A stretch of DNA of 64,000 bases from positions 124,001 through 188,000 of IMG/VR virus record IMGVR_UViG_3300035703_000006; one strand, given 5' to 3'. The position numbers and the translations under genes are program-made. The notes under the pieces are model-generated. The model was not told the origin of the DNA. It did not search any database and saw only the letters and a list, made by a program, of their open reading frames with translations. Below, piece after piece: positions 1 through 64,000 of the stretch; the stretch's first letter is position 1; every line of letters begins with the position of its first letter.

Positions 1-53
1 GAAATAACGTACTATCCAGTTCCCCCTGGACTTTTACTTACCCTTTAACGAAA

Positions 54-1394
54 ATGACTGCTTCTATTGCACAACGCAATTCTACTACTAATCTCTGGGA
101 ATCTTTTTGCCAGTGGGTTACTTCAACCGATAACCGCCTTTATGTGGGTTGGTTCGGTGTTCTTATGATTCCAACGTTGCTTGCTGCAACGACTTGCTTC
201 ATCATCGCATTCATCGGTGCTCCCCCTGTGGACATTGATGGAATTCGTGAACCCGTTGCTGGTTCACTCATGTACGGAAACAACATCATCTCTGGTGCTG
301 TGATTCCTTCGTCCAACGCAATTGGACTGCACTTTTACCCCATCTGGGAAGCTGCTTCTCTAGATGAATGGCTTTACAATGGTGGACCTTTCCAACTGGT
401 AGTGTTCCACTTCCTCATTGGTATTTACTGCTATATGGGTCGTGAGTGGGAACTTTCATATCGTCTAGGTATGCGTCCTTGGATCATGGTTGCTTACTCT
501 GCACCTGTTGCTGCTGCAAGCGCAGTGTTCCTGGTCTATCCTTTTGGTCAAGGTTCTTTCTCTGATGCAATGCCTCTAGGTATCTCTGGCACCTTTAACT
601 ACATGCTTGTGTTCCAGGCAGAGCACAACATCCTGATGCACCCCTTCCATATGCTTGGAGTTGCTGGTGTGTTTGGTGGTTCTCTGTTCTCTGCTATGCA
701 TGGATCTCTTGTTACCTCCTCACTGGTTCGTGAAACCACTGAGAATGAGTCACAGAACTATGGTTACAAGTTCGGTCAAGAAGAAGAGACTTACAATATT
801 GTTGCTGCTCATGGTTATTTCGGACGCCTTATTTTCCAATACGCTTCCTTCAATAACTCCCGTTCGCTGCACTTCTTCCTCGCTGCCTGGCCTGTTGTCG
901 GTATCTGGTTTACTGCTCTTGGTGTAAGCACTATGGCTTTTAACCTTAATGGATTTAATTTCAACCAGTCTATCGTTGATGGTCAGGGTAAGGTTATTAA
1001 CACTTGGGCTGACGTTCTGAACCGTGCAGGTCTGGGCATGGAAGTGATGCACGAGCGCAACGCTAGATTTGTTGGTGTTGTTGCCTAGTAATAGGCATTA
1101 GAAAAATCGGGTTAAACGGGGAAACTCTCAAGTAGACAATCCCGTACCAAGTCAGAAAGGGTTTAAGTTTTCTGAAAGGTCTAACGACTAGGTAGTGAGT
1201 CCCAACAATAATCTACCCACGAATGCCCGACTCCTTAATAAACATAAGGATGAAGAGATAGTCTGAACTTACTGGCGACAGTAAGAAGTAAAGAATAAAG
1301 AGTCTTTACGATAACACAATTGCACAATTTCCCTCTTGACCTCGCAGCAGCAGAAGCAACACCAGTTGCTCTTACTGCTCCAACCATCGGTTGA
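54..1394 (+). CDS. psbA: Photosystem II D1 protein, spliced: join(54..1064,1323..1394), 360 aa
   Basis: D1 sequence runs to ...[10 protein letters not shown] at 1064. The missing C-terminus [23 protein letters not shown] is encoded at 1323-1394. The 344-aa ORF-track call reads into the intron. Confidence 0.98.
1065..1322 (+). mobile_element. Group I self-splicing intron (IA-like, no internal ORF), 258 nt
   Basis: 5' exon ends in U1064 and the intron ends in G1322. P1 CAACGCU(1058-64)/GGUGUUG(1074-80) with U.G at the splice site. P2 UGCCUA-GUAA-UAGGCA. P3 UCGGG(1107-11)/CCCGA(1226-30). P4 ACGGG/CCCGU. P7 GACUA(1186-90)/UAGUC(1259-63). Extra GGUAG/CUACC stem between P7 and P3. P8 UCCUUA/UAAGGA. 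P9 UUACUG-GCGA-CAGUAA. Confidence 0.96.
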
Positions 1395-1420
1395 GTTTCT
1401 TAAAAACTGAATAATAATCA

Positions 1421-1447
1421 GAGAGACCTTTACGGGTCTCTTTTTTT
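1421..1447 (+). terminator. Intrinsic terminator after psbA
   Basis: agagacc-tttacg-ggtctct hairpin followed by a T run. Confidence 0.85.
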
Positions 1448-1458
1448 GTGGTATAATA

Positions 1459-1466
1459 TATAAATA
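1459..1466 (+). promoter_or_regulatory. T4-type late promoter TATAAATA (with an overlapping TATAAT -10-like element at 1452-1457)
   Basis: Exact TATAAATA 26 nt upstream of the ATG at 1493. Confidence 0.7.
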
Positions 1467-1492
1467 GTTATGGAAAGTTATGAGCAACCTTT

Positions 1493-2098
1493 ATGGATTT
1501 GCACCAACTAGTAATATCTGAATGTGATAGAAGAGGATTGGAACTAATTCATCTTCCTGAAAAACTTGTTCGTCGTTCTACTGATGTGATTGTAAGTTGC
1601 CCTTGCACAGGTCAACGAAATATGAGCATAAGAAACTTTATTGTGACCTATGAAAAAGGTGGTGAAGCATTCTGTTGTAAAAGAAAAGCAAAAATTGGAA
1701 AGAATAATCCAGCATTTGGGAAACCAACTTGGAATGCAGGAACTGTTGGTGTATCAAAGAGTTATGGATTTTTCGGTTTTAAAGAAGAATGGTCTGATAG
1801 AGAAGATTACTTGTATTTTATTGAAACCATTTATGGAACATACAAGATAGGAAGGTCTTTTCATGGAATAAAATATCGTTTTACTGAAACTATAAAAGAA
1901 CTTGGTGAATGGAAAGCAACTCATAAAGAAGTGTTTGATTGTGAGAGATACATTTTGGATGCATATAAGCAGTATCAAAAGAAGATTAGTGGTATAATTG
2001 GAGGGTCGGAGCACTTTACAAAAGAACTGCCGATACAAGAAATCATAGAATATGCAAACCAAAATCTTCAAAAAATGATAGAATACCTAAATACCTAA
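1493..2098 (+). CDS. Putative free-standing homing endonuclease: N-terminal Cys-containing region, NUMOD3-like motif, C-terminal GIY-YIG-like (T5orf172/Seg-type) domain
   Basis: YLYFIETIYGTYKIGRS...E...GGSEHF nuclease-like motifs; KIGKNNPAFGK NUMOD3-like motif; CPC/CCK; sits directly after the intron-containing psbA. Confidence 0.72.
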   Translation: MDLHQLVISECDRRGLELIHLPEKLVRRSTDVIVSCPCTGQRNMSIRNFIVTYEKGGEAFCCKRKAKIGKNNPAFGKPTWNAGTVGVSKSYGFFGFKEEWSDREDYLYFIETIYGTYKIGRSFHGIKYRFTETIKELGEWKATHKEVFDCERYILDAYKQYQKKISGIIGGSEHFTKELPIQEIIEYANQNLQKMIEYLNT

Positions 2099-2112
2099 AA
2101 AGTATTAGTAGA

Positions 2113-2820
2113 ATGGACGCACAGGAACTTCGCAATCTTCAAGAAGCATATAATAAGGTCCATCAACTTGATGAAATTTCTTCTGAACTTGCTAAAAGAG
2201 CAGGAGAAGAGAGGATGAATAGAACTTTTGCTCTTATGCAAAAAGATTGGAAAGAAGGTAGAAAGAAACCATCATTAGAGTTTCAAAAATCTTATAAGAA
2301 ACAACAGGATGACGAAAGAAGATATAGAAGAAAATTAAAAAAAGAACAAGTAGATATTTACGACATCATCCTCTCACATTTTCTTGATGAAGCATCTGGT
2401 GGTATTATAGGTGGAAAAACTTTTTCTTCTGGAAGTTCTCAATTAAAACAAAAACCAAAAAGTTCTTCAAAATTGGGTAGAAAAATTGGTAAATCTTTGA
2501 GTGGTTTTAGTTTCGGTGATGAAAAACCAAAAGATATTGTTAAAAGAACTAGAAATGCTAGTGATAGTGAATTGAATACCTTATCAAGAAGAAGTGATGA
2601 AAAGGAGCCAGGAAAAGGAAGAAGCAGAAGTGGTAGAGAGTTTCAGTTAAAAGTTATTGAAAGAGAGAAGAGAAGAAGAAGTAAAACGAATGAAGAAGTA
2701 GATATTTACGACATCATCCTCTCACATCTTCTTGATGAAAGATATGCTGAAACTCTAGAAGCAGCAGAAGCAATTATGGTGAATATGAGTGAAGAGTGGA
2801 GACAAAGTATTCTTGGTTGA
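2113..2820 (+). CDS. Basic, K/R-rich phage protein with duplicated VDIYDIILSH(F/L)LDE motif
   Basis: 235-aa ORF. Starts MDAQELRNLQEAY and ends ...AETLEAAEAIMVNMSEEWRQSILG, both of the type I recognise from cyanophage hypothetical proteins. Confidence 0.8.
   Translation: MDAQELRNLQEAYNKVHQLDEISSELAKRAGEERMNRTFALMQKDWKEGRKKPSLEFQKSYKKQQDDERRYRRKLKKEQVDIYDIILSHFLDEASGGIIGGKTFSSGSSQLKQKPKSSSKLGRKIGKSLSGFSFGDEKPKDIVKRTRNASDSELNTLSRRSDEKEPGKGRSRSGREFQLKVIEREKRRRSKTNEEVDIYDIILSHLLDERYAETLEAAEAIMVNMSEEWRQSILG
2350..2739 (+). repeat. 42-bp direct repeat (2350-2391 and 2698-2739, 1 mismatch)
   Basis: gtagatatttacgacatcatcctctcacat[t/c]ttcttgatgaa. Confidence 0.95.
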
Positions 2821-2845
2821 TAAAAACTGAATAACTGATATAATT

Positions 2846-2870
2846 AGAGGGTGTAACAACCCTCTTTTTT
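2846..2870 (+). terminator. Intrinsic terminator
   Basis: agagggt-gtaaca-accctct plus T run. Confidence 0.85.
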
Positions 2871-2993
2871 ATGTCTCATAATAATCAACACCATCCCATG
2901 GAATCCTGGATCATCTGGGCAGGAGTAGGTATGATGGCATTTACAGTTCTTGTGTTTGTCTTATTCACTCTCGGGCAGATGTATTGGGGATGA
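2871..2993 (+). CDS. 40-aa single-pass membrane microprotein (not in ORF track)
   Basis: MSHNNQHHPMESWIIWAGVGMMAFTVLVFVLFTLGQMYWG*; one hydrophobic helix; fills the intergenic gap. Confidence 0.65.
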   Translation: MSHNNQHHPMESWIIWAGVGMMAFTVLVFVLFTLGQMYWG

Positions 2994-3027
2994 GTGTATA
3001 ATAATATAAGTATCTTTGGGAATAATT

Positions 3028-3786
3028 ATGAAAAGAAAACCTGACGGAAGTGTTCATATTAGAGTTTTGTCAAATGGAACTGAAGTCGTAACGAAAAAAA
3101 TAGATGGAAAATGGGTACATCAAAAAAAATATCCCAATGGATATGTAGATAAATGGGGAAATTTTTCACAAAGAGGTAGAGGTGATAATAGTCCAGTTAT
3201 TGGAAAATCTGGACCAAGACCAGAACTTCGTGGTTTATGTCACGGAATAGGAATTAATGATGTTCATATTCCATATTTTACTAAAACTAAAATATGGAAA
3301 AAATGGAATGATATGTTAGGTAGATGTTATTCTAGAACCACTCAAAAACAAATTGAAAAAAATGCTCCTTGGGATGGATGTTCTGTTGATTCTCGATGGC
3401 ATAAACTTTCTGCATTTAAAGAATGGGTAGAACAATGGGAAGATTATGAAAATAAAGAATTGGATAAGGATATTTTAATACCTGGAAATAAAATTTATGG
3501 ACCAGATACATGTTTGATGGTTAGACCAGTTGTTAATTTATGGTTTAAACCAAATTCAAGTAAAAATGACCTTCCCAAAGGTGTCTGTATTAATAATAGA
3601 ACTGGTAGACCATATCGTGCTCAAATAACTCCTATCGGGGGAAAAAGAACACATCTTGGTTATTTTGACACTCCAGAAGAAGCATATGAGGTATATCATC
3701 AAAAATGGAAAGAACAAATTTTAGTTTTAATAGAACAAGAAAAAGATGTGATTGTAAAAAATGCTCTAACAAAATATGCTCAATGA
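3028..3786 (+). CDS. HNH-like homing endonuclease with C-terminal AP2-type DNA-binding domain
   Basis: GIGIND...WNDMLGRCYS...GCSVDSRW...ELDKDILIPGNKIYGPDTC; C-terminal LPKGVC...YRAQI...HLGYFDTPEEAYEVY. ATG at 3028 preferred over TTG at 3016. Confidence 0.8.
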   Translation: MKRKPDGSVHIRVLSNGTEVVTKKIDGKWVHQKKYPNGYVDKWGNFSQRGRGDNSPVIGKSGPRPELRGLCHGIGINDVHIPYFTKTKIWKKWNDMLGRCYSRTTQKQIEKNAPWDGCSVDSRWHKLSAFKEWVEQWEDYENKELDKDILIPGNKIYGPDTCLMVRPVVNLWFKPNSSKNDLPKGVCINNRTGRPYRAQITPIGGKRTHLGYFDTPEEAYEVYHQKWKEQILVLIEQEKDVIVKNALTKYAQ

Positions 3787-3799
3787 GCACAAACACTCA

Positions 3800-3834
3800 T
3801 TGACTTCCTTTGTTAACTTATGTTAAGATAAATA
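3800..3834 (+). promoter_or_regulatory. psbD promoter region: TTGACT/TGn-TAAGAT sigma70-like pair plus ATAAATA late-type motif
   Basis: ttgact 3800-05, taagat 3824-29, ataaata 3828-34; SD AGGAGG just upstream of ATG 3855. Confidence 0.55.
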
Positions 3835-3854
3835 TGAGAAACACATAGGAGGTT

Positions 3855-4916
3855 ATGACTTCTTCTACACTTTCACAACCTATTTCACAGAGAGGATGGT
3901 TTGATGTCTTGGATGACTGGCTTAAACGAGATCGCTTTGTCTTTGTGGGTTGGTCTGGATTACTTCTTTTTCCCACTGCTTATTTGGCCCTTGGTGGCTG
4001 GCTTACTGGCACAACGTTTGTTACAAGTTGGTACACCCACGGGTTGGCGAGTTCCTATCTTGAGGGTGCTAATTTCCTCACAGCAGCTGTGTCGACGCCT
4101 GCAGATTCTATGGGTCATTCTCTTCTTCTACTTTGGGGTCCTGAGTCTCAGGGGGATATCATCAGGTGGTTCCAACTTGGGGGACTCTGGACTTTTGTGG
4201 CACTCCATGGGGCCTTTAGTTTAATTGGATTCATGCTTCGCCAGTTTGAAATTGCTAGACTGGTTGGTATTAGACCTTACAATGCCATTGCATTCTCTGG
4301 TCCTATTGCTGTATTTGTATCTGTATTCTTGATGTATCCACTGGGTCAGTCCAGTTGGTTCTTTGCACCATCATTTGGTGTTGCTGCTATCTTCAGGTTC
4401 CTTCTGTTCCTTCAGGGTTTCCACAACTGGACCCTCAACCCCTTCCATATGATGGGAGTTGCTGGTATACTGGGAGGAGCACTGCTTTGTGCGATTCACG
4501 GAGCAACTGTAGAAAATACATTATTTGAAGATGGAAATCAAGCAAACACTTTTAAGGCTTTTGAGCCTACGCAGGAAGAAGAAACTTATTCTATGGTTAC
4601 TGCAAACAGATTCTGGTCACAGATCTTTGGGATTGCTTTTAGTAACAAGCGTTGGCTTCATTTTTTCATGCTATTTGTCCCTGTCATGGGTCTTTGGACT
4701 TCCAGCATTGGTATCATTGGGCTTGCCCTTAATCTTCGTGCTTATGACTTTGTAAGTCAGGAAATTAGAGCAGCAGAAGATCCAGAGTTTGAGACATTTT
4801 ACACAAAAAATGTGCTTCTTAATGAAGGTCTTCGTGCGTGGATAACACCAGTAGACCAACCACATGAGAACTTTGTGTTCCCAGAGGAAGTTCTACCTCG
4901 CGGTAATGCACTTTGA
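3855..4916 (+). CDS. psbD: Photosystem II D2 protein
   Basis: Full-length D2 (…[15 protein letters not shown]…[10 protein letters not shown]), uninterrupted. Confidence 0.99.
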
Positions 4917-4956
4917 TTAAGATATAAGACTTTATCTTATCTCAAAAATAAATAAG

Positions 4957-4981
4957 AGGAGTTCTCTGAACTCCTTTTTTT
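4957..4981 (+). terminator. Intrinsic terminator after psbD
   Basis: aggagttc-tct-gaactcct plus T run. Confidence 0.85.
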
Positions 4982-5056
4982 ATGCTTCTTATCTTAGTTC
5001 TCTTCCAACTTTTTGGAATACTAATGTTTATATTGTCCATCACACAAGATCTCTAA
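4982..5056 (+). CDS. Possible 24-aa hydrophobic peptide
   Basis: MLLILVLFQLFGILMFILSITQDL*; short, and could be chance. Confidence 0.3.
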   Translation: MLLILVLFQLFGILMFILSITQDL

Positions 5057-5081
5057 TACATAGAGAGGTTGCTTTTATTAA

Positions 5082-5243
5082 ATGAAAAACCTAGAACTTT
5101 CTGAAGACCAGATTAAACTTCTGGCAGATGCTCTTTGGATGAGACAAAGATGTTTTATTGCAGGTGACAGAAGATTTAAAGAATATGGAGCAATGTTAGA
5201 TGCACTTTTAGAAGGAATGGAATATACCCCAAAAAGATTCTGA
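5082..5243 (+). CDS. Hypothetical protein, 53 aa (not in ORF track)
   Basis: MKNLELSEDQIKLLADALWMRQRCFIAGDRRFKEYGAMLDALLEGMEYTPKRF*; stop abuts the next ATG. Confidence 0.7.
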   Translation: MKNLELSEDQIKLLADALWMRQRCFIAGDRRFKEYGAMLDALLEGMEYTPKRF

Positions 5244-5245
5244 TT

Positions 5246-5950
5246 ATGACTTACGATACAGTTTTCGTGTCTGATGTTCACCTAGGGACTCCACGATGTA
5301 ATACAGAAAAGTTTCTGAAGTTTCTTAAAGAAATAAAGACCAAAAAATTAGTTTTGGTTGGTGACATCATTGATATTCATTGTTTAGAAAAATATAATAC
5401 TCGTTGGAAAAAAGAACACACCGAATGTGTTCATCAGATTTTAAACCTAGTTAAGAAAGGGACAGAAGTTGTTTATATTCTTGGAAATCATGAGGCACAG
5501 ATTCGTCGTTATGTGAACTTTGAACACAATAACTTTAGAATGTTAGATGAATATACCCACAAGGATTCAAATGGAAATAAATTTCTTTGTGTCCATGGAG
5601 ATAAGTATTCGGAGTATTCTTCTGGATCTTGGAAGCAGTTGGTATTTAATAAAGGATATGAGATTATTACTCCATTGAGTTTTTGGTTGGAACGATTCTT
5701 TCGGTTTTCTTTGGTTTATGCTTTGAAGAATACAGTTCGTGGAAAGAATTATATTAATCAATATGAGACTGATATTGCTTCTTATTGTGCTCAAAGAGAT
5801 AAGAAGTATGATGGTGTGATTTGTGGTCATATTCATCATGGAAACATTCGTAATTTTGGCAAAATCACTTATATGTGTTGTGGTGATTGGTGCGATACCT
5901 GCTCTGCAATTGTGGAAAAGAATGGAATTTATTCTTTAGAAAAGTATTAA
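5246..5950 (+). CDS. Calcineurin-like metallophosphoesterase (LpxH/UDP-2,3-diacylglucosamine hydrolase-like)
   Basis: DVHLG, GDIID, GNHE, HGD and GHIHH motifs in the canonical order. Confidence 0.88.
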   Translation: MTYDTVFVSDVHLGTPRCNTEKFLKFLKEIKTKKLVLVGDIIDIHCLEKYNTRWKKEHTECVHQILNLVKKGTEVVYILGNHEAQIRRYVNFEHNNFRMLDEYTHKDSNGNKFLCVHGDKYSEYSSGSWKQLVFNKGYEIITPLSFWLERFFRFSLVYALKNTVRGKNYINQYETDIASYCAQRDKKYDGVICGHIHHGNIRNFGKITYMCCGDWCDTCSAIVEKNGIYSLEKY

Positions 5951-6072
5951 TGATAAGTTCAGAGACACCTTATAAACTTGCAGAAATAATCAGAGATACT
6001 TGGCCAGGTCTTTACGGAAAACCCGAAGTGCCTTATAATAAAGAAAAGGAAACTAAAAATGAAAAAGTATAA
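5950..6072 (+). CDS. Small conserved-type cyanophage protein, 40 aa
   Basis: MISSETPYKLAEIIRDTWPGLYGK...; TAATG stop/start overlap with the upstream gene. Confidence 0.65.
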   Translation: MISSETPYKLAEIIRDTWPGLYGKPEVPYNKEKETKNEKV

Positions 6073-6370
6073 TGAAGAATATTTTTCAGTCATTGAAATT
6101 AAGACTGGAAGAAAAATAGTAGATTGCGGAGATGAAATGGATGCTTTAGTGATGGTTTCTTTTGATCCACAGAATAGAACAATCACTAGAAATAAATTTT
6201 TAATGGGTCCTGTAGTTGATATTGAAATACCGAAAGCACTACCTACAAATGAAATTGTAATTGATACTAGATTATATCAAGAACACCAAGATAATTGGAT
6301 GGTGAAAAAGATCAATGAATTGCCACAAATCAAACTTCCTGATAGACAAGCAGAACCTGTGAGAATATGA
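6059..6370 (+). CDS. Hypothetical protein
   Basis: 103-aa ORF overlapping its neighbours in operon fashion. Confidence 0.75.
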   Translation: MKKYNEEYFSVIEIKTGRKIVDCGDEMDALVMVSFDPQNRTITRNKFLMGPVVDIEIPKALPTNEIVIDTRLYQEHQDNWMVKKINELPQIKLPDRQAEPVRI

Positions 6371-6570
6371 ATCACAGAAAAAGAAAACAATCAGAGAATC
6401 AAAAAAAGAAAAGAATGTATACTCCAGAAGGATACATTGCGGATCCTCCAGATGCTAAGTGCCCTTACTGCGGGAAAAAACAAAAACCTTGTTCTCATGT
6501 GAATAGTCTAAGTCGTGCTTGGGCAAGGGGTGCTTGTGCCCATAAATACAAGAAAAAAGACGATAATTAA
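6367..6570 (+). CDS. Small basic Cys-motif (zinc-ribbon-like) protein
   Basis: CPYC...C.H...C; ATGA overlap with the upstream gene. Confidence 0.7.
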   Translation: MNHRKRKQSENQKKKRMYTPEGYIADPPDAKCPYCGKKQKPCSHVNSLSRAWARGACAHKYKKKDDN

Positions 6571-8154
6571 ATGGGAAGATACGTCAAAACTAGAATTATT
6601 ACTGATGGATTGATTTATCTGAATGATGCTGGAAACTCTAAGTCATATTCTGGTGTCGGAACAGCAATTAAGAATTTAGTTGGATATGGTGCGACTAATA
6701 TTTCATTTAATCAAACATTTGTGTCTTCAGGGACTACGAGTTATTTTGTATCAACAGGTTCAACATCTTATATAAGCAATACAAACGTAAGTGTAAGTGC
6801 CTCTACTGGAAGAGGATTTACGATTTGTATGATGATTAAACCACAAACTTTAACAAATAGTGAATGGAATTATTGGTTTCAGCAACAATCTGGAACTAAA
6901 TCAATTGAATTTGGAAAATATGGAACTTCCAATGGATGGGAAATTAAAGATAATATAAAGGTAGAGGGGCAAAAAGTATTCACTTCAGTCGGCACTACAA
7001 CCTGGTCTGTTCCTGATGGGGTGACTTCTATCACTGCTGTTTGTGTCGGTGGTGGTGGTGGAGCAAGTGGAGGTTCTGCTTCTTCTGATGGTGGAACTGG
7101 AGGTGGTGGAGGAGGACTTGCTTATGGAACTATTAGTGTAACTCCTGGTGATGTTTTGTATATACGAGTTGGTACTGGTGGAACTGGTGGTCGTTCTTAT
7201 AATTATGATAATGCTTTTTCTCAAGGTAGCGCTGGAAATCCAGGTCAATCAAGCTACATAAAAACCGGATCACATTCAGGTACTGCATTTCTTGAAGGTG
7301 GTGGAGGTGGAGGTGGAGCATTCGGTTTTGGTGCCAGTGGAGGATCTGGGGGAACTTCTACTGGAACTGCAAGAGTTGGAGGTGGAAGTGGAGGTAGTGG
7401 TGGATCAAATGATGGTTCTAGAAGTGGAGGAGGAGCAGGAGCAGGAGGATATGGTGGAAATGGAGGAAATGGTGCAAATGGTAGTATAACTGATTTGTCT
7501 GGTTCTGCTGGAACTGGTGGTGCTGGAGGTGGTGGTGCAAATGCCAATGATATTGTAACAGAAGTCTATAATTCCGGTGGTGGTGTAGGTATAGGAGCAT
7601 CTGGTATTAATGGAGCTGGTGGATCTGGATCCTCTCAGAGTACCTTTCTTGCCGCGGGAACATCTGGATCAGATGGCATCTCTGCAACATCTTCATCTGG
7701 GAATTCCTCCAACCAAAGAGCAGTTGGTGGTCTTTATGGTGGGGGAGGAGGAACAAAAAGACATACTTCAATATTTGCTAACGTGAGAGATGGTGGAAAT
7801 GGAGGACAAGGTGCAGTAAGAATTGTTTGGGGTACTAGTAGATCTTATCCAACCACTAATACATCAGACCCAATACCAGTAACGCAATCGGTATCATTTA
7901 GTGATTGGACTTTTATTGTTTGTGGTGTAACAACAGACTATTATACTTTTATATCAACTAATGGATCAACCAAGACTTTAGGTTCTTCTAATGATTGGAA
8001 TAATTCTGATCAAATTAATCTTAATAAAATCTTTGGAACAGGAACAAGTAACTATAGTTGCTTGTGGAACAACGTGATGATTTATAATCGTGAATTAACA
8101 AATGAAGAAATACAAATAAACTTTGAAGCATTTAGACGTAAGTTTAATCTTTAA
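6571..8154 (+). CDS. Putative virion protein: LamG/ConA-like domain interrupted by a Gly-rich domain (paralog 1)
   Basis: N-terminal RIITDGLIYLNDAGNSKSYSG and C-terminal IYNRELTNEEIQINFEAFRRKFNL enclose VFTSVGTTTWSVPDGVTSITAVCVGGGGG...GAVRIVWG. Confidence 0.8.
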   Translation: MGRYVKTRIITDGLIYLNDAGNSKSYSGVGTAIKNLVGYGATNISFNQTFVSSGTTSYFVSTGSTSYISNTNVSVSASTGRGFTICMMIKPQTLTNSEWNYWFQQQSGTKSIEFGKYGTSNGWEIKDNIKVEGQKVFTSVGTTTWSVPDGVTSITAVCVGGGGGASGGSASSDGGTGGGGGGLAYGTISVTPGDVLYIRVGTGGTGGRSYNYDNAFSQGSAGNPGQSSYIKTGSHSGTAFLEGGGGGGGAFGFGASGGSGGTSTGTARVGGGSGGSGGSNDGSRSGGGAGAGGYGGNGGNGANGSITDLSGSAGTGGAGGGGANANDIVTEVYNSGGGVGIGASGINGAGGSGSSQSTFLAAGTSGSDGISATSSSGNSSNQRAVGGLYGGGGGTKRHTSIFANVRDGGNGGQGAVRIVWGTSRSYPTTNTSDPIPVTQSVSFSDWTFIVCGVTTDYYTFISTNGSTKTLGSSNDWNNSDQINLNKIFGTGTSNYSCLWNNVMIYNRELTNEEIQINFEAFRRKFNL

Positions 8155-8204
8155 AAATATAACTTAAATTTTAGAGATTAAAATAAATAGAAATAAAAAG
8201 TATA

Positions 8205-9818
8205 ATGACAATAGCACATAGTCCTCGTATTGTTACTGATGGATTGATTTATCTGAATGATGCTGGAAACTCTAAGTCATATTCTGGTGTCGGAACAGCA
8301 ATAAAAAATCTAGTTGGATATGGTGCAACTAACACTTCATTCAATCAAACATTTGTATCTTCGGGGACTACAAGTTATTTTGAATCAACGGGTTCAACAT
8401 CTTATATAAGCAATACAAACGTAAGTGTAAGTTCTTCAACAGGTCGTGGATTTACGATTTGTATGATGATTAAACCAGAAACTTTAACAAATAGTGAATG
8501 GAATTATTGGTTTCAGCAACAATCCGGAACTAAATCAATTGAATTTGGAAAATATGGAACTTCTAATGGGTGGGAAATAAAAGATAATTTAAAAATAGAA
8601 GGACAAAAAGTATTTACTTCGGTTGGTACTACAACTTGGACTATTCCTGTCGGAGTAACAACTATCACTGCTGTTTGTGTTGGTGGTGGTGGTGGTGCGG
8701 GAGGAAGTGATTCAACAAGAGCTGGAGGAGGTGGTGGGGGAGGAGGACTTGCTTATGGATCTACCATATCAGTAACTCCTGGAGATATATTGTATATAAG
8801 AGTTGGTTCTGGTGGAATTGGAGGAACATCTTATCTCAGTAGTTCTCCTGAAACTTTACCTACCAATGGAACTGCTGGTCAATCAAGTTACATAAAAACT
8901 GGATCACATTCAGGTACTGCACTTCTTGAAGGTGGTGGTGGAGGTGGAGGATTTTCTGGATATAATCTTAACAATGAAGGGAGTGGAGGAACAGTTGGTG
9001 GGACTGCGAGGACTGGTCCTGCTGGAAGTTTTCAGGGACATGGAGGTGGTGGGGGAAAATCTACGACTAGTGGAGTTGCTGGGGGTGGAGGTGGAGCAGG
9101 AGGATATCCTAGTTCAGGTTCTTTGGGAGAACCAGAATTTGCATATGGTGGATCAGGAGGTGGTTCATCGCCTGCCCAATCTGCTTCAAATGGTGTTGGT
9201 GGAGGAGGTGGTGGAGGTGGGTATATTAGTACACAAAATGGTGAGGTCACAAACCCTGGTGGTGGTGTTGGAATTTTTGGTAGGGGATCGAATGGAACTC
9301 TAGGATCCCCCAGTAATGGGGGAGGGGGTGGATCTGGTGGTCAATCTGGAACTTCATCAACGGGAAACCAACTAAATCAAAGATCTGTAGGGGGACTTTA
9401 TGGTGGTGGAGGTGGTTCAGTTAGACCCGCAACATCTGATGCTAACGTGAGAGATGGTGGAAATGGAGGACAAGGTGCAGTAAGAATTGTTTGGGGTACT
9501 AGTAGATCTTATCCAACCACTAATACATCAGACCCAATACCAGTAAGACAATCAACATCTTTTTCTGATTGGACTTTTGTTGTTTTTGGAGTAACGTCAA
9601 GTTACTATACTTTTATATCAACTAATGGAAGTACAAAAACTTTAGGTTCTTCTAACGATTGGAACACATCACCACAAATTAACTTTGATAAAATCTTTGG
9701 AACGGGAACAAGTAACTATAGTTGCTTGTGGAACAATTGTATGATTTATAATCGTGAATTAACAAATGAAGAAATACAAATAAACTTTGAAGCATTTAGA
9801 CGTAAGTTTAATCTCTAA
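8205..9818 (+). CDS. Putative virion protein: LamG/ConA-like domain interrupted by a Gly-rich domain (paralog 2)
   Basis: Same architecture as 6571..8154; termini near-identical, centre divergent. Confidence 0.8.
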   Translation: MTIAHSPRIVTDGLIYLNDAGNSKSYSGVGTAIKNLVGYGATNTSFNQTFVSSGTTSYFESTGSTSYISNTNVSVSSSTGRGFTICMMIKPETLTNSEWNYWFQQQSGTKSIEFGKYGTSNGWEIKDNLKIEGQKVFTSVGTTTWTIPVGVTTITAVCVGGGGGAGGSDSTRAGGGGGGGGLAYGSTISVTPGDILYIRVGSGGIGGTSYLSSSPETLPTNGTAGQSSYIKTGSHSGTALLEGGGGGGGFSGYNLNNEGSGGTVGGTARTGPAGSFQGHGGGGGKSTTSGVAGGGGGAGGYPSSGSLGEPEFAYGGSGGGSSPAQSASNGVGGGGGGGGYISTQNGEVTNPGGGVGIFGRGSNGTLGSPSNGGGGGSGGQSGTSSTGNQLNQRSVGGLYGGGGGSVRPATSDANVRDGGNGGQGAVRIVWGTSRSYPTTNTSDPIPVRQSTSFSDWTFVVFGVTSSYYTFISTNGSTKTLGSSNDWNTSPQINFDKIFGTGTSNYSCLWNNCMIYNRELTNEEIQINFEAFRRKFNL

Positions 9819-9841
9819 ATACTCATAAGTTGCAAAAACTT

Positions 9842-10210
9842 ATGACTCCTCTTCATTCGTCCAAAGAGTACTTGTTCAATCTTTACACGACAAGTTCTGG
9901 AGAAGCAAAACGAATATGGAGGCAACACATTAAAGAACATTGGAATCATAAATGTGCTTATTGTGATTCTGAAGAAAACCTTACAATTGATCATATTATT
10001 CCAAGATCAAAAGGTGGAACAGATTTCACAAACAATGTTGTTTGTTGTTGTCATAGATGCAATCAAGATAAAAAACATACTCACTGGGAAGATTGGTTTT
10101 CCGAACAAATTTTTTTTACAGAAGAAAAAAGACATGCTATACTAAAATGGATGCACAATAAGCAGGAGCAGGTGCTCTATAAATATCCTCAAAGACAAAA
10201 TAAAGTTTAA
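9842..10210 (+). CDS. HNH endonuclease
   Basis: CAYC...LTIDHIIPRSKGG...NVVCCCHRCNQDK; ATG 9842 preferred over TTG 9830. Confidence 0.9.
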   Translation: MTPLHSSKEYLFNLYTTSSGEAKRIWRQHIKEHWNHKCAYCDSEENLTIDHIIPRSKGGTDFTNNVVCCCHRCNQDKKHTHWEDWFSEQIFFTEEKRHAILKWMHNKQEQVLYKYPQRQNKV

Positions 10211-10218
10211 AAAGTATT

Positions 10219-10467
10219 ATGAATTTTACAATTTATTCAAAGCAAGGTTGCCCTTATTGTGATAAGGTAAAAATGGTTTTAAATCTTTTAAGTGAGTCAA
10301 AGGGATATAATATTATTTCTTATGAACTTAATACTGATTTCAATAGAGATCAATTTTATTCAGAGTTTGGAGAAGGTTCTACCTTCCCTCAAGTGATTTT
10401 GAATGATAAGCATATCGGTGGATGTACTGATACAATTTCATATTTGCAAGAAAATAATATGCTTTGA
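10219..10467 (+). CDS. grx: Glutaredoxin
   Basis: CPYC active site, TFPQV, IGGCTD. Confidence 0.93.
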   Translation: MNFTIYSKQGCPYCDKVKMVLNLLSESKGYNIISYELNTDFNRDQFYSEFGEGSTFPQVILNDKHIGGCTDTISYLQENNML

Positions 10468-10655
10468 TCGTGTCTATAAATAATTCTGAAAATTATAGCA
10501 TTAATCGTGGATTTGAATTAATGCTTAGAAAAAAAGGAGGAGAGAAAGAAGAAACAAAATTGATACCAAAAACTTTCAATTTTGAAAAAGTATTTTCTCT
10601 CTTCAATCGAGAGATATTCTTCAAGATTGAATTAGATATAATGAAAACAAAGTAG
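10464..10655 (+). CDS. Hypothetical protein
   Basis: 63-aa ORF filling the gap; start uncertain. Confidence 0.55.
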   Translation: MIVSINNSENYSINRGFELMLRKKGGEKEETKLIPKTFNFEKVFSLFNREIFFKIELDIMKTK

Positions 10656-10672
10656 TCTCTCGGAGAAGAACA

Positions 10673-10909
10673 ATGGCAGCAATAGATTTAGTATTTGGTT
10701 CCTTTTTAATTGTTTTGTTTTTTATTGTGGGACTTTTTATTGGATGGAGTGCCAGAGAATATATGATGAATTATCAAGAAGGACCAAAACAAATTGCTTA
10801 TCATCCAGAGTTTTACGATAAAAATGGTGAGTTAATAGATCAAGAAATTGTTTCAGTAAGATTTGAACCAGATTATTTTGATGATGAACTAGTTGATGAT
10901 GATGAATGA
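10673..10909 (+). CDS. Small membrane protein, DUF2973-like
   Basis: N-terminal TM helix plus HPEFYDKNGELIDQEIVSVRF motif. Confidence 0.65.
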   Translation: MAAIDLVFGSFLIVLFFIVGLFIGWSAREYMMNYQEGPKQIAYHPEFYDKNGELIDQEIVSVRFEPDYFDDELVDDDE

Positions 10910-10949
10910 TAAATAAATTTTAATTAATCTAATTCTGTATTAATTTTTT

Positions 10950-11540
10950 ATGACAATGACAATAAAAGAAAAAACAACGACCAGAAAACCTACTTCAAGG
11001 GCAAAGAAGGTTTTGGACGAAGTGGTAGAATTGCCAGCAAATCCATTTGCCTTTGAAGTTTTAAATCTTGCAAGTTCACAAAAGACAAATGCAAAAAAAG
11101 TCGAGATTCTCAAAAAATATGAACACGATTCATTGAAAGCAATTTTTATTTGGAATTTTGATGAATCGGTAATTTCACTTTTACCAGAAGGAGATGTTCC
11201 TTTTTTTGGTGACAATACGATGAAGACGACAACAATGTCTGAGAGAATTGAAGATGCAATTAAGCAGATGAGTGATTCTTCAATTGGAGCAATTGATCAA
11301 AAATATTCTACTCTCAGAAAAGAGTATACTTTGCTTTATAACTTTGTAAAAGGTGGAAATGATTCTTTGAATGGAATCAGAAGAGAGAATATTTTTGTCA
11401 ATTTGTTAGAAGGACTTCATCCATTAGAAGCAGAAATTATCTGTCTTTGTAAGGATAAAAAACTACAAACAAGATACAAAATAACTAAAGAAATTGTATC
11501 TGAAGCATACCCAGACATTACCTGGGGAAACAGAAGTTGA
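10950..11540 (+). CDS. Conserved-type T4-like cyanophage hypothetical protein
   Basis: 196-aa ORF with IFIWNFDESVISLLPEG and RENIFVNLLEGLHPLEA motifs. Confidence 0.85.
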   Translation: MTMTIKEKTTTRKPTSRAKKVLDEVVELPANPFAFEVLNLASSQKTNAKKVEILKKYEHDSLKAIFIWNFDESVISLLPEGDVPFFGDNTMKTTTMSERIEDAIKQMSDSSIGAIDQKYSTLRKEYTLLYNFVKGGNDSLNGIRRENIFVNLLEGLHPLEAEIICLCKDKKLQTRYKITKEIVSEAYPDITWGNRS

Positions 11541-11542
11541 TT

Positions 11543-11803
11543 ATGGTTTTAATACATAAAAATTGTGATCCTTCTGTAGCAAATAACAAATCTTTGCCAA
11601 GAAATTCTTATTTGGTTACATATCAAGAAGATAAAGAAACAAAGTATGACATTGTTCAAGCAGGTTCCTTTGTGGAAGTATTTGATAATTATTATGATCA
11701 ATATGGAAAAGGAAGCATTATGAATATCAAGTGGTCAGAGGGAACCATAAATCCAAAGTCATATAACTATAAAGTTAAAGATAATAAAAAATCAAAAAAA
11801 TAA
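11543..11803 (+). CDS. Hypothetical protein
   Basis: ORF after 10950..11540; ATG at 11543. Confidence 0.75.
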   Translation: MVLIHKNCDPSVANNKSLPRNSYLVTYQEDKETKYDIVQAGSFVEVFDNYYDQYGKGSIMNIKWSEGTINPKSYNYKVKDNKKSKK

Positions 11804-11806
11804 TAC

Positions 11807-11836
11807 AAAAGGGGAGGTTGATTCTCTCCTTTTTTT
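11807..11836 (+). terminator. Intrinsic terminator
   Basis: aaaaggggag-gttgatt-ctctcctttt plus T run. Confidence 0.75.
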
Positions 11837-11867
11837 ATGTTAAAATTTTGAAAGAGAATGGAATTTT

Positions 11868-12032
11868 ATGGACAAAGACAAACTAAAACTGATTGTTCGT
11901 AATCTTGAATTATTGGTTGATTCTCTGAAAGCAGAAATTTATTCTGATACTTCTTCATATAGACCTAAAGAACCAATGGGGAAAAAACCAATTTTGGATT
12001 ATGACGAAATTTTTGAGGATAGTGACTTATGA
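11868..12032 (+). CDS. Small conserved-type cyanophage protein, 54 aa (not in ORF track)
   Basis: MDKDKLKLIVRNLELLVDSLKAEIYSD...DYDEIFEDSDL*. Confidence 0.75.
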   Translation: MDKDKLKLIVRNLELLVDSLKAEIYSDTSSYRPKEPMGKKPILDYDEIFEDSDL

Positions 12033-12196
12033 CCAATAAAGCACGAGAACTTATAAAATTACTTGAGAGACTTGTTAAACAAGATCACCTTTATACCGAA
12101 GAAAAAATCATAGAAATGAAACAACAACTGCGAACATTGAAAGAGCAACTCGCAGAACTTGAAGCAAAAACATCAAAAGGATTTGGAAAGAAATGA
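12029..12196 (+). CDS. Small coiled-coil protein, 55 aa (not in ORF track)
   Basis: MTNKARELIKLLERLVKQDHLY...SKGFGKK*; ATGA overlaps on both sides. Confidence 0.75.
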   Translation: MTNKARELIKLLERLVKQDHLYTEEKIIEMKQQLRTLKEQLAELEAKTSKGFGKK

Positions 12197-12945
12197 AACC
12201 TATTAAAGCAAAAGATCTTCTGGAACTTGATAAGAGACTTCAAGTTGTAAAACTGCAATCCTACCCAATTCCAGAACAGGTAATTTGGCAGGCAGGAAAA
12301 GGAGATTATTCTGAAGTTCCTATTCATGAAGTCAAAGTACCTAATCACCAAGAATGTGGTGAGTGGATTGTGGAACAACTTCTTGCGAATGAAAGGGGGC
12401 ATTGGGGTCCATTGGAGCACCCTGCAATTACTTTTTCAGTATCTGGATTTGTTCATAATGTAATTGTTCAGGCAAGGACTCATCGTATTGGAACTTCTTG
12501 GGATGTTCAATCTCAGCGTTATACTGGTAAACGTGTAGTAAAAGTTGCCAAGAAAGAACTTGATATTGAAGAAGTGTTCTATGTGCGTCCTGAGGGGTTC
12601 TATACTAATCGTAAGGGTAAGAAGTATGAATGGACTCAAGAACATCGTCAACGCAAATTAGAACGTATTCTGGATGAATGTAAGGAGTATGCTGATTACT
12701 ATGAGCAGGGAATGTGTGAGGAACATATTCGTGATTATCTTCCTCAGGCAATTCGTCAGAATTTTGTAGTGTCTTTCAATCTTCGTTCTGTTCTTCACTT
12801 TATGGATCTTCGTTCGAAACTTGATGCTCAACTTGAGATTCAAGCACTATGTGAAGGTTTTGTTCCTGAACTTCAAAGATGGGCACCAAATGTTTGGAAA
12901 TATTATGAAGAAAAAAGGTTATATCGTGCTCGTTTGAGTCCATAA
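12193..12945 (+). CDS. thyX: FAD-dependent thymidylate synthase
   Basis: HWGPLEH, RTHRIGTSWDVQSQRY, NLRSVLHFMDLR, AQLEI. Confidence 0.95.
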   Translation: MKPIKAKDLLELDKRLQVVKLQSYPIPEQVIWQAGKGDYSEVPIHEVKVPNHQECGEWIVEQLLANERGHWGPLEHPAITFSVSGFVHNVIVQARTHRIGTSWDVQSQRYTGKRVVKVAKKELDIEEVFYVRPEGFYTNRKGKKYEWTQEHRQRKLERILDECKEYADYYEQGMCEEHIRDYLPQAIRQNFVVSFNLRSVLHFMDLRSKLDAQLEIQALCEGFVPELQRWAPNVWKYYEEKRLYRARLSP

Positions 12946-12973
12946 TAAATAAATTTATCTTGAAATTATAACA

Positions 12974-13222
12974 ATGCCGACGTATCCCGTAGTGAATATA
13001 AAAACTGGTGAAAAGAAAGAAGTGGAAATGAGTATCCACAACTGGGACCAGTGGAAAAATGATAATCCAGAATGGATTCGTGATTGGTCAGATCCATCGA
13101 CCTGCCCTTCTCCAGGGGAGGTTGGGGATTTATTGAGCAAACACGTCAATAGAAATCCAGGATGGAATGATGTCCTACGTAAAGTTTCAAAAGTTCCAGG
13201 TGCAAACGTAAAACCAATTTAA
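12974..13222 (+). CDS. Conserved-type cyanophage protein upstream of phoH
   Basis: MPTYPVVN...GWNDVLRKV. Confidence 0.8.
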   Translation: MPTYPVVNIKTGEKKEVEMSIHNWDQWKNDNPEWIRDWSDPSTCPSPGEVGDLLSKHVNRNPGWNDVLRKVSKVPGANVKPI

Positions 13223-13224
13223 CT

Positions 13225-13983
13225 ATGGCAAGAAAAAGAAGAAATAATGACAATCAACCAATTGGTATTGGTATGACTGCAAAACAAATGAAGAGGAGAA
13301 AACCAATCAGTTCTGATTATCTGATTGACATTGAACCTTTAACAGAAAATCAAAAGAAACTTTTTGAATCTTATAAAAATCAAAAGCATATTGTTGCTTA
13401 TGGTTGTGCTGGTACAGGTAAAACTTTTATTACTCTTTATAATGCTCTTCAGGATGTACTTGATGAAGTAAGTCCTTATGAGAGAGTTTATATTGTTCGT
13501 TCATTAGTTGCTACTCGTGAGATTGGATTTTTGCCTGGAAGTCACGATGATAAAGCAGATATTTACCAGATTCCTTACAAGAATATGGTTAAGTATATGT
13601 TCCAGATGCCATCTGATGCTGACTTTGAGATGCTTTATGGTAATCTAAAAACGCAAGAAACGATTAAATTTTGGAGCACTTCGTTTCTTCGTGGAACAAC
13701 TCTTGACAATTCAATCATCATTGTTGATGAGTTTCAAAACTTAAATTTCCATGAACTTGATTCTATTATTACTCGTGTTGGAGAAAATACAAAAATCATG
13801 TTCTGTGGTGATGCAACACAATCGGATTTGATCAAAACAAATGAAAGAAATGGAATCAGTGATTTTATGAATGTTTTAAGAAAAATGGATTCTGTTGATA
13901 TTGTTGAATTTGGAGTAGACGATATTGTTCGTTCTGGACTTGTTAAAGAATATATTATTGCAAAAATAGAAGCAGGTTATTGA
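13225..13983 (+). CDS. phoH: PhoH-like ATPase
   Basis: GCAGTGKT Walker A, GFLPG, RGTTLDNSIIIVDEFQN, GDATQSD, DDIVRS. Confidence 0.96.
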   Translation: MARKRRNNDNQPIGIGMTAKQMKRRKPISSDYLIDIEPLTENQKKLFESYKNQKHIVAYGCAGTGKTFITLYNALQDVLDEVSPYERVYIVRSLVATREIGFLPGSHDDKADIYQIPYKNMVKYMFQMPSDADFEMLYGNLKTQETIKFWSTSFLRGTTLDNSIIIVDEFQNLNFHELDSIITRVGENTKIMFCGDATQSDLIKTNERNGISDFMNVLRKMDSVDIVEFGVDDIVRSGLVKEYIIAKIEAGY

Positions 13984-14729
13984 TGGTAAATCCTCTTATT
14001 GAAAAATACAATGAATTGTATGGAAAAAAACAAATAAAGGAAACTAAAAATTTATTTGATCATATCAATATTAATCTTCCTAAACTTGAAAGAGAAACTA
14101 TAGATGGTGTTCGTTATTATAAAGTTCCTGAAGAAGAAGAATTTATAAAATTAGTTTCTATTACTTCTGTGACGAGTCATAAAAATCGGCAATTTTTTGC
14201 AGATTGGAGACAAAAAGTTGGAGAAGAAAATGCAAATAAAATCACAAAGCAAGCAACCAGTCGTGGTACTGACATGCACACACTATGTGAAACATATTTG
14301 AAAAATGAACAATTACCTAATGATATTTTACCAATTTCTCAAGTTTTATTTGGAATTGCAAAACCTTATTTGAATAATATAAATAATATTCACGCACTTG
14401 AAAATTCCCTTTATAGTAAAGTTTTGGGAATTGCAGGAACAGTAGATTGTATTGCGGAATATAATGGCGAACTAGCAATTATAGATTTCAAAACATCCAA
14501 AAAACCAAAACCACGGGATTGGATTGAACACTATTTTGTTCAGTGTGCTGCTTATGCTTGTATGTTATATGAACTTACTGGTATAATGGTAAAGAAATTT
14601 GTAATTATTATGGCTTGCGAAAATGGAGAATGCATCGTTTATGAAGAATATGACAAAGCAAAGTACATCAAACTACTCACCAAATATATTAGAGAATTTG
14701 TTAGAGATAAACTTCACGAATATGAATGA
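13983..14729 (+). CDS. PD-(D/E)XK exonuclease (RecB/Cas4-like, cyanophage exonuclease)
   Basis: SITSV, RGTDMH, AGTVDCIAE, IIDFKTS, QCAAYA. Confidence 0.88.
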   Translation: MVNPLIEKYNELYGKKQIKETKNLFDHININLPKLERETIDGVRYYKVPEEEEFIKLVSITSVTSHKNRQFFADWRQKVGEENANKITKQATSRGTDMHTLCETYLKNEQLPNDILPISQVLFGIAKPYLNNINNIHALENSLYSKVLGIAGTVDCIAEYNGELAIIDFKTSKKPKPRDWIEHYFVQCAAYACMLYELTGIMVKKFVIIMACENGECIVYEEYDKAKYIKLLTKYIREFVRDKLHEYE

Positions 14730-14976
14730 TAAAGTCAAGGAAGAATTAAATAGCAAATTTTTATGTCCTCAAAAATTTGCTCAAGATATAGAAAGCATCG
14801 TAAAGAATTCAAAGATTAACTATATTGATGCAATAGTTACTTATTGTGAAGAAAATAGTATTGAAATTGAAACAATATCAAAATTAATTTCAAAACCATT
14901 AAAGGAAAAAATTAAGAATGATGCCACCCAATTGAATTTTTTGAAAAAAACTACTCGTGCTAAATTGCCATTGTGA
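14722..14976 (+). CDS. g33: Late transcription coactivator gp33
   Basis: NYIDAIVTYCEENSIEIETISKLISKPLKEKI; ATG 14722; position upstream of g59. Confidence 0.88.
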   Translation: MNDKVKEELNSKFLCPQKFAQDIESIVKNSKINYIDAIVTYCEENSIEIETISKLISKPLKEKIKNDATQLNFLKKTTRAKLPL

Positions 14977-15563
14977 CTCCTTTTGATGTTTATAAAACTT
15001 ACTTAGCATTTAAAAATCATTTCACAAAAGAAAATTACGATTACTTCAAGTATTGTGGAAAGTCCAGAGCATCTTTGGACTCCTTTCATAAGAGGAAGGA
15101 TAGATATTTTTTTGAACGAACTTCTAGACAGAAGAATGACGAAGAAATTAAGGCATATTTTGTCGCAAATTTTGTTGAGTGTGATGATCCACAATCACTT
15201 TGGATTGGTGAAATTATCAAATGTGGAGAAGATGTTTTTTCTGATTGGTTAAAAAAATCTCAATCAATGACTTATTTGTTTAAAGAAGAAATAGAGAGCA
15301 TTTTTACAAAAGAAAATTTTGAAAAAATGTTTGATATAAGTGCAAATTGCCATCCAGAAATATTAAAATTATATTTTTCTAAAGAATTATCTTTAGAAAC
15401 AATGGTTATACTTGATATGATTCTTGAGTATGTAAAGAGATTTGATAAAAAACTCACTGATCCAGTGTGGGAATCCGTAAGTTTAAGAATTAAAAAATAC
15501 AAACCTTTTCTAAATATAGATGTAGATAGGTATAAAAAAATTCTGAAGGAGAACGTATTATGA
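14973..15563 (+). CDS. g59: Helicase loader gp59
   Basis: YLAFKNHFTKENYDYFKY...KRKDRYFF; GTG start overlapping the upstream stop. Confidence 0.9.
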   Translation: MTPFDVYKTYLAFKNHFTKENYDYFKYCGKSRASLDSFHKRKDRYFFERTSRQKNDEEIKAYFVANFVECDDPQSLWIGEIIKCGEDVFSDWLKKSQSMTYLFKEEIESIFTKENFEKMFDISANCHPEILKLYFSKELSLETMVILDMILEYVKRFDKKLTDPVWESVSLRIKKYKPFLNIDVDRYKKILKENVL

Positions 15564-15892
15564 GTAGATTTTTTGATTCAGATGTGGTCAGAGAATCATT
15601 GAAAGAACTTGATGATCTTCAGAAAGAAATTTTTCATGAGATGTTTGAACTTCCTTTTTTTAGTAAAGAAAAGAAAAAAGAACATCTCGGTAAGATGAAA
15701 TTGTTTCTAGAGAAACAGAAAAATTTTATTTTTAGAATTTCTTTATCAGATGATCCAGACGCAATAGAAATGAAAAATACAATTCTTGAATCAGCACAAA
15801 TGTTTGGTATTGGTCCAGTCAATAATGTGTCTATATTGTTTGAAAAAATGGAAAAATCTATTGACGCTCTCGAAAAGTCTCTTGACGATTGA
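15560..15892 (+). CDS. DUF1825-like cyanophage protein
   Basis: FFDSDVVRESL...FLEKQKNFIFRISLSDDPDA; located between g59 and g32. Confidence 0.75.
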   Translation: MSRFFDSDVVRESLKELDDLQKEIFHEMFELPFFSKEKKKEHLGKMKLFLEKQKNFIFRISLSDDPDAIEMKNTILESAQMFGIGPVNNVSILFEKMEKSIDALEKSLDD

Positions 15893-15953
15893 TTCGTTGC
15901 CTGCTACAATTAATACGTACAATACGTCTCAATACTACTAATACGGAGAATAC
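15882..15953 (+). promoter_or_regulatory. sigma70-type promoter of g32 and AATAC-repeat leader
   Basis: TTGACG(15882-87)-17 nt-TGc-TACAAT(15905-10); AATAC at 15912, 15921, 15931, 15940, 15949. Confidence 0.75.
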
Positions 15954-15955
15954 AA

Positions 15956-16900
15956 ATGTCCTTTGCTGATCTTAAAAAGCAATCCAAGATGGGTTCTTTG
16001 ACCGAGAAACTCATCAAACAAGTAGAAAAATTGAATGAAAGTGGTTCCAAAGATGATGATCGTTTTTGGAAACCCGTGATGGATAAAGGTGGTACTGGTT
16101 CCGCAATTATTAGGTTTCTTCCTGCTGCTGAAGGTAATGATCTTCCTTGGGTGCAAGTGTGGTCTCACGCATTTCAAGGCACTGGTGGTTGGTTGATTGA
16201 TAATTGTCTCACTACTCTTGGTCAACAATGTCCTGTTTGTGAGGCTAATCGTGAATTGTGGAATACTGGAAGTAAGGATAATCAAAATATTGTTCGTGAT
16301 CGTAAACGTAAACTTTCATATTTTGCAAACATTTATGTCGTAAAAGATCCTGCCAATCCTGCAAATGAAGGTAGAGTATTCCTTTATAAGTTTGGCAAAA
16401 AAGTTTTCGATAAGATTACTGCAGCAATGCAACCTGAGTTTGATGATGAAGAACCAATCAACCCCTTTGACTTTTGGAAAGGAGCAAACTTCAAACTGAA
16501 ACTGGTCAAGAAAGATGGATATTGGAACTATGATAAATCAGAGTTTGCTTCACCTTCAATTCTTCTTGATGATGACGATGAACTTGAAAAAATCTATAAG
16601 TCTCTTCATAATCTGAATGATTTTACTGATGCATCTCAATTCAAGTCATATGATGATTTGAAAAAACGTCTTGAGTATACTTTGGGTCTTCGTGGTGTTC
16701 CTAAGATGCAAGATCCAGAAACTATCGATGAAGAGGAAGAGTGGAACAATGAAAGAAGTGGTAAAACATCTTCTTCTGAACTTCCCAGCAATCTTCGTTC
16801 CGAATTGAATAGTTTGAGTTCTAGTAAATCTTCTAGTAGTGAAGATGATGAAGATGAGGACGATGCTCTCTCATACTTCCAAAAGTTGGCAGAGTCCTGA
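15956..16900 (+). CDS. g32: Single-stranded DNA-binding protein gp32
   Basis: DDRFWKP, IIRFLPA, WSHAFQG, CPVCE, INPFDFWKGANFKLK, acidic C-terminal tail. Confidence 0.97.
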   Translation: MSFADLKKQSKMGSLTEKLIKQVEKLNESGSKDDDRFWKPVMDKGGTGSAIIRFLPAAEGNDLPWVQVWSHAFQGTGGWLIDNCLTTLGQQCPVCEANRELWNTGSKDNQNIVRDRKRKLSYFANIYVVKDPANPANEGRVFLYKFGKKVFDKITAAMQPEFDDEEPINPFDFWKGANFKLKLVKKDGYWNYDKSEFASPSILLDDDDELEKIYKSLHNLNDFTDASQFKSYDDLKKRLEYTLGLRGVPKMQDPETIDEEEEWNNERSGKTSSSELPSNLRSELNSLSSSKSSSSEDDEDEDDALSYFQKLAES

Positions 16901-16927
16901 TTTCAAAATCGACTTTTAAATCCATTT

Positions 16928-16957
16928 TACCCTCGAAAAAATCGGGGGTATTTTTTT
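16928..16957 (+). terminator. Intrinsic terminator after g32
   Basis: taccctcga-aaaaa-tcgggggta plus T7. Confidence 0.8.
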
Positions 16958-16968
16958 GTCTGTAGGGT

Positions 16969-17262
16969 TCAAACCCCTGTGATTTTTGGATTATAACCAC
17001 GTTTAGTTGTTCGGTTTATGTATTGAGAAGACTCATCATATTTCATAATATTCTTCATATCACTTACGAACACAGATACAAATTCTGGTTTTAGAATTAA
17101 AATGAGTCTTTTCTTTTCATTTTGATCAACTTCATATTCATAGTTTGTAACTGCTTTAAAACTATTTTTTGTTGATACTATATTTCCAGTAGGTGTGGTA
17201 ATTTTAGTATCTTGTTTTTCTGTTGATATTTTTATTTTTACACCAGGTAATGGAGTTGCCAT
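16969..17262 (-). CDS. g53: Baseplate wedge gp53, C-terminal part as a separate ORF
   Basis: VTNYEYEVDQNEKKRLILILKPEFV...MKYDESSQYI is the usual gp53 C-terminus. Confidence 0.75.
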   Translation of the reverse strand: MATPLPGVKIKISTEKQDTKITTPTGNIVSTKNSFKAVTNYEYEVDQNEKKRLILILKPEFVSVFVSDMKNIMKYDESSQYINRTTKRGYNPKITGV

Positions 17263-17274
17263 TTTTATTTTTAT

Positions 17275-18117
17275 TTAGGATTGAGGTAAAAATTTAAACA
17301 CTGGAACTACTTTTCCATCTTGAAGTTCTCCGACAATTTCATACAATGTTGGATCTAATACGACATCATTATCAAATACAACATCACCGACTTGTATTGT
17401 TGTTGATATGCTATTTCTTCCTACTACTGCAAAACTTCCACCCCAACTATTTGGCCAATCGGATAAAGTATTTGTAATTGAAATTGGGGTATTAGTGTCT
17501 CTTGCCTTTACTTGTAAGAATGATTTGTTAGTTTCAATATCTTTTACAATCGCATCTGTATTTTCATTTGTGACATTGTTTCCGAAAACACGAACGAATT
17601 GGTTTAAATTGATTGTGATTACATTGTTTGTATCGGCACTTGGAAACTCAGATAGATTATAATCAAGATCTGTTGAATTTGTTGTAACTGATATTGTTTT
17701 TGGTGGGTCAACATACAAACCACCAGGAACAATTAGTCTATTAAAATCATCTCTAACTTCTATTGTCTCATAATGATGAACTTCTCCTATAGTTTCATCG
17801 TCACCATATTTGTCTAAAAGATACTTATAGAGACTATTATTGTCTAAAGGCCATTGATCATTTAAATTTGTGATATTATTTGCAATTAAAATGACCCAAT
17901 CAAGATCAGAATTGTTATAAACTTTTTGTGCTACTTGGTCTGGTCTTTCATTATCTGTAATTTGATAATATTCAAATGCTGTAACTGCATTGGCAATATC
18001 TTCTCTAAGTTTTGGTCTTTTGAATAGATTTTTTGTGATTATATAATCATCATTGAAACTTTGATTTGGAAAGTTTGAGATATACTCAAAATTGGGAAGT
18101 TCTCTAAAGTATGACAT
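17275..18117 (-). CDS. g53: Baseplate wedge gp53, N-terminal part with C-terminal extension
   Basis: MSYFRELPN...ERPDQVAQKVY...DWVILIANNITN...QWPL...HHYET. Confidence 0.88.
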   Translation of the reverse strand: MSYFRELPNFEYISNFPNQSFNDDYIITKNLFKRPKLREDIANAVTAFEYYQITDNERPDQVAQKVYNNSDLDWVILIANNITNLNDQWPLDNNSLYKYLLDKYGDDETIGEVHHYETIEVRDDFNRLIVPGGLYVDPPKTISVTTNSTDLDYNLSEFPSADTNNVITINLNQFVRVFGNNVTNENTDAIVKDIETNKSFLQVKARDTNTPISITNTLSDWPNSWGGSFAVVGRNSISTTIQVGDVVFDNDVVLDPTLYEIVGELQDGKVVPVFKFLPQS

Positions 18118-18118
18118 A

Positions 18119-19630
18119 TCAGTATCCTATATCGTCGTCGGTAATTTTTGCATAATCATTAGATAAACCATCAAAGATTTTATCTTGATAATCACTTTCA
18201 TAAATTGGTTCAATTTCTTGAAATCCTAGTGTCATTGTATATGAAACAGGTTGCCCTTCTTCATATGCAGACCATTGACCATCAGGTGCATAATTTACCG
18301 ACACTCCTTGAAGAGCACATATTTTAAATTTATTTACCCCTTCAATTGGTTTTTTTCCTGTTGTTCTGTACTCTAATTTAAATACATTTGGAGATCCAAG
18401 AAAAACTGATCCTTGCCCAGCACCTCCTGATGCATTTAGCTTTCTAGCAGCACTTCCTTGCTTGAAGAATCTAATAATTCTTCTTACGTCCTTTGCTTCT
18501 TCTTCACTTCTTGGACTGAAACGATACGCAAATTGGAATTGACGGAGAGTTGGACCTCTGAATAATAATTCAAGATTTGAATTGGGAACTATGCCAGCAC
18601 CCCTTGCCAAAATACTTTCTGGGGAAACTTCAAATTGAGCATTCTTTAATATCATTGCCATTAATGCTGTTTTCACTTCTGGCATATTTAAGTCCGCACC
18701 TGCTTGTTTTAATAATGCTGCTTGATTTATAGCACCTGTAGGTAATGAAAGTCCTGCCTTTGTTTGTGCGAGTGCATTGGTAAATCCAACTAAAGCTTGT
18801 TGAAGTCCAGTTCCAAATAAATTTTGCCCAACAGCACCAGTCACTGCCGTTGTCATATTATTCATTCTATCATCTCCCCATTCTACATTATTTGAGTCTG
18901 ATATTCCTGCGGGGATTGGTAAAATTACGGAACCTATAGAATCTTTTAATAGGGCACTATTTCTTTGAACTCCTTTTGTAAATATATCTGCAATATTTAC
19001 AGGTGTTGTGCCTGGTTTCGGATCAAATAAGTCTCCAAGAGGTGGACGATACCTAAACATTTCAATATGGAGGGTATCTTGTTGATTTTCTAGTATATCT
19101 TTTGGGTATTTCAGTACACCTTTAAATAACTTATCTTCATTTACACTTTCAAATTTTTTATAATTTCCTAGATTAAGTCCCGGATCAAAGAAGTTTCCTT
19201 GTCCCAGTGGAGCAGACAATGCCGTACCAATTCCAGGAATTGAAGGTGGTGGACCTGATCCTACTGGAGCATTATAAACACGAAATTTATCTTTATTTTC
19301 TGGTTTTGCTGCAGTATTAACCACATTACCTTTTGCTGTTCCACCTCTTGTTTGAAATGCAGCATAAACTTTTTTATTAATATCAATTGATAAATCTTTT
19401 GCTAATTGTGTTGGTCTATTTGGATCACCATCTACAAATAGTTTTGGATCTTTTATTGCATCGGAATACCAAACACCATTAGAAAAATACACAGAAGGAC
19501 TTAAAAGGGATAAACCTTTTAGTTCATAATCTCCTGTCTTATAATTGTAATTTATGCCAAGTTTTATTTCTCCAAATGAACCTGGAGGGGTGGATCTATA
19601 AAAATCTTCATCTAGAGTAATCCAAGACAT
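18119..19630 (-). CDS. g48: Baseplate tail-tube cap gp48
   Basis: ILPIPAGISDSNNVEW, NLELLFRGPTLRQFQF..FSPRSEEEA, FQEIEPIY. Confidence 0.88.
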   Translation of the reverse strand: MSWITLDEDFYRSTPPGSFGEIKLGINYNYKTGDYELKGLSLLSPSVYFSNGVWYSDAIKDPKLFVDGDPNRPTQLAKDLSIDINKKVYAAFQTRGGTAKGNVVNTAAKPENKDKFRVYNAPVGSGPPPSIPGIGTALSAPLGQGNFFDPGLNLGNYKKFESVNEDKLFKGVLKYPKDILENQQDTLHIEMFRYRPPLGDLFDPKPGTTPVNIADIFTKGVQRNSALLKDSIGSVILPIPAGISDSNNVEWGDDRMNNMTTAVTGAVGQNLFGTGLQQALVGFTNALAQTKAGLSLPTGAINQAALLKQAGADLNMPEVKTALMAMILKNAQFEVSPESILARGAGIVPNSNLELLFRGPTLRQFQFAYRFSPRSEEEAKDVRRIIRFFKQGSAARKLNASGGAGQGSVFLGSPNVFKLEYRTTGKKPIEGVNKFKICALQGVSVNYAPDGQWSAYEEGQPVSYTMTLGFQEIEPIYESDYQDKIFDGLSNDYAKITDDDIGY

Positions 19631-20128
19631 TTATGGTGCGTCCCAAACTTTAGTTTTAAATACAGGTTGTCCTCTTCTATCAACAAATTTCTCTGTAGGA
19701 AGTAAGGATACTCCTCCCCATTCTCCTTCAGGCACTTTGAAGAAATCACTTACTACTCCAGAGAAGAGATATTTATGTAAAGTTTTCTTGGGTGCATTTA
19801 CAATACCTGATTTATTTAGATAAGAATTTGCAACTGCTTCACGATATTTTGGTGTCAGATAATGAAGGTTTGAACCCAAAAAAGAACCTTCTCTTGGATT
19901 TACTTCAATAATATAAGATAAAGGATGCATATCCCAATAATCATATCGTTGTGGGTATTTGGCACTATACATAAAAAATACCAAATCCCCTGGAATAATA
20001 AAACTTGTATCCAATTGATTGATATTTTTTTTATTATATTCTAATAAAGAATTCATTAAAGAATTCACATACCAACTAGTGCTTTTATATTTTCCTCCTG
20101 TTTCTTTGATAATTTCTTCTGCTATCAT
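19631..20128 (-). CDS. g2: DNA end protector gp2
   Basis: FFMYSAKY..YWDMHPL..GSNLHYL; synteny. Confidence 0.82.
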   Translation of the reverse strand: MIAEEIIKETGGKYKSTSWYVNSLMNSLLEYNKKNINQLDTSFIIPGDLVFFMYSAKYPQRYDYWDMHPLSYIIEVNPREGSFLGSNLHYLTPKYREAVANSYLNKSGIVNAPKKTLHKYLFSGVVSDFFKVPEGEWGGVSLLPTEKFVDRRGQPVFKTKVWDAP

Positions 20129-20592
20129 TTGATGGAAATTCCTAAATCTTTTTCTGTCAGCACACGAAACTCATAATTTCTATCAGCACAATATTCTCTT
20201 GCTGCTTCCCATTTTGCTTGATTGACTGCCCAAGTTTTGACTGCATATGCCCAAGATTTTGTTTTTCTTTTTGGATTTGTTTCTGGCATTTTTAAATCTT
20301 TTTGTGGTTTAATTTCGACAACTAGATGTCTATTATTTCCATTCTTATCTTTATACTTAACAAAGAAGTCTGGGAAGTATCTATGAACTTTATTGTCTAT
20401 TGGAGAACGATATGGGATCCAAAATTCTTCAGACTTCCAAGTATTTACACTTTCAGTTAAGTCACAATATTGCATAAACTTTAATTCATATGATGACCTA
20501 TAAACTATATTTGTTGGGTCACCATTATATTTTTCTGGGTTTTGTGGTCTGTATTTTCCTTGTCTATATTTACTATCTTCGTTACGAGGCAT
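20125..20592 (-). CDS. g4: Head completion nuclease gp4
   Basis: KYNGDPTNIVYRSSYE...HRYFPDF...EIKP...NQAKWEAA. Confidence 0.92.
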   Translation of the reverse strand: MPRNEDSKYRQGKYRPQNPEKYNGDPTNIVYRSSYELKFMQYCDLTESVNTWKSEEFWIPYRSPIDNKVHRYFPDFFVKYKDKNGNNRHLVVEIKPQKDLKMPETNPKRKTKSWAYAVKTWAVNQAKWEAAREYCADRNYEFRVLTEKDLGISIK

Positions 20593-20614
20593 ACATATTA
20601 TATAATCTTAATCG

Positions 20615-20622
20615 TATTTATA
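20615..20622 (-). promoter_or_regulatory. T4-type late promoter for the leftward g4-g2-g48-g53 unit
   Basis: TATAAATA on the minus strand, 22 nt upstream of the g4 ATG. Confidence 0.75.
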
Positions 20623-20623
20623 A

Positions 20624-21322
20624 ATGGCATCAAGAGGACCAGGAGCAGGACAACCTGAAGTTGGTTTTTTGTATAAGACAACAGATGAAGCAAGAAAAAT
20701 CTTTGGTAAATTATCTCTCACTAGTCAATTTAAAGTATCATTGCACTTGACTAATAATGATGTTAATTTGATGGGATGGTTGAAAAAAGCTGAAATTACA
20801 GATAATTTAGAAGTCTCAAATTTATTTGATTTTTATTGTGCAGAGACTTCACTTCCTGGTGCAACTTTTGATGTCACAGAGGAGATTGGGTCACGTCAAG
20901 GGGTGATAGAAAGATTTCCAACTAAAAGAGTTTATCCTGATGTGACGATGACTTTCTATGTTGACTATGATTATAAACTTATTCGTCTTTTTGAGGAATG
21001 GATGAATTATATCAATCCCATTTATACAGATGACGGAGAGTTTCAACCAAATCCGAAAGGACAGGGAGACGCAAAAAATCGTTCAGACTTTTTTAGACTT
21101 AAATATCCAGATACATATAAGAGAATTATATCAATTGTAAAATTTGAAAGAGATTTAAATAAAACTAATGATGTACCAAGAATAACCTATCGTTTAATTG
21201 ATGCATTTCCTACAAACATAGCAGCGATGCCAGTAACTTATGAAGGAAGTACAATCACTAAAACAATAGTTACTTTTAGTTATTCACGTTATGTAATTGA
21301 AAAACACAAAGCAAGGACGTAA
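20624..21322 (+). CDS. Tail-tube initiator/gp19-fold protein (gp54-like)
   Basis: CAETSLPG, R.YPDVTMTFYVD..Y..LFEEWM, DAFP..I..M.VTY; synteny before g26. Confidence 0.75.
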   Translation: MASRGPGAGQPEVGFLYKTTDEARKIFGKLSLTSQFKVSLHLTNNDVNLMGWLKKAEITDNLEVSNLFDFYCAETSLPGATFDVTEEIGSRQGVIERFPTKRVYPDVTMTFYVDYDYKLIRLFEEWMNYINPIYTDDGEFQPNPKGQGDAKNRSDFFRLKYPDTYKRIISIVKFERDLNKTNDVPRITYRLIDAFPTNIAAMPVTYEGSTITKTIVTFSYSRYVIEKHKART

Positions 21323-21350
21323 ATAAATAAAAGCACTGAACTATTGAATT

Positions 21351-22079
21351 ATGCCATTACCTAAGATTTCTACACCAACGTATGAATTGGTTTTACCCTC
21401 AACTGGAAAAACAATTAAATACAGACCATTTTTAGTTAAAGAAGAAAAAATATTAATTCTTGCTCTTGAAAGCCAAGATACAAAAGAAATTACAAATGCA
21501 ATTAAACAAGTATTAAAGGATTGCATTTTAACCAAAGGAGTTAAAGTAGAGGAACTTCCAACTTTTGACATTGAATATTTGTTCTTAAATCTTCGTTCAA
21601 AGTCTGTTGGTGAATCTATTGATTTGATTATTACTTGCAGTGATGATATGGAAACCCAAGTTCCAGTCACAATTTATATTGATGAAATTCAAGTTCAAAA
21701 AGAAGAAGGTCATAGTATTGATATCAATCTTGATGGAAATTTAACTTTAAGAATGAAGTATCCATCTTTAGATCAGTTTATTAAAAATAATTTTGATTTT
21801 AGTACAGAACAGAGTGCATCAAATATTGAAAAGTCATTAGATATTATTGCTTCTTGTATTGATATAATATTCAGTGCAGAAGAGAGTTGGGCAGCATCTG
21901 ATTGCACAAAGAAAGAATTAGTTTCTTGGATTGAATCATTAGATTCAAATCAATTTAAACAAATTGAAAACTTTTTTAGTACAATGCCAAAACTTGCTCA
22001 TAAAGTAAAAGTCAAGAATCCAAAGACAGGAGTTGAAAGTGAAGTTACGTTGGAGGGGTTAACATCTTTTTTCGGTTGA
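21351..22079 (+). CDS. g26: Baseplate hub subunit gp26
   Basis: MPLPKISTPTYELVLPS...YRPFLVKEEKIL...FDIEYLFL.LR.KSVGE...TMPKL. Confidence 0.92.
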   Translation: MPLPKISTPTYELVLPSTGKTIKYRPFLVKEEKILILALESQDTKEITNAIKQVLKDCILTKGVKVEELPTFDIEYLFLNLRSKSVGESIDLIITCSDDMETQVPVTIYIDEIQVQKEEGHSIDINLDGNLTLRMKYPSLDQFIKNNFDFSTEQSASNIEKSLDIIASCIDIIFSAEESWAASDCTKKELVSWIESLDSNQFKQIENFFSTMPKLAHKVKVKNPKTGVESEVTLEGLTSFFG

Positions 22080-22081
22080 GT

Positions 22082-22255
22082 ATGGCATATATGGAATTGG
22101 AGGCATATTTTAGAATTAACTTCGCATTACTTCAATTTCATAAATGGCCGATTGGTGATGTTGGAAATATGATCCCTTGGGAAAGAGATATCTACTTAAC
22201 ACTTCTTCAACAACATATTGAAGATGAGAAATTAAAACAACAAAATGCTCAATAA
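22082..22255 (+). CDS. g51: Baseplate hub assembly catalyst gp51, 57 aa (not in ORF track)
   Basis: YFRINFALLQFHKW...NMIPWERDIYLTLLQQHIEDE. Confidence 0.88.
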   Translation: MAYMELEAYFRINFALLQFHKWPIGDVGNMIPWERDIYLTLLQQHIEDEKLKQQNAQ

Positions 22256-22279
22256 ATAATTTCAAAAGAAAAAAGTAAG

Positions 22280-24028
22280 ATGGCAATAGGTTCGGTTCTG
22301 AACCCAGAAAAAATAGTAGGTAAACAGAATACAAACCAACAACTTGCTAGAAATTTTATTTCTGGTGGGTCTTTTCTTGGGACATCTTCAATTGCTTCTG
22401 CTGCAAATAAAATAGTAGGATTTCAGAGGGGTACTGCAAAACCAGTTCCATCTTCAGTAGATTCAATTGTAAGTACTATTTCTACAAATATTACAAATAA
22501 TATAACAGGTACTTTAAATAATACTCTTCAGAGTTTTACCTCAGATTATAAGAAAAGAGTATCTGACGTTGATTCTGCAAAACCAACTAGCATTATAAGT
22601 AAATTTTTAACTACTTATAAAAATGTAACACAATTTATTCAGTTTTTTGGGAACAAAAAATTTGTGAATGGAATAAGTGATAATTTAAAAAGTCTTTCAA
22701 AATCATTTACTGAAAGTTTTGAAGTTGCAAAATTAATTCGTCAGGTCATTGTAAAAATAGTACAACAATTATCAAATCTCCCAAAAGCAACTCCTGGTGG
22801 TGGAGGTGGAATTGATATTGATGTTGATGTTCCTATGGGTGGTGTGAGAAAGAGCGCACCAAGAGGACTTGGGAATATGTTTAAAGGAAGAGGCAAAATG
22901 CTTGCTCTTGGTGCTGGTGCTCTTGGAGTAGGTGCTGTTGGTGCTGGTGCAGTCAATGCACTTTCTAATGTTGATGAAATCAGAGCAGGAATGTTCCAAC
23001 CAGGAGATGGTGGAGACATTATATCAACTTTTGGTTCTGCGATAGAGAGATTTATTGCAGCAATCAATACGATGGTTGGCATTGGGAAAGGTTCTAAACC
23101 TCCTGGTGGTGGAAGTAGTGGTGGAGGAGGTGGTGGGGGAAGTCCTGGTAGTCCTGGTGGTCCTGGTCCTGGTGGTCCTGGTCCTGGAATCACTCCCCCA
23201 CCAACTGGTGAGATAAGTGGTAATCAACAACAAATTGAATCTCAAATGTTTGATTATCTTAAACAAAATTATGGAGAAAATGTTGCTTATGGTATGTTGT
23301 CCAATGCAATGAGGGAAAGTGGTTATAGAACTAATGCACCAGAAGGTGGTTTTTTTGGAATGTTTCAATTAGATAAAAACAGAGAAGCAAGATTTAAGGA
23401 ATGGGCAAAATCTAAAAATCTTGATCCAATGAGTCACCAGGCCCAATTGCAGTATGGGGTTATAGAGGCACAACAACTTGGAACTTTAGATAGAATGAAA
23501 GCAGCAAAAACACCAGAAGATGCTGCAAGTCTTTTTTATAATGAATTTGAAAGAGCTGCTTATAGCAAACCGATTGTTGGTTCTGCGTATACACCTGACA
23601 ATCCACATGAACAAAAAAATAGAATATTTCTACAGAAAATAAAAGAAAGGCAATCTAAAAGAGTCCCTGGAACAATTCCTGGAGCACCACCAGCTCCAGT
23701 ATTGCCCTCTCCCCAACAATCACCTTTAGGGCAAGGTGGGCCAGATTTACCAGATTATATGCTTCCCCCAGAAAAAAGAGATCAATATAGAAACTTAGCA
23801 ACCAATGTTTCGCAACCTGTTCAGACAGCAGCACAATCACAAACAAATATTGTACCAATAGATTTGTCTGGCACAATTCCTCAACAATCTCAAGGTGGTG
23901 GAGGAGGTGTTTCGGCACCACCATCAACTCAAAAAAATGGACCTTCAGTTCCACTATTACCTTCTACAAACACCGATAACTTTTTAGTTTTATATTCAAG
24001 AATGGTTTATAACATAGTAGACGGATAA
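22280..24028 (+). CDS. Large tail-associated protein with phage tail lysozyme (lysozyme2-type) domain
   Basis: GMLSNAMRESG...GMFQL...QLQY...TPEDAASLFYNEFER at about 23225-23560, after a helical region and a Gly/Pro linker. Confidence 0.78.
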   Translation: MAIGSVLNPEKIVGKQNTNQQLARNFISGGSFLGTSSIASAANKIVGFQRGTAKPVPSSVDSIVSTISTNITNNITGTLNNTLQSFTSDYKKRVSDVDSAKPTSIISKFLTTYKNVTQFIQFFGNKKFVNGISDNLKSLSKSFTESFEVAKLIRQVIVKIVQQLSNLPKATPGGGGGIDIDVDVPMGGVRKSAPRGLGNMFKGRGKMLALGAGALGVGAVGAGAVNALSNVDEIRAGMFQPGDGGDIISTFGSAIERFIAAINTMVGIGKGSKPPGGGSSGGGGGGGSPGSPGGPGPGGPGPGITPPPTGEISGNQQQIESQMFDYLKQNYGENVAYGMLSNAMRESGYRTNAPEGGFFGMFQLDKNREARFKEWAKSKNLDPMSHQAQLQYGVIEAQQLGTLDRMKAAKTPEDAASLFYNEFERAAYSKPIVGSAYTPDNPHEQKNRIFLQKIKERQSKRVPGTIPGAPPAPVLPSPQQSPLGQGGPDLPDYMLPPEKRDQYRNLATNVSQPVQTAAQSQTNIVPIDLSGTIPQQSQGGGGGVSAPPSTQKNGPSVPLLPSTNTDNFLVLYSRMVYNIVDG

Positions 24029-26124
24029 TGAAAAAAGTAATCTCTTCTCCTTTAGTTGCTGCTTCCAATAACATAGTTTCTTTTAGTGGAGATTCTTCAA
24101 GAAGACTAAAAGGAATTCAAAGAGAAGTTATTAATTTTTCTAAATTTTTAAATACTCAAAATAAACAAATTGAAAGAATAAAGTTACCAGAAAAAAGAAA
24201 AATTAAAGAACTTGCAAACTTAAACATTGCATCAAGTTTTGGTTCTCCTGGAAATTTATTATCATCATTATTGGATGGTGCATTGGATGTTGCTGGATTT
24301 CTTGGTAATATGTTCCCACCAAGAGGAAGAATGGGAGCTCCTCAAAATACCAGAGGATTAAGACCACCAAAACCAATGGTCTCTGGTTCCAAGTTGCAAT
24401 TTGGAGGACTTAAATCTGTAGGTATTTTGAATGCGGTTTTTTCTGGATTGGACTTTGCTCAGGGATTATCAGAAGGAGAAAGTGCAGGACAAGCAGCATC
24501 AGGAGCAGTAGGAAATCTTGCTGGTTCATTGCTTGGTGGTGCTATTGGGCAAGCATTGATTCCAATTCCTGGACTTGGTTTTGTACTTGGAAGTATGGCA
24601 GGTGGATTTCTTGGTGGTTATGCTGCAGATAGAACGTATGAACTTGCGACTGGTGGTGCTGGAGGTGTGTCTAGTAAAGTTGAAGAAAGACTAAAAGCAC
24701 AGGAACAGCAACAAAAAGCATCAGTTCAAGAAAGTGGATTTGGTGATATAATAAACAGATTTAGTGACTCTGTAGGAAAGTTTGAGAACTTTGTTTATAA
24801 GTCATTCGCAAATGTAATGAATGCTGCAGCATCTACTGCTGGTTCTGATCAAATGATGATGGATTATGGATTAGATCCAGATGCAATTCCCGATTCCCCT
24901 GAACTTCCGGGGGACCTTCCAGAAATGACTGCAGAAGGTGGAGACATTCCAAGTAGGGTTGTATCTTCTTCTTATGGAATGAGATGGGGGAGACCACATA
25001 ATGGAGTTGATTATCCTAGACCAGATGGAACTCCGGTAAGTGTAATTCAACCAGGAACCGTTACTTCTGCTGGATGGAATGATGGTGGATACGGATATAT
25101 GGTTATGATTTCCCACCCTGGTGGTAATACAACTCTTTATGGGCACTTAAGTAAAATATCAGTCAAACAAGGACAACAAATAGAACCTGGAACTGTAATT
25201 GGAAATGTCGGAAGTACTGGACGTTCTACTGGACCACACGTCCATTTTGAAGTTAGAAGAGGAGGAGGTGGTATTCAAATACCAAATAATGAAGGAGACA
25301 AGTATTTCAGATTTGGTGGAAATGTAAAAGCAAAACCAAAGTCAGGAGTTTCGGGAGCAGGTTCTAATCCTTTTGTTTTAGAATTGCACGCAGACCCAAA
25401 TGCAAAAGGACAAAAAACAGGATTAATCCCAAGTAATACTAGTCCAGATACTGCTGTTTCTCAAGCACTTGTGTCTAGTTTCGGGACTTATGGTAAAAAT
25501 TTTAGAGGAGGATTGGGTGTTACAAATAGAGGTGGAAACATTCTAGAAACAGATATGGCATTAGGTGCTGAAGCAAATGCAAGAAGAATAGTTGAAGCAA
25601 TGATGAAAGACCCTAAACGTGCATATCATATTTTTGCAGGACACGCTGATGTGACAAAAGGTGAAACTGGTGCTCCTGGAGAAAAGGAATATAATTTGAA
25701 AACTGCTGAATTGGTTGAAAAATTAGCAAAAGCACAAAAATTAAATGTAATGTATCATAAATCTATTATCGCAAATGAAGCAAGTGATCCAAATTCAAAT
25801 CTCTCCAGAATTAAAGCAATAATGGATGCTCCAAAGAGACCTGGAATAGGAGGTCCAGATTTGACACCAGAAGCAATTGCTGCATATCAATCTGGAATGA
25901 TTCAAAATCTTCAACAATACCCTTCTTATAATCAACTACAACAGGTTACAACAATTATACCAATGATGATGAGTTCTCAAGGTGGAGGAGGACAACAAAA
26001 ACCAGTTTTTATTCCAGTTGGTGGAGGTGGGGGAGGTACTGTAATTCTTCCTGGTCCAGATGAAGGACAGGTGGTAAATAGTCTTATGAAAACTATGTTA
26101 CTTACTAATCTGTCAGCAAGCTAA
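24028..26124 (+). CDS. Large tail-associated protein with M23 peptidase and an amidase-like domain
   Basis: HNGVDY...YGHL...STGPHVHFEV (M23); LELHAD, ILETD, IFAGHAD..GEKEYN (amidase_3 motifs in permuted order). Confidence 0.85.
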   Translation: MKKVISSPLVAASNNIVSFSGDSSRRLKGIQREVINFSKFLNTQNKQIERIKLPEKRKIKELANLNIASSFGSPGNLLSSLLDGALDVAGFLGNMFPPRGRMGAPQNTRGLRPPKPMVSGSKLQFGGLKSVGILNAVFSGLDFAQGLSEGESAGQAASGAVGNLAGSLLGGAIGQALIPIPGLGFVLGSMAGGFLGGYAADRTYELATGGAGGVSSKVEERLKAQEQQQKASVQESGFGDIINRFSDSVGKFENFVYKSFANVMNAAASTAGSDQMMMDYGLDPDAIPDSPELPGDLPEMTAEGGDIPSRVVSSSYGMRWGRPHNGVDYPRPDGTPVSVIQPGTVTSAGWNDGGYGYMVMISHPGGNTTLYGHLSKISVKQGQQIEPGTVIGNVGSTGRSTGPHVHFEVRRGGGGIQIPNNEGDKYFRFGGNVKAKPKSGVSGAGSNPFVLELHADPNAKGQKTGLIPSNTSPDTAVSQALVSSFGTYGKNFRGGLGVTNRGGNILETDMALGAEANARRIVEAMMKDPKRAYHIFAGHADVTKGETGAPGEKEYNLKTAELVEKLAKAQKLNVMYHKSIIANEASDPNSNLSRIKAIMDAPKRPGIGGPDLTPEAIAAYQSGMIQNLQQYPSYNQLQQVTTIIPMMMSSQGGGGQQKPVFIPVGGGGGGTVILPGPDEGQVVNSLMKTMLLTNLSAS

Positions 26125-27437
26125 TGTCTCAATCTGTAGCAGCATTTAAACCGAATTATTTCATTATACAATCATTGGATGGTAGTAAAAAACTTGACGT
26201 TACTAACTCGTTACTATTTTTTGATTACTTTGAGGATATTTTATCTCCTTGTATAACTGCTACTGCACAAATAGTTAATAGTACAAGTTTGTTTAATCTT
26301 TTACCAATTCGTGGTGGAGAAAAAGTTTCTATCAGTGTTGATACCGCATTTGGTGAGTTCTTATTTGATGGTGATAATGCTTTTTATGTTTATAAGGTCA
26401 GCAACCTTGATGCTCAAAAATCAAGTGAAATGTTTACATTGCATTTAGTTTCTCGTGAAGGATTAACAAATGATACTGCTAGATGTGAAAGAAAATATAC
26501 AGGTAATATTCAAACTACAGTAACTAAAATTTTAAAGGATGTATTAAAAACTAAAAAATTTAAGAGTGAAAATATAGAAGGAACATCCAACGATTTTTCT
26601 TTTATTGGAAATAATAGAAAACCATTTCATATTTTAACTTGGTTGGGACCAAAAGCAGTTCCTGCGAATGGACAAAACTCTGGAACGTCGGGTGGAAATA
26701 ATAGTGGAATAGCAAAAGGAACTGCAGGGTTTTTATTCTATGAAAATAAAGATGGATTTAACTTTAGAAGTATTGATAGTTTAGTGTCAAGTACTAAGAT
26801 TCAAAATAATAGTGCTGATAAGGAATCAATATACAATTATCAATATGCTCCAATCATTGAGAGTAATAATGTAGAAACAAATTTTAGAATTTTAAATTAC
26901 AAGTACGAAAAGAATATTGATTTAATGAAATCCTTGAGAGTTGGTATGTATGCAAATAAAACATATTATTTTGATTTGTATTCAAATACTTTAGACATTT
27001 ATAAGTATACATTAAAAGACCAAGTTAAAAATAAACTAGGTGCAGCAGAAAGCATTGCTGTTTCTGATGAATTTGGAGATAGTATTAGTAGAATTATGGT
27101 TAAAGTTTCTGATAGAGGAAATTTAAACAACGATGGTACGATAAGTGGTAAGTCAAGGAGTGGTGCTGATATGTCAATGTCTTATTCTAGATATAATTTA
27201 TTGTTCACACAAGCACTAAATATGGTCATACCTTGCAATATAAGATTAAAAGTTGGAGATATTATAAATGCTCAGTTTCCAAAGATCACAAGATCTGATA
27301 ATAAAGAAGCAGACAATGAACAAAGTGGAAAATATTTGATTAAAGAACTGAGACATCACTTTGAAGGAAATCAAATGGTTACAAGTGTAAAATTAATTCG
27401 TGATAGTTATGGTCTTTATGGTCCCGAAAATGTTTAA
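26124..27437 (+). CDS. Baseplate hub protein (gp27/Mu gp44-like)
   Basis: DYFEDILSP, GFLFYENKDGFNFRSID, L.VGDII...SGKYLIKELRH; located upstream of g5. Confidence 0.7.
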   Translation: MSQSVAAFKPNYFIIQSLDGSKKLDVTNSLLFFDYFEDILSPCITATAQIVNSTSLFNLLPIRGGEKVSISVDTAFGEFLFDGDNAFYVYKVSNLDAQKSSEMFTLHLVSREGLTNDTARCERKYTGNIQTTVTKILKDVLKTKKFKSENIEGTSNDFSFIGNNRKPFHILTWLGPKAVPANGQNSGTSGGNNSGIAKGTAGFLFYENKDGFNFRSIDSLVSSTKIQNNSADKESIYNYQYAPIIESNNVETNFRILNYKYEKNIDLMKSLRVGMYANKTYYFDLYSNTLDIYKYTLKDQVKNKLGAAESIAVSDEFGDSISRIMVKVSDRGNLNNDGTISGKSRSGADMSMSYSRYNLLFTQALNMVIPCNIRLKVGDIINAQFPKITRSDNKEADNEQSGKYLIKELRHHFEGNQMVTSVKLIRDSYGLYGPENV

Positions 27438-27442
27438 GAAAA

Positions 27443-27652
27443 ATGGATTTACAAGAAACTATAAATGAAATTTGTGAGGAACTTATGGAGTCCTCAATAA
27501 ATAAACAAAGAAAAAGATACTTAAGTGCATATCTTGAGGATCTTATTAAATATCAAAAAAATAATCCTACGGCAACACAAACGCCAACAACATTTGAATT
27601 GTTTTGTGCGTTAAATCCTGATTCCTCCGAATGTAAAATTTACGATGATTGA
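27443..27652 (+). CDS. cp12: CP12 Calvin-cycle inhibitor-like protein (phage type)
   Basis: C-terminal FELFCALNPDSSECKIYDD matches the CP12 C-terminal Cys-pair motif. Confidence 0.8.
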   Translation: MDLQETINEICEELMESSINKQRKRYLSAYLEDLIKYQKNNPTATQTPTTFELFCALNPDSSECKIYDD

Positions 27653-29909
27653 AGAAGCATTATTAAAATCCAATTATATTGGTAAAGATGGTTTTCACTG
27701 GTGGATTGGTCAAGTAGCAAATCAAAATTCTTGGAAAAGTAAGTCTCAGTTTTCCGAAGAAAAAGGTTCCGATGGAAAAGTATGGGCAGCAAGATGTAAA
27801 GTAAGGATTGTTGGACATCATACTTTTGATGGCAATGTCCTTCCTGATGATGATTTGCCTTGGGCACAGATTATGATGGACCCTGCATTTGGAAGTGGTC
27901 AGGGTGGTATGGGTGCTACAATTAATCTAAAAGGTGGGGAAACTTGTTTTGGATTTTTTATTGATGGGGATGATGCTCAGCAACCAGTGGTAATTGGGTT
28001 GCTCCATCGCAGTGATGGTGTTAAGAATTTAATTAGTGAAGAATCAATAGCAAAAGAAAAAAGTTCTCAATTTAAACCATTCACTGGTCATCCTGGAAAT
28101 AACATCCCAGCAACTCAAAGAAGTGCAAGAAAACGTAAATCCATTACTCCTGAAAATCCTCAAACAGAAACTTCTCCATTATCAACAAAAGATAAAGTAG
28201 ATCTTGCTTTTAATTCAAATGTTGGATTTTATACTGGGACTACTCGTGTGTTTCCTCAGTATGGAGATAGACTTCAATTTGATGCTGCATCAATTTGGCA
28301 AGTTGCAAAAAAGGCAGACATAGAAATTACAATACCTAATGGTTGTCAAAATGGATTAATTGGAGATATCTCACAAGCTCTTCAGAGCTTTATGGCAATT
28401 ACAAATGGACTAGACCAATATTTAAATGTTTATGTAGATGCTGTACTAAATGAAATCGTAGATATACAAAACCAAATTCGCAATACTGCTAGGTCTATAC
28501 TTGGTATTGTGAAACTCATTATTAATAATTTAAGAAACACAATTTTTAAATGTATTACTTGGGCATTTAGAAAATTAGTTGGTCTTGTTGTCCCACAACC
28601 TCAACAAAAGATTGTTTTGGAATCAATGAAGAAAATTCTTGATGTAATTTTTTGTATTCTAGAAAAACTTCCATCAAGTCTTTTGAATTTTATTACAGAT
28701 GCATTAAGTGATTTGGTGAATAGAACAGTAAATGTTCCTCTTTGTGCAGCAGAGGAATGGACTGCTGGTATCCTTGCTAAATTAATGGATTCAATTGAAA
28801 ACGCATTATCTGGAATAATGTCTGGTATTAGTTGGTTGACTGGTGGATTAGGAACAATTTCTGGAATTTTAAATCAAGCAAGTTCATTGGCATCTCAAAT
28901 TTTTAGTTTTCTTGAGTGTACTGGACTTGCTTGTAAAAAACCTTACACTTGGGCAGCAAAGTTTGGTCCAAGTGAGAAAGAGGCAGATGATTGGAAGAAG
29001 ATGGTTAGTAGTGTGAACGTATTTAAGACTGCTGCTAATGCGGGAAGTTCAATAGAAAATGCTCTTCGTGATACTTCTTTATATTCTGCTGTCGATACAT
29101 TTGGATCTGGATTTGGTGGATTAATTGATAGAGCACTTAGTAATATATCTTGTTCATCCAAAGTTCTCAATCCGACCAATCAGGATGATTTAATGAGAAT
29201 GCCAATCGGAAGTAGGTGGAAAACTTGCATACCACCTCAAGTTTATATCACTGGAGATGGAGTAGGTGCTAAAGCAATTCCAATAGTTGGTGATAATGGT
29301 AGAATTTTCTCTGTGCAAATTATCAATAGAGGAGTTGGATATCAAAATGGAACAACAGATGTTAGAATTGTTGATAAAAGTAATTATGGTTTAGGTGCAA
29401 CTGCAAGAATTGAAGTTGATGAAAAAGATGGTGGAATCAATAGAATTGTAATTCTAAATTCTGGAGATGGGTATTGTAAAGGTAATATTGGTCTTGGAAC
29501 AAATGTAGTTGGTGGTCTTGGAACAAATGTAGTTGGTGGTCTTGGAACAAATGTAGTTGGTGGTCTTGGAACGAATTCATCTGGAATAAGTTCATCTATA
29601 ACTGGAATAGTTACTGACATTGTTGTGGATAAACCAGGTTATGGATATACGACTGGAGATAAAATTACTGATGGAAAAAATACTTATGAACCAATTGTTT
29701 CTCCAGGAAGTGGAGCAATTGTGGATGTTAAGATACCGACAAACATTATAGGCGGATTTAAAGACATTCCTATATTGACTATAAATACCAACACGGGGGT
29801 AGGAGCAGAACTCATTCCAGTTATGCAATTTACTCCAAATTATTCTTCAACAACTGGTATTCCAGCAGTATCTGGAATCGCAGTAACCTCAGTGATAGAT
29901 TGTGTATGA
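27645..29909 (+). CDS. g5: Baseplate hub/spike gp5, N-terminal OB-fold part
   Basis: GKDGFHWWIGQV...RCKVRIVGHH...LPWAQIM...GFFIDGDDAQQPVVIG; no T4 lysozyme motif recognised. Confidence 0.85.
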   Translation: MIEEALLKSNYIGKDGFHWWIGQVANQNSWKSKSQFSEEKGSDGKVWAARCKVRIVGHHTFDGNVLPDDDLPWAQIMMDPAFGSGQGGMGATINLKGGETCFGFFIDGDDAQQPVVIGLLHRSDGVKNLISEESIAKEKSSQFKPFTGHPGNNIPATQRSARKRKSITPENPQTETSPLSTKDKVDLAFNSNVGFYTGTTRVFPQYGDRLQFDAASIWQVAKKADIEITIPNGCQNGLIGDISQALQSFMAITNGLDQYLNVYVDAVLNEIVDIQNQIRNTARSILGIVKLIINNLRNTIFKCITWAFRKLVGLVVPQPQQKIVLESMKKILDVIFCILEKLPSSLLNFITDALSDLVNRTVNVPLCAAEEWTAGILAKLMDSIENALSGIMSGISWLTGGLGTISGILNQASSLASQIFSFLECTGLACKKPYTWAAKFGPSEKEADDWKKMVSSVNVFKTAANAGSSIENALRDTSLYSAVDTFGSGFGGLIDRALSNISCSSKVLNPTNQDDLMRMPIGSRWKTCIPPQVYITGDGVGAKAIPIVGDNGRIFSVQIINRGVGYQNGTTDVRIVDKSNYGLGATARIEVDEKDGGINRIVILNSGDGYCKGNIGLGTNVVGGLGTNVVGGLGTNVVGGLGTNSSGISSSITGIVTDIVVDKPGYGYTTGDKITDGKNTYEPIVSPGSGAIVDVKIPTNIIGGFKDIPILTINTNTGVGAELIPVMQFTPNYSSTTGIPAVSGIAVTSVIDCV
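29490..29572 (+). repeat. 24-bp tandem repeat x3.5 (GLGTNVVG)
   Basis: ggtcttggaacaaatgtagttggt exact x3 plus a partial copy. Confidence 0.95.
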
Positions 29910-30475
29910 CAACTCCAGATCCACATTTAAGACAAACTGATCATTTTATAGAAGCTTGTGGAGTAGAAAGTCCTCATAATGGGAAGATAGATTATTCTTG
30001 TACAACAAAGAAGGGACAAGGATTTATTTACTATGAAAATGGTGACTTAGATATTGTTGCAGACAAAACATCAAAAGAAGTTGTTGGAAGAAAAATAACA
30101 AATGAACAAGAACCAGCAAAAATCATTCGTGCTGAAAATGGGGGTATAATTTTATCGGCACCTTACGGAACTGTTACAATAGTTGCAGCAAATATTCGTT
30201 TTGTTGCTGTTGATGGTGTAGGTGGAGGAGAAATTACATTTCAAGCATCTAAAATAGTACATTTGGATGCCCCAACAGTTACTGGACAAGGAACAAATGT
30301 AACGACTGCAGCATCAAATAATGCTTCAGTGACAGGAGGTACTGCATCTGTTAGTGGAAATACACAAGCAGAAGTTCAGTCTGGAATAGATTCTGATAAG
30401 TCTTCAGTGTTAGGTAAAATATTAGATGCGATTACTAGATTTAAAAAATTCTTTGCTTCCATTTGTTCTGATTAA
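29906..30475 (+). CDS. Probable gp5 C-terminal (beta-helix spike)-like protein
   Basis: ATGA overlap with g5; short beta-strand periodicity (IIRAENGGIILSAPYGTVTIVAANI). Confidence 0.6.
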   Translation: MTTPDPHLRQTDHFIEACGVESPHNGKIDYSCTTKKGQGFIYYENGDLDIVADKTSKEVVGRKITNEQEPAKIIRAENGGIILSAPYGTVTIVAANIRFVAVDGVGGGEITFQASKIVHLDAPTVTGQGTNVTTAASNNASVTGGTASVSGNTQAEVQSGIDSDKSSVLGKILDAITRFKKFFASICSD

Positions 30476-30477
30476 TT

Positions 30478-31335
30478 ATGGCAGATTTTACAGTTGTTAA
30501 TGCTGGTGAAAAATTAATTGTAGGTCAATTGGATATGTCTTTTTTGACTGCTACCGATAAACTCACCCCAGGAACTGCAGTCATTAATGGTCCTTGTTAT
30601 ATTGGATTAACTCCACAAGTTGGAGTAGCAAGAGCAACTTGTATGATTGGACCACCTTTACCAGGACTTGCTGCTCCTGTGTCTCTAGAAGTTGCTGGAA
30701 TATCAAACTTTGCTGGAATTACAAATACTGCAGGAGTTATCAATGATACTGCAGTCACAAATAAACTTGGATTTATTAATAAACTTGGTGCAGAAATTGC
30801 TTCAGCAATGAAAGCAATTTTTGGATTGAAATTAAACAATGCAGCTCAAATTACTAATGGACCAAAGGCTTGTAATGCAGTCACAACAACACCAAAGATA
30901 TCGGCAACTTTTGGGTTATTTGGAACCTGTGAAGCAAAATTGGGAGTATTTGCATCAGTTGCAGCACCATTCAAAAAATTTGATATACCACATCCAATAA
31001 AAGAAGGATACCGATTAGTCCATACCTGCTTGGAAGGTCCAGAGATTGGAGTATATTATCGTGGACGATTGACCGATTCAAATGTCATTGAACTTCCAGA
31101 TTATTGGAGAGGTCTCGTAGATCCAGAAACAATTACTATAAGTTTAACACCTCATTCATTTTATCAAGAACTTTATGTTAAGAACATTGAATGGGGGTGT
31201 AGAATTAATATAGTAAATAATGCTGGTGGTCCAGTTGACTGTAGTTATATTGTATATGGAGAAAGAAAAGATGTAGATAAATTAATCGTAGAATATAAAG
31301 AAGAAAAAAATAACAACTATCCTGAGGAGATTTAA
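30478..31335 (+). CDS. Virion protein with C-terminal intramolecular-chaperone-like domain
   Basis: KKFDIPHP...LVHTCLEGPEIGVYYRG...LPDYWRGLVD...SYIVYGERKD. Confidence 0.7.
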   Translation: MADFTVVNAGEKLIVGQLDMSFLTATDKLTPGTAVINGPCYIGLTPQVGVARATCMIGPPLPGLAAPVSLEVAGISNFAGITNTAGVINDTAVTNKLGFINKLGAEIASAMKAIFGLKLNNAAQITNGPKACNAVTTTPKISATFGLFGTCEAKLGVFASVAAPFKKFDIPHPIKEGYRLVHTCLEGPEIGVYYRGRLTDSNVIELPDYWRGLVDPETITISLTPHSFYQELYVKNIEWGCRINIVNNAGGPVDCSYIVYGERKDVDKLIVEYKEEKNNNYPEEI

Positions 31336-31337
31336 TT

Positions 31338-33182
31338 ATGGGAGTAGATTATAGAAATATAGATGAATTTTTTGAAAGTATAGGAATATCACAAGATTAT
31401 TATTTGGGGAATTACCCAAAGAGTATTTTTTCAGATTCTTTGACTGAATTGGATGAGTTGCAAAAAAAATCAACAGAAAAAGAAACCACATTATCTGAAA
31501 AGTTTAAAAAAGATTTAAGACAAGATATAAAATTTAAAGAAGAAGAAAAAAAACAAATTGAAAATCAATTAACTTTACTTGATTTAAAAATCGATCAATA
31601 TGATATTTTAATTGGGAATATTGATAAAAAAATTGTTTCTCTAGCAAATGAGATAAATGCTTCCATTAATGAAGTAAAAGTTGCATATGATGCAAGAGTT
31701 GCTGCTGGATGTTCTAATAGTTTATATTGGAATTTAAGCAGACAATCAACATATGAAACATTTGGTGACATAAATGTCACCATAACATTATCAGAATACG
31801 TTGTAGAAGAAAATCCAAGTTTGAGAATAGATTATTCCAAATATGGTGCAAAGTATTATAGAAAACCTCAAAATCAAGACTATGGTTTTTATACCCCCTT
31901 AGATTTTGATGGCAACATTGGAGTAGCAAAAAGTTCACTTACTATTGTGAGTGCGGGTGGAACGAGTGGTATTTTAGTGGGAGATGAAATAATTGATAAC
32001 ATAGATAACCCTATTATATTTTCAAAAGCAAATATCCCATCAGTGGTTGGATTTGGAACTACATTGTCAATAGTATCTTCAATTGATTTTTATGGTTCAA
32101 TTTCTGCAGGTAGTACAATATTATCTGGTGTTGGAACTGGAACTACAACTGGAATATCTACAAATTATGCGATTAATCTTTCTGGAATTTTACCAAATAA
32201 TACAATTATTGTTGGAATTGGAACAACAACGATTTTGCAATCTGATATTTGGAATCCAAATGCTGGTGGTTCTGGCATTGGGGGATTTATATCAACAAGT
32301 GTTGTTGTTGATAGTTTAATTTTAAATCAGTCTGCTATAGTTGGAATTGCGACAACAGAACCTGAAATTTTTAAAGTCGGGACCATTGAAACTTTACCTA
32401 CATTAAATTTAAGTAAAAATTCAATTGGTTCAGGAAGCAGTGCTAATTTCTTAGTTATAAGAAAGACACAAGAAGATGTTTTTGAATTTGATATTAATAA
32501 TAATCCAATTAATCCAATAAAAGTTGGGATTTTAGACAATTCTACCATTGGTGTTGGACATAAACTAGTTAGGGTGAATAACGGAAAACCAGTTGGTCCA
32601 TTTAAATGGGAGGAAGTTTTGGGACCAAAATATGCTCCAGAACCAGAGTGTGGTGCAGGATTTTCAAGATATTATTTTGGCAATAGAAGTTGGCCTTTAA
32701 AAATTACATATACTTACGATCCTGAAGGAATGTTAGTGGGAAGTACAGAAGAATATGCAGAGTTGGGAGATATAATTGCAATTTCTATTGGTTCTACTTC
32801 AAGTGTAAGATATGGTATTGGATACACTGGAACTCCCGGTGGTCCTTATCCAGTTCCTTCTGGTGGATTGGATGGTTCTTATTGTCAACAACTGGCAACT
32901 AATATAACAACCAAAGAAAGCACGAGAGATACAATTATAAGCAGAAATCTTCCACAAATTGATAACTTAATATCATCATCATTAGCTTTGAGAAATACTA
33001 GAGATAGATTGGAGGGTCAAGCATTTTGTCTATTGCAAGGCAAAATTAATTCTCAAGTTGAATTAAATAATTTAAAGAAAGATTTAAATTCTTTAATTAA
33101 AACTGATTTCGCAGAATTTGAGCCAAGTTCATATTACTTTAACAAAGACAATGGAAAATTTAACTCGCAAAATATCCTATAG
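31338..33182 (+). CDS. Putative virion structural protein
   Basis: 614 aa; coiled-coil ends; VGIGTT-type motifs shared with the neighbouring fibre genes. Confidence 0.75.
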   Translation: MGVDYRNIDEFFESIGISQDYYLGNYPKSIFSDSLTELDELQKKSTEKETTLSEKFKKDLRQDIKFKEEEKKQIENQLTLLDLKIDQYDILIGNIDKKIVSLANEINASINEVKVAYDARVAAGCSNSLYWNLSRQSTYETFGDINVTITLSEYVVEENPSLRIDYSKYGAKYYRKPQNQDYGFYTPLDFDGNIGVAKSSLTIVSAGGTSGILVGDEIIDNIDNPIIFSKANIPSVVGFGTTLSIVSSIDFYGSISAGSTILSGVGTGTTTGISTNYAINLSGILPNNTIIVGIGTTTILQSDIWNPNAGGSGIGGFISTSVVVDSLILNQSAIVGIATTEPEIFKVGTIETLPTLNLSKNSIGSGSSANFLVIRKTQEDVFEFDINNNPINPIKVGILDNSTIGVGHKLVRVNNGKPVGPFKWEEVLGPKYAPEPECGAGFSRYYFGNRSWPLKITYTYDPEGMLVGSTEEYAELGDIIAISIGSTSSVRYGIGYTGTPGGPYPVPSGGLDGSYCQQLATNITTKESTRDTIISRNLPQIDNLISSSLALRNTRDRLEGQAFCLLQGKINSQVELNNLKKDLNSLIKTDFAEFEPSSYYFNKDNGKFNSQNIL

Positions 33183-33230
33183 TATGTTAGCACCTATATA
33201 GTATAACAAAAAAAGTACTAGCAATAAGTA

Positions 33231-36200
33231 ATGGCGGACAGATTTCCACTTATAGCAAATCCAACAACAAAACAGATTGAGGAATTGGCACCTGGGGATA
33301 ATCTCAATCTTCAAAATAGTGGAGTAGTTGGTGCTACTACAATCACTGCAAATAAATTTATTGGAAATCTTGAAGGTAATGCAACAAGTTCAGATACATT
33401 AAATAACGCAGCAAATATTTCTGCAGGTACAATTAGTAGTTCAAGATTATCTGGAACTTACAATATAAATGTAACTACAGCAACTAACCTATCAAATGCA
33501 GCAAATATTTCTGCAGGAACTATCAGCAGTGCAAGGTTATCTGGACATTATCCAATTTCTGTTGACTCTGCATCTTCATCTGATGCTTTGACTAATGCTT
33601 CAAATATTACAGGAGGAATACTTCCTTTTGGAAGACTATCTGGATTTTATAATATATCTGTAGGAGTAGCAAATACTGCGAATATTATTACTCCAGGAAG
33701 TTTTCAAAATATTGACATTGGTGGAAATGCTGCGACTGCTACTACAGCAACAAACCTTTCGGGTGGAGTGGTATCAGGCACTAATTTAAATATTACTGGG
33801 ATTGGAACAATAAATTCTTTAGGTGTTTCTGGTCTTACGACAACAACAAGTTTAAGTGTAACTAATCTAGCATCAATTGGATTTGCAAGTGTAGGTATTG
33901 CAACAATTGGATTTGGAACATTTACGAATATTAGAGTATCAAGTGCTGCTACCATTGGATTTTTAACAGCAACCAATGTTCGTGTTTCTGGAACTGCTAC
34001 TGTTGGCCTTTTAACAGCAACTAATTTAAATTCACCCAATGCAACTTTAGGAATTGTTACTGCAAGCACAATAACTGGAGTAAATACATTATCTGCGTAT
34101 GATTCTACACTTGATTTTATTAATAATACAAGAATTACGTCAAATCTATTAGTTGGAACTGCAGCATCTATTGGAATTGCAACAATAGGATTTGGGACTT
34201 TTACTAATGTTCAAGTATCAGGAATATTAACAGCAGGAACATTTTCTGGTAATTTTAGTGGAGGAATAGTTGCTACTGCTGCTTCTATTGGAATTGCAAC
34301 TATCAATTATGCAAATATTGGATTTACATCAGTTGGTGTTGCTACTATTGGATTTGCATCAGTTGGTGTTGCTACTATTGGATTTTTGACAGCAACCAAT
34401 GTTCGTGTTTCTGGAACTGCTACTGTTGGTTTTTTAACAGCAACAACAATTTACTCTAATACTTATCTTGGAAGTGGAGCAACTTTAGTTGGAATCGTAA
34501 CTCAAATTAATGTTGGAACAGGTCTTACAATATCATCAACGCAAACATCAGGAAAAGGAATAGTTAACGTAGGAATTCGCACTACTATAGGAAAAACAAT
34601 CTTTGTTTCTTTTGGAGGTGATGATTCAAATACTGGATTGTTAAACAATGATGCAAAGAAAACAATAAAAGCAGCAGCAGCACTTGCTTTACCTGGAGAC
34701 ACGATTAAAGTTTTTCCAGGAACTTATGTTGAAAATAATCCAATTATATTGTCAAAAAATGTTTCTATTGAAGGAACAGAATTACGTAACTGCCTAATTT
34801 CACCACAAAATACTGGACTTGATTTATTTCATGTTAATGATGGTGTTCATATTACCGACTTAAGTTTTGTTGGTGCTGCAGCAACAAATGGAGCAGCAGT
34901 AATAGCACTTCAACCACTTGCGGGAGTTTCTACTCATAGATTTTTTGATGCAGCAAGAATGATTCGTATGAATCTTGATTTTATTGTTTCAGAAAGCGTA
35001 GGATATCTAACCAGCACAGATTACAGAAATCCAGCATTTACGATTGGTATAGGTACAATCGGAACTGCTAAGGAATATATTTCGGGAATATTTAAAGCAG
35101 TTTGCCACGATATTACTAGAGGTGGTAACTCAAATTGTGTAGGGGCAGGGAAATCATACTATAATCAAACAGGAACACTTGAAAATATTGTCGGTGTCAA
35201 AACTGAAATGATTGATGTTTTAAATTATGCTGCAGGAATTGCAAAGTCTTGTATTAATAATGTTTCTTTTGCAAAAACAAGTGGTGGAAATTACCAATCA
35301 TATTATACGCAAGTAAAGGATGTTTCAATTCAGGCAGATACAGCAACTGGATCTAATACTAATTTAAACTCCTGTTCAAATGTGATTTCTGCGTTATATT
35401 CGTGTGTTGGAATTGTAACTACAATTATTAGAAACGGATTCAGTGCTCTTGGTGGAGCAGGAATTAATACAACATTACCATCAGCATATGATGGGCAAAC
35501 AAGTAATAATTGGTCCAGCACAAAACTTGAAGGGACGACTTTCTCACCTGGGGTTGGTATTATTTCAAAGGGTCCTTACATTCGTAACTGCACAAATTTC
35601 ATACCAAATAGCATCGGATTAAAGGTAAATGGATTTGATGCAGAACCAGGTTTTGATATTGATAATGGAATTCAAGGTTCTATGAGTGTTGATTCTTATA
35701 CTCAATATAATCAAGGTGGAATTGGAGTTTCAATTACTAATGGTGGTTATGCTCAATTAGTATCCATCTTTACAATTTGTGATGATATTGCAATTTATAC
35801 ATCTTCTGGTGGTCAATGTGATCTTACTAATTCCAACTCTTCATTTGGGACTTATGGATTGTATTCAAATGGGGTCGGAGATTATACGAGTAGATCTATT
35901 TTTAGATATACAGGAACTGCAACTACAACAGCAAATTCAAATCAAAATGTAATTTCGGTGTCTGGTCTTGGAACTAATAGACCTTACCAAGGACAAGCAA
36001 TTTATTTTGGAAATTTATATTATTCTGTTGAATCTATAAATGTTACTAATGGTGGTTCTGGATATACTTCTGAACCGATTGTAACTATTGATGCCCCATC
36101 TGGTCCAAATGGAATTAGAGCAGAAGCATTTCCAGTAGTTCAAAACGGAAGTGTAGTCTCAATTAATATCATTAGTACTGGAAATCAATATTTGACTGCA

Positions 36201-36662
36201 CCGAATGTAACAATTAGTGGTCCTGGAGCAGGAACAACCGCAACTGCAACCGCAAATCTTTCCCCAATATATTATAAAGTTGATAGTGCTACTTTACCAT
36301 CTTCAGGTATTTCTACTATCACATTAACTGAGAATCTAAATAATACCATCAGTGCAGGAACAACTGCTTATTTCTCAAGAATGAGTTTACAAGTTGCTTC
36401 TACAATATCATTTGAGTATATCGGAGCAGGAAATGCTATTGAATCTGCTAGACCATCTAAAGGTGGTGTAACAATACAAGAGAATGAAGTTGTAAGAACA
36501 AATGGTGGAGAAGTTGTTTATACAAGCACTGACCAATCAGGAAACTTTAGAATTGGTGAAGGAGTGGTGATTAACCAATTAACAGGAACAATTACTGGAA
36601 GATCCTTTAGTCAAAGTTTGTTAAATACAGTAACACCTTTACTTATTGCACTAGGAAAATAA
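33231..36662 (+). CDS. Tail fibre/anchor protein with beta-helix-like domain (module A anchor)
   Basis: 1143 aa; ANISAGTISSSRLSG and ASIGIATIGF repeats; PYIRNCTNF, VDSYTQYNQGG, VYTSTDQSGNFRIG. Confidence 0.82.
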   Translation: MADRFPLIANPTTKQIEELAPGDNLNLQNSGVVGATTITANKFIGNLEGNATSSDTLNNAANISAGTISSSRLSGTYNINVTTATNLSNAANISAGTISSARLSGHYPISVDSASSSDALTNASNITGGILPFGRLSGFYNISVGVANTANIITPGSFQNIDIGGNAATATTATNLSGGVVSGTNLNITGIGTINSLGVSGLTTTTSLSVTNLASIGFASVGIATIGFGTFTNIRVSSAATIGFLTATNVRVSGTATVGLLTATNLNSPNATLGIVTASTITGVNTLSAYDSTLDFINNTRITSNLLVGTAASIGIATIGFGTFTNVQVSGILTAGTFSGNFSGGIVATAASIGIATINYANIGFTSVGVATIGFASVGVATIGFLTATNVRVSGTATVGFLTATTIYSNTYLGSGATLVGIVTQINVGTGLTISSTQTSGKGIVNVGIRTTIGKTIFVSFGGDDSNTGLLNNDAKKTIKAAAALALPGDTIKVFPGTYVENNPIILSKNVSIEGTELRNCLISPQNTGLDLFHVNDGVHITDLSFVGAAATNGAAVIALQPLAGVSTHRFFDAARMIRMNLDFIVSESVGYLTSTDYRNPAFTIGIGTIGTAKEYISGIFKAVCHDITRGGNSNCVGAGKSYYNQTGTLENIVGVKTEMIDVLNYAAGIAKSCINNVSFAKTSGGNYQSYYTQVKDVSIQADTATGSNTNLNSCSNVISALYSCVGIVTTIIRNGFSALGGAGINTTLPSAYDGQTSNNWSSTKLEGTTFSPGVGIISKGPYIRNCTNFIPNSIGLKVNGFDAEPGFDIDNGIQGSMSVDSYTQYNQGGIGVSITNGGYAQLVSIFTICDDIAIYTSSGGQCDLTNSNSSFGTYGLYSNGVGDYTSRSIFRYTGTATTTANSNQNVISVSGLGTNRPYQGQAIYFGNLYYSVESINVTNGGSGYTSEPIVTIDAPSGPNGIRAEAFPVVQNGSVVSINIISTGNQYLTAPNVTISGPGAGTTATATANLSPIYYKVDSATLPSSGISTITLTENLNNTISAGTTAYFSRMSLQVASTISFEYIGAGNAIESARPSKGGVTIQENEVVRTNGGEVVYTSTDQSGNFRIGEGVVINQLTGTITGRSFSQSLLNTVTPLLIALGK

Positions 36663-36663
36663 A

Positions 36664-37017
36664 ATGGCAGTAGTAGCACTTAATACATTTAAAACAGTAA
36701 GGAAGTCATTAACAACTTCTAATGTTGGAATTTATACTTGTCCATCTGGAGTTGCTTCCATTGTAATTCTAGCACAAGTTACTAATGTTTCTGCAGGAAC
36801 AACTACTTATACAGTCTCTGCTGTTCATTCAAGAAGCACAGAATCTCCAACTGACTATAAATTTGCAAATAATGTCTCTGTTCCACCAAATGATTCCGTA
36901 AATTTAATTCCAGATGGAAGACTTGTTTTAGAGACAGGTGATGTTATCAAGGTTTCATCTAATTCAAATGATGAAATGAATATTGTATTAAGTGTTTTAG
37001 AAACTGCTAAGGGATAA
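36664..37017 (+). CDS. Small virion adaptor-like protein (module A)
   Basis: Paralog of 55251..55580 (LN.F.TV...IYT.P.G...V.LAQV.N). Confidence 0.8.
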   Translation: MAVVALNTFKTVRKSLTTSNVGIYTCPSGVASIVILAQVTNVSAGTTTYTVSAVHSRSTESPTDYKFANNVSVPPNDSVNLIPDGRLVLETGDVIKVSSNSNDEMNIVLSVLETAKG

Positions 37018-37022
37018 TTTAA

Positions 37023-38465
37023 ATGTATAATTATACTTCTGGAAGAGTAAAAAAAGAAAGTAGAGTTGGATTAACATCAGATAGATATGAGTTTTTAGCA
37101 TTAAATCAAGCTGAACCCGATCTTGGAGATCCACTTGTAGGTCCCTCTTCTATTGGTGCAAATCCATCACCACCTTCGGTATCAGGGGATCAATATTTGC
37201 TTGTTGCTAATAAAAATAATCCAGGAAAGAGATATTGGATTGCATCTTCTCAGGTACTGACTGGTGGTTTAATACCTGGTTCTTTTACTGTTTTTGATGA
37301 CAACATTCAAGTAGGTGCGGCAAATAGTTTTAATGTTTTTAACTTAGTTGGTGATATTGTATCCGTAGATCCCGTTGGTTCAGGTGTTTCCGATCAAACT
37401 GGTATCGCAACAATTAGATTTTCACTAAAAGCGCCTGGTCAAGCAAATCAAATAATGTATCACGGAAGTGGTAATTTAATCAAAGCAGCAAGTGGATTCG
37501 TTTATTCGTCAGGAAATATTGGAATCGGAAGTAATTCACCTACAGAATTACTAGATGTAAGTGGAAATGGAAAGTTTCTTGGATCTGTAACTGCCTCAAA
37601 TTTTGTTGGTGATTTAACTGGCACAGCATCATTTGCATCTGGATTCAGCACAACAGCAAATATTAACACTTCGGGTATTATAACTGCCTCTAGTTTCGTA
37701 GGAAATCTGATAGGAGAGGCAACTGGATTAAGTACAACATCAAGTATTAATACTTCAGGTATTATAACTGCTTCTAGTTTTGTTGGTAATGTTACTGGTA
37801 CAGCAACCACAGCAACTACAGCACTTGGTGTATCAACAACAATTAATATCAATACTAGTGGTATTATAACTGCTTCTAGTTTTGTTGGTAATGTTACTGG
37901 TACAACAACTACAGCAACTACAGCACTTGGTGTATCAACAACAATTAATATAAACACTTCAGGTATTATAACTGCTTTTAGTTTTGTTGGTAACTTAACT
38001 GGTACAGCAACCACAGCAACCACTTCAACAAATGTAATTGGTGGAATTGCTTCGGTAACATCTTTGAGTGTTTCTGGAGTAACTACAATTGGAACAGCAT
38101 CTACTACTACAAATACTCCATTGCAAGTTGAAACTTATGGAGTAAAAACTGGAACTGGTAGTTTTATTGCTTCTGTTGGTATTACTACAACAATAGATTC
38201 ATTCTCAATCATAGATACAGATTTTAAACTCGTTGAGTATTCTGTGCATATTGGATTTAGTAGTAGTATTCAAGTACAAAAAGTTTTGATTATGCAAGAT
38301 GGCATTGATGCAAATGCAGAATCTTATGGAATTATGTACAATAAGAATGCATTAGTTTCAATTGGTGCAACTTTAGATGGAAGTAATTGCAAATTACAGG
38401 TTATTCCTCAATCTGGAGTAAATGGTTTGACTACTTATAGATTTGTAAGAGGAAGTTTATTGTAA
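37023..38465 (+). CDS. Tail fibre-like protein
   Basis: INTSGIITASSFVGN repeats x5; GNIGIGS motif. Confidence 0.8.
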   Translation: MYNYTSGRVKKESRVGLTSDRYEFLALNQAEPDLGDPLVGPSSIGANPSPPSVSGDQYLLVANKNNPGKRYWIASSQVLTGGLIPGSFTVFDDNIQVGAANSFNVFNLVGDIVSVDPVGSGVSDQTGIATIRFSLKAPGQANQIMYHGSGNLIKAASGFVYSSGNIGIGSNSPTELLDVSGNGKFLGSVTASNFVGDLTGTASFASGFSTTANINTSGIITASSFVGNLIGEATGLSTTSSINTSGIITASSFVGNVTGTATTATTALGVSTTININTSGIITASSFVGNVTGTTTTATTALGVSTTININTSGIITAFSFVGNLTGTATTATTSTNVIGGIASVTSLSVSGVTTIGTASTTTNTPLQVETYGVKTGTGSFIASVGITTTIDSFSIIDTDFKLVEYSVHIGFSSSIQVQKVLIMQDGIDANAESYGIMYNKNALVSIGATLDGSNCKLQVIPQSGVNGLTTYRFVRGSLL

Positions 38466-38510
38466 TTATTTTATCATTTCAAATGAAAACATAAATACTT
38501 TAAAACTCTC

Positions 38511-41500
38511 ATGGCAGATAAAAGTTTCGGTTTAAATCAATTAAATTTTACTGGAATAGCAGGAACTTCATTAATTGAAAGTGAGAGTGGGTTGCAGATA
38601 AATTCACCTTCAGTTTCTATTAGTACTGATCTTTCTATTGGTGGAAAGGTTAATTCTAATTTAATTATTTCAAGTTCTTATTCTGTTGGCATTGGTTCTA
38701 CTCAACCACAACAAAAACTTGATGTTGTAGGAAATATAAACGTCTCAGGTTCCATAACCGCAACTTCTTTTGTCGGTTCTGGGACCAATCTCACTGGAGT
38801 AGCAAGAAATACCATAACAGCAATTGATGAGAATATTTATTATTATCCAATCTTTACTCCGTCAAATGCAAGTGCTGGAACTTATTCAACAATTGCAATA
38901 CCATCAGATAAAATTACTTATAATCCATCTGGTTTGATTGGAATTGGAACCAGTACTCCAAATTATAATATAGATGTTGTTGGGACTGGAAGATTTACAG
39001 GAAATTTAATTGCATCAACATTTATAGGTAGTTTAACTGGTACAGCAACCACTGCTTCCAGTTTAACGTCAACAGCAAGTGTCAATACATCAGGCATTAT
39101 AACTGCTTCTAGTTTTGTAGGTAACTTAACAGGTACAGCAACTGCAGCAGTTGGTTTAGGCACAACATCAAGTATTAATACTTCTGGTATTATAACTGCT
39201 TCTACTTTTGTAGGTAACTTAACAGGTACAGCAACTACAGCAACTTCTCTTGCCGATGCTTCTAATATTACCACAGGAACTATTAGTAGTTCTAGACTTA
39301 GTGGTTCTTATGGTATTTCTATAACAGGAACAGCAACTTCTCTTGCCGATGCTTCTAATATTACCACAGGAACTATTAGTAGTTCTAGACTTAGTGGTTC
39401 TTATGGTATTAATATTACTGGAACAGCAAATACTCTTGCTGATGCAGCAAACATAACTACTGGTACTATTAGTAGTTCTAGATTATCAGGGAGTTATGGA
39501 ATTTCTATAACAGGAACAGCAAATACTCTTGCTGATGCAGCAAACATAACTACTGGTACTATTAGTAGTTCTAGATTATCAGGGAGTTATGGAATTTCTA
39601 TAACAGGAACAGCAAATGCTCTTGATGATGCAGCAAACATAACTACTGGTACTATAAATTCATCAAGACTTAGTGGTTCTTATGGCATCAATATTACAGG
39701 AACAGCAGCTACAGCAACTACAGCACTTGGTGTATCAACAACAATTAATATCAACACTTCAGGTATCATAACTGCCACAACTTTTAGAGTTGGGACTAGT
39801 GCAACTGAATCAATTGGAATCACCACAAATATTATTAATGGTGGAAATTTATTACTTATAAATCCTGCTACAATTGGAGTTTCTACAGGAACAGTAAGGA
39901 TACTTGGAAACTTAATTGTTGAAGGAACTACATCTACTACTCAAGAATTAGTTTTAACTTCTAGTGATAAGCTCATTGCAATTGCAAGTACAGTTGGTAC
40001 TATTATTGATTTAGATGGGGCAGGAATAGGTATAGGATCTACATCAATAAGAAAGTTTATAAGATGGAATTATGGTTCAAGTTCTTTAAAATCTTCTGAA
40101 AACTGGAATTTAGATTCAGGAAAAGCATATCAAATCAATGACACTTCGGTTCTTACATCAACTGCCTTAGGTTCTGGTGTTACTATATCAAGTCTTAGAA
40201 GTGTTAGTTCTGGAATCATAACTGATAGAACGGAACTCACTTCAGGTCAAGTTTCTTCTGGTGATTATATATTAATTTACGACGTAAGTGATCCCACAAA
40301 CTTGAAGAAAGCAACAATACAAAATGCTGCACTTCAGGGACTTCAGGGAACACAGGGCACTCAAGGTGCTCAAGGACTTCAGGGAACACAGGGCACTCAA
40401 GGTGCTCAAGGACTTCAGGGAACACAGGGCACTCAAGGTGCTCAAGGAACACAAGGAACACAAGGAACACAAGGTCTTCAGGGTACTCAAGGTACACAAG
40501 GGACACAAGGTCTTCAGGGTACTCAAGGTACACAAGGGACACAAGGTCTTCAGGGTACTCAAGGTACACAAGGGACACAAGGTCTTCAGGGTACTCAAGG
40601 TACTCAGGGAACTCAAGGTACACAGGGAACTCAAGGAACACAGGGTACTCAAGGAACTCAAGGTACACAGGGAACTCAAGGTACACAGGGTACTCAAGGT
40701 CTCCAAGGTTTACAGGGCACACAGGGAACTCAAGGTACTCAAGGTCTCCAAGGAACTCAGGGCACTCAAGGTACTCAAGGAAGACAGGGAACTCAAGGAA
40801 GACAGGGAACTCAAGGTCTTCAGGGAACTAGTGGATCTAATGGAACTAGTGGTTCTTCTAATTGGATTCCAGTTTTAGTTAATGTAACGCAAGATTCTTC
40901 AAATCCATCAACATTTACAAAAACTGGAGCTGGAGGAACTGATGCAAATTGGGATGCTTCAGTTTATTCAGAGCAAGGTTTTGTTCTTGGTGCTTATGTG
41001 TCCACAAAAATATCATCAACAAGTGGAAGTGCCATAATTGGATTAGGAACTAATCCATCATTATCAAATGACACACTTATCAATTACGGATTATATCTTG
41101 ATAGTGGAACTTTGAAATCTATTGAAAATAACTCTCAAACTGGTCTTGGGACAACTTATGATATAACTGACGTTTTATCAGTTACTTATGATGGTGCAAA
41201 CGTTAGATATTATAAAAATTCATCTTTATTGAGAACTGTTTCTCGTTCTTTTGGTGATGCTTTATATTTGGATAGTTCTATCTATAGTACAGGTCTTGCC
41301 TTTAACAATCTTGTTTTTGGTCCCATGGGACCTCAGGGTACTCAAGGTCTCCAAGGTACTCAAGGAACTCAAGGTCTTCAGGGACTTCAAGGTACACAGG
41401 GAACTCAAGGAACTCAGGGAACTCAGGGAACTCAGGGAACTCAAGGTACACAGGGAACTCAAGGTCTCCAAGGTTTACAGGGAACTCAAGGAACTCAAGG

Positions 41501-42662
41501 TACTCAAGGAACTCAGGGTACTCAAGGAACTCAGGGTACTCAAGGAACTCAGGGTACTCAAGGAACTCAGGGTACTCAAGGAACTCAGGGTACTCAAGGA
41601 ACTCAGGGTACTCAGGGTCTCCAAGGTCTCCAAGGTTTACAGGGAACTCAAGGTACTCAAGGAACTCAAGGAACTCAAGGTACGCAGGGAACTCAAGGTC
41701 TCCAAGGTTTACAGGGAACTCAAGGTACTCAAGGAACTCAAGGTACTCAAGGAACTCAAGGTACTCAAGGAACTCAAGGTACTCAAGGTCTCCAAGGTTT
41801 ACAGGGAACTCAAGGTACTCAAGGAACTCAAGGAACTCAAGGAACTCAAGGTACACAGGGAACTCAAGGTACACAGGGAACTCAAGGTACACAGGGAACT
41901 CAAGGTACTCAAGGTCTCCAAGGTCTCCAAGGTTTACAGGGAACTCAAGGAACTCAAGGTACACAGGGAACTCAAGGTACACAGGGTACTCAAGGTACTC
42001 AAGGTTTACAAGGAACTCAAGGTACTCAAGGTCTCCAAGGTTTACAGGGAACTCAAGGAACTCAAGGAACTCAAGGAACTCAAGGAACTCAAGGAACTCA
42101 AGGAACTCAAGGAACTCAAGGAACTCAAGGAACTACTGGACCTGTGGCAGGTTCTGCAAATCAGATTGTTTACAAAGATTCATCAAATAATCCAACCAGT
42201 TCAAGTAGTTTGAGTTATATCGGCCCAGTTTCTGGAATCGGAACTCTAGGAATTGGAACCATCATTACAATCAAGCATAATGATACTTTAAATTCTGGAA
42301 CTTTAACTTTTGAGGGGTCTGCAGGTCAATTATTCACAATCACAAATAATCTCACTAGTGGTTCTATATTCTCAGTGGCAGATTCTTCTGGGATTCCCAG
42401 TATAGATGTAAATGCCGACGATACTGTTCTTTTAGCACCTTATAATGGAAATGTTGGTATAGGAACCACATTGCCACAAGCAAGAGTTCATATTGTTGGT
42501 AATACATTAATTACTGGTATTACAACTGTAGGTCTTGCAGATACTTCAACCCCCCCAAATAATTCTCAATTGAGTTTTGAACTTACTAGTAATACTAATC
42601 TAAGAATTAAAGTTCGTGGTACAGATGGAGTATTAAGATCAGCAAACATTACTCTTTCTTGA
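38511..42662 (+). CDS. Collagen-like tail fibre protein, 1383 aa
   Basis: 31-aa repeats, two G-X-Y blocks, an internal beta-rich domain, C-terminal LRIKVRGTDGVLRSANITLS. Confidence 0.88.
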   Translation: MADKSFGLNQLNFTGIAGTSLIESESGLQINSPSVSISTDLSIGGKVNSNLIISSSYSVGIGSTQPQQKLDVVGNINVSGSITATSFVGSGTNLTGVARNTITAIDENIYYYPIFTPSNASAGTYSTIAIPSDKITYNPSGLIGIGTSTPNYNIDVVGTGRFTGNLIASTFIGSLTGTATTASSLTSTASVNTSGIITASSFVGNLTGTATAAVGLGTTSSINTSGIITASTFVGNLTGTATTATSLADASNITTGTISSSRLSGSYGISITGTATSLADASNITTGTISSSRLSGSYGINITGTANTLADAANITTGTISSSRLSGSYGISITGTANTLADAANITTGTISSSRLSGSYGISITGTANALDDAANITTGTINSSRLSGSYGINITGTAATATTALGVSTTININTSGIITATTFRVGTSATESIGITTNIINGGNLLLINPATIGVSTGTVRILGNLIVEGTTSTTQELVLTSSDKLIAIASTVGTIIDLDGAGIGIGSTSIRKFIRWNYGSSSLKSSENWNLDSGKAYQINDTSVLTSTALGSGVTISSLRSVSSGIITDRTELTSGQVSSGDYILIYDVSDPTNLKKATIQNAALQGLQGTQGTQGAQGLQGTQGTQGAQGLQGTQGTQGAQGTQGTQGTQGLQGTQGTQGTQGLQGTQGTQGTQGLQGTQGTQGTQGLQGTQGTQGTQGTQGTQGTQGTQGTQGTQGTQGTQGTQGLQGLQGTQGTQGTQGLQGTQGTQGTQGRQGTQGRQGTQGLQGTSGSNGTSGSSNWIPVLVNVTQDSSNPSTFTKTGAGGTDANWDASVYSEQGFVLGAYVSTKISSTSGSAIIGLGTNPSLSNDTLINYGLYLDSGTLKSIENNSQTGLGTTYDITDVLSVTYDGANVRYYKNSSLLRTVSRSFGDALYLDSSIYSTGLAFNNLVFGPMGPQGTQGLQGTQGTQGLQGLQGTQGTQGTQGTQGTQGTQGTQGTQGLQGLQGTQGTQGTQGTQGTQGTQGTQGTQGTQGTQGTQGTQGTQGTQGTQGLQGLQGLQGTQGTQGTQGTQGTQGTQGLQGLQGTQGTQGTQGTQGTQGTQGTQGTQGLQGLQGTQGTQGTQGTQGTQGTQGTQGTQGTQGTQGTQGTQGLQGLQGLQGTQGTQGTQGTQGTQGTQGTQGLQGTQGTQGLQGLQGTQGTQGTQGTQGTQGTQGTQGTQGTQGTTGPVAGSANQIVYKDSSNNPTSSSSLSYIGPVSGIGTLGIGTIITIKHNDTLNSGTLTFEGSAGQLFTITNNLTSGSIFSVADSSGIPSIDVNADDTVLLAPYNGNVGIGTTLPQARVHIVGNTLITGITTVGLADTSTPPNNSQLSFELTSNTNLRIKVRGTDGVLRSANITLS
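39241..39705 (+). repeat. 93-bp (31-aa) tandem repeat x5
   Basis: A(T/N)(S/T/A)L(A/D)DA(S/A)NITTGTI(S/N)SSRLSGSYGI(S/N)ITGT; units start 39241, 39334, 39427, 39520, 39613. Confidence 0.92.
40338..40859 (+). repeat. Collagen-like G-X-Y block (58 triplets; GTQ/GLQ/GAQ)
   Basis: 9-bp degenerate tandem repeat. Confidence 0.95.
41319..42143 (+). repeat. Collagen-like G-X-Y block (about 91 triplets; GTQ/GLQ)
   Basis: 9-bp degenerate tandem repeat. Confidence 0.95.
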
Positions 42663-42666
42663 TGAC

Positions 42667-42695
42667 TTGACATTAAAAGGTTTTTGTGCTAAAAT
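42667..42695 (+). promoter_or_regulatory. sigma70-type (early) promoter
   Basis: TTGACA(42667-72)-17 nt-TGc-TAAAAT(42690-95). Confidence 0.8.
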
Positions 42696-42719
42696 ATTAG
42701 AGTACTGAGTAACATCAAA

Positions 42720-42893
42720 ATGCAAATTAGTCGTGAAACTCTTCGGGAACTTCAGGGAATGCAAGAAGACATTGCATCCCATTTCACCGAGGAGTTTTTT
42801 CCTATCAGTGGAGAAACTTATTGGACTTGTGTGCAGTGCCTTGCGGAAGCAAAATTGGCAGAACTTCGTGGTGAATTGACATATTCGAGTTGA
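42720..42893 (+). CDS. Hypothetical protein, 57 aa (not in ORF track)
   Basis: MQISRETLRELQGMQEDIASHFTEEFFPISGETYWTCVQCLAEAKLAELRGELTYSS*; directly downstream of the promoter. Confidence 0.75.
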   Translation: MQISRETLRELQGMQEDIASHFTEEFFPISGETYWTCVQCLAEAKLAELRGELTYSS

Positions 42894-42923
42894 ACTCTAA
42901 ATATAGAAAATAGGGTTCGTTCT

Positions 42924-43196
42924 ATGAAGTACCGCATAGACACTACGTACTGTTGGTATAATTGTGGAACAGAAATCGTTCTTATGTATTTTATAAATGG
43001 AATTCCATTTACATTTGATGAGTTACCACATTCTGGAATGCACACTACAGAAATTGTGGAACACGCAAATAATGAATTGTCATATGAACCAGAAGATTTA
43101 TATCAATCTTCTTATTATTTGATGCTTGAAGAATGCCATCCACTTATGTTTGAATTGGAATTGGAAAATCCAGAACTGCTACCCTGCGATGACTAA
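42924..43196 (+). CDS. Acidic conserved-type cyanophage protein
   Basis: LMYFINGIPFTFDELP...YLMLEECHPLMFELELENPE. Confidence 0.75.
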   Translation: MKYRIDTTYCWYNCGTEIVLMYFINGIPFTFDELPHSGMHTTEIVEHANNELSYEPEDLYQSSYYLMLEECHPLMFELELENPELLPCDD

Positions 43197-43307
43197 AACC
43201 AAAATTGACTTTTAATTGCAAAAAGGGTGCAAAAAATTTCCCGCAAAATTTTTTGACCTAAGGTTTTTGTCTAAATACAACTATAAAAGATTTATAGTGC
43301 TAATAAA

Positions 43308-46300
43308 ATGCCTCTGTCAAGATTAGAGAATTTTTTAAAAAATGCTGAAGGAAATATTCTTTACGTAAATCCATCAGATTTTGATGCTACAGATAGTTAC
43401 GAAAATCAAGGCAATTCTTTAACTCGTCCATTCAAGACAATTCAAAGAGCATTAATAGAAGCTGCAAGATTTTCATATCAAAGTGGCAGAAATAATGATA
43501 GGATCGACAGAACGACTATATTAGTTTATCCGGGAACTCATTATATTGACAATAGACCTGGTTTTTCAATCCAAAAGCAAGGTGCTAACGCAATTTATAA
43601 AAAAAGAACTGGGACATCTACTTGGTCTGAGGTTAATTTACCAGAACTTAATGATAATACAAATTATGACATTTTAGATACAAATAACGATTTATATAAA
43701 TTTAACTCAGTTCTTGGTGGTGCAATTTTACCTCGTGGAACCTCAATTATTGGATATGATTTAAGAAAAACAAAAATTCGTCCTCTTTACGTTCCAAATC
43801 CAGAAGATTCCTCTGTTGAAAATACAAGTATTTTTAATGTAACTGGTACTTGTTACTTCAGTACCTTCACATTTTTAGATGCAGATCAAACAAAGACGGT
43901 ATTTAGAGATTATACTGATAATCGTTTTGTCCCTAATTTTTCACACCATAAGGTAGTTTCGTTCGCTTATGCTGATGGTGTAAATAAAGTTGCTCTTGGA
44001 ACAGAGCAGACTGATTTGACCGACCTTGACATGTATTATTATAAGGTCGCAAGGGCATATGGTGATATCACTGGAAGAGGAGTTGTTGATTATCCATCTC
44101 TTACTGACTTTGAACCATCCAAAGATGAATTTAGAATTGTTGGAGAATTACAAGCAAATCCACTTGGTATTTCAAATATTAGTGGTGGTGATGGGGTCAC
44201 GCAAGCAACAAATGTAATTACAGTTACGACAAAAAATCTTCAAACAGGAGAAGAAATCCCTCACGGACTTTTTGTTGATAGTCCAGTATTAATTTCTGGA
44301 ATTACTACAGATGCTGCAACATTTAATGGATCTTTTACAGTTAGAGAAGTTGTTGGATTATCCACTTTTACTTACACTTCAACCTCTTCACCGACAAATC
44401 CCAACCCACAAGTTGCGAATTATGAAACTGGTATCGTAACAATTGAGGCAGATAGTGTAAGTTCTGCATCTCCTTATGTATTTAATTGTTCAATCCGTTC
44501 TGCATATGGATTGTGCGGAATGTGGGCAGATGGCAATAAAGCAGATGGTTTTAAAAGTATGGTTGTTGCCCAGTTTACTGGGGTATCTCTACAAAAAGAC
44601 GATAATGCTTTCATTATTTACAATAAAACCACAGGAAAATATGAAGGTAATGATATCTTAGCATTAACAAGTAATGAAAGACCATTACACATAAATGGTA
44701 ATGCAATTTACAAACCAGATTATGAAAGTTATCATATTCGTGTCTCAAATAATGGTTTCGTTCAGTGCGTTTCTATCTTTGCTATTGGTTTTGCAAAACA
44801 TTTTATAACTGAATCTGGTGGTGATATGAGCATCACCAACTCAAACTCAAATTTTGGTGCAATTTCTCTTGAATCTGTTGGATATAGAAATGAATCATTC
44901 GATAGAGATGATGTTGGTTATATCACTCACATTATACCACCTAAAGAAGTAGATGAACCAGAAACTAATATTAATTGGTTACCACTTGATGTATCAAAAA
45001 CTATTTCAGTAGGTTCTGTAGAAAAATTATATCTTTATAATTACAAAGATAAAGAATTTTCACCATCAAAAGACGTAGATGGATTTAAAATTGGTGCAAA
45101 GATAAGTGATAAATTAAATCTGAATATAACAATTGGAACTGCACAAACTGTTTATAGTTCTCCAATATTGATGCCAGTTTCCTCTGGAGTTGGAGTTACT
45201 GCAAGAAAGTCATATCAAGTAACTAGAACTGCTGGCAATTTAAATAGTATCTCTAATAATGTTTTAACTTTAAATACTAATCATCAATTAATTAATGGAG
45301 AGAGTGTTAGAATTTTTTCAGATACTGGTGAAGTTCCAAATGGAATTTCAGTAAATACAGTTGCGTATGCAATTACAACTGGATTAGCAGCAAATCAAAT
45401 CAAACTCGCTTATTCATTAAATGATGCAATTGCACAAAATGAAATAAAAGGAATTAATGATAGGGGTGGAATTCTTACTATTGTAAGTTCAGTAACTGAT
45501 AAAAAACCTGGAGAAATTGGAAGTCCTATACAATATGATGATGCAAATGGACAATGGTACATTTTAAGCAGTAATTCATATGACAATCAAATCTATTCTT
45601 CCATTGTTGGATTTGGAACAACATCGTTAGGGAACGAAACTTCATCTACATTTTTAAAAAGAAAATTAGATAATCGTGCCATTCAAGATAGAATTTATAA
45701 AATAAGATATGTAGTCCCAAAAGAGTTCACTAATGCAAGACCACCACAAGCAGGATTTGTATTACAAGAATCAAAAAGTGTAGGAATTAGTTCTATTTCT
45801 TTTAATTATAATCAAGAAATTACTAATTTAACTCCACCAGCATATTTAAGAAATGAAAAAATTGTAACAAACGCAGTAGTTGGTGCTTTATCTGGAGGAA
45901 AACAAACAGTAACTATTACGACAGAAAAACCTCATAAGTTTTTTGTTGGAGATAAAGTTAAGATTCAAAGAGTTAAGAGTACAAATAACCCCTCTGCAGT
46001 TGGAATTACTTCATCTTATAATGGATCATATGTAATTAATTCTGTACCAAGTTCTAAAACTTTTACTTATGAAATTTCTGGAGTAAAAGTAAATCCAGGA
46101 ACATTTTCTACTTTAATTAATGAAAGAGATACAAATCAAGAAAGAAAAGATATACCTCTAGTTTCTAGAGAGCAATATAAGAATGATTTTTACATTTATA
46201 GAGTAGATACAATCAGACCTCATATTCCTGGAGTAAATGGTCAAGATGGCGTATATAATTTAATTATTTTAGCATCCAACATCTCTCCGTCTTCGGATAT

Positions 46301-49300
46301 AGGATACAATCTTTCAAGCAAAGCATTTAATCAAGATGTAAGGAATTTATATCCACAAATTGATCGTGATAATTTCAATTCAGACCCGTCAGAAGTAGTT
46401 AGTTACGCTGATGCATCTGTAATAGGAAAAGTTGTAACTGATGATAAAAGAAAATCTATTACAAGAGAAACAATAAACTCTTTTATAAAAAATTCAAATA
46501 TTGGATTTGGAATTACTGGAGTAGTTGCATCAGGAACTGGATATACAACAATCACATTACATACAAATGTTGAGCACAATTTAAATTCAATTAAATCAAT
46601 AACCATAAAAGATGCTGTTTCGGGGATATCTTCTGGTGCTGGATATGGTAATACTACAATATACTCTGCATCTTTGGTTGGAGGAACTGGTCAGGATGCT
46701 TCTCTTTATGTTCCTGTTGTTGGTTCAACTGGAACAATCAATGCAAATTCAATTAAAATAGTTGATCGAGGATCAGTTTATTCTGTAGGAGACGTTTTGG
46801 ATGTCTCTGGTCCATCCGGGATTACTCCAACAATATATGCAAAGGCAGAAGTCCTGGAAATCAATAATAATGTTGGAGATGCCCTAGAAATACGTGGATT
46901 TAACACCACAGAAATGGATGGTGTTTATAAAATTATAAGTGTTCCATCTGCAAAGTCTATTCAAATTTATGTTCCAAGCGGAGTTCCATCATATCAATCA
47001 AATACGAATGGAAGAATTCCTTTGGCAATGTTATCATCTAAAGGAGTTGGAATTAATTCATTCAGATTTGATAATGTTAATACTGGAATAGTTACAGTTA
47101 CAACAGAAATTGCTCACGGATTGTTAAGGGGAAATAAATTTACAATTGTTGGTAGTGGACATACAATTTATGACAAAACATTTGTTGTAAAAGAGAATGT
47201 TGGATTGACCACATTTACCTTTAATGTTGGTATTGTAACACAAACCAAAATATCAACCACTGGAACATTACTTAAGCACTCTTTAAGTGCTAATGAATTA
47301 GTTCTGACAAGGGGCGAGGACAATCTTGGATCTAGAGCATCTTATTTTTATGCTGGAATCACAACAACCATTTCTGCATCAATAAGTGTATCGGATCTAA
47401 CAATTACATTGACAAGTTCCAAAGGATTTGAACGTGGAGATTATATTGCCATAAACAATGAAATTATTCGTCTTGCAAATTCAACATCTACGAATACTTT
47501 TAATGTTCTTCGTGGTGCATTCAGTACATTTAAAACTACTGCAGAAGCAGGAACTCAAGTTAAGAAAATAAGTATAATGCCAATGGAGGTTCGTAGACCT
47601 TCATTTATGAGAGCATCTGGCCATACTTTTGAATATCTTGGATATGGACCAGGAAACTATTCTACTGGTATGCCACAAAAGCAAACTAGAATTTTAACAG
47701 AAGATGATGTTCTTGTATCGCAGGCAAGAAAGCAAAAAGGTGGAGTAGTCGTTTATACTGGAATGAATGATGTTGGTGAATTTTATTCTGGTGCTAAAAA
47801 GTTAAGTTCCTCAACTGGTGAAGAAAAAATTGTTGAAGCACCAATTATCAGTTATACAGGAGACGATGCTGAAGGGACTAACACAAATAAACTAGATGTA
47901 ACTTTTGATAATATTTTGGCAAGAGGAAGAATTACTATTGAAGGTGGTGAAGGAGCAAGAGAAACAAGTCAATTTTATGGTCCAGTAAGTTTTAGTAAAA
48001 AAGTTGTAAGTACTTCTGATGAAGGTATCATATCCAAAAATCTTTATATCAGTGGGGATACATCATCTAATAAGTTAATCACAGTTGGATTATCAACACC
48101 AACTAGTGCAAATTTAGTAAATAGTGGTAATATATCTCTTAAATCACTTCCAAATGATGGTTATATTGGTCAAGTTTATATTGATAATGAATGGAAAAAA
48201 TTTGGTTTAATTAGCCAATCTAAAGACATTTTAGACCTTAAGGTTGATAAAATTGGAATTGGAAATTCCAATTTATTTTTAAATGCAGCAGATTCTGGAG
48301 TAAATAATGCAATATTTTATGTTGGAGGAAAGGCAAAGTTTAGAGATGTCGTATTTTCTGGAAATGTTGACATTGAATCTGGAGTCACATTAGATAATGT
48401 TACTTTTAATAGTATAAATGTTAGAAAAACTGCTTTCTTTAGTGGTGTTGGTGGAGGTGGAACTTCTTATGCAATTTATGTTTATGATCCAGGAACTTTA
48501 GTTCCTTTTGGTGCTGGAACAACAAATGCCCCAAGACTTAGAAGTAGATTCTATGATTTAGAAGTTGCTGGAGTTTCTACATTTACAAGTGGTCTTGTTG
48601 GAATAGGAACTACAACCTTTACAGGTACTTCCAATCAATTGCTGCAGGTAAATGGAGGTGCTTACTTTAGTGGTTCTGTCGGAATTGGAATCACAAATCC
48701 ATCTGAAAAACTTGTTTCATTTGGTGATGTTGGAATACATACGAGTTTAAATTTATATTCACCAACTCAACAAAAAAGAGCATCATTACAAGCAGTAGAG
48801 GCAACACAAAAGTATAAATCTGGACTAGTTATTAATGTTCCTGATGGTGATGAGATTGCTATCTCTGATGGGGAAACTACTAATGTAGTTATAACTGGTT
48901 CTGGTTCTGTTGGAGTTGGAACAACAAATCTATCATCAAAACTACAAGTACACGGAACAATTGGAATATCTTCTTCTGGAGATACTGAACAAATTGTTTC
49001 TGGTGGAAGAACAAAACTTTCATCTAATAGCACTACTGGATTTATTATTAATCAAACTGACTCTAATGATATAATTTTACAAAACCAAGGAACTGAAAGA
49101 CTTAGAGTTGGTGCTGCAAGAACAGCAACTTATACAAGCAATAGTAATGATAGTGACTTAAAGGGAAGTCACTTTAAACTTAAAAACACAGGAATAGGAG
49201 ATGTTATTTTATCTTGGTTTGCAGATGACGCAAGCAATCAAAGATGGTATTCTGGAATTGATGTAAGTGATTCTTATTCTTGGAAATTAGCAAGTCCAAA

Positions 49301-50981
49301 TAGTTCTGTTGCTTTAGGACAAGAAAACTTTGATTCTGTTGGTGAAAATTCAGCAAGAAATCAAATTGAAACAAAACTAAGAGTTAATGGTGATGGCGAT
49401 TTAAGTGTTCTTGGTTCTTTAACTTTGAGAGGTCTGAATACACCACCAAGACTTGAAGTTAATTCAGTTGGTGTTGCAACTATTAGAGGAAGTTTAAATC
49501 TTTCCAATCTTACTAACACAAGTGGAGCAACATTAGCAGTATCCGATATTACAATTAATACTGATAGATTCATTGTTGCAGGAAATACAGGAAACATTAC
49601 TACGAAAGGAACAATTGTTTCTGATGGGGCACTTACAGTAAATTCGGCAAATCAATCAGTATTTGGAGGAAGTCTTGGAGTTACTGGTGCGATAACTGCT
49701 GGTTCATTTGTAAAAACAAATGGTGGTTCTTTGGGTGGAATTTCAAACATATTGAGAGCAGATGGAAGTGATACTGAATTAAAAGAACTAGATATCCTAA
49801 ATGCTCTAGGATACAAACCTTCTCCCCCAATTGCAACATCATCTTTACCAACAGGCAATTCTGAATTATTAAACGATATTGGTGTATTTTTTAATGGGAC
49901 AAATACAATATTTGCATTAAAAAGAAGATATTTCATAGAAGGTACTACACAATTTCAATCATATATTCCCCTCGGTCCTGATAACTTGATAGTTTCTTTA
50001 GGTGGTGTAATACAAAGACCATCTACTGATTACGAGTTGGAGACATCTGTTGTAAATGGGGCAGTAGTTTATACTGGGAATATTAGATTTATAGAGGCAC
50101 CTCCTGCTTCTCTTAAAAATGAATGTTTTATTCTTGCTCTTGGTGGTCAAGGAAGTCTTCTTAATAATGTAGATTGGGAAAGTGAAGGTGATATTGCTGT
50201 TGGAATACAAAATAATTCCGCAAAAATACTTCCAATTGGAACCAACAATCAAGTGCTTATTGTTGATACAACTATAGGAAATATTGGCAAATTGAAGTGG
50301 TCAAACGATTTAGATATTAATAATTTAACAGTCAATAATAATTTAACAGTCAAAGGAAACTTTACGTTAGGGGATCAAAGTACAGATATTATTACAATCA
50401 ATTCTCTAACAACAGCAAATGAAAAAATTGAAATTGCACAAAACAAATATTTAAAAGTTGGAAATGCCCATTTATCTTCTGGTGGAGACTATGTGCATTT
50501 AGCAAATAATGAATGGTATAATGGAACTGCTTGGACACAAAGTGCAAATGGTGCATTATTTCAAATTACTGGACAAACCTTTAATTGGTATAAGTTCACT
50601 AATGGAAATCAAAATCATACCAGTTTAATGAGTCTTGATGCATCTGGAAATCTCTCAGTAACAAATGATATTACTGCATTTGCGTCTGATATTAGACTTA
50701 AAACTAATATTGAACCGATCAAAAATGCTCTGAATAAAGTCCTTAAACTTCATGGATTTACTTATAATTTTAATGAAAAAGGCAAAGAACTTGGGTTTGA
50801 TACTAATAGTCGTTATGTTGGAGTTTCTGCTCAAGACATTCAAGCAGTTCTTCCTGAAGCAGTTAAGCCTGCTCCATCGAATGAAAATTATATTACGGTT
50901 CAATATGAGAAGATTGTTCCATTGTTAATTGAAGCAATCAAAGAGTTGAAAGCAGAAATTGAAGAATTGAAGAATAAATAA
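43308..50981 (+). CDS. Giant virion/tail fibre protein, 2557 aa, with C-terminal peptidase S74-type chaperone
   Basis: MPLSRLENFLKN...; RASGHTFEYLGYGPGNYS anchor motif; C-terminal SDIRLKTNIEPI...GVSAQDIQAVLPEAV...LLIEAIKEL. Confidence 0.9.
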   Translation: MPLSRLENFLKNAEGNILYVNPSDFDATDSYENQGNSLTRPFKTIQRALIEAARFSYQSGRNNDRIDRTTILVYPGTHYIDNRPGFSIQKQGANAIYKKRTGTSTWSEVNLPELNDNTNYDILDTNNDLYKFNSVLGGAILPRGTSIIGYDLRKTKIRPLYVPNPEDSSVENTSIFNVTGTCYFSTFTFLDADQTKTVFRDYTDNRFVPNFSHHKVVSFAYADGVNKVALGTEQTDLTDLDMYYYKVARAYGDITGRGVVDYPSLTDFEPSKDEFRIVGELQANPLGISNISGGDGVTQATNVITVTTKNLQTGEEIPHGLFVDSPVLISGITTDAATFNGSFTVREVVGLSTFTYTSTSSPTNPNPQVANYETGIVTIEADSVSSASPYVFNCSIRSAYGLCGMWADGNKADGFKSMVVAQFTGVSLQKDDNAFIIYNKTTGKYEGNDILALTSNERPLHINGNAIYKPDYESYHIRVSNNGFVQCVSIFAIGFAKHFITESGGDMSITNSNSNFGAISLESVGYRNESFDRDDVGYITHIIPPKEVDEPETNINWLPLDVSKTISVGSVEKLYLYNYKDKEFSPSKDVDGFKIGAKISDKLNLNITIGTAQTVYSSPILMPVSSGVGVTARKSYQVTRTAGNLNSISNNVLTLNTNHQLINGESVRIFSDTGEVPNGISVNTVAYAITTGLAANQIKLAYSLNDAIAQNEIKGINDRGGILTIVSSVTDKKPGEIGSPIQYDDANGQWYILSSNSYDNQIYSSIVGFGTTSLGNETSSTFLKRKLDNRAIQDRIYKIRYVVPKEFTNARPPQAGFVLQESKSVGISSISFNYNQEITNLTPPAYLRNEKIVTNAVVGALSGGKQTVTITTEKPHKFFVGDKVKIQRVKSTNNPSAVGITSSYNGSYVINSVPSSKTFTYEISGVKVNPGTFSTLINERDTNQERKDIPLVSREQYKNDFYIYRVDTIRPHIPGVNGQDGVYNLIILASNISPSSDIGYNLSSKAFNQDVRNLYPQIDRDNFNSDPSEVVSYADASVIGKVVTDDKRKSITRETINSFIKNSNIGFGITGVVASGTGYTTITLHTNVEHNLNSIKSITIKDAVSGISSGAGYGNTTIYSASLVGGTGQDASLYVPVVGSTGTINANSIKIVDRGSVYSVGDVLDVSGPSGITPTIYAKAEVLEINNNVGDALEIRGFNTTEMDGVYKIISVPSAKSIQIYVPSGVPSYQSNTNGRIPLAMLSSKGVGINSFRFDNVNTGIVTVTTEIAHGLLRGNKFTIVGSGHTIYDKTFVVKENVGLTTFTFNVGIVTQTKISTTGTLLKHSLSANELVLTRGEDNLGSRASYFYAGITTTISASISVSDLTITLTSSKGFERGDYIAINNEIIRLANSTSTNTFNVLRGAFSTFKTTAEAGTQVKKISIMPMEVRRPSFMRASGHTFEYLGYGPGNYSTGMPQKQTRILTEDDVLVSQARKQKGGVVVYTGMNDVGEFYSGAKKLSSSTGEEKIVEAPIISYTGDDAEGTNTNKLDVTFDNILARGRITIEGGEGARETSQFYGPVSFSKKVVSTSDEGIISKNLYISGDTSSNKLITVGLSTPTSANLVNSGNISLKSLPNDGYIGQVYIDNEWKKFGLISQSKDILDLKVDKIGIGNSNLFLNAADSGVNNAIFYVGGKAKFRDVVFSGNVDIESGVTLDNVTFNSINVRKTAFFSGVGGGGTSYAIYVYDPGTLVPFGAGTTNAPRLRSRFYDLEVAGVSTFTSGLVGIGTTTFTGTSNQLLQVNGGAYFSGSVGIGITNPSEKLVSFGDVGIHTSLNLYSPTQQKRASLQAVEATQKYKSGLVINVPDGDEIAISDGETTNVVITGSGSVGVGTTNLSSKLQVHGTIGISSSGDTEQIVSGGRTKLSSNSTTGFIINQTDSNDIILQNQGTERLRVGAARTATYTSNSNDSDLKGSHFKLKNTGIGDVILSWFADDASNQRWYSGIDVSDSYSWKLASPNSSVALGQENFDSVGENSARNQIETKLRVNGDGDLSVLGSLTLRGLNTPPRLEVNSVGVATIRGSLNLSNLTNTSGATLAVSDITINTDRFIVAGNTGNITTKGTIVSDGALTVNSANQSVFGGSLGVTGAITAGSFVKTNGGSLGGISNILRADGSDTELKELDILNALGYKPSPPIATSSLPTGNSELLNDIGVFFNGTNTIFALKRRYFIEGTTQFQSYIPLGPDNLIVSLGGVIQRPSTDYELETSVVNGAVVYTGNIRFIEAPPASLKNECFILALGGQGSLLNNVDWESEGDIAVGIQNNSAKILPIGTNNQVLIVDTTIGNIGKLKWSNDLDINNLTVNNNLTVKGNFTLGDQSTDIITINSLTTANEKIEIAQNKYLKVGNAHLSSGGDYVHLANNEWYNGTAWTQSANGALFQITGQTFNWYKFTNGNQNHTSLMSLDASGNLSVTNDITAFASDIRLKTNIEPIKNALNKVLKLHGFTYNFNEKGKELGFDTNSRYVGVSAQDIQAVLPEAVKPAPSNENYITVQYEKIVPLLIEAIKELKAEIEELKNK

Positions 50982-51019
50982 TATTATACTTTGCTTTAAT
51001 ATTCCAATATTAAAAGATT

Positions 51020-51772
51020 ATGCCTACACCAACAGGAACTATTAGCGCAAGTCAAATAATCAATGAATTTGGTCCAAATAATAACACTAATGATCTTCCC
51101 AACAGAACAAAAATGGGATCTTATAGAGTATCTCAATCTGCAGGATTATATTCAAATCTTCCTCTTGATGCAGGAATACCACAAAGTGGTCCAATTAGTT
51201 TTAGTCAATTGAGAGGAAAAAGATTGAATGTGGTAGTAGATATTTCTGGAGGGGATGAATATAGAGTCAACATGAGATCAAAGTATGATGCAAATGCTGG
51301 TGTTGCTGTAATTGGAGGTTTTAAATCTAAACCTGCAGATCCAAGTCAAACTAATGTGCTAATTAGTATCAATAAAAAAATTGGATCTTCTGCTGGGTCT
51401 AGGCAACAAGTAGCATTGAGGACAGGTTCATGGGGAACCTCAACATTTCTTACTGTTACTTTAGGATCAAGTGCAATAATAATTGGAGCTGGTGGAAGAG
51501 GTGGTGATTTTACTGCAACTACAAACACTACACAAACATCGGTCCCACTATATGATAATGAGGGCAATCAAGTATATTATTATGATCCCGAAAACGACTC
51601 GTATTATCCTGCTTATACTACTGAGGAGACTACAACTACAGATTTTGTTGCAAATAATGGATCAACAGGATCTAGTGCCTTTGGGGTAGACTATCCTTGC
51701 ACTATTTTTAATTATGGTTATATACAAAATGGATTTGGTGGTGGTGGTGCTGGTGGATACAGATCAAGATAA
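51020..51772 (+). CDS. Fibre-tip-associated protein, N-terminal part of a Gly-rich protein
   Basis: TGTISASQIINEFG...GAGGRGG...NYGYIQNGFGGGGAGG; ends at a TAA in frame with the next ORF. Confidence 0.75.
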   Translation: MPTPTGTISASQIINEFGPNNNTNDLPNRTKMGSYRVSQSAGLYSNLPLDAGIPQSGPISFSQLRGKRLNVVVDISGGDEYRVNMRSKYDANAGVAVIGGFKSKPADPSQTNVLISINKKIGSSAGSRQQVALRTGSWGTSTFLTVTLGSSAIIIGAGGRGGDFTATTNTTQTSVPLYDNEGNQVYYYDPENDSYYPAYTTEETTTTDFVANNGSTGSSAFGVDYPCTIFNYGYIQNGFGGGGAGGYRSR

Positions 51773-51784
51773 GGAGGTAATCTA

Positions 51785-52171
51785 ATGAGCAAAGGTGGTG
51801 GTGGAGGAGGAGGTGGAGGCACCTCTACTGGTGGTGGAGGAGGTGGAGGCGCTGGTCTTCCTGGAGGAGCAGGTGGATCCTCTACAGGAGAGGGAGTAGC
51901 AGGACAAGGAACATCAGGATCAGGAGGTTCTGCTGGAGGAGAAACTACAAGGGGAACTGGAGGTAATGGTGGTAGAGAAGCAGGTCGTGGGGGTGATGGT
52001 GGTGATCCATCTCAAGGGCCACAACAAGGTGAGGGAACACCAAATCAAGGTGGAGGACAACCTGGGTCAAATGGACATGCTTTTGTATCCTTAGGGGGTC
52101 CTGGTTATTTTACTTTATTTAATTACAATATAATTATTGGAGACATAGCTTATAATACTTCTCCAGAATAA
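51785..52171 (+). CDS. Gly-rich protein, apparent C-terminal continuation of 51020..51772
   Basis: Same frame; GGAGGT SD 6 nt upstream; GGGGGGAG...GSNGHAFVS. Confidence 0.65.
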   Translation: MSKGGGGGGGGGTSTGGGGGGGAGLPGGAGGSSTGEGVAGQGTSGSGGSAGGETTRGTGGNGGREAGRGGDGGDPSQGPQQGEGTPNQGGGQPGSNGHAFVSLGGPGYFTLFNYNIIIGDIAYNTSPE

Positions 52172-52194
52172 ATATAAAAATCAGAGATAGATTT

Positions 52195-52536
52195 ATGAAA
52201 CTATTATTTAAAATTATTCAACATCTTCCAGAGACTGAACAAATTATAGTCAAATGTTGCAGACAAAATGCACCAAAACCAATAGATGACTATAATGCTG
52301 TTGCTATAGATCTTATGCACGTTGATTTAAGTAGCTATGAAAATTTTAAACACTCATTAATTATGAATTTGGTACATATTATCAGAAAACAGATAGAAGA
52401 TGAACCAATTCTTACGGAAAATGAATTTACAGAAGAGATAGATTCTGAAGATTTAAATGATTATGTAAATAAAATTATTGATATAGATTTAGATGAGATT
52501 ATGGATGATTCTTACGTTTTCAAATCAATGCTATGA
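52195..52536 (+). CDS. Hypothetical acidic protein
   Basis: 113-aa ORF preceded by ATAAATA. Confidence 0.75.
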   Translation: MKLLFKIIQHLPETEQIIVKCCRQNAPKPIDDYNAVAIDLMHVDLSSYENFKHSLIMNLVHIIRKQIEDEPILTENEFTEEIDSEDLNDYVNKIIDIDLDEIMDDSYVFKSML

Positions 52537-53024
52537 AAGCACCTATTTGTAGACGATTTCACAGAAAGTGTGAAGATTTTACCCTGTGTGTAAATATTGG
52601 AGAAAAAGGTTATGTTCTAGCAGAACATCCCAATGAAAGATACACACTTTTTCATTATGCATCGTATGGATCTGGAAAAATTGGAAAAATTTTTGAATCT
52701 GATTATACATTAATAGAATCAAAAAAATTAGTTGATGTTCGAGATTATGTAAATTCAGAAGTTGTATTTCAGGCACATGAAGATTTTTGTCTTATTGGAT
52801 TCAATACAATGGATAAAAATATTCATTGGGATGCTAAAGTATTGAATGTAGATACTAAAATTATAAAAGAAAATAAAAACTCTATATTAATTTGTCTAGA
52901 TGGAGACATGATTGTAAATGATAAAAAATTCAAAAGATATCATTATACGACTTTAAATTCTGAAGAAGAATATTATTTAGAAATGAATCAAAATACAGCA
53001 GCAATAATTTTTACTAAAATTTGA
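52533..53024 (+). CDS. Hypothetical protein (beta-rich, possibly cupin-like)
   Basis: 163-aa ORF, ATGA overlap. Confidence 0.72.
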   Translation: MKAPICRRFHRKCEDFTLCVNIGEKGYVLAEHPNERYTLFHYASYGSGKIGKIFESDYTLIESKKLVDVRDYVNSEVVFQAHEDFCLIGFNTMDKNIHWDAKVLNVDTKIIKENKNSILICLDGDMIVNDKKFKRYHYTTLNSEEEYYLEMNQNTAAIIFTKI

Positions 53025-53163
53025 AAATAATTAAAAACAATAATTTGAATACTTTAAAATGAAGACATATTATTTTCAATGTTTTTGATTTTTGACTTAA
53101 ATCACACAAAAATCTAAATGTTATTCAAAACATAAATATCCTCGTAGTTATTCTATATCAATT

Positions 53164-53334
53164 ATGACTAAAGAAGAAATGACGGAGACTCTAACAAAAA
53201 AAGCAATTAAAATTCGTGATGAACTTCTTGCTCTTGAGCAAGAATTCAATGTCAAAAAAGAAGAGTTCCTTAAAGTTCAAGGAGCACTCGAAGCACTAAG
53301 TAATTTGGAAAATGAAGAGAAAGAAGAAGAATAA
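53164..53334 (+). CDS. Small coiled-coil protein, 56 aa (not in ORF track)
   Basis: MTKEEMTETLTKKAIKIRDELLALEQEFNVKKEEFLKVQGALEALSNLENEEKEEE*. Confidence 0.7.
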   Translation: MTKEEMTETLTKKAIKIRDELLALEQEFNVKKEEFLKVQGALEALSNLENEEKEEE

Positions 53335-53337
53335 ATA

Positions 53338-53364
53338 AAAGGGATAAGGATATTATCCCTTTTA
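53338..53364 (+). terminator. Intrinsic terminator (perfect 10-bp stem)
   Basis: aaagggataa-ggata-ttatcccttt. Confidence 0.8.
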
Positions 53365-53460
53365 TAATTTAAAAAATGAAGTTCCTACTATTACTTTAGT
53401 AATTATAGAAACAAGGAAAAAATATCCATAAACTCTGAGGTTATTTTCTTCTAATACCAG

Positions 53461-55248
53461 ATGGATAATATTAAAGTAAGAGTAGGAACAAATAATGCTA
53501 TAAAGGTAATTTCATCAAATTTTGCTGATGTAGTACAGATTAATTCTGATTATGTAGTTTCAAATATCTTATATGTCACAGAAGACGGAAATGATTCCAA
53601 CACAGGAAAAAAACTCGGAGAAGCAAAAGCAACTATCGCAGCAGCAGTTGGAATTGCAACAGAGGGAACTGTTATTAAAGTTAGTGCTGGAACTTACATA
53701 GAAAATAATCCAATTTCTTTACCAAAACAAATCAGTATTGTTGGAGACAATTTAAGAGAAGTTACAATTATTCCACAGAATGCAAATGCTGATTTATTTT
53801 ACGTCAATAATGGAAATTATATCTCAAACGTATCATTTTCTGGAAGTTTGAATGCAGGAAAGGCAGTCTTTGCATTTGACCCAACCAAACCAACTTATAT
53901 CAATCAATCACCTTACGTTCAAAATTGTACTAATTTTATTCCAAATAGTATTGGATTAAAAGTCGATGGGTCTAAAGCAATTGGACCAACTAAAAGTATG
54001 GTCTTAGACTCATATACTCAATATAATCAAAATGGAATTGGTGCTTCAATTACCAATGAAGGGTATGCACAATTAGTGTCCATGTTCACTATTTGTAATG
54101 ATACTGCAGTTTATTGTGGTTCTGGTGGCGGTTGTGATTTGACCAATTCCAATTCATCCTTTGGAAATTATGCTTTAGTTGCCGATGGAGTAAGTGCTAA
54201 AAAATATACAGGAATTGTTACTGTAGAAGCATCTGAAAATTCAGATACTTTTGTTTTAAATTTAAATACACCAACACTAAATGTTACAAATGCAGTTTAT
54301 GATAATGTGACTGGATTGACAACAATCACAGTCAGTCAAAGTCATAATTTTAATGTTGGAATGGGAGTTTCAATAAGTAATCTTATTTTCTCTTGTTCTT
54401 CGGGTGGTGGAGTTGCTGCTTTCCCATCAGGAAACAATGGTTATATTTTTGAAGTTGCAAATATTCCAACATCAACCTCCTTTGAAGTATATGTTGGGGT
54501 TTCCACAATTCAACATACTTATGTTTCCGGAGGAACTACAAAAGTAAATGCTGTTCGTCCATTTGATGGGCAAGTTGTTTATTTTGGACAATCCTATTAT
54601 ACAGTTGGAAGTGTGAACGTAAGTTCTGGTGGAACTGGTTATACTGGAAATACATCCGTTATATTTTCTTCACCCGAAACCTCTTGGGGGATACCTGCTT
54701 CTGGAATTGCTGAAGTTAAAAATGGATCTGTAACTAAAGTTGAAATTGTATCTTCAGGAAGAGGGTATGGTTCAACTCCTCCAACATTAACTTTTGGTTC
54801 TCCAAATGTTGGAATAAATACTGCAATAGGAGTTGCTAATTTGATTCCATCTTATTATACAATTCAAAGTTCTACCCCTATTGTTTCTGGAATTTGTACA
54901 ATCACTTTGAATGATAGTGTTCCATTTAATGTTGGTATTGGCACTACGACTTTCTTCTTTAAGCAAAGTCGCATTTTGGCATCAGGTCATTCATTTGAAT
55001 ATATTGGGTCAGGAACAAATATTGCATCTGCTTTACCTGTAACTGGTGGTGTTGCAATTCAAGAAAACGAAATTGATATGAGAAATGGTGGTCTTGTAGT
55101 GTATACTTCAACCGACCAATCTGGAAATTTTAGAATAGGAGATGGTGTTACAATCAATCAACAAACAGGAACAATTAGTGGAACATTTTATTCTAAGAGT
55201 TTGTTTTCATCTATGACACCATTCATTTTAGCATTAGGAGGAGAATAA
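53461..55248 (+). CDS. Tail fibre anchor protein (module B), paralog of the C-terminal half of 33231..36662
   Basis: PYVQNCTNFIPNSIGLKVDG, VLDSYTQYNQNG, ASGHSFEYIG, VYTSTDQSGNFRIG. Confidence 0.85.
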   Translation: MDNIKVRVGTNNAIKVISSNFADVVQINSDYVVSNILYVTEDGNDSNTGKKLGEAKATIAAAVGIATEGTVIKVSAGTYIENNPISLPKQISIVGDNLREVTIIPQNANADLFYVNNGNYISNVSFSGSLNAGKAVFAFDPTKPTYINQSPYVQNCTNFIPNSIGLKVDGSKAIGPTKSMVLDSYTQYNQNGIGASITNEGYAQLVSMFTICNDTAVYCGSGGGCDLTNSNSSFGNYALVADGVSAKKYTGIVTVEASENSDTFVLNLNTPTLNVTNAVYDNVTGLTTITVSQSHNFNVGMGVSISNLIFSCSSGGGVAAFPSGNNGYIFEVANIPTSTSFEVYVGVSTIQHTYVSGGTTKVNAVRPFDGQVVYFGQSYYTVGSVNVSSGGTGYTGNTSVIFSSPETSWGIPASGIAEVKNGSVTKVEIVSSGRGYGSTPPTLTFGSPNVGINTAIGVANLIPSYYTIQSSTPIVSGICTITLNDSVPFNVGIGTTTFFFKQSRILASGHSFEYIGSGTNIASALPVTGGVAIQENEIDMRNGGLVVYTSTDQSGNFRIGDGVTINQQTGTISGTFYSKSLFSSMTPFILALGGE

Positions 55249-55250
55249 GA

Positions 55251-55580
55251 ATGGCACTACCATTAAATGTATTCCAGACAGTTACCGCAGTTGTATCTAC
55301 AAGTCCAACGGAAGTTTATACTGCTCCAGTCGGGTATACTGGGGTTGTTCTTTTAGCACAAGTTGCAAATATTGGAGCATCATCTCAAGATATTACAATG
55401 CTCCATCGTAGAAGTGTAACTGATACTGAGATGTTAAAGGCATATCCAGTTGCGGGAAATGATACAATAAATCTTCTTTCTGGAAAATTGGTTCTTGAAA
55501 GTGGAGATAAATTAGTTATATCTGGTAGTAATGCAACTGATCTGAAACTTGTTGCAAGTATTTTAGAAACACTTAACTAA
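55251..55580 (+). CDS. Small virion adaptor-like protein (module B)
   Basis: Paralog of 36664..37017. Confidence 0.8.
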   Translation: MALPLNVFQTVTAVVSTSPTEVYTAPVGYTGVVLLAQVANIGASSQDITMLHRRSVTDTEMLKAYPVAGNDTINLLSGKLVLESGDKLVISGSNATDLKLVASILETLN

Positions 55581-55592
55581 TATTAAATAAAA

Positions 55593-58500
55593 ATGGCAAA
55601 GTACCTCAGCAATCGTCAAAAGAACTTTAAGATTGGTATAAGTTCTTATACAGAAGGAAAAACGGTACTTGAAGTTTCTGGAAATGTTGGCATTGGAACA
55701 ACAAATTCTGGTGGAAGAAGTTTATATGTAATTGGAGATGGTGAATTTACTGGCATTTTAACTGCAAATAGAATTTTTAGTTCAGTTTATGGTGAATTTA
55801 TAGGAGGAATAACAGGAACAAATATTGTAGGTACTTCATTATCTATTTCTGGAATTTCAACTCTCGGTATTACAAGTATTTCTCAACTTTATGTTTCTGG
55901 AATCACTACTTTAGCATCTGATGGTGGTATTACAACAACTGGTGGTAATTTATATGTTGGTCAGAATTTACAAGTTGCAGGAACTTCTAATTTTATAGGA
56001 ACTGCAATTTTTAGAGGTGGGACCATAGGAATTGGTGATTCGATTTCTGATAATATAGATGTTGGTGGTGAATTTATATCAAATTTAGTTCCAAGTGATG
56101 ATGGACTTTATGATCTTGGAATTGATGGAAAAAGATGGAGAAATGCAAAATTTTCTGATTTAACTACAACTACAGATCTTTATGTTTCTGGTGTTGGAAC
56201 TATACAAAACTTAGTTACAGCAAATGCAACATTAACTAATATTAATTCTACTGGAATTAGTACATTTGGGATTACTGAAATATCAGTTAATAGTTCTTCT
56301 AACGCATTAACGATCACTCAAACTGGATCTGGAAATGCTTTAGTTGTTCAACCAAATGCTAATGGTTTAGTTGTCACTGATAATGGATTTGTTGGAATTA
56401 GAAATTTAACTCCTGGAGAAGCACTTCAAGTTGGTGGAAATTTAAGAATAGGGTCTTCAGAGTCAAATTACATTGCATTCCGAGGGACTAGTGGAGATGG
56501 TGCCGGAGAATTTGATCATACTTATATTGGCGAAAGAGTTTATGAACCAGGCACAGAATTATCTGAACTTTTTATTTTTAAAGGAAATGATCCTGATACT
56601 CCATCGGTAGGTCCAGATAGAATTAGATTAGCCGCTGCAGAAATTAGATTAGATACTTATACTATAACCACACCATTATATGGTCCTTTTGAAGATGCTG
56701 CTACTTCAGTAAATTTAGACACAAGAGTCATTATAAAGGACCATGGATTTGTTGGCATAGGGACAACAGAACCATCAACACTTCTTGATGTATATGGTGG
56801 ATTTAATGTAAGTGGCATTGGAACTATAGCAACTTTAGATGTCACTACAGGTACTATTGATTACTTATCGGGAACTAATGTCTTTTGTAGTGGTATTACT
56901 ACCTTAGGCACTTTAGGTGTCACTGGTCTTACTACAACTCAAAATCTTCAAGTTATTGGAGTATCAACACTTGGAGTTACAAGTGCTACGAATCTAATAA
57001 CACAACAACTAAATGTCTCTGGAATTTCTACTTTTATTGGTGGAATTACTGGTACAATTTCTACAGCAACAAAATTAGAAAACTCTAGAACATTTGAAAT
57101 TACTGGTGATATTGTTGCATCACCAATTAGTTTTGATGGAACTGGTAATGTATCTTTAGCAGCAACAATACAACCAAATTCTGTTGCTTTGGGTGGTGAT
57201 ACTACTGGAGATTATGTTCAGATAATTTCTGGAACTGCAAATCAAATCACAATAACTGGTGGAACTGGAGAAAGTTCTACTCCAGTAGTTGCTTTTGCTC
57301 CAAATCCAACAATTCCAGGAAATGTAACAATTGGAAATGATTTGCAGGTTAATAATAATTTAAATGTAACAGGTAATATTACTGTTGGTGGAACAACTGG
57401 TTATATTATTGTTGAAGATTTTAGAGTCACTGATGCTGATATAACTCTTGGTTTTACGACTGATTCTTATGGAAATGATAATTCTACCGATACTACCGCA
57501 AATCATGGTGGTATTGCGATTGCGTCAACTGAAGGAAATCCTTTAGTTCAACTTGTTAATGTTGCAATTGGTGAATCATTACCTGCCACATACAAGAAAT
57601 TTATGTGGTTCAAGGCAGGTGCTTTTTCTGGACTGAATACAGATGCCTGGTTGAGCAATTATGCAATTGGTATTGGATCTACTCAGTTTCCATCAGGAAC
57701 AATACTTTCTGTTGGAAATGTTCAATTCAATCAAAATGATTTATCAGTTATAAGAAATATTAATGCTTCTGGTGTTGTAACCGCAACTAGATTCATTGGT
57801 ACTGCAACTAGTCTTGATATTGATGGTCTCACAACAATTGCTGATCCCCAAGGTAGTGATTTTATTGCACTTTATGATGTAAGTGGAGCAGTTGTAGGTA
57901 AAGCAACAATACAGAATGCAGCACTTCAGGGCACTCAAGGTACTCAAGGACTTCAAGGAACTCAGGGAACACAAGGAACTCAAGGAACCCAAGGTCTTCA
58001 GGGCACTCAAGGCACTCAAGGAACTCAAGGCACTCAGGGAACCCAAGGTCTTCAGGGAACCCAAGGTCTTCAGGGCACTCAAGGAACTCAAGGAACTCAA
58101 GGAACTCAAGGAACTCAAGGAACTCAAGGCACACAGGGTACTCAAGGAACTCAAGGAACTCAAGGTCTCCAGGGTACACAGGGCACACAGGGTACTCAAG
58201 GTACACAGGGTCTCCAGGGAACTCAAGGAACTCAAGGCACACAGGGCACTCAAGGTACACAGGGTCTCCAGGGAACTCAAGGAACTCAAGGCACACAGGG
58301 CACTCAAGGAACTCAAGGTCTCCAGGGAACTCAAGGAACTCAAGGAACACAGGGCACTCAAGGACTTCAAGGAACTCAAGGAACTCAAGGAACTCAAGGA
58401 ACACAGGGAACTCAAGGTACTCAAGGAACACAGGGCACACAGGGAACTCAAGGTCTCCAAGGAACTCAAGGAACTCAAGGAACTCAAGGAACTCAAGGTC

Positions 58501-61500
58501 TCCAGGGTACTCAGGGAACTCAAGGTACACAAGGAACTCAAGGTTTACAAGGACTTCAAGGAACTCAAGGAACACAGGGTACTCAAGGTACTCAAGGTAC
58601 TCAAGGAACTCAAGGTTTACAAGGTCTTCAGGGAACTCAAGGTCTTCAGGGAACTCAAGGTCTTCAGGGTACACAAGGAACTCAAGGAACTCAAGGAACT
58701 CAAGGAACTCAAGGTACTCAAGGTACACAAGGAACTCAAGGTACTCAAGGTACTCAAGGTACTCAAGGTACTCAAGGTACTCAAGGTACTCAAGGTACTC
58801 AGGGAACTACTGGACCAGTAGCAGGTTCTGCAAATCAAGTTGTTTACAAAGATGGTTCCAATAATCCCGCAGGTTCTAATAATTTAACTTTTGATGGAAC
58901 TGCTCTTTATGTAAATCAAATTACTGGACCAACAGAACTCATAATAGACCCAACTGCAATTGGAGATAATACAGGTGCAGTTAGAATTAAAGGCGATTTA
59001 TATGTTGATGGCAATCAAACTTATATTAATTCTACAACTATTGAACTTGCTGATTTCAATGTTGGTGTTGCTACAACAATAGGAACTAATTTACTTCTTG
59101 ATGGTGCTGGTATTGGAATTGGTTCTACTGGAATTCGTAAAACTTTAACTTATGATTATATAAATGATTCATTAAAATCGAGTGAAAATGTTAATATTGC
59201 TATAGGAAAAACTTATAAAATTGATGGAACTGATGTACTAAGTTCTACGACTCTTGGTGCTGGTGTAACTATTTCAAATATAAGAAGTGTAAATCCAGGA
59301 TTAATTTTTGATAGAACTACATATTCACCAACTTCAGATGATTATTTGTTAATTTATGATAATGCCGATAATCAACTGAAAAAAGCAACAATTCAAAATG
59401 CTGCTTTACAGGGTATTCAAGGTACTCAAGGTCTTCAAGGAACTCAAGGAACACAGGGTACTCAAGGTTTACAAGGTCTTCAGGGAACACAGGGCACTCA
59501 AGGAACTCAGGGAACTCAAGGTACTCAGGGAACTCAAGGTACACAAGGAACTCAAGGTTTACAAGGACTTCAAGGAACTCAAGGTACACAAGGAACTCAA
59601 GGTTTACAAGGACTTCAAGGAACTCAAGGTACACAAGGAACTCAAGGTACTCAAGGTACACAAGGAACTCAAGGTACTCAAGGTACTCAAGGTACTCAAG
59701 GTACTCAAGGAACTCAAGGTACACAAGGAACTCAAGGTACTCAAGGTACACAAGGAACTCAAGGTACTCAAGGTACTCAAGGTACTCAAGGTACTCAAGG
59801 AACTCAAGGTTTACAAGGTCTTCAGGGAACTCAAGGTCTTCAGGGAACTCAAGGTCTTCAGGGAACTCAAGGTACACAAGGAACTCAAGGTACACAAGGA
59901 ACTCAAGGTCTTCAAGGTCTTCAAGGACTTCAAGGCACTCAAGGAACACAGGGTACTCAAGGAACACAGGGTACTCAAGGTACTCAAGGACTTCAAGGTA
60001 CTCAAGGTACACAGGGAACTCAAGGAACTCAAGGTACACAGGGAACTCAAGGAACTCAAGGTACACAGGGAACTCAAGGTACACAGGGAACTCAAGGTAC
60101 ACAGGGAACTCAAGGAACTCAAGGAACTCAAGGTCTTCAAGGAACTCAAGGAACACAGGGTACTCAAGGTTTACAAGGTCTTCAGGGAACACAGGGCACT
60201 CAAGGAACTCAGGGAACTCAAGGTACTCAGGGAACTCAAGGTACACAAGGAACTCAAGGTTTACAAGGACTTCAAGGAACTCAAGGTACACAAGGAACTC
60301 AAGGTTTACAAGGACTTCAAGGAACTCAAGGTACACAGGGCACTCAAGGTACACAGGGCACTCAAGGTACACAGGGCACTCAAGGTACTCAAGGTACTCA
60401 AGGTACTCAAGGCACTCAAGGTACTCAAGGTACTCAAGGTACTCAAGGTACTCAAGGCACTCAAGGTACTCAAGGCACTCAAGGACTTCAAGGAACTCAA
60501 GGACTTCAAGGAACTCAAGGAACACAGGGAACTCAAGGTCTCCAAGGCACACAGGGCACACAGGGAACTCAAGGTCTCCAAGGTACTCAAGGAACTCAAG
60601 GAACTCAAGGTCTCCAGGGTACTCAAGGTACACAGGGAACTCAAGGAACTCAAGGTCTCCAGGGTACTCAGGGAACTCAAGGTACACAAGGAACTCAAGG
60701 TTTACAAGGACTTCAAGGAACTCAAGGAACACAGGGTACTCAAGGTACTCAAGGTACTCAAGGAACACAGGGCACACAGGGAACTCAAGGTCCCCAAGGT
60801 ACTCAAGGAACTCAAGGAACTCAAGGAACTCAAGGTCTTCAGGGAACTCAAGGAACTCAAGGAACTCAAGGAACTCAAGGTACACAAGGAACACAGGGTA
60901 CTCAAGGAACACAGGGTACTCAAGGTACTCAAGGTACTCAAGGAACACAGGGCACACAGGGAACTCAAGGTCTCCAAGGTACTCAAGGAACTCAAGGTCT
61001 TCAGGGAACTCAAGGAACTCAAGGAACTCAAGGTACACAAGGAACTCAAGGTATCACTGGGCCAGTAGCAGGTTCTGCAAATCAAATTATTTTCAAAGAC
61101 ATCTCCAATAATCCAACTGGTTCTGGTAATTTAACTTTTGATGGATCTAATCTTTATGTCGGTGGAAATGTAACGATTGGTGGTACTAGTGTTCTTATTG
61201 CTGCCAATACTTTAACTGTAAAAGATAAAGATATTATTGTTGGACTTGCAACAACTGCTGGTGGAGTTGTAATTTCCAATGACACAACAGCAAATCATGG
61301 TGGTATTGCTGTTGCTTCTACCGAAGGAAATCCACTAATTGATATTAATGCTGGTGTTGGTACTGATGATATTCCATCCACATATAAGCAACTTATGTGG
61401 ATTAAGGCAGGCACTTTTACTGGTTTGAATACTGATGCGTGGATATCAAACTATGCAGTTGGTGTTGGTACTTTTGATCTTTCCAATGGAGTAAGATTTG

Positions 61501-64000
61501 CCGCAGGTGGAATGAGAGTCAGTGATGACATTACAACTATCAATGCACTTGATGTAAATAAATTGTCTCCAAATGGCACTGATTTTGGTGCTGCATCTTA
61601 TGTTCCAATTGCAGATGGTGCAGGAAATTGGAGTTGGGGAACAGTAAGTGCTGCTGGTGCGGCAACAACAAACGCAATTAATATTAGAGATGAAAATACC
61701 CCACAAGGAAGTGCAACAACACTAAACTTTACTGGAGATGGTATAAGTGCATCGGTTGCATCTGGAACTGCGACTATAACTGTTAATACTATTCAAGGTC
61801 TTCAGGGAACTCAAGGTACTCAAGGATTTCAAGGAACTCAAGGAACTCAAGGAACTCAAGGAACTACAGGTACTCAAGGAACTACAGGTACTCAAGGTAC
61901 TCAAGGACTTCAAGGAACTCAAGGAACTACAGGTACTCAGGGAACTACAGGAACTCAAGGAACTACAGGAACTCAAGGAACTACAGGAACTCAGGGAACC
62001 ACAGGTACTCAAGGAACCACAGGTACTCAAGGAACTACAGGTACTCAGGGAACTACAGGAACTCAAGGAACTACAGGTACTCAAGGTACTCAAGGACTTC
62101 AAGGAACTCAAGGAACTACAGGAACTCAAGGAACTACAGGAACTCAAGGAACCACAGGTACTCAGGGAACTACAGGTACTCAGGGAACTACAGGTACTCA
62201 GGGAACTACAGGAACTCAAGGAACTACAGGTACTCAAGGAACTACAGGTACTCAGGGAACTACAGGAACTCAAGGTTTACAGGGTTTACAAGGAAGACAG
62301 GGAACTCAAGGAACTACAGGTACTCAAGGAACCACAGGTACTCAAGGAACCACAGGTACTCAAGGAACTACAGGTACTCAGGGAACTACAGGAACTACAG
62401 GTTTACAGGGTTTACAAGGAACTACAGGTACTCAGGGAACTACAGGAACTCAAGGAACTACAGGAACTCAAGGAACTACAGGAACTCAGGGAACCACAGG
62501 TACTCAAGGAACTACAGGAACTCAGGGAACCACAGGTACTCAAGGAACTACAGGTACTCAAGGAACTCAAGGTTTACAGGGTTTACAAGGAAGACAGGGA
62601 ACTCAAGGAACTACAGGTACTCAGGGAACTACAGGAACTCAAGGAACTACAGGAACTCAAGGAACTACAGGAACTCAGGGAACCACAGGTACTCAAGGAA
62701 CCACAGGTACTCAAGGAACTACAGGTACTCAGGGAACTACAGGAACTCAGGGAACCACAGGTACTCAAGGAACTACAGGAACTCAAGGTTTACAGGGTTT
62801 ACAAGGAACTACAGGAACTACAGGTACTCAAGGAACTACAGGTACTCAGGGAACTACAGGTACTCAGGGAACTACAGGTACTCAGGGAACTACAGGTACT
62901 CAAGGAACTACAGGAACTCAGGGAACTACAGGAACTCAAGGAACTACAGGTACTCAAGGTTTACAGGGTTTACAAGGAACTACAGGAACTACAGGTACTC
63001 AAGGAACTACAGGTACTCAGGGAACTACAGGTACTCAAGGAACTACAGGAACTCAGGGAACTACAGGAACTCAAGGAACTACAGGTACTCAAGGAACTAC
63101 AGGTACTCAAGGAACTACAGGTACTCAGGGAACTACAGGTACTCAGGGAACTACAGGTACTCAGGGAACTACAGGTACTCAAGGAACTACAGGTACTCAA
63201 GGAACTCAAGGTTTACAGGGTTTACAAGGAAGACAGGGAACTCAAGGAACTACAGGTACTCAAGGAACTACAGGTACTCAAGGAACTACAGGTACTCAAG
63301 GAACTACAGGTACTCAGGGAACTACAGGAACTCAAGGAACTACAGGAACTCAAGGAACTACAGGAACTCAGGGAACCACAGGTACTCAAGGAACTACAGG
63401 TACTCAAGGAACTACAGGAACTACAGGTTTACAGGGTTTACAAGGAACTACAGGAACTACAGGTACTCAAGGAACTACAGGTACTCAGGGAACTACAGGT
63501 ACTCAAGGAACTACAGGAACTCAGGGAACTACAGGAACTCAAGGAACTACAGGTACTCAAGGAACTACAGGTACTCAGGGAACTACAGGAACTCAGGGAA
63601 CCACAGGAACTCAGGGAACCACAGGAACAGGTACTCAGGGACTTCAGGGACTCCAAGGTCCTGCTGCCGCAGGAGGAGGTGGTGGTGGATCTTTAACGGT
63701 TATTGATGACACAACTACAAATGCTACTTGGTATGTTGGAGTTCTTTCTGTTACGGCAGGAACTGCTTCAACCATTCATACTTCATCTACAAAACTCAAC
63801 TTCAATCCAAGCACTGGAACGTTATCAGCAACAGTCTTTACATCTCTTTCTGACCAAACACAGAAAACAAATGTAAGAAAGATTGAAAATGCTTTAGAAA
63901 TAGTTAAAAAAATTGAAGGTGTAAAATATGAATGGATCGACAATCACAACCAACCCTCAATCGGTGTAATTGCTCAGGAAATTGAAAAAGTACTTCCTGA
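55593..64000 (+). CDS. Giant collagen-like tail fibre, >=2802 aa, 3' end beyond the window; C-terminal peptidase S74-type chaperone
   Basis: ATG 55593 (MAKYLSNRQK). All three collagen blocks and the terminal SDQTQKTNV...IGVIAQEIEKVLP are in the same frame. Absence from the ORF track is consistent with no stop before the window end. Confidence 0.9.
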   Translation, partial: MAKYLSNRQKNFKIGISSYTEGKTVLEVSGNVGIGTTNSGGRSLYVIGDGEFTGILTANRIFSSVYGEFIGGITGTNIVGTSLSISGISTLGITSISQLYVSGITTLASDGGITTTGGNLYVGQNLQVAGTSNFIGTAIFRGGTIGIGDSISDNIDVGGEFISNLVPSDDGLYDLGIDGKRWRNAKFSDLTTTTDLYVSGVGTIQNLVTANATLTNINSTGISTFGITEISVNSSSNALTITQTGSGNALVVQPNANGLVVTDNGFVGIRNLTPGEALQVGGNLRIGSSESNYIAFRGTSGDGAGEFDHTYIGERVYEPGTELSELFIFKGNDPDTPSVGPDRIRLAAAEIRLDTYTITTPLYGPFEDAATSVNLDTRVIIKDHGFVGIGTTEPSTLLDVYGGFNVSGIGTIATLDVTTGTIDYLSGTNVFCSGITTLGTLGVTGLTTTQNLQVIGVSTLGVTSATNLITQQLNVSGISTFIGGITGTISTATKLENSRTFEITGDIVASPISFDGTGNVSLAATIQPNSVALGGDTTGDYVQIISGTANQITITGGTGESSTPVVAFAPNPTIPGNVTIGNDLQVNNNLNVTGNITVGGTTGYIIVEDFRVTDADITLGFTTDSYGNDNSTDTTANHGGIAIASTEGNPLVQLVNVAIGESLPATYKKFMWFKAGAFSGLNTDAWLSNYAIGIGSTQFPSGTILSVGNVQFNQNDLSVIRNINASGVVTATRFIGTATSLDIDGLTTIADPQGSDFIALYDVSGAVVGKATIQNAALQGTQGTQGLQGTQGTQGTQGTQGLQGTQGTQGTQGTQGTQGLQGTQGLQGTQGTQGTQGTQGTQGTQGTQGTQGTQGTQGLQGTQGTQGTQGTQGLQGTQGTQGTQGTQGTQGLQGTQGTQGTQGTQGTQGLQGTQGTQGTQGTQGLQGTQGTQGTQGTQGTQGTQGTQGTQGTQGLQGTQGTQGTQGTQGLQGTQGTQGTQGTQGLQGLQGTQGTQGTQGTQGTQGTQGLQGLQGTQGLQGTQGLQGTQGTQGTQGTQGTQGTQGTQGTQGTQGTQGTQGTQGTQGTQGTQGTTGPVAGSANQVVYKDGSNNPAGSNNLTFDGTALYVNQITGPTELIIDPTAIGDNTGAVRIKGDLYVDGNQTYINSTTIELADFNVGVATTIGTNLLLDGAGIGIGSTGIRKTLTYDYINDSLKSSENVNIAIGKTYKIDGTDVLSSTTLGAGVTISNIRSVNPGLIFDRTTYSPTSDDYLLIYDNADNQLKKATIQNAALQGIQGTQGLQGTQGTQGTQGLQGLQGTQGTQGTQGTQGTQGTQGTQGTQGLQGLQGTQGTQGTQGLQGLQGTQGTQGTQGTQGTQGTQGTQGTQGTQGTQGTQGTQGTQGTQGTQGTQGTQGTQGTQGTQGTQGLQGLQGTQGLQGTQGLQGTQGTQGTQGTQGTQGLQGLQGLQGTQGTQGTQGTQGTQGTQGLQGTQGTQGTQGTQGTQGTQGTQGTQGTQGTQGTQGTQGTQGTQGTQGLQGTQGTQGTQGLQGLQGTQGTQGTQGTQGTQGTQGTQGTQGLQGLQGTQGTQGTQGLQGLQGTQGTQGTQGTQGTQGTQGTQGTQGTQGTQGTQGTQGTQGTQGTQGTQGTQGTQGLQGTQGLQGTQGTQGTQGLQGTQGTQGTQGLQGTQGTQGTQGLQGTQGTQGTQGTQGLQGTQGTQGTQGTQGLQGLQGTQGTQGTQGTQGTQGTQGTQGTQGPQGTQGTQGTQGTQGLQGTQGTQGTQGTQGTQGTQGTQGTQGTQGTQGTQGTQGTQGTQGLQGTQGTQGLQGTQGTQGTQGTQGTQGITGPVAGSANQIIFKDISNNPTGSGNLTFDGSNLYVGGNVTIGGTSVLIAANTLTVKDKDIIVGLATTAGGVVISNDTTANHGGIAVASTEGNPLIDINAGVGTDDIPSTYKQLMWIKAGTFTGLNTDAWISNYAVGVGTFDLSNGVRFAAGGMRVSDDITTINALDVNKLSPNGTDFGAASYVPIADGAGNWSWGTVSAAGAATTNAINIRDENTPQGSATTLNFTGDGISASVASGTATITVNTIQGLQGTQGTQGFQGTQGTQGTQGTTGTQGTTGTQGTQGLQGTQGTTGTQGTTGTQGTTGTQGTTGTQGTTGTQGTTGTQGTTGTQGTTGTQGTTGTQGTQGLQGTQGTTGTQGTTGTQGTTGTQGTTGTQGTTGTQGTTGTQGTTGTQGTTGTQGTTGTQGLQGLQGRQGTQGTTGTQGTTGTQGTTGTQGTTGTQGTTGTTGLQGLQGTTGTQGTTGTQGTTGTQGTTGTQGTTGTQGTTGTQGTTGTQGTTGTQGTQGLQGLQGRQGTQGTTGTQGTTGTQGTTGTQGTTGTQGTTGTQGTTGTQGTTGTQGTTGTQGTTGTQGTTGTQGLQGLQGTTGTTGTQGTTGTQGTTGTQGTTGTQGTTGTQGTTGTQGTTGTQGTTGTQGLQGLQGTTGTTGTQGTTGTQGTTGTQGTTGTQGTTGTQGTTGTQGTTGTQGTTGTQGTTGTQGTTGTQGTTGTQGTTGTQGTQGLQGLQGRQGTQGTTGTQGTTGTQGTTGTQGTTGTQGTTGTQGTTGTQGTTGTQGTTGTQGTTGTQGTTGTTGLQGLQGTTGTTGTQGTTGTQGTTGTQGTTGTQGTTGTQGTTGTQGTTGTQGTTGTQGTTGTQGTTGTGTQGLQGLQGPAAAGGGGGGSLTVIDDTTTNATWYVGVLSVTAGTASTIHTSSTKLNFNPSTGTLSATVFTSLSDQTQKTNVRKIENALEIVKKIEGVKYEWIDNHNQPSIGVIAQEIEKVLP
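57930..58817 (+). repeat. Collagen-like block 1 (about 98 triplets, GTQ/GLQ)
   Basis: 9-bp degenerate tandem repeat. Confidence 0.95.
59412..61064 (+). repeat. Collagen-like block 2 (about 183 triplets, GTQ/GLQ)
   Basis: 9-bp degenerate tandem repeat with long internal duplications. Confidence 0.95.
61797..63665 (+). repeat. Collagen-like block 3 (about 207 triplets, alternating GTQ-GTT)
   Basis: 18-bp degenerate tandem repeat; one register break (GT-GTQ) near 63627. Confidence 0.95.

What the first reader, a model, noticed from the sequence alone, without database searches (positions are those of the whole stretch)
55593..64000. Hidden >=2802-aa fibre with about 1470 residues of essentially proline-free collagen
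Seen: an ORF absent from the track because it has no stop in the window. Three G-X-Y blocks (about 98, 183 and 207 triplets) are almost all GTQ/GLQ/GTT, with Pro nearly absent, and are separated by repeated globular modules (two NHGGIA.ASTEGNP...NTDAW.SNYA units; one LDGAGIGIGST unit shared with 38511). An S74-type chaperone ends the protein. Established: collagen rises about 0.29 nm per residue, so the blocks alone would span roughly 400 nm; Thr-rich bacterial and viral collagens can be stabilised by glycosylation. Inference: an exceptionally long flexible capture filament, perhaps glycosylated, suited to dilute freshwater hosts.
Basis: partly seen in the sequence, partly recalled or inferred. 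Interest (0 to 1): 0.7.

Follow-up and report, generated by a model that had tools for sequence, protein, structure and literature searches.

The report
Giant proline-free collagen tail fibre
A freshwater cyanophage encodes a 2844-residue tail-fibre protein, half of it three very long collagen-type rods built almost only of Gly-Thr-Gln; fibres with collagen are ordinary in phages, but collagen with no proline and no charged residues is an undescribed variant that is common in phage metagenomes.

Summary
An ATG at 55593 opens a frame with no stop in the window. In the 247-kb parent contig it ends 127 nt further on, giving 2844 aa. It holds three uninterrupted G-X-Y tracts of 99, 184 and 204 triplets. 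These 1461 residues are T, G, Q and L, with only 3 Pro, 3 Arg and no Lys/Asp/Glu. Globular fibre modules separate the tracts, and a Peptidase_S74 intramolecular chaperone ends the protein (Ser2753/Lys2758). Gly codon positions 1-2 never vary while position 3 varies freely, so the periodicity is under selection. A trimer model of the C-terminal end is supported, with Gly-to-Gly contacts every third residue. The gene lies in a fibre cluster next to the baseplate hub of a psbA-carrying T4-like cyanophage related to S-SRM01. My reading is a trimeric, roughly 0.45-0.5 µm, jointed collagen tail fibre for long-reach host capture. It is not unique: (GTQ)8 runs occur in more than 116 viral-contig stretches, one ORF with 721 triplets. 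None of 120 closest relatives of the N-terminal part has collagen; 4 of 145 linker relatives have short tracts. Exact tract lengths are unverified, and glycosylation and the 'dilute host' idea are untested. It is a new variant of a known kind.

The parts
55593..64000 (+). Fibre gene. The window holds codons 1-2802. The full gene has 2844 codons and ends 127 nt beyond the window (genome 179593-188127).
55593..57929 (+). Non-collagen N-terminal part (aa 1-779). It contains the N-terminal anchor (aa 1-~290, shared at the N-terminus of relatives and with S-SRM01 gp331) and a beta-rich shaft that includes the first NHGGIA module (aa 571-757).
57930..58820 (+). Collagen tract 1: 99 triplets (GTQ 80, GLQ 17), about 85 nm.
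58821..59411 (+). Linker node 1 (aa 1077-1273). It comprises a post-collagen cap AGSANQ..KD.SNNP.GS.NLTFDG, the LDGAGIGIGST module, and a pre-collagen cap YD...KATIQNAALQ.
59412..61067 (+). Collagen tract 2: 184 triplets (GTQ 147, GLQ 33), about 158 nm.
61068..61796 (+). Linker node 2 (aa 1826-2068): the post-collagen cap plus the second NHGGIA module (aa 1840-1998).
61797..63632 (+). Collagen tract 3: 204 triplets (GTQ 94, GTT 88, GLQ 17), about 175 nm. A one-residue register slip and three more triplets follow.
63633..63848 (+). Distal tip (aa 2681-2752): three more triplets, a Gly-rich hinge and a short beta tip. This would be the C-terminus of the mature fibre and is the candidate receptor-binding end.
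63849..64000 (+). Start of the Peptidase_S74 intramolecular chaperone (Ser2753 codon at 63849, Lys2758). The 92-aa domain continues beyond the window.
53461..55248 (+). Upstream cassette partner: a 595-aa beta-helix (pectin-lyase-like) fibre/spike protein (phrog_17885). It is syntenic with S-SRM01 gp329.
55251..55580 (+). Upstream cassette partner: a small 109-aa protein (phrog_1276). It is syntenic with S-SRM01 gp330 and has a paralogue at 36664-37017.
38511..42662 (+). Second fibre gene with the same Pro-free GTQ/GLQ collagen (58 + 92 triplets) and the same pre-collagen module.

Best explanation
This is the gene for a very long homotrimeric tail fibre of a freshwater T4-like cyanophage (Kyanoviridae-like, related to S-SRM01).

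Architecture: an N-terminal anchor and beta-rich shaft (aa 1-779) are followed by three collagen triple-helical rods of about 85, 158 and 175 nm. Two globular nodes join the rods. The fibre ends in a short beta tip.

Folding: a C-terminal S74 intramolecular chaperone (aa 2753-2844) brings the three chains together in register. It would nucleate C-to-N zipping of the last rod and then cut itself off at Ser2753, using the Ser2753/Lys2758 dyad. That leaves a mature chain of about 270 kDa. The conserved caps flanking each tract probably re-nucleate and register the other rods.

Collagen type: the helix is of an unusual type, G-(T/L)-(Q/T), with no imino acids and no charged pairs. It must rest on Gly packing plus polar Thr/Gln hydration or side-chain hydrogen bonding, and on sheer length.

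Function: in this fibre family the collagen rods replace the usual beta-repeat shaft modules. The result is a thin, jointed, semi-flexible tether of roughly 0.45-0.5 µm that enlarges the capture radius for first, reversible contact with the host surface. It would work like the S74-chaperoned side fibres of T5 and S16.

Shown: ORF, composition, selection on Gly, S74 domain and motif, gene context, recurrence in other phages. Supported by a model only: the trimer and the Gly-core contacts. Inferred: triple helix in vivo, cleavage, length, attachment to the baseplate, capture role.
For: - Complete 2844-aa ORF.
- Strict G-X-Y for 99/184/204 triplets. Pfam Collagen scores 170 and 316 bits against a cut-off of 27.
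- Gly codon positions 1-2 have zero entropy over 487 units, while position 3 has 0.93-1.41 bits. Repeats are only 77-80% alike at DNA level. This indicates purifying selection, not a fresh slippage array.
- S74: Pfam E=2.5e-16, the S-D-x-x-x-K motif, and a match to the chaperone end of the phage S16 long tail fibre, PDB 6F45, E=8.7e-6.
- Trimer model of aa 2591-2844: score 0.92 against a best control of 0.00. That mark was reached by 21 of 30 solved homo-pairs and 0 of 23 single chains. Runs agree in at least 91% of contacts and pLDDT is at least 69. Confident inter-chain contacts in the collagen part fall on every third residue, 2594...2627, which are the Gly positions.
- Context: tube, hub, gp29-like and gp5-like genes at 20.6-29.9 kb are followed by a run of fibre genes. 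A second S74-ended fibre is at 43308-50981.
- The genome has psbA/psbD-type genes, and its nearest record is S-SRM01.
- The N-terminal anchor is shared with relatives whose shafts are non-collagen.
- Orthologous layout in an independent sample: L037/L114 is colinear at ~74% nt, with a 174-triplet tract where ours has 184.
- All unique junctions are reproduced with 0 mismatches in other samples' contigs.
Against: - There is no direct evidence that the protein is in virions, is trimeric, or is triple-helical. The phage is uncultured (one JGI contig).
- Imino-free, charge-free sequences lack both accepted stabilisers of non-hydroxylated collagens (PMC11923368, PMC8968730). From memory of host-guest studies, Thr is a poor X-position residue, so stability is an open question.
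- The trimer model gave confident collagen contacts for only two of the three chains and only about 12 triplets.
- The anchor has no recognisable homology to T4 fibre or baseplate proteins. An atlas lead to gp9/10_N scored only 0.88. Attachment to the baseplate is therefore inferred from gene position only.
- The mature tip is only about 60 residues, so the receptor-binding part is uncertain.
Confidence: 0.65

Rival explanations
1. The fibre gene is real, but the tract lengths are assembly artefacts. Repeat collapse, expansion or chimerism between co-occurring strains produced the 99/184/204 figures, so the true fibre is substantially shorter or longer.
For: - The gene is on a single metagenome contig.
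- It has exact internal duplicates of 200-249 nt.
- Related phages with ~79% identical tracts occur in the same sample (L081).
- k=31 contigs show many 'joints' inside the tracts.
Against: - Repeats are imperfect (77-80%), which gives an assembler many anchors.
- The frame stays open through 8.5 kb.
- Orthologues from other samples have tracts of the same scale at the same position (174 vs 184). Tracts of 185, 188, 189 and 203 occur elsewhere.
- For the neighbouring collagen fibre, tract lengths are reproduced almost exactly in independent contigs: 58/92 here against 58/93, 59/102 and 58/103.
Confidence: 0.2
2. The protein is a virion fibre but not a tail fibre. It would be a neck whisker, or a capsid-attached filament used for decoration, adhesion to particles or mucilage, or sensing, rather than the primary host-capture organ.
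For: - The N-terminal anchor shows no detectable homology to T4 gp34 or gp9/10 sockets.
- The collagen shaft is too flexible to transmit a triggering signal. The same argument was made for phi24B gp61 (bioRxiv 10.64898/2026.04.10.717836).
- The phage has several other fibre genes that could serve as the true receptor-binding fibres.
Against: - The gene lies in a contiguous block that starts with the baseplate hub genes.
- PHROG matches are all to tail and baseplate categories.
- S74-chaperoned proteins of known location are tail fibres or spikes (6F45).
Confidence: 0.15
3. The G-X-Y tracts do not form a collagen triple helix. They would be hydrated, disordered spacers ('entropic bristles'), or they would fold into polyglycine-II/PPII helix bundles like those of the S16 gp38 adhesin or snow-flea antifreeze protein.
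For: - Pro and charged pairs are absent.
- The trimer model gives only partial confidence in the collagen part.
- PPII-bundle domains made of Gly-rich triplets do exist in phage fibre tips (bioRxiv 10.1101/2023.11.25.568672, listed).
Against: - Disorder would not require an invariant Gly at every third residue across 487 units under synonymous drift.
- PPII bundles need regular turns every 6-10 residues, whereas these tracts run 297-612 residues without a break.
- The tracts are flanked by trimer-forming modules.
- The model's contacts fall exactly on the Gly positions.
Confidence: 0.08
4. One reading: the collagen is O-glycosylated on Thr by phage-encoded glycosyltransferases, and this is what stabilises the proline-free helix.
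For: - Thr is 34% of tract residues, including 90 Thr at the Y position, nearly all in tract 3.
- The genome encodes a GT2-methyltransferase fusion, a sulfotransferase and further GT-like genes.
- Galactosylated Gly-Pro-Thr peptides become triple-helical, and BclA is glycosylated (PMC11923368, PMC8968730).
Against: - The same GT/sulfotransferase cluster is present in S-SRM01, which has no G-x-Q tract.
- No GT gene is adjacent to either collagen gene.
- 411 of 501 tract Thr are at X, where no stabilising glycosylation is known.
- Tracts 1 and 2 have Gln, not Thr, at Y.
Confidence: 0.25

Closest known systems
Collagen-like phage tail fibres: 'bacteriophage collagen' (Smith et al. 1998), P-SSM2 orf028, E. 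coli prophage EPclA, phi24B gp61
   Same: They are trimeric phage side or tail fibres whose shaft is a G-X-Y tract flanked by trimerising domains. Cyanomyovirus fibre genes with large G-X-Y fractions have been known since 2005 (PMC1079782). The flexible collagen shaft with a small C-terminal tip matches phi24B gp61.
   Different: The known examples are Pro-rich and/or charged. EPclA has Pro in about half of the X positions and ~22% charged residues (PMC3368898). P-SSM2 has X/Y often P/S/T. Their shafts are also far shorter, about 100 triplets or fewer. Here Pro is 0.2%, K/D/E are zero, Y is Gln in 81% of triplets, and the tracts reach 204 triplets (487 in all).
S74 intramolecular-chaperone fibres and spikes: phage S16 gp37 (PDB 6F45), T5 L-shaped fibre pb1, K1F endosialidase
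   Same: All share a C-terminal Peptidase_S74 domain with the Ser/Lys dyad motif, a predicted trimer, and a short beta tip directly before the cleavage site. The likely role is reversible first contact that speeds adsorption (T5 pb1, from memory).
   Different: In those proteins the shaft is a beta-structure, not collagen. Sequence similarity is limited to the last ~145 residues.
Giant modular fibres of cyanomyoviruses (phrog_1469 family; S-SKS1 SWZG_00010; S-SRM01 gp331-gp334)
   Same: They share the N-terminal anchor, the NHGGIA and linker modules (55-85% identity), often the S74 end, and the position beside the beta-helix and small-protein genes.
   Different: None of the 120 closest relatives has a G-X-Y tract of 6 or more triplets. 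Only 4 of 145 linker-module relatives have one, and those are short, at most 17 triplets. S-SRM01 splits the equivalents over four genes and has no G-x-Q tract.
Thr-rich bacterial collagens such as Bacillus BclA (exosporium hair-like nap)
   Same: Both are long hair-like surface filaments made of Thr-rich, hydroxyproline-free collagen with a C-terminal trimerising domain.
   Different: BclA is built of GPT triplets (Pro at X, Thr at Y), is glycosylated, and ends in a C1q/TNF-like domain. Here Thr is at X, Gln is at Y, there is no Pro, and the end is S74.

Membership tests
Collagen triple-helix repeat (Pfam PF01391) | Gly at every third residue over long uninterrupted runs | tested here: met
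   99, 184 and 204 consecutive triplets. Gly codon positions 1-2 are invariant.
Collagen triple-helix repeat (Pfam PF01391) | Profile score above the curated cut-off | tested here: met
   170.2 and 315.9 bits against a cut-off of 27.2.
Collagen triple-helix repeat (Pfam PF01391) | Adjacent trimerisation/registration domain | tested here: met
   S74 domain and beta tip are predicted as an intertwined trimer, score 0.92 vs control 0.00. Conserved caps flank the tracts.
Collagen triple-helix repeat (Pfam PF01391) | Stabilisers typical of known collagens: imino acids at X/Y, or KGE/KGD-type salt bridges | tested here: not met
   3 Pro and 0 Lys/Asp/Glu in 1461 residues. Compare PMC11923368 and PMC3368898.
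Collagen triple-helix repeat (Pfam PF01391) | Physical triple helix (CD maximum near 220-225 nm, cooperative melting, protease resistance) | not testable with these tools
   Only a model is available: inter-chain contacts at Gly positions 2594-2627.
Peptidase_S74 intramolecular chaperone (PF13884) | Profile match above cut-off at the extreme C-terminus | tested here: met
   60.1 bits against a cut-off of 22, E=2.5e-16, aa 2753-2806.
Peptidase_S74 intramolecular chaperone (PF13884) | Catalytic Ser and Lys five residues apart (S-D-x-x-x-K) | tested here: met
   Ser2753 and Lys2758. The motif aligns with that of S16 gp37, 6F45.
Peptidase_S74 intramolecular chaperone (PF13884) | Autocleavage and release after trimer folding | not testable with these tools
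   This needs protein expression or virion proteomics.
T4-type long tail fibre (gp34-gp37) | Homology of shaft or anchor to gp34/gp36/gp37 | tested here: not met
   No Pfam hit in aa 1-779 or in the linkers. No PDB sequence hit. The only similarity is in the C-terminal chaperone.
Modular cyanomyovirus fibre family (phrog_1469 and relatives) | Shared anchor and shaft modules, and synteny with the beta-helix and small-protein genes | tested here: met
   phrog_1469 E=2e-28. 328 relatives were found, and the NHGGIA module is in 113 of the best 120. Synteny holds with S-SRM01 gp329-gp331.
BclA-type glycosylated collagen | GPT triplets and a C1q/TNF-like C-terminal domain | tested here: not met
   The triplets are GTQ/GLQ/GTT, and the C-terminus is S74.

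The most novel reading that the evidence does not exclude
The G-(T/L/I/V)-Q tracts define a distinct natural class of collagen triple helix, widespread in aquatic phages. It would fold and stay folded with neither imino acids nor salt bridges nor (for Thr at X) glycosylation, using a third mechanism such as Gln/Thr side-chain hydrogen-bond or hydration ladders. That would be a counter-example to the proposed universal salt-bridge 'folding code'. Its rod lengths (recurrent ~184-189 and ~203 triplets in unrelated contigs) would act as selected molecular rulers that set fibre reach.
Probability: 0.35. Interest if true: 0.75.

Novelty: new variant of a known kind. Interest (0 to 1): 0.5.

Why it matters
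Collagen biophysics currently explains the stability of non-hydroxylated triple helices in three ways: imino acids, Lys-Asp/Glu salt bridges, or glycosylated Thr at the Y position. This fibre carries up to 204 uninterrupted triplets with none of the first two, and the third is at best available in one tract. So do dozens of other phage ORFs found here.

If these tracts are triple-helical, they are a ready-made natural test of what minimally holds a collagen helix together. They are also a source of uncharged, proline-free designer collagens.

For phage biology, the finding shows that a family of modular cyanophage fibres can replace its beta-repeat shaft with collagen rods. That gives about half a micrometre of reach at a low coding and mass cost per nanometre, which bears on encounter rates with sparse or sheathed freshwater picocyanobacteria.

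Tried and rejected
- AF2 monomer model of the NHGGIA module from a 39-sequence alignment: pLDDT 62, pTM 0.30. This is too poor for a fold search, so none was run.
- PDB sequence searches with the N-terminal 779 aa and with linker 1: nothing significant.
- Atlas look-up of aa 1-300: generic viral fibre clusters only. A T4 gp9/10_N lead scored 0.88, below reliability.
- Laying public contigs inside the tracts: k=31 contigs shatter and fit several places, so they say nothing about length.
- Exact-protein look-up: only the source contig carries it.
- Idea that the downstream TPR/2OG-oxygenase/sulfotransferase/GT cluster is a dedicated collagen-modification system: rejected as specific evidence. 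S-SRM01 has the same cluster and no G-x-Q collagen.
- Idea that the array is a recent slippage expansion: rejected on codon-position entropy and 77-80% unit identity.
- Long ORFs in other frames or on the minus strand inside the tracts (e.g. 59317-61038 minus, 573 aa): by-products of stop-free repeats.
- Literature searches for G-T-Q or Gln-rich phage collagen: nothing relevant found.
Full report
**1. Observation**

Translating window 55593-64000 in frame 1 gives 2802 codons with no stop. An in-frame stop lies at 55584, and the ATG at 55593 is the first start. The ORF is missing from the mechanical ORF list only because it runs off the window.

The window is bases 124001-188000 of a single 247,112-bp contig with 34% GC. 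There the frame closes with TAA at 188127, giving a 2844-aa product. JGI's own gene call on the source contig (sample 3300035703) is the same 2844-aa product, with no Pfam hit on record. An open frame of this length is expected by chance at about 1e-84 or less.

**2. The collagen tracts**

There are three uninterrupted G-X-Y runs:
- aa 780-1076: 99 triplets.
- aa 1274-1825: 184 triplets.
- aa 2069-2680: 204 triplets. Three further triplets follow a one-residue register slip, GTT-GTG-TQG.

The 1461 tract residues are T 501, G 488, Q 394, L 67, P 3, R 3, with no Lys, Asp or Glu. The X position is Thr (84%) or Leu (14%). The Y position is Gln (81%) or Thr (18%, nearly all in tract 3). Pfam's Collagen model scores 170 and 316 bits against a 27-bit cut-off.

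At DNA level the units are only 77-80% alike, with 13-19 different 9-mers per tract and mixed synonymous codons. Gly codon positions 1 and 2 have zero entropy over all 487 units, while position 3 has 0.93-1.41 bits. The Gly periodicity is therefore kept by selection. It is not the residue of a recent slippage burst.

The tracts raise local GC to 47-50%. They also create long spurious ORFs in other frames and on the other strand.

**3. The non-collagen parts**

The C-terminal 92 residues are a Peptidase_S74 intramolecular chaperone:
- Pfam E=2.5e-16, and many tail-fibre PHROGs match.
- The S-D-x-x-x-K motif is present at Ser2753/Lys2758.
- The domain aligns to the chaperone end of the phage S16 long tail fibre, PDB 6F45.

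Only about 50 of these residues lie inside the window. Cleavage at Ser2753 would leave a 2752-aa (~270 kDa) chain. Its last ~60 residues, after a Gly-rich hinge, form the distal tip.

A three-copy model of aa 2591-2844 supports a trimer:
- The score is 0.92 against a best control of 0.00. That mark was reached by 21 of 30 solved homo-pairs and 0 of 23 single chains.
- The runs agree in at least 91% of contacts, and pLDDT is at least 69.
- Confident contacts run through the tip and the chaperone.
- In the collagen part, contacts fall on residues 2594, 2597 ... 2627, exactly the Gly positions. That pattern is the signature of a Gly-core triple helix.
- Limits: this held for two of the three chains and about 12 triplets, and it is a model, not a measurement.

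- aa 571-757 and aa 1840-1998 are 43% identical.
- The first ~42 residues after tracts 1 and 2 are 61% identical.
- aa 1108-1273 is 52% identical to aa 440-609 of the neighbouring ORF 38511-42662. In both proteins this module directly precedes a collagen tract.
- The flanks form conserved caps, YD...KATIQNAALQ before a tract and AGSANQ..KD.SNNP.GS.NLTFDG after it. Several unrelated viral contigs carry the same caps.

Both globular modules are shuffled building blocks of a large fibre family:
- The NHGGIA module occurs in 113 of the 120 best relatives, at positions from residue 139 to 1755.
- The linker module occurs in 2887 representative clusters, 230 of them at E<=1e-30.

**4. Context**

The genome carries two Photo_RC (psbA/psbD-type) genes. 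Its nearest record is the freshwater cyanomyovirus S-SRM01 of the Kyanoviridae.

Upstream in the window lie tube-like, hub, gp29-like and gp5-like genes, at 20.6-29.9 kb. A run of fibre genes follows. It includes a second S74-ended fibre of 2557 aa and a second collagen fibre at 38511-42662 (58 + 92 triplets of the same type).

A cassette of 'beta-helix protein, small ~110-aa protein, then fibre' occurs twice: 33231/36664/37023... and 53461/55251/55593. It is syntenic with S-SRM01 gp329-gp331.

S-SRM01 itself has no (G-x-x-Q) run of six or more. It spreads the equivalents of this protein over gp331-gp334.

**5. How unusual is it?**

Within its own family it is very unusual:
- None of the 120 closest large relatives of the N-terminal part (1565-3613 aa) has a G-X-Y tract of six or more triplets. 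They build the shaft from other repeat modules.
- Only 4 of 145 relatives of the linker module have any tract, and those have at most 17 triplets.

As a kind of sequence it is not rare:
- The 131 ORFs recovered have a median Pro fraction of 0.2% and Gln at Y in 80% of triplets.
- 42 ORFs have at least 100 triplets.
- One complete 2656-aa ORF has 721 triplets with no Pro, another has 619, and one tract has at least 283 triplets.
- Contigs L037/L114 and L030 share the linker modules (64-68% identity) and the overall layout: COL>=129-[210 aa]-COL174-[244 aa]-COL73.

So this fibre is at the top end for single tracts. Its 184 and 204 triplets fall among the longest ~3% of complete tracts in that set. 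It is not the record.

**6. Reliability of the lengths**

The longest exact internal duplicates are 200-249 nt, which is a risk for short-read assembly. Public contigs from other samples, one at ~850-900x depth, reproduce every unique junction with no mismatch: 57500-57962, 58779-59453, 61024-61855 and 63590-64000. They break up inside the tracts.

Indirect support comes from two observations:
- L037, from another sample, aligns colinearly at ~74% nt, with a 174-triplet tract where this gene has 184.
- The neighbouring fibre's tracts (58/92) recur as 58/93, 59/102 and 58/103 in independent contigs.

I put about a one-in-five chance on the stated lengths being materially wrong.

**7. Mechanism**

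The best-supported reading is a homotrimeric tail fibre. Its features are these:
- It has an N-terminal anchor and a beta-rich shaft.
- It has three collagen rods, about 85, 158 and 175 nm at 0.286 nm per residue. The rise per residue is established for collagen; its application here is inference.
- It has two globular nodes that act as joints and as re-registration points.
- It has a small distal tip.

With the non-collagen parts the fibre would be roughly 0.45-0.5 µm long, about three times a T4 long tail fibre (that comparison is from memory).

Folding would start at the S74 chaperone, which aligns the chains and then removes itself. This follows established behaviour of S74 domains in endosialidase, T5 pb1 and S16 gp37. 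The helix would then zip C-to-N, as described for collagens in PMC11923368.

The function I infer is long-reach, reversible first contact. A shaft this flexible is unlikely to carry a mechanical trigger. The same point was made for the collagen-shafted gp61 of phi24B. The receptor-binding element may be the ~60-residue tip, the nodes, or an accessory protein.

**8. Comparison with known collagens**

Characterised phage and bacterial collagens are explained by three stabilisers:
- Pro at X (EPclA, PMC3368898).
- Charged pairs. KGE/KGD is proposed as a universal code, and KGD makes up 13% of viral triplets (PMC11923368).
- Glycosylated Thr at Y (BclA; Gly-Pro-Thr peptides; PMC8968730, PMC11923368).

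These tracts have none of the first two. Thr at Y is present only in tract 3. I found no paper describing this compositional class. The held library lacks many subscription papers. My recollection that Rasmussen et al. 2003 noted Thr/Gln-rich viral motifs is unverified.

**9. Glycosylation**

Candidate enzymes exist:
- A GT2-methyltransferase fusion at genome 201754-203286.
- A sulfotransferase.
- A 2OG-Fe(II) oxygenase next to a TPR protein.
- GT-like genes near genome 103-111 kb.

All have counterparts in collagen-free S-SRM01, and none is adjacent to a collagen gene. The idea remains open but unsupported.

**10. Verdict**

The fibre, collagen and S74 reading is supported. 'Exceptional' needs tempering, and the glycosylation and ecological claims are untested. 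The finding is a new variant of a known kind. Its main value is as a natural, recurrent example of imino-free, charge-free collagen.

Noticed in passing
window 38511-42662 (+): This is a second fibre gene (1383 aa) with 58 + 92 triplets of the same Pro-free GTQ/GLQ collagen. Orthologues in about 10 independent IMG/VR contigs have nearly the same tract lengths (58/93, 59/102, 58/103), which suggests that tract length is conserved.
   Followed up: partly
window 33231-38465 and 53461-55592 (+): A cassette is duplicated: a pectin-lyase-like beta-helix protein (51-59% id between copies), then a small 109-117-aa protein of unknown function (phrog_1276, 38% id), then a fibre gene. The same pair sits next to collagen fibre genes in about 20 loci that were fetched only by the (GTQ)8 pattern. 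The small protein could be a fibre adaptor or chaperone.
   Followed up: partly
L001:9121-10311 (genome 188120-189310), just past the window end: A 396-aa RCC1-repeat beta-propeller gene overlaps the fibre's stop codon by 8 nt. Further RCC1 proteins follow (1159 aa and 399 aa). S-SRM01 likewise has an RCC1 gene right after its S74-ended fibre. It is a candidate accessory adhesin or tip partner, but this was not tested.
   Followed up: no
genome 193495-203286 (L120), 5-15 kb downstream of the window: A cluster holds a TPR protein, a 2OG-Fe(II) oxygenase (81% id to S-SRM01 gp339), an RCC1 protein, a sulfotransferase and a GT2-methyltransferase fusion. A TPR protein next to an oxygenase recalls substrate-binding domains of protein hydroxylases. 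The cluster is shared with collagen-free S-SRM01.
   Followed up: partly
window 63615-63650 (aa 2675-2690); also loci: A one-residue register slip, GTT-GTG-TQG, lies close to the C-terminal end of tract 3. The identical motif recurs near tract ends in several otherwise different IMG/VR ORFs, so it may be a functional stagger or kink element.
   Followed up: no
loci L059, L005, L081, L026, L109 and window tract 2: Long tracts in unrelated contigs cluster at 184-189 triplets: 184, 185, 188, 188, 189, 189, plus cut tracts of at least 184 and at least 187. Others are at 174 and 203-204. This may be a preferred rod length (~160 nm) or an assembly effect.
   Followed up: no
window 43308-50981 (+): A 2557-aa fibre gene without collagen also ends in a Peptidase_S74 chaperone (E=2e-19). 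Its N-terminus matches 'tail fiber/short tail fiber' PHROGs, so the phage has at least two S74-matured giant fibres.
   Followed up: partly
window 138-1010 and 3939-4808 (+): Two Photo_RC genes (psbA/psbD type, E=1e-90 and 1e-74) mark the genome as a cyanophage.
   Followed up: partly
window 57744-62273, other frames and minus strand: Long ORFs listed inside the collagen tracts (for example 59317-61038 minus, 573 aa, and 59398-61068 plus, 556 aa) are artefacts of stop-free repeats, not genes.
   Followed up: yes
L059 (IMGVR_UViG_3300005581_000014) and L005: A complete 2656-aa ORF has six G-(T/I/Q)-Q tracts totalling 721 triplets and no Pro. The tracts are separated by regular 58-aa spacers, and the C-terminus is distantly S74-like (34% id). 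It is a longer and more regular example of the same collagen class.
   Followed up: partly
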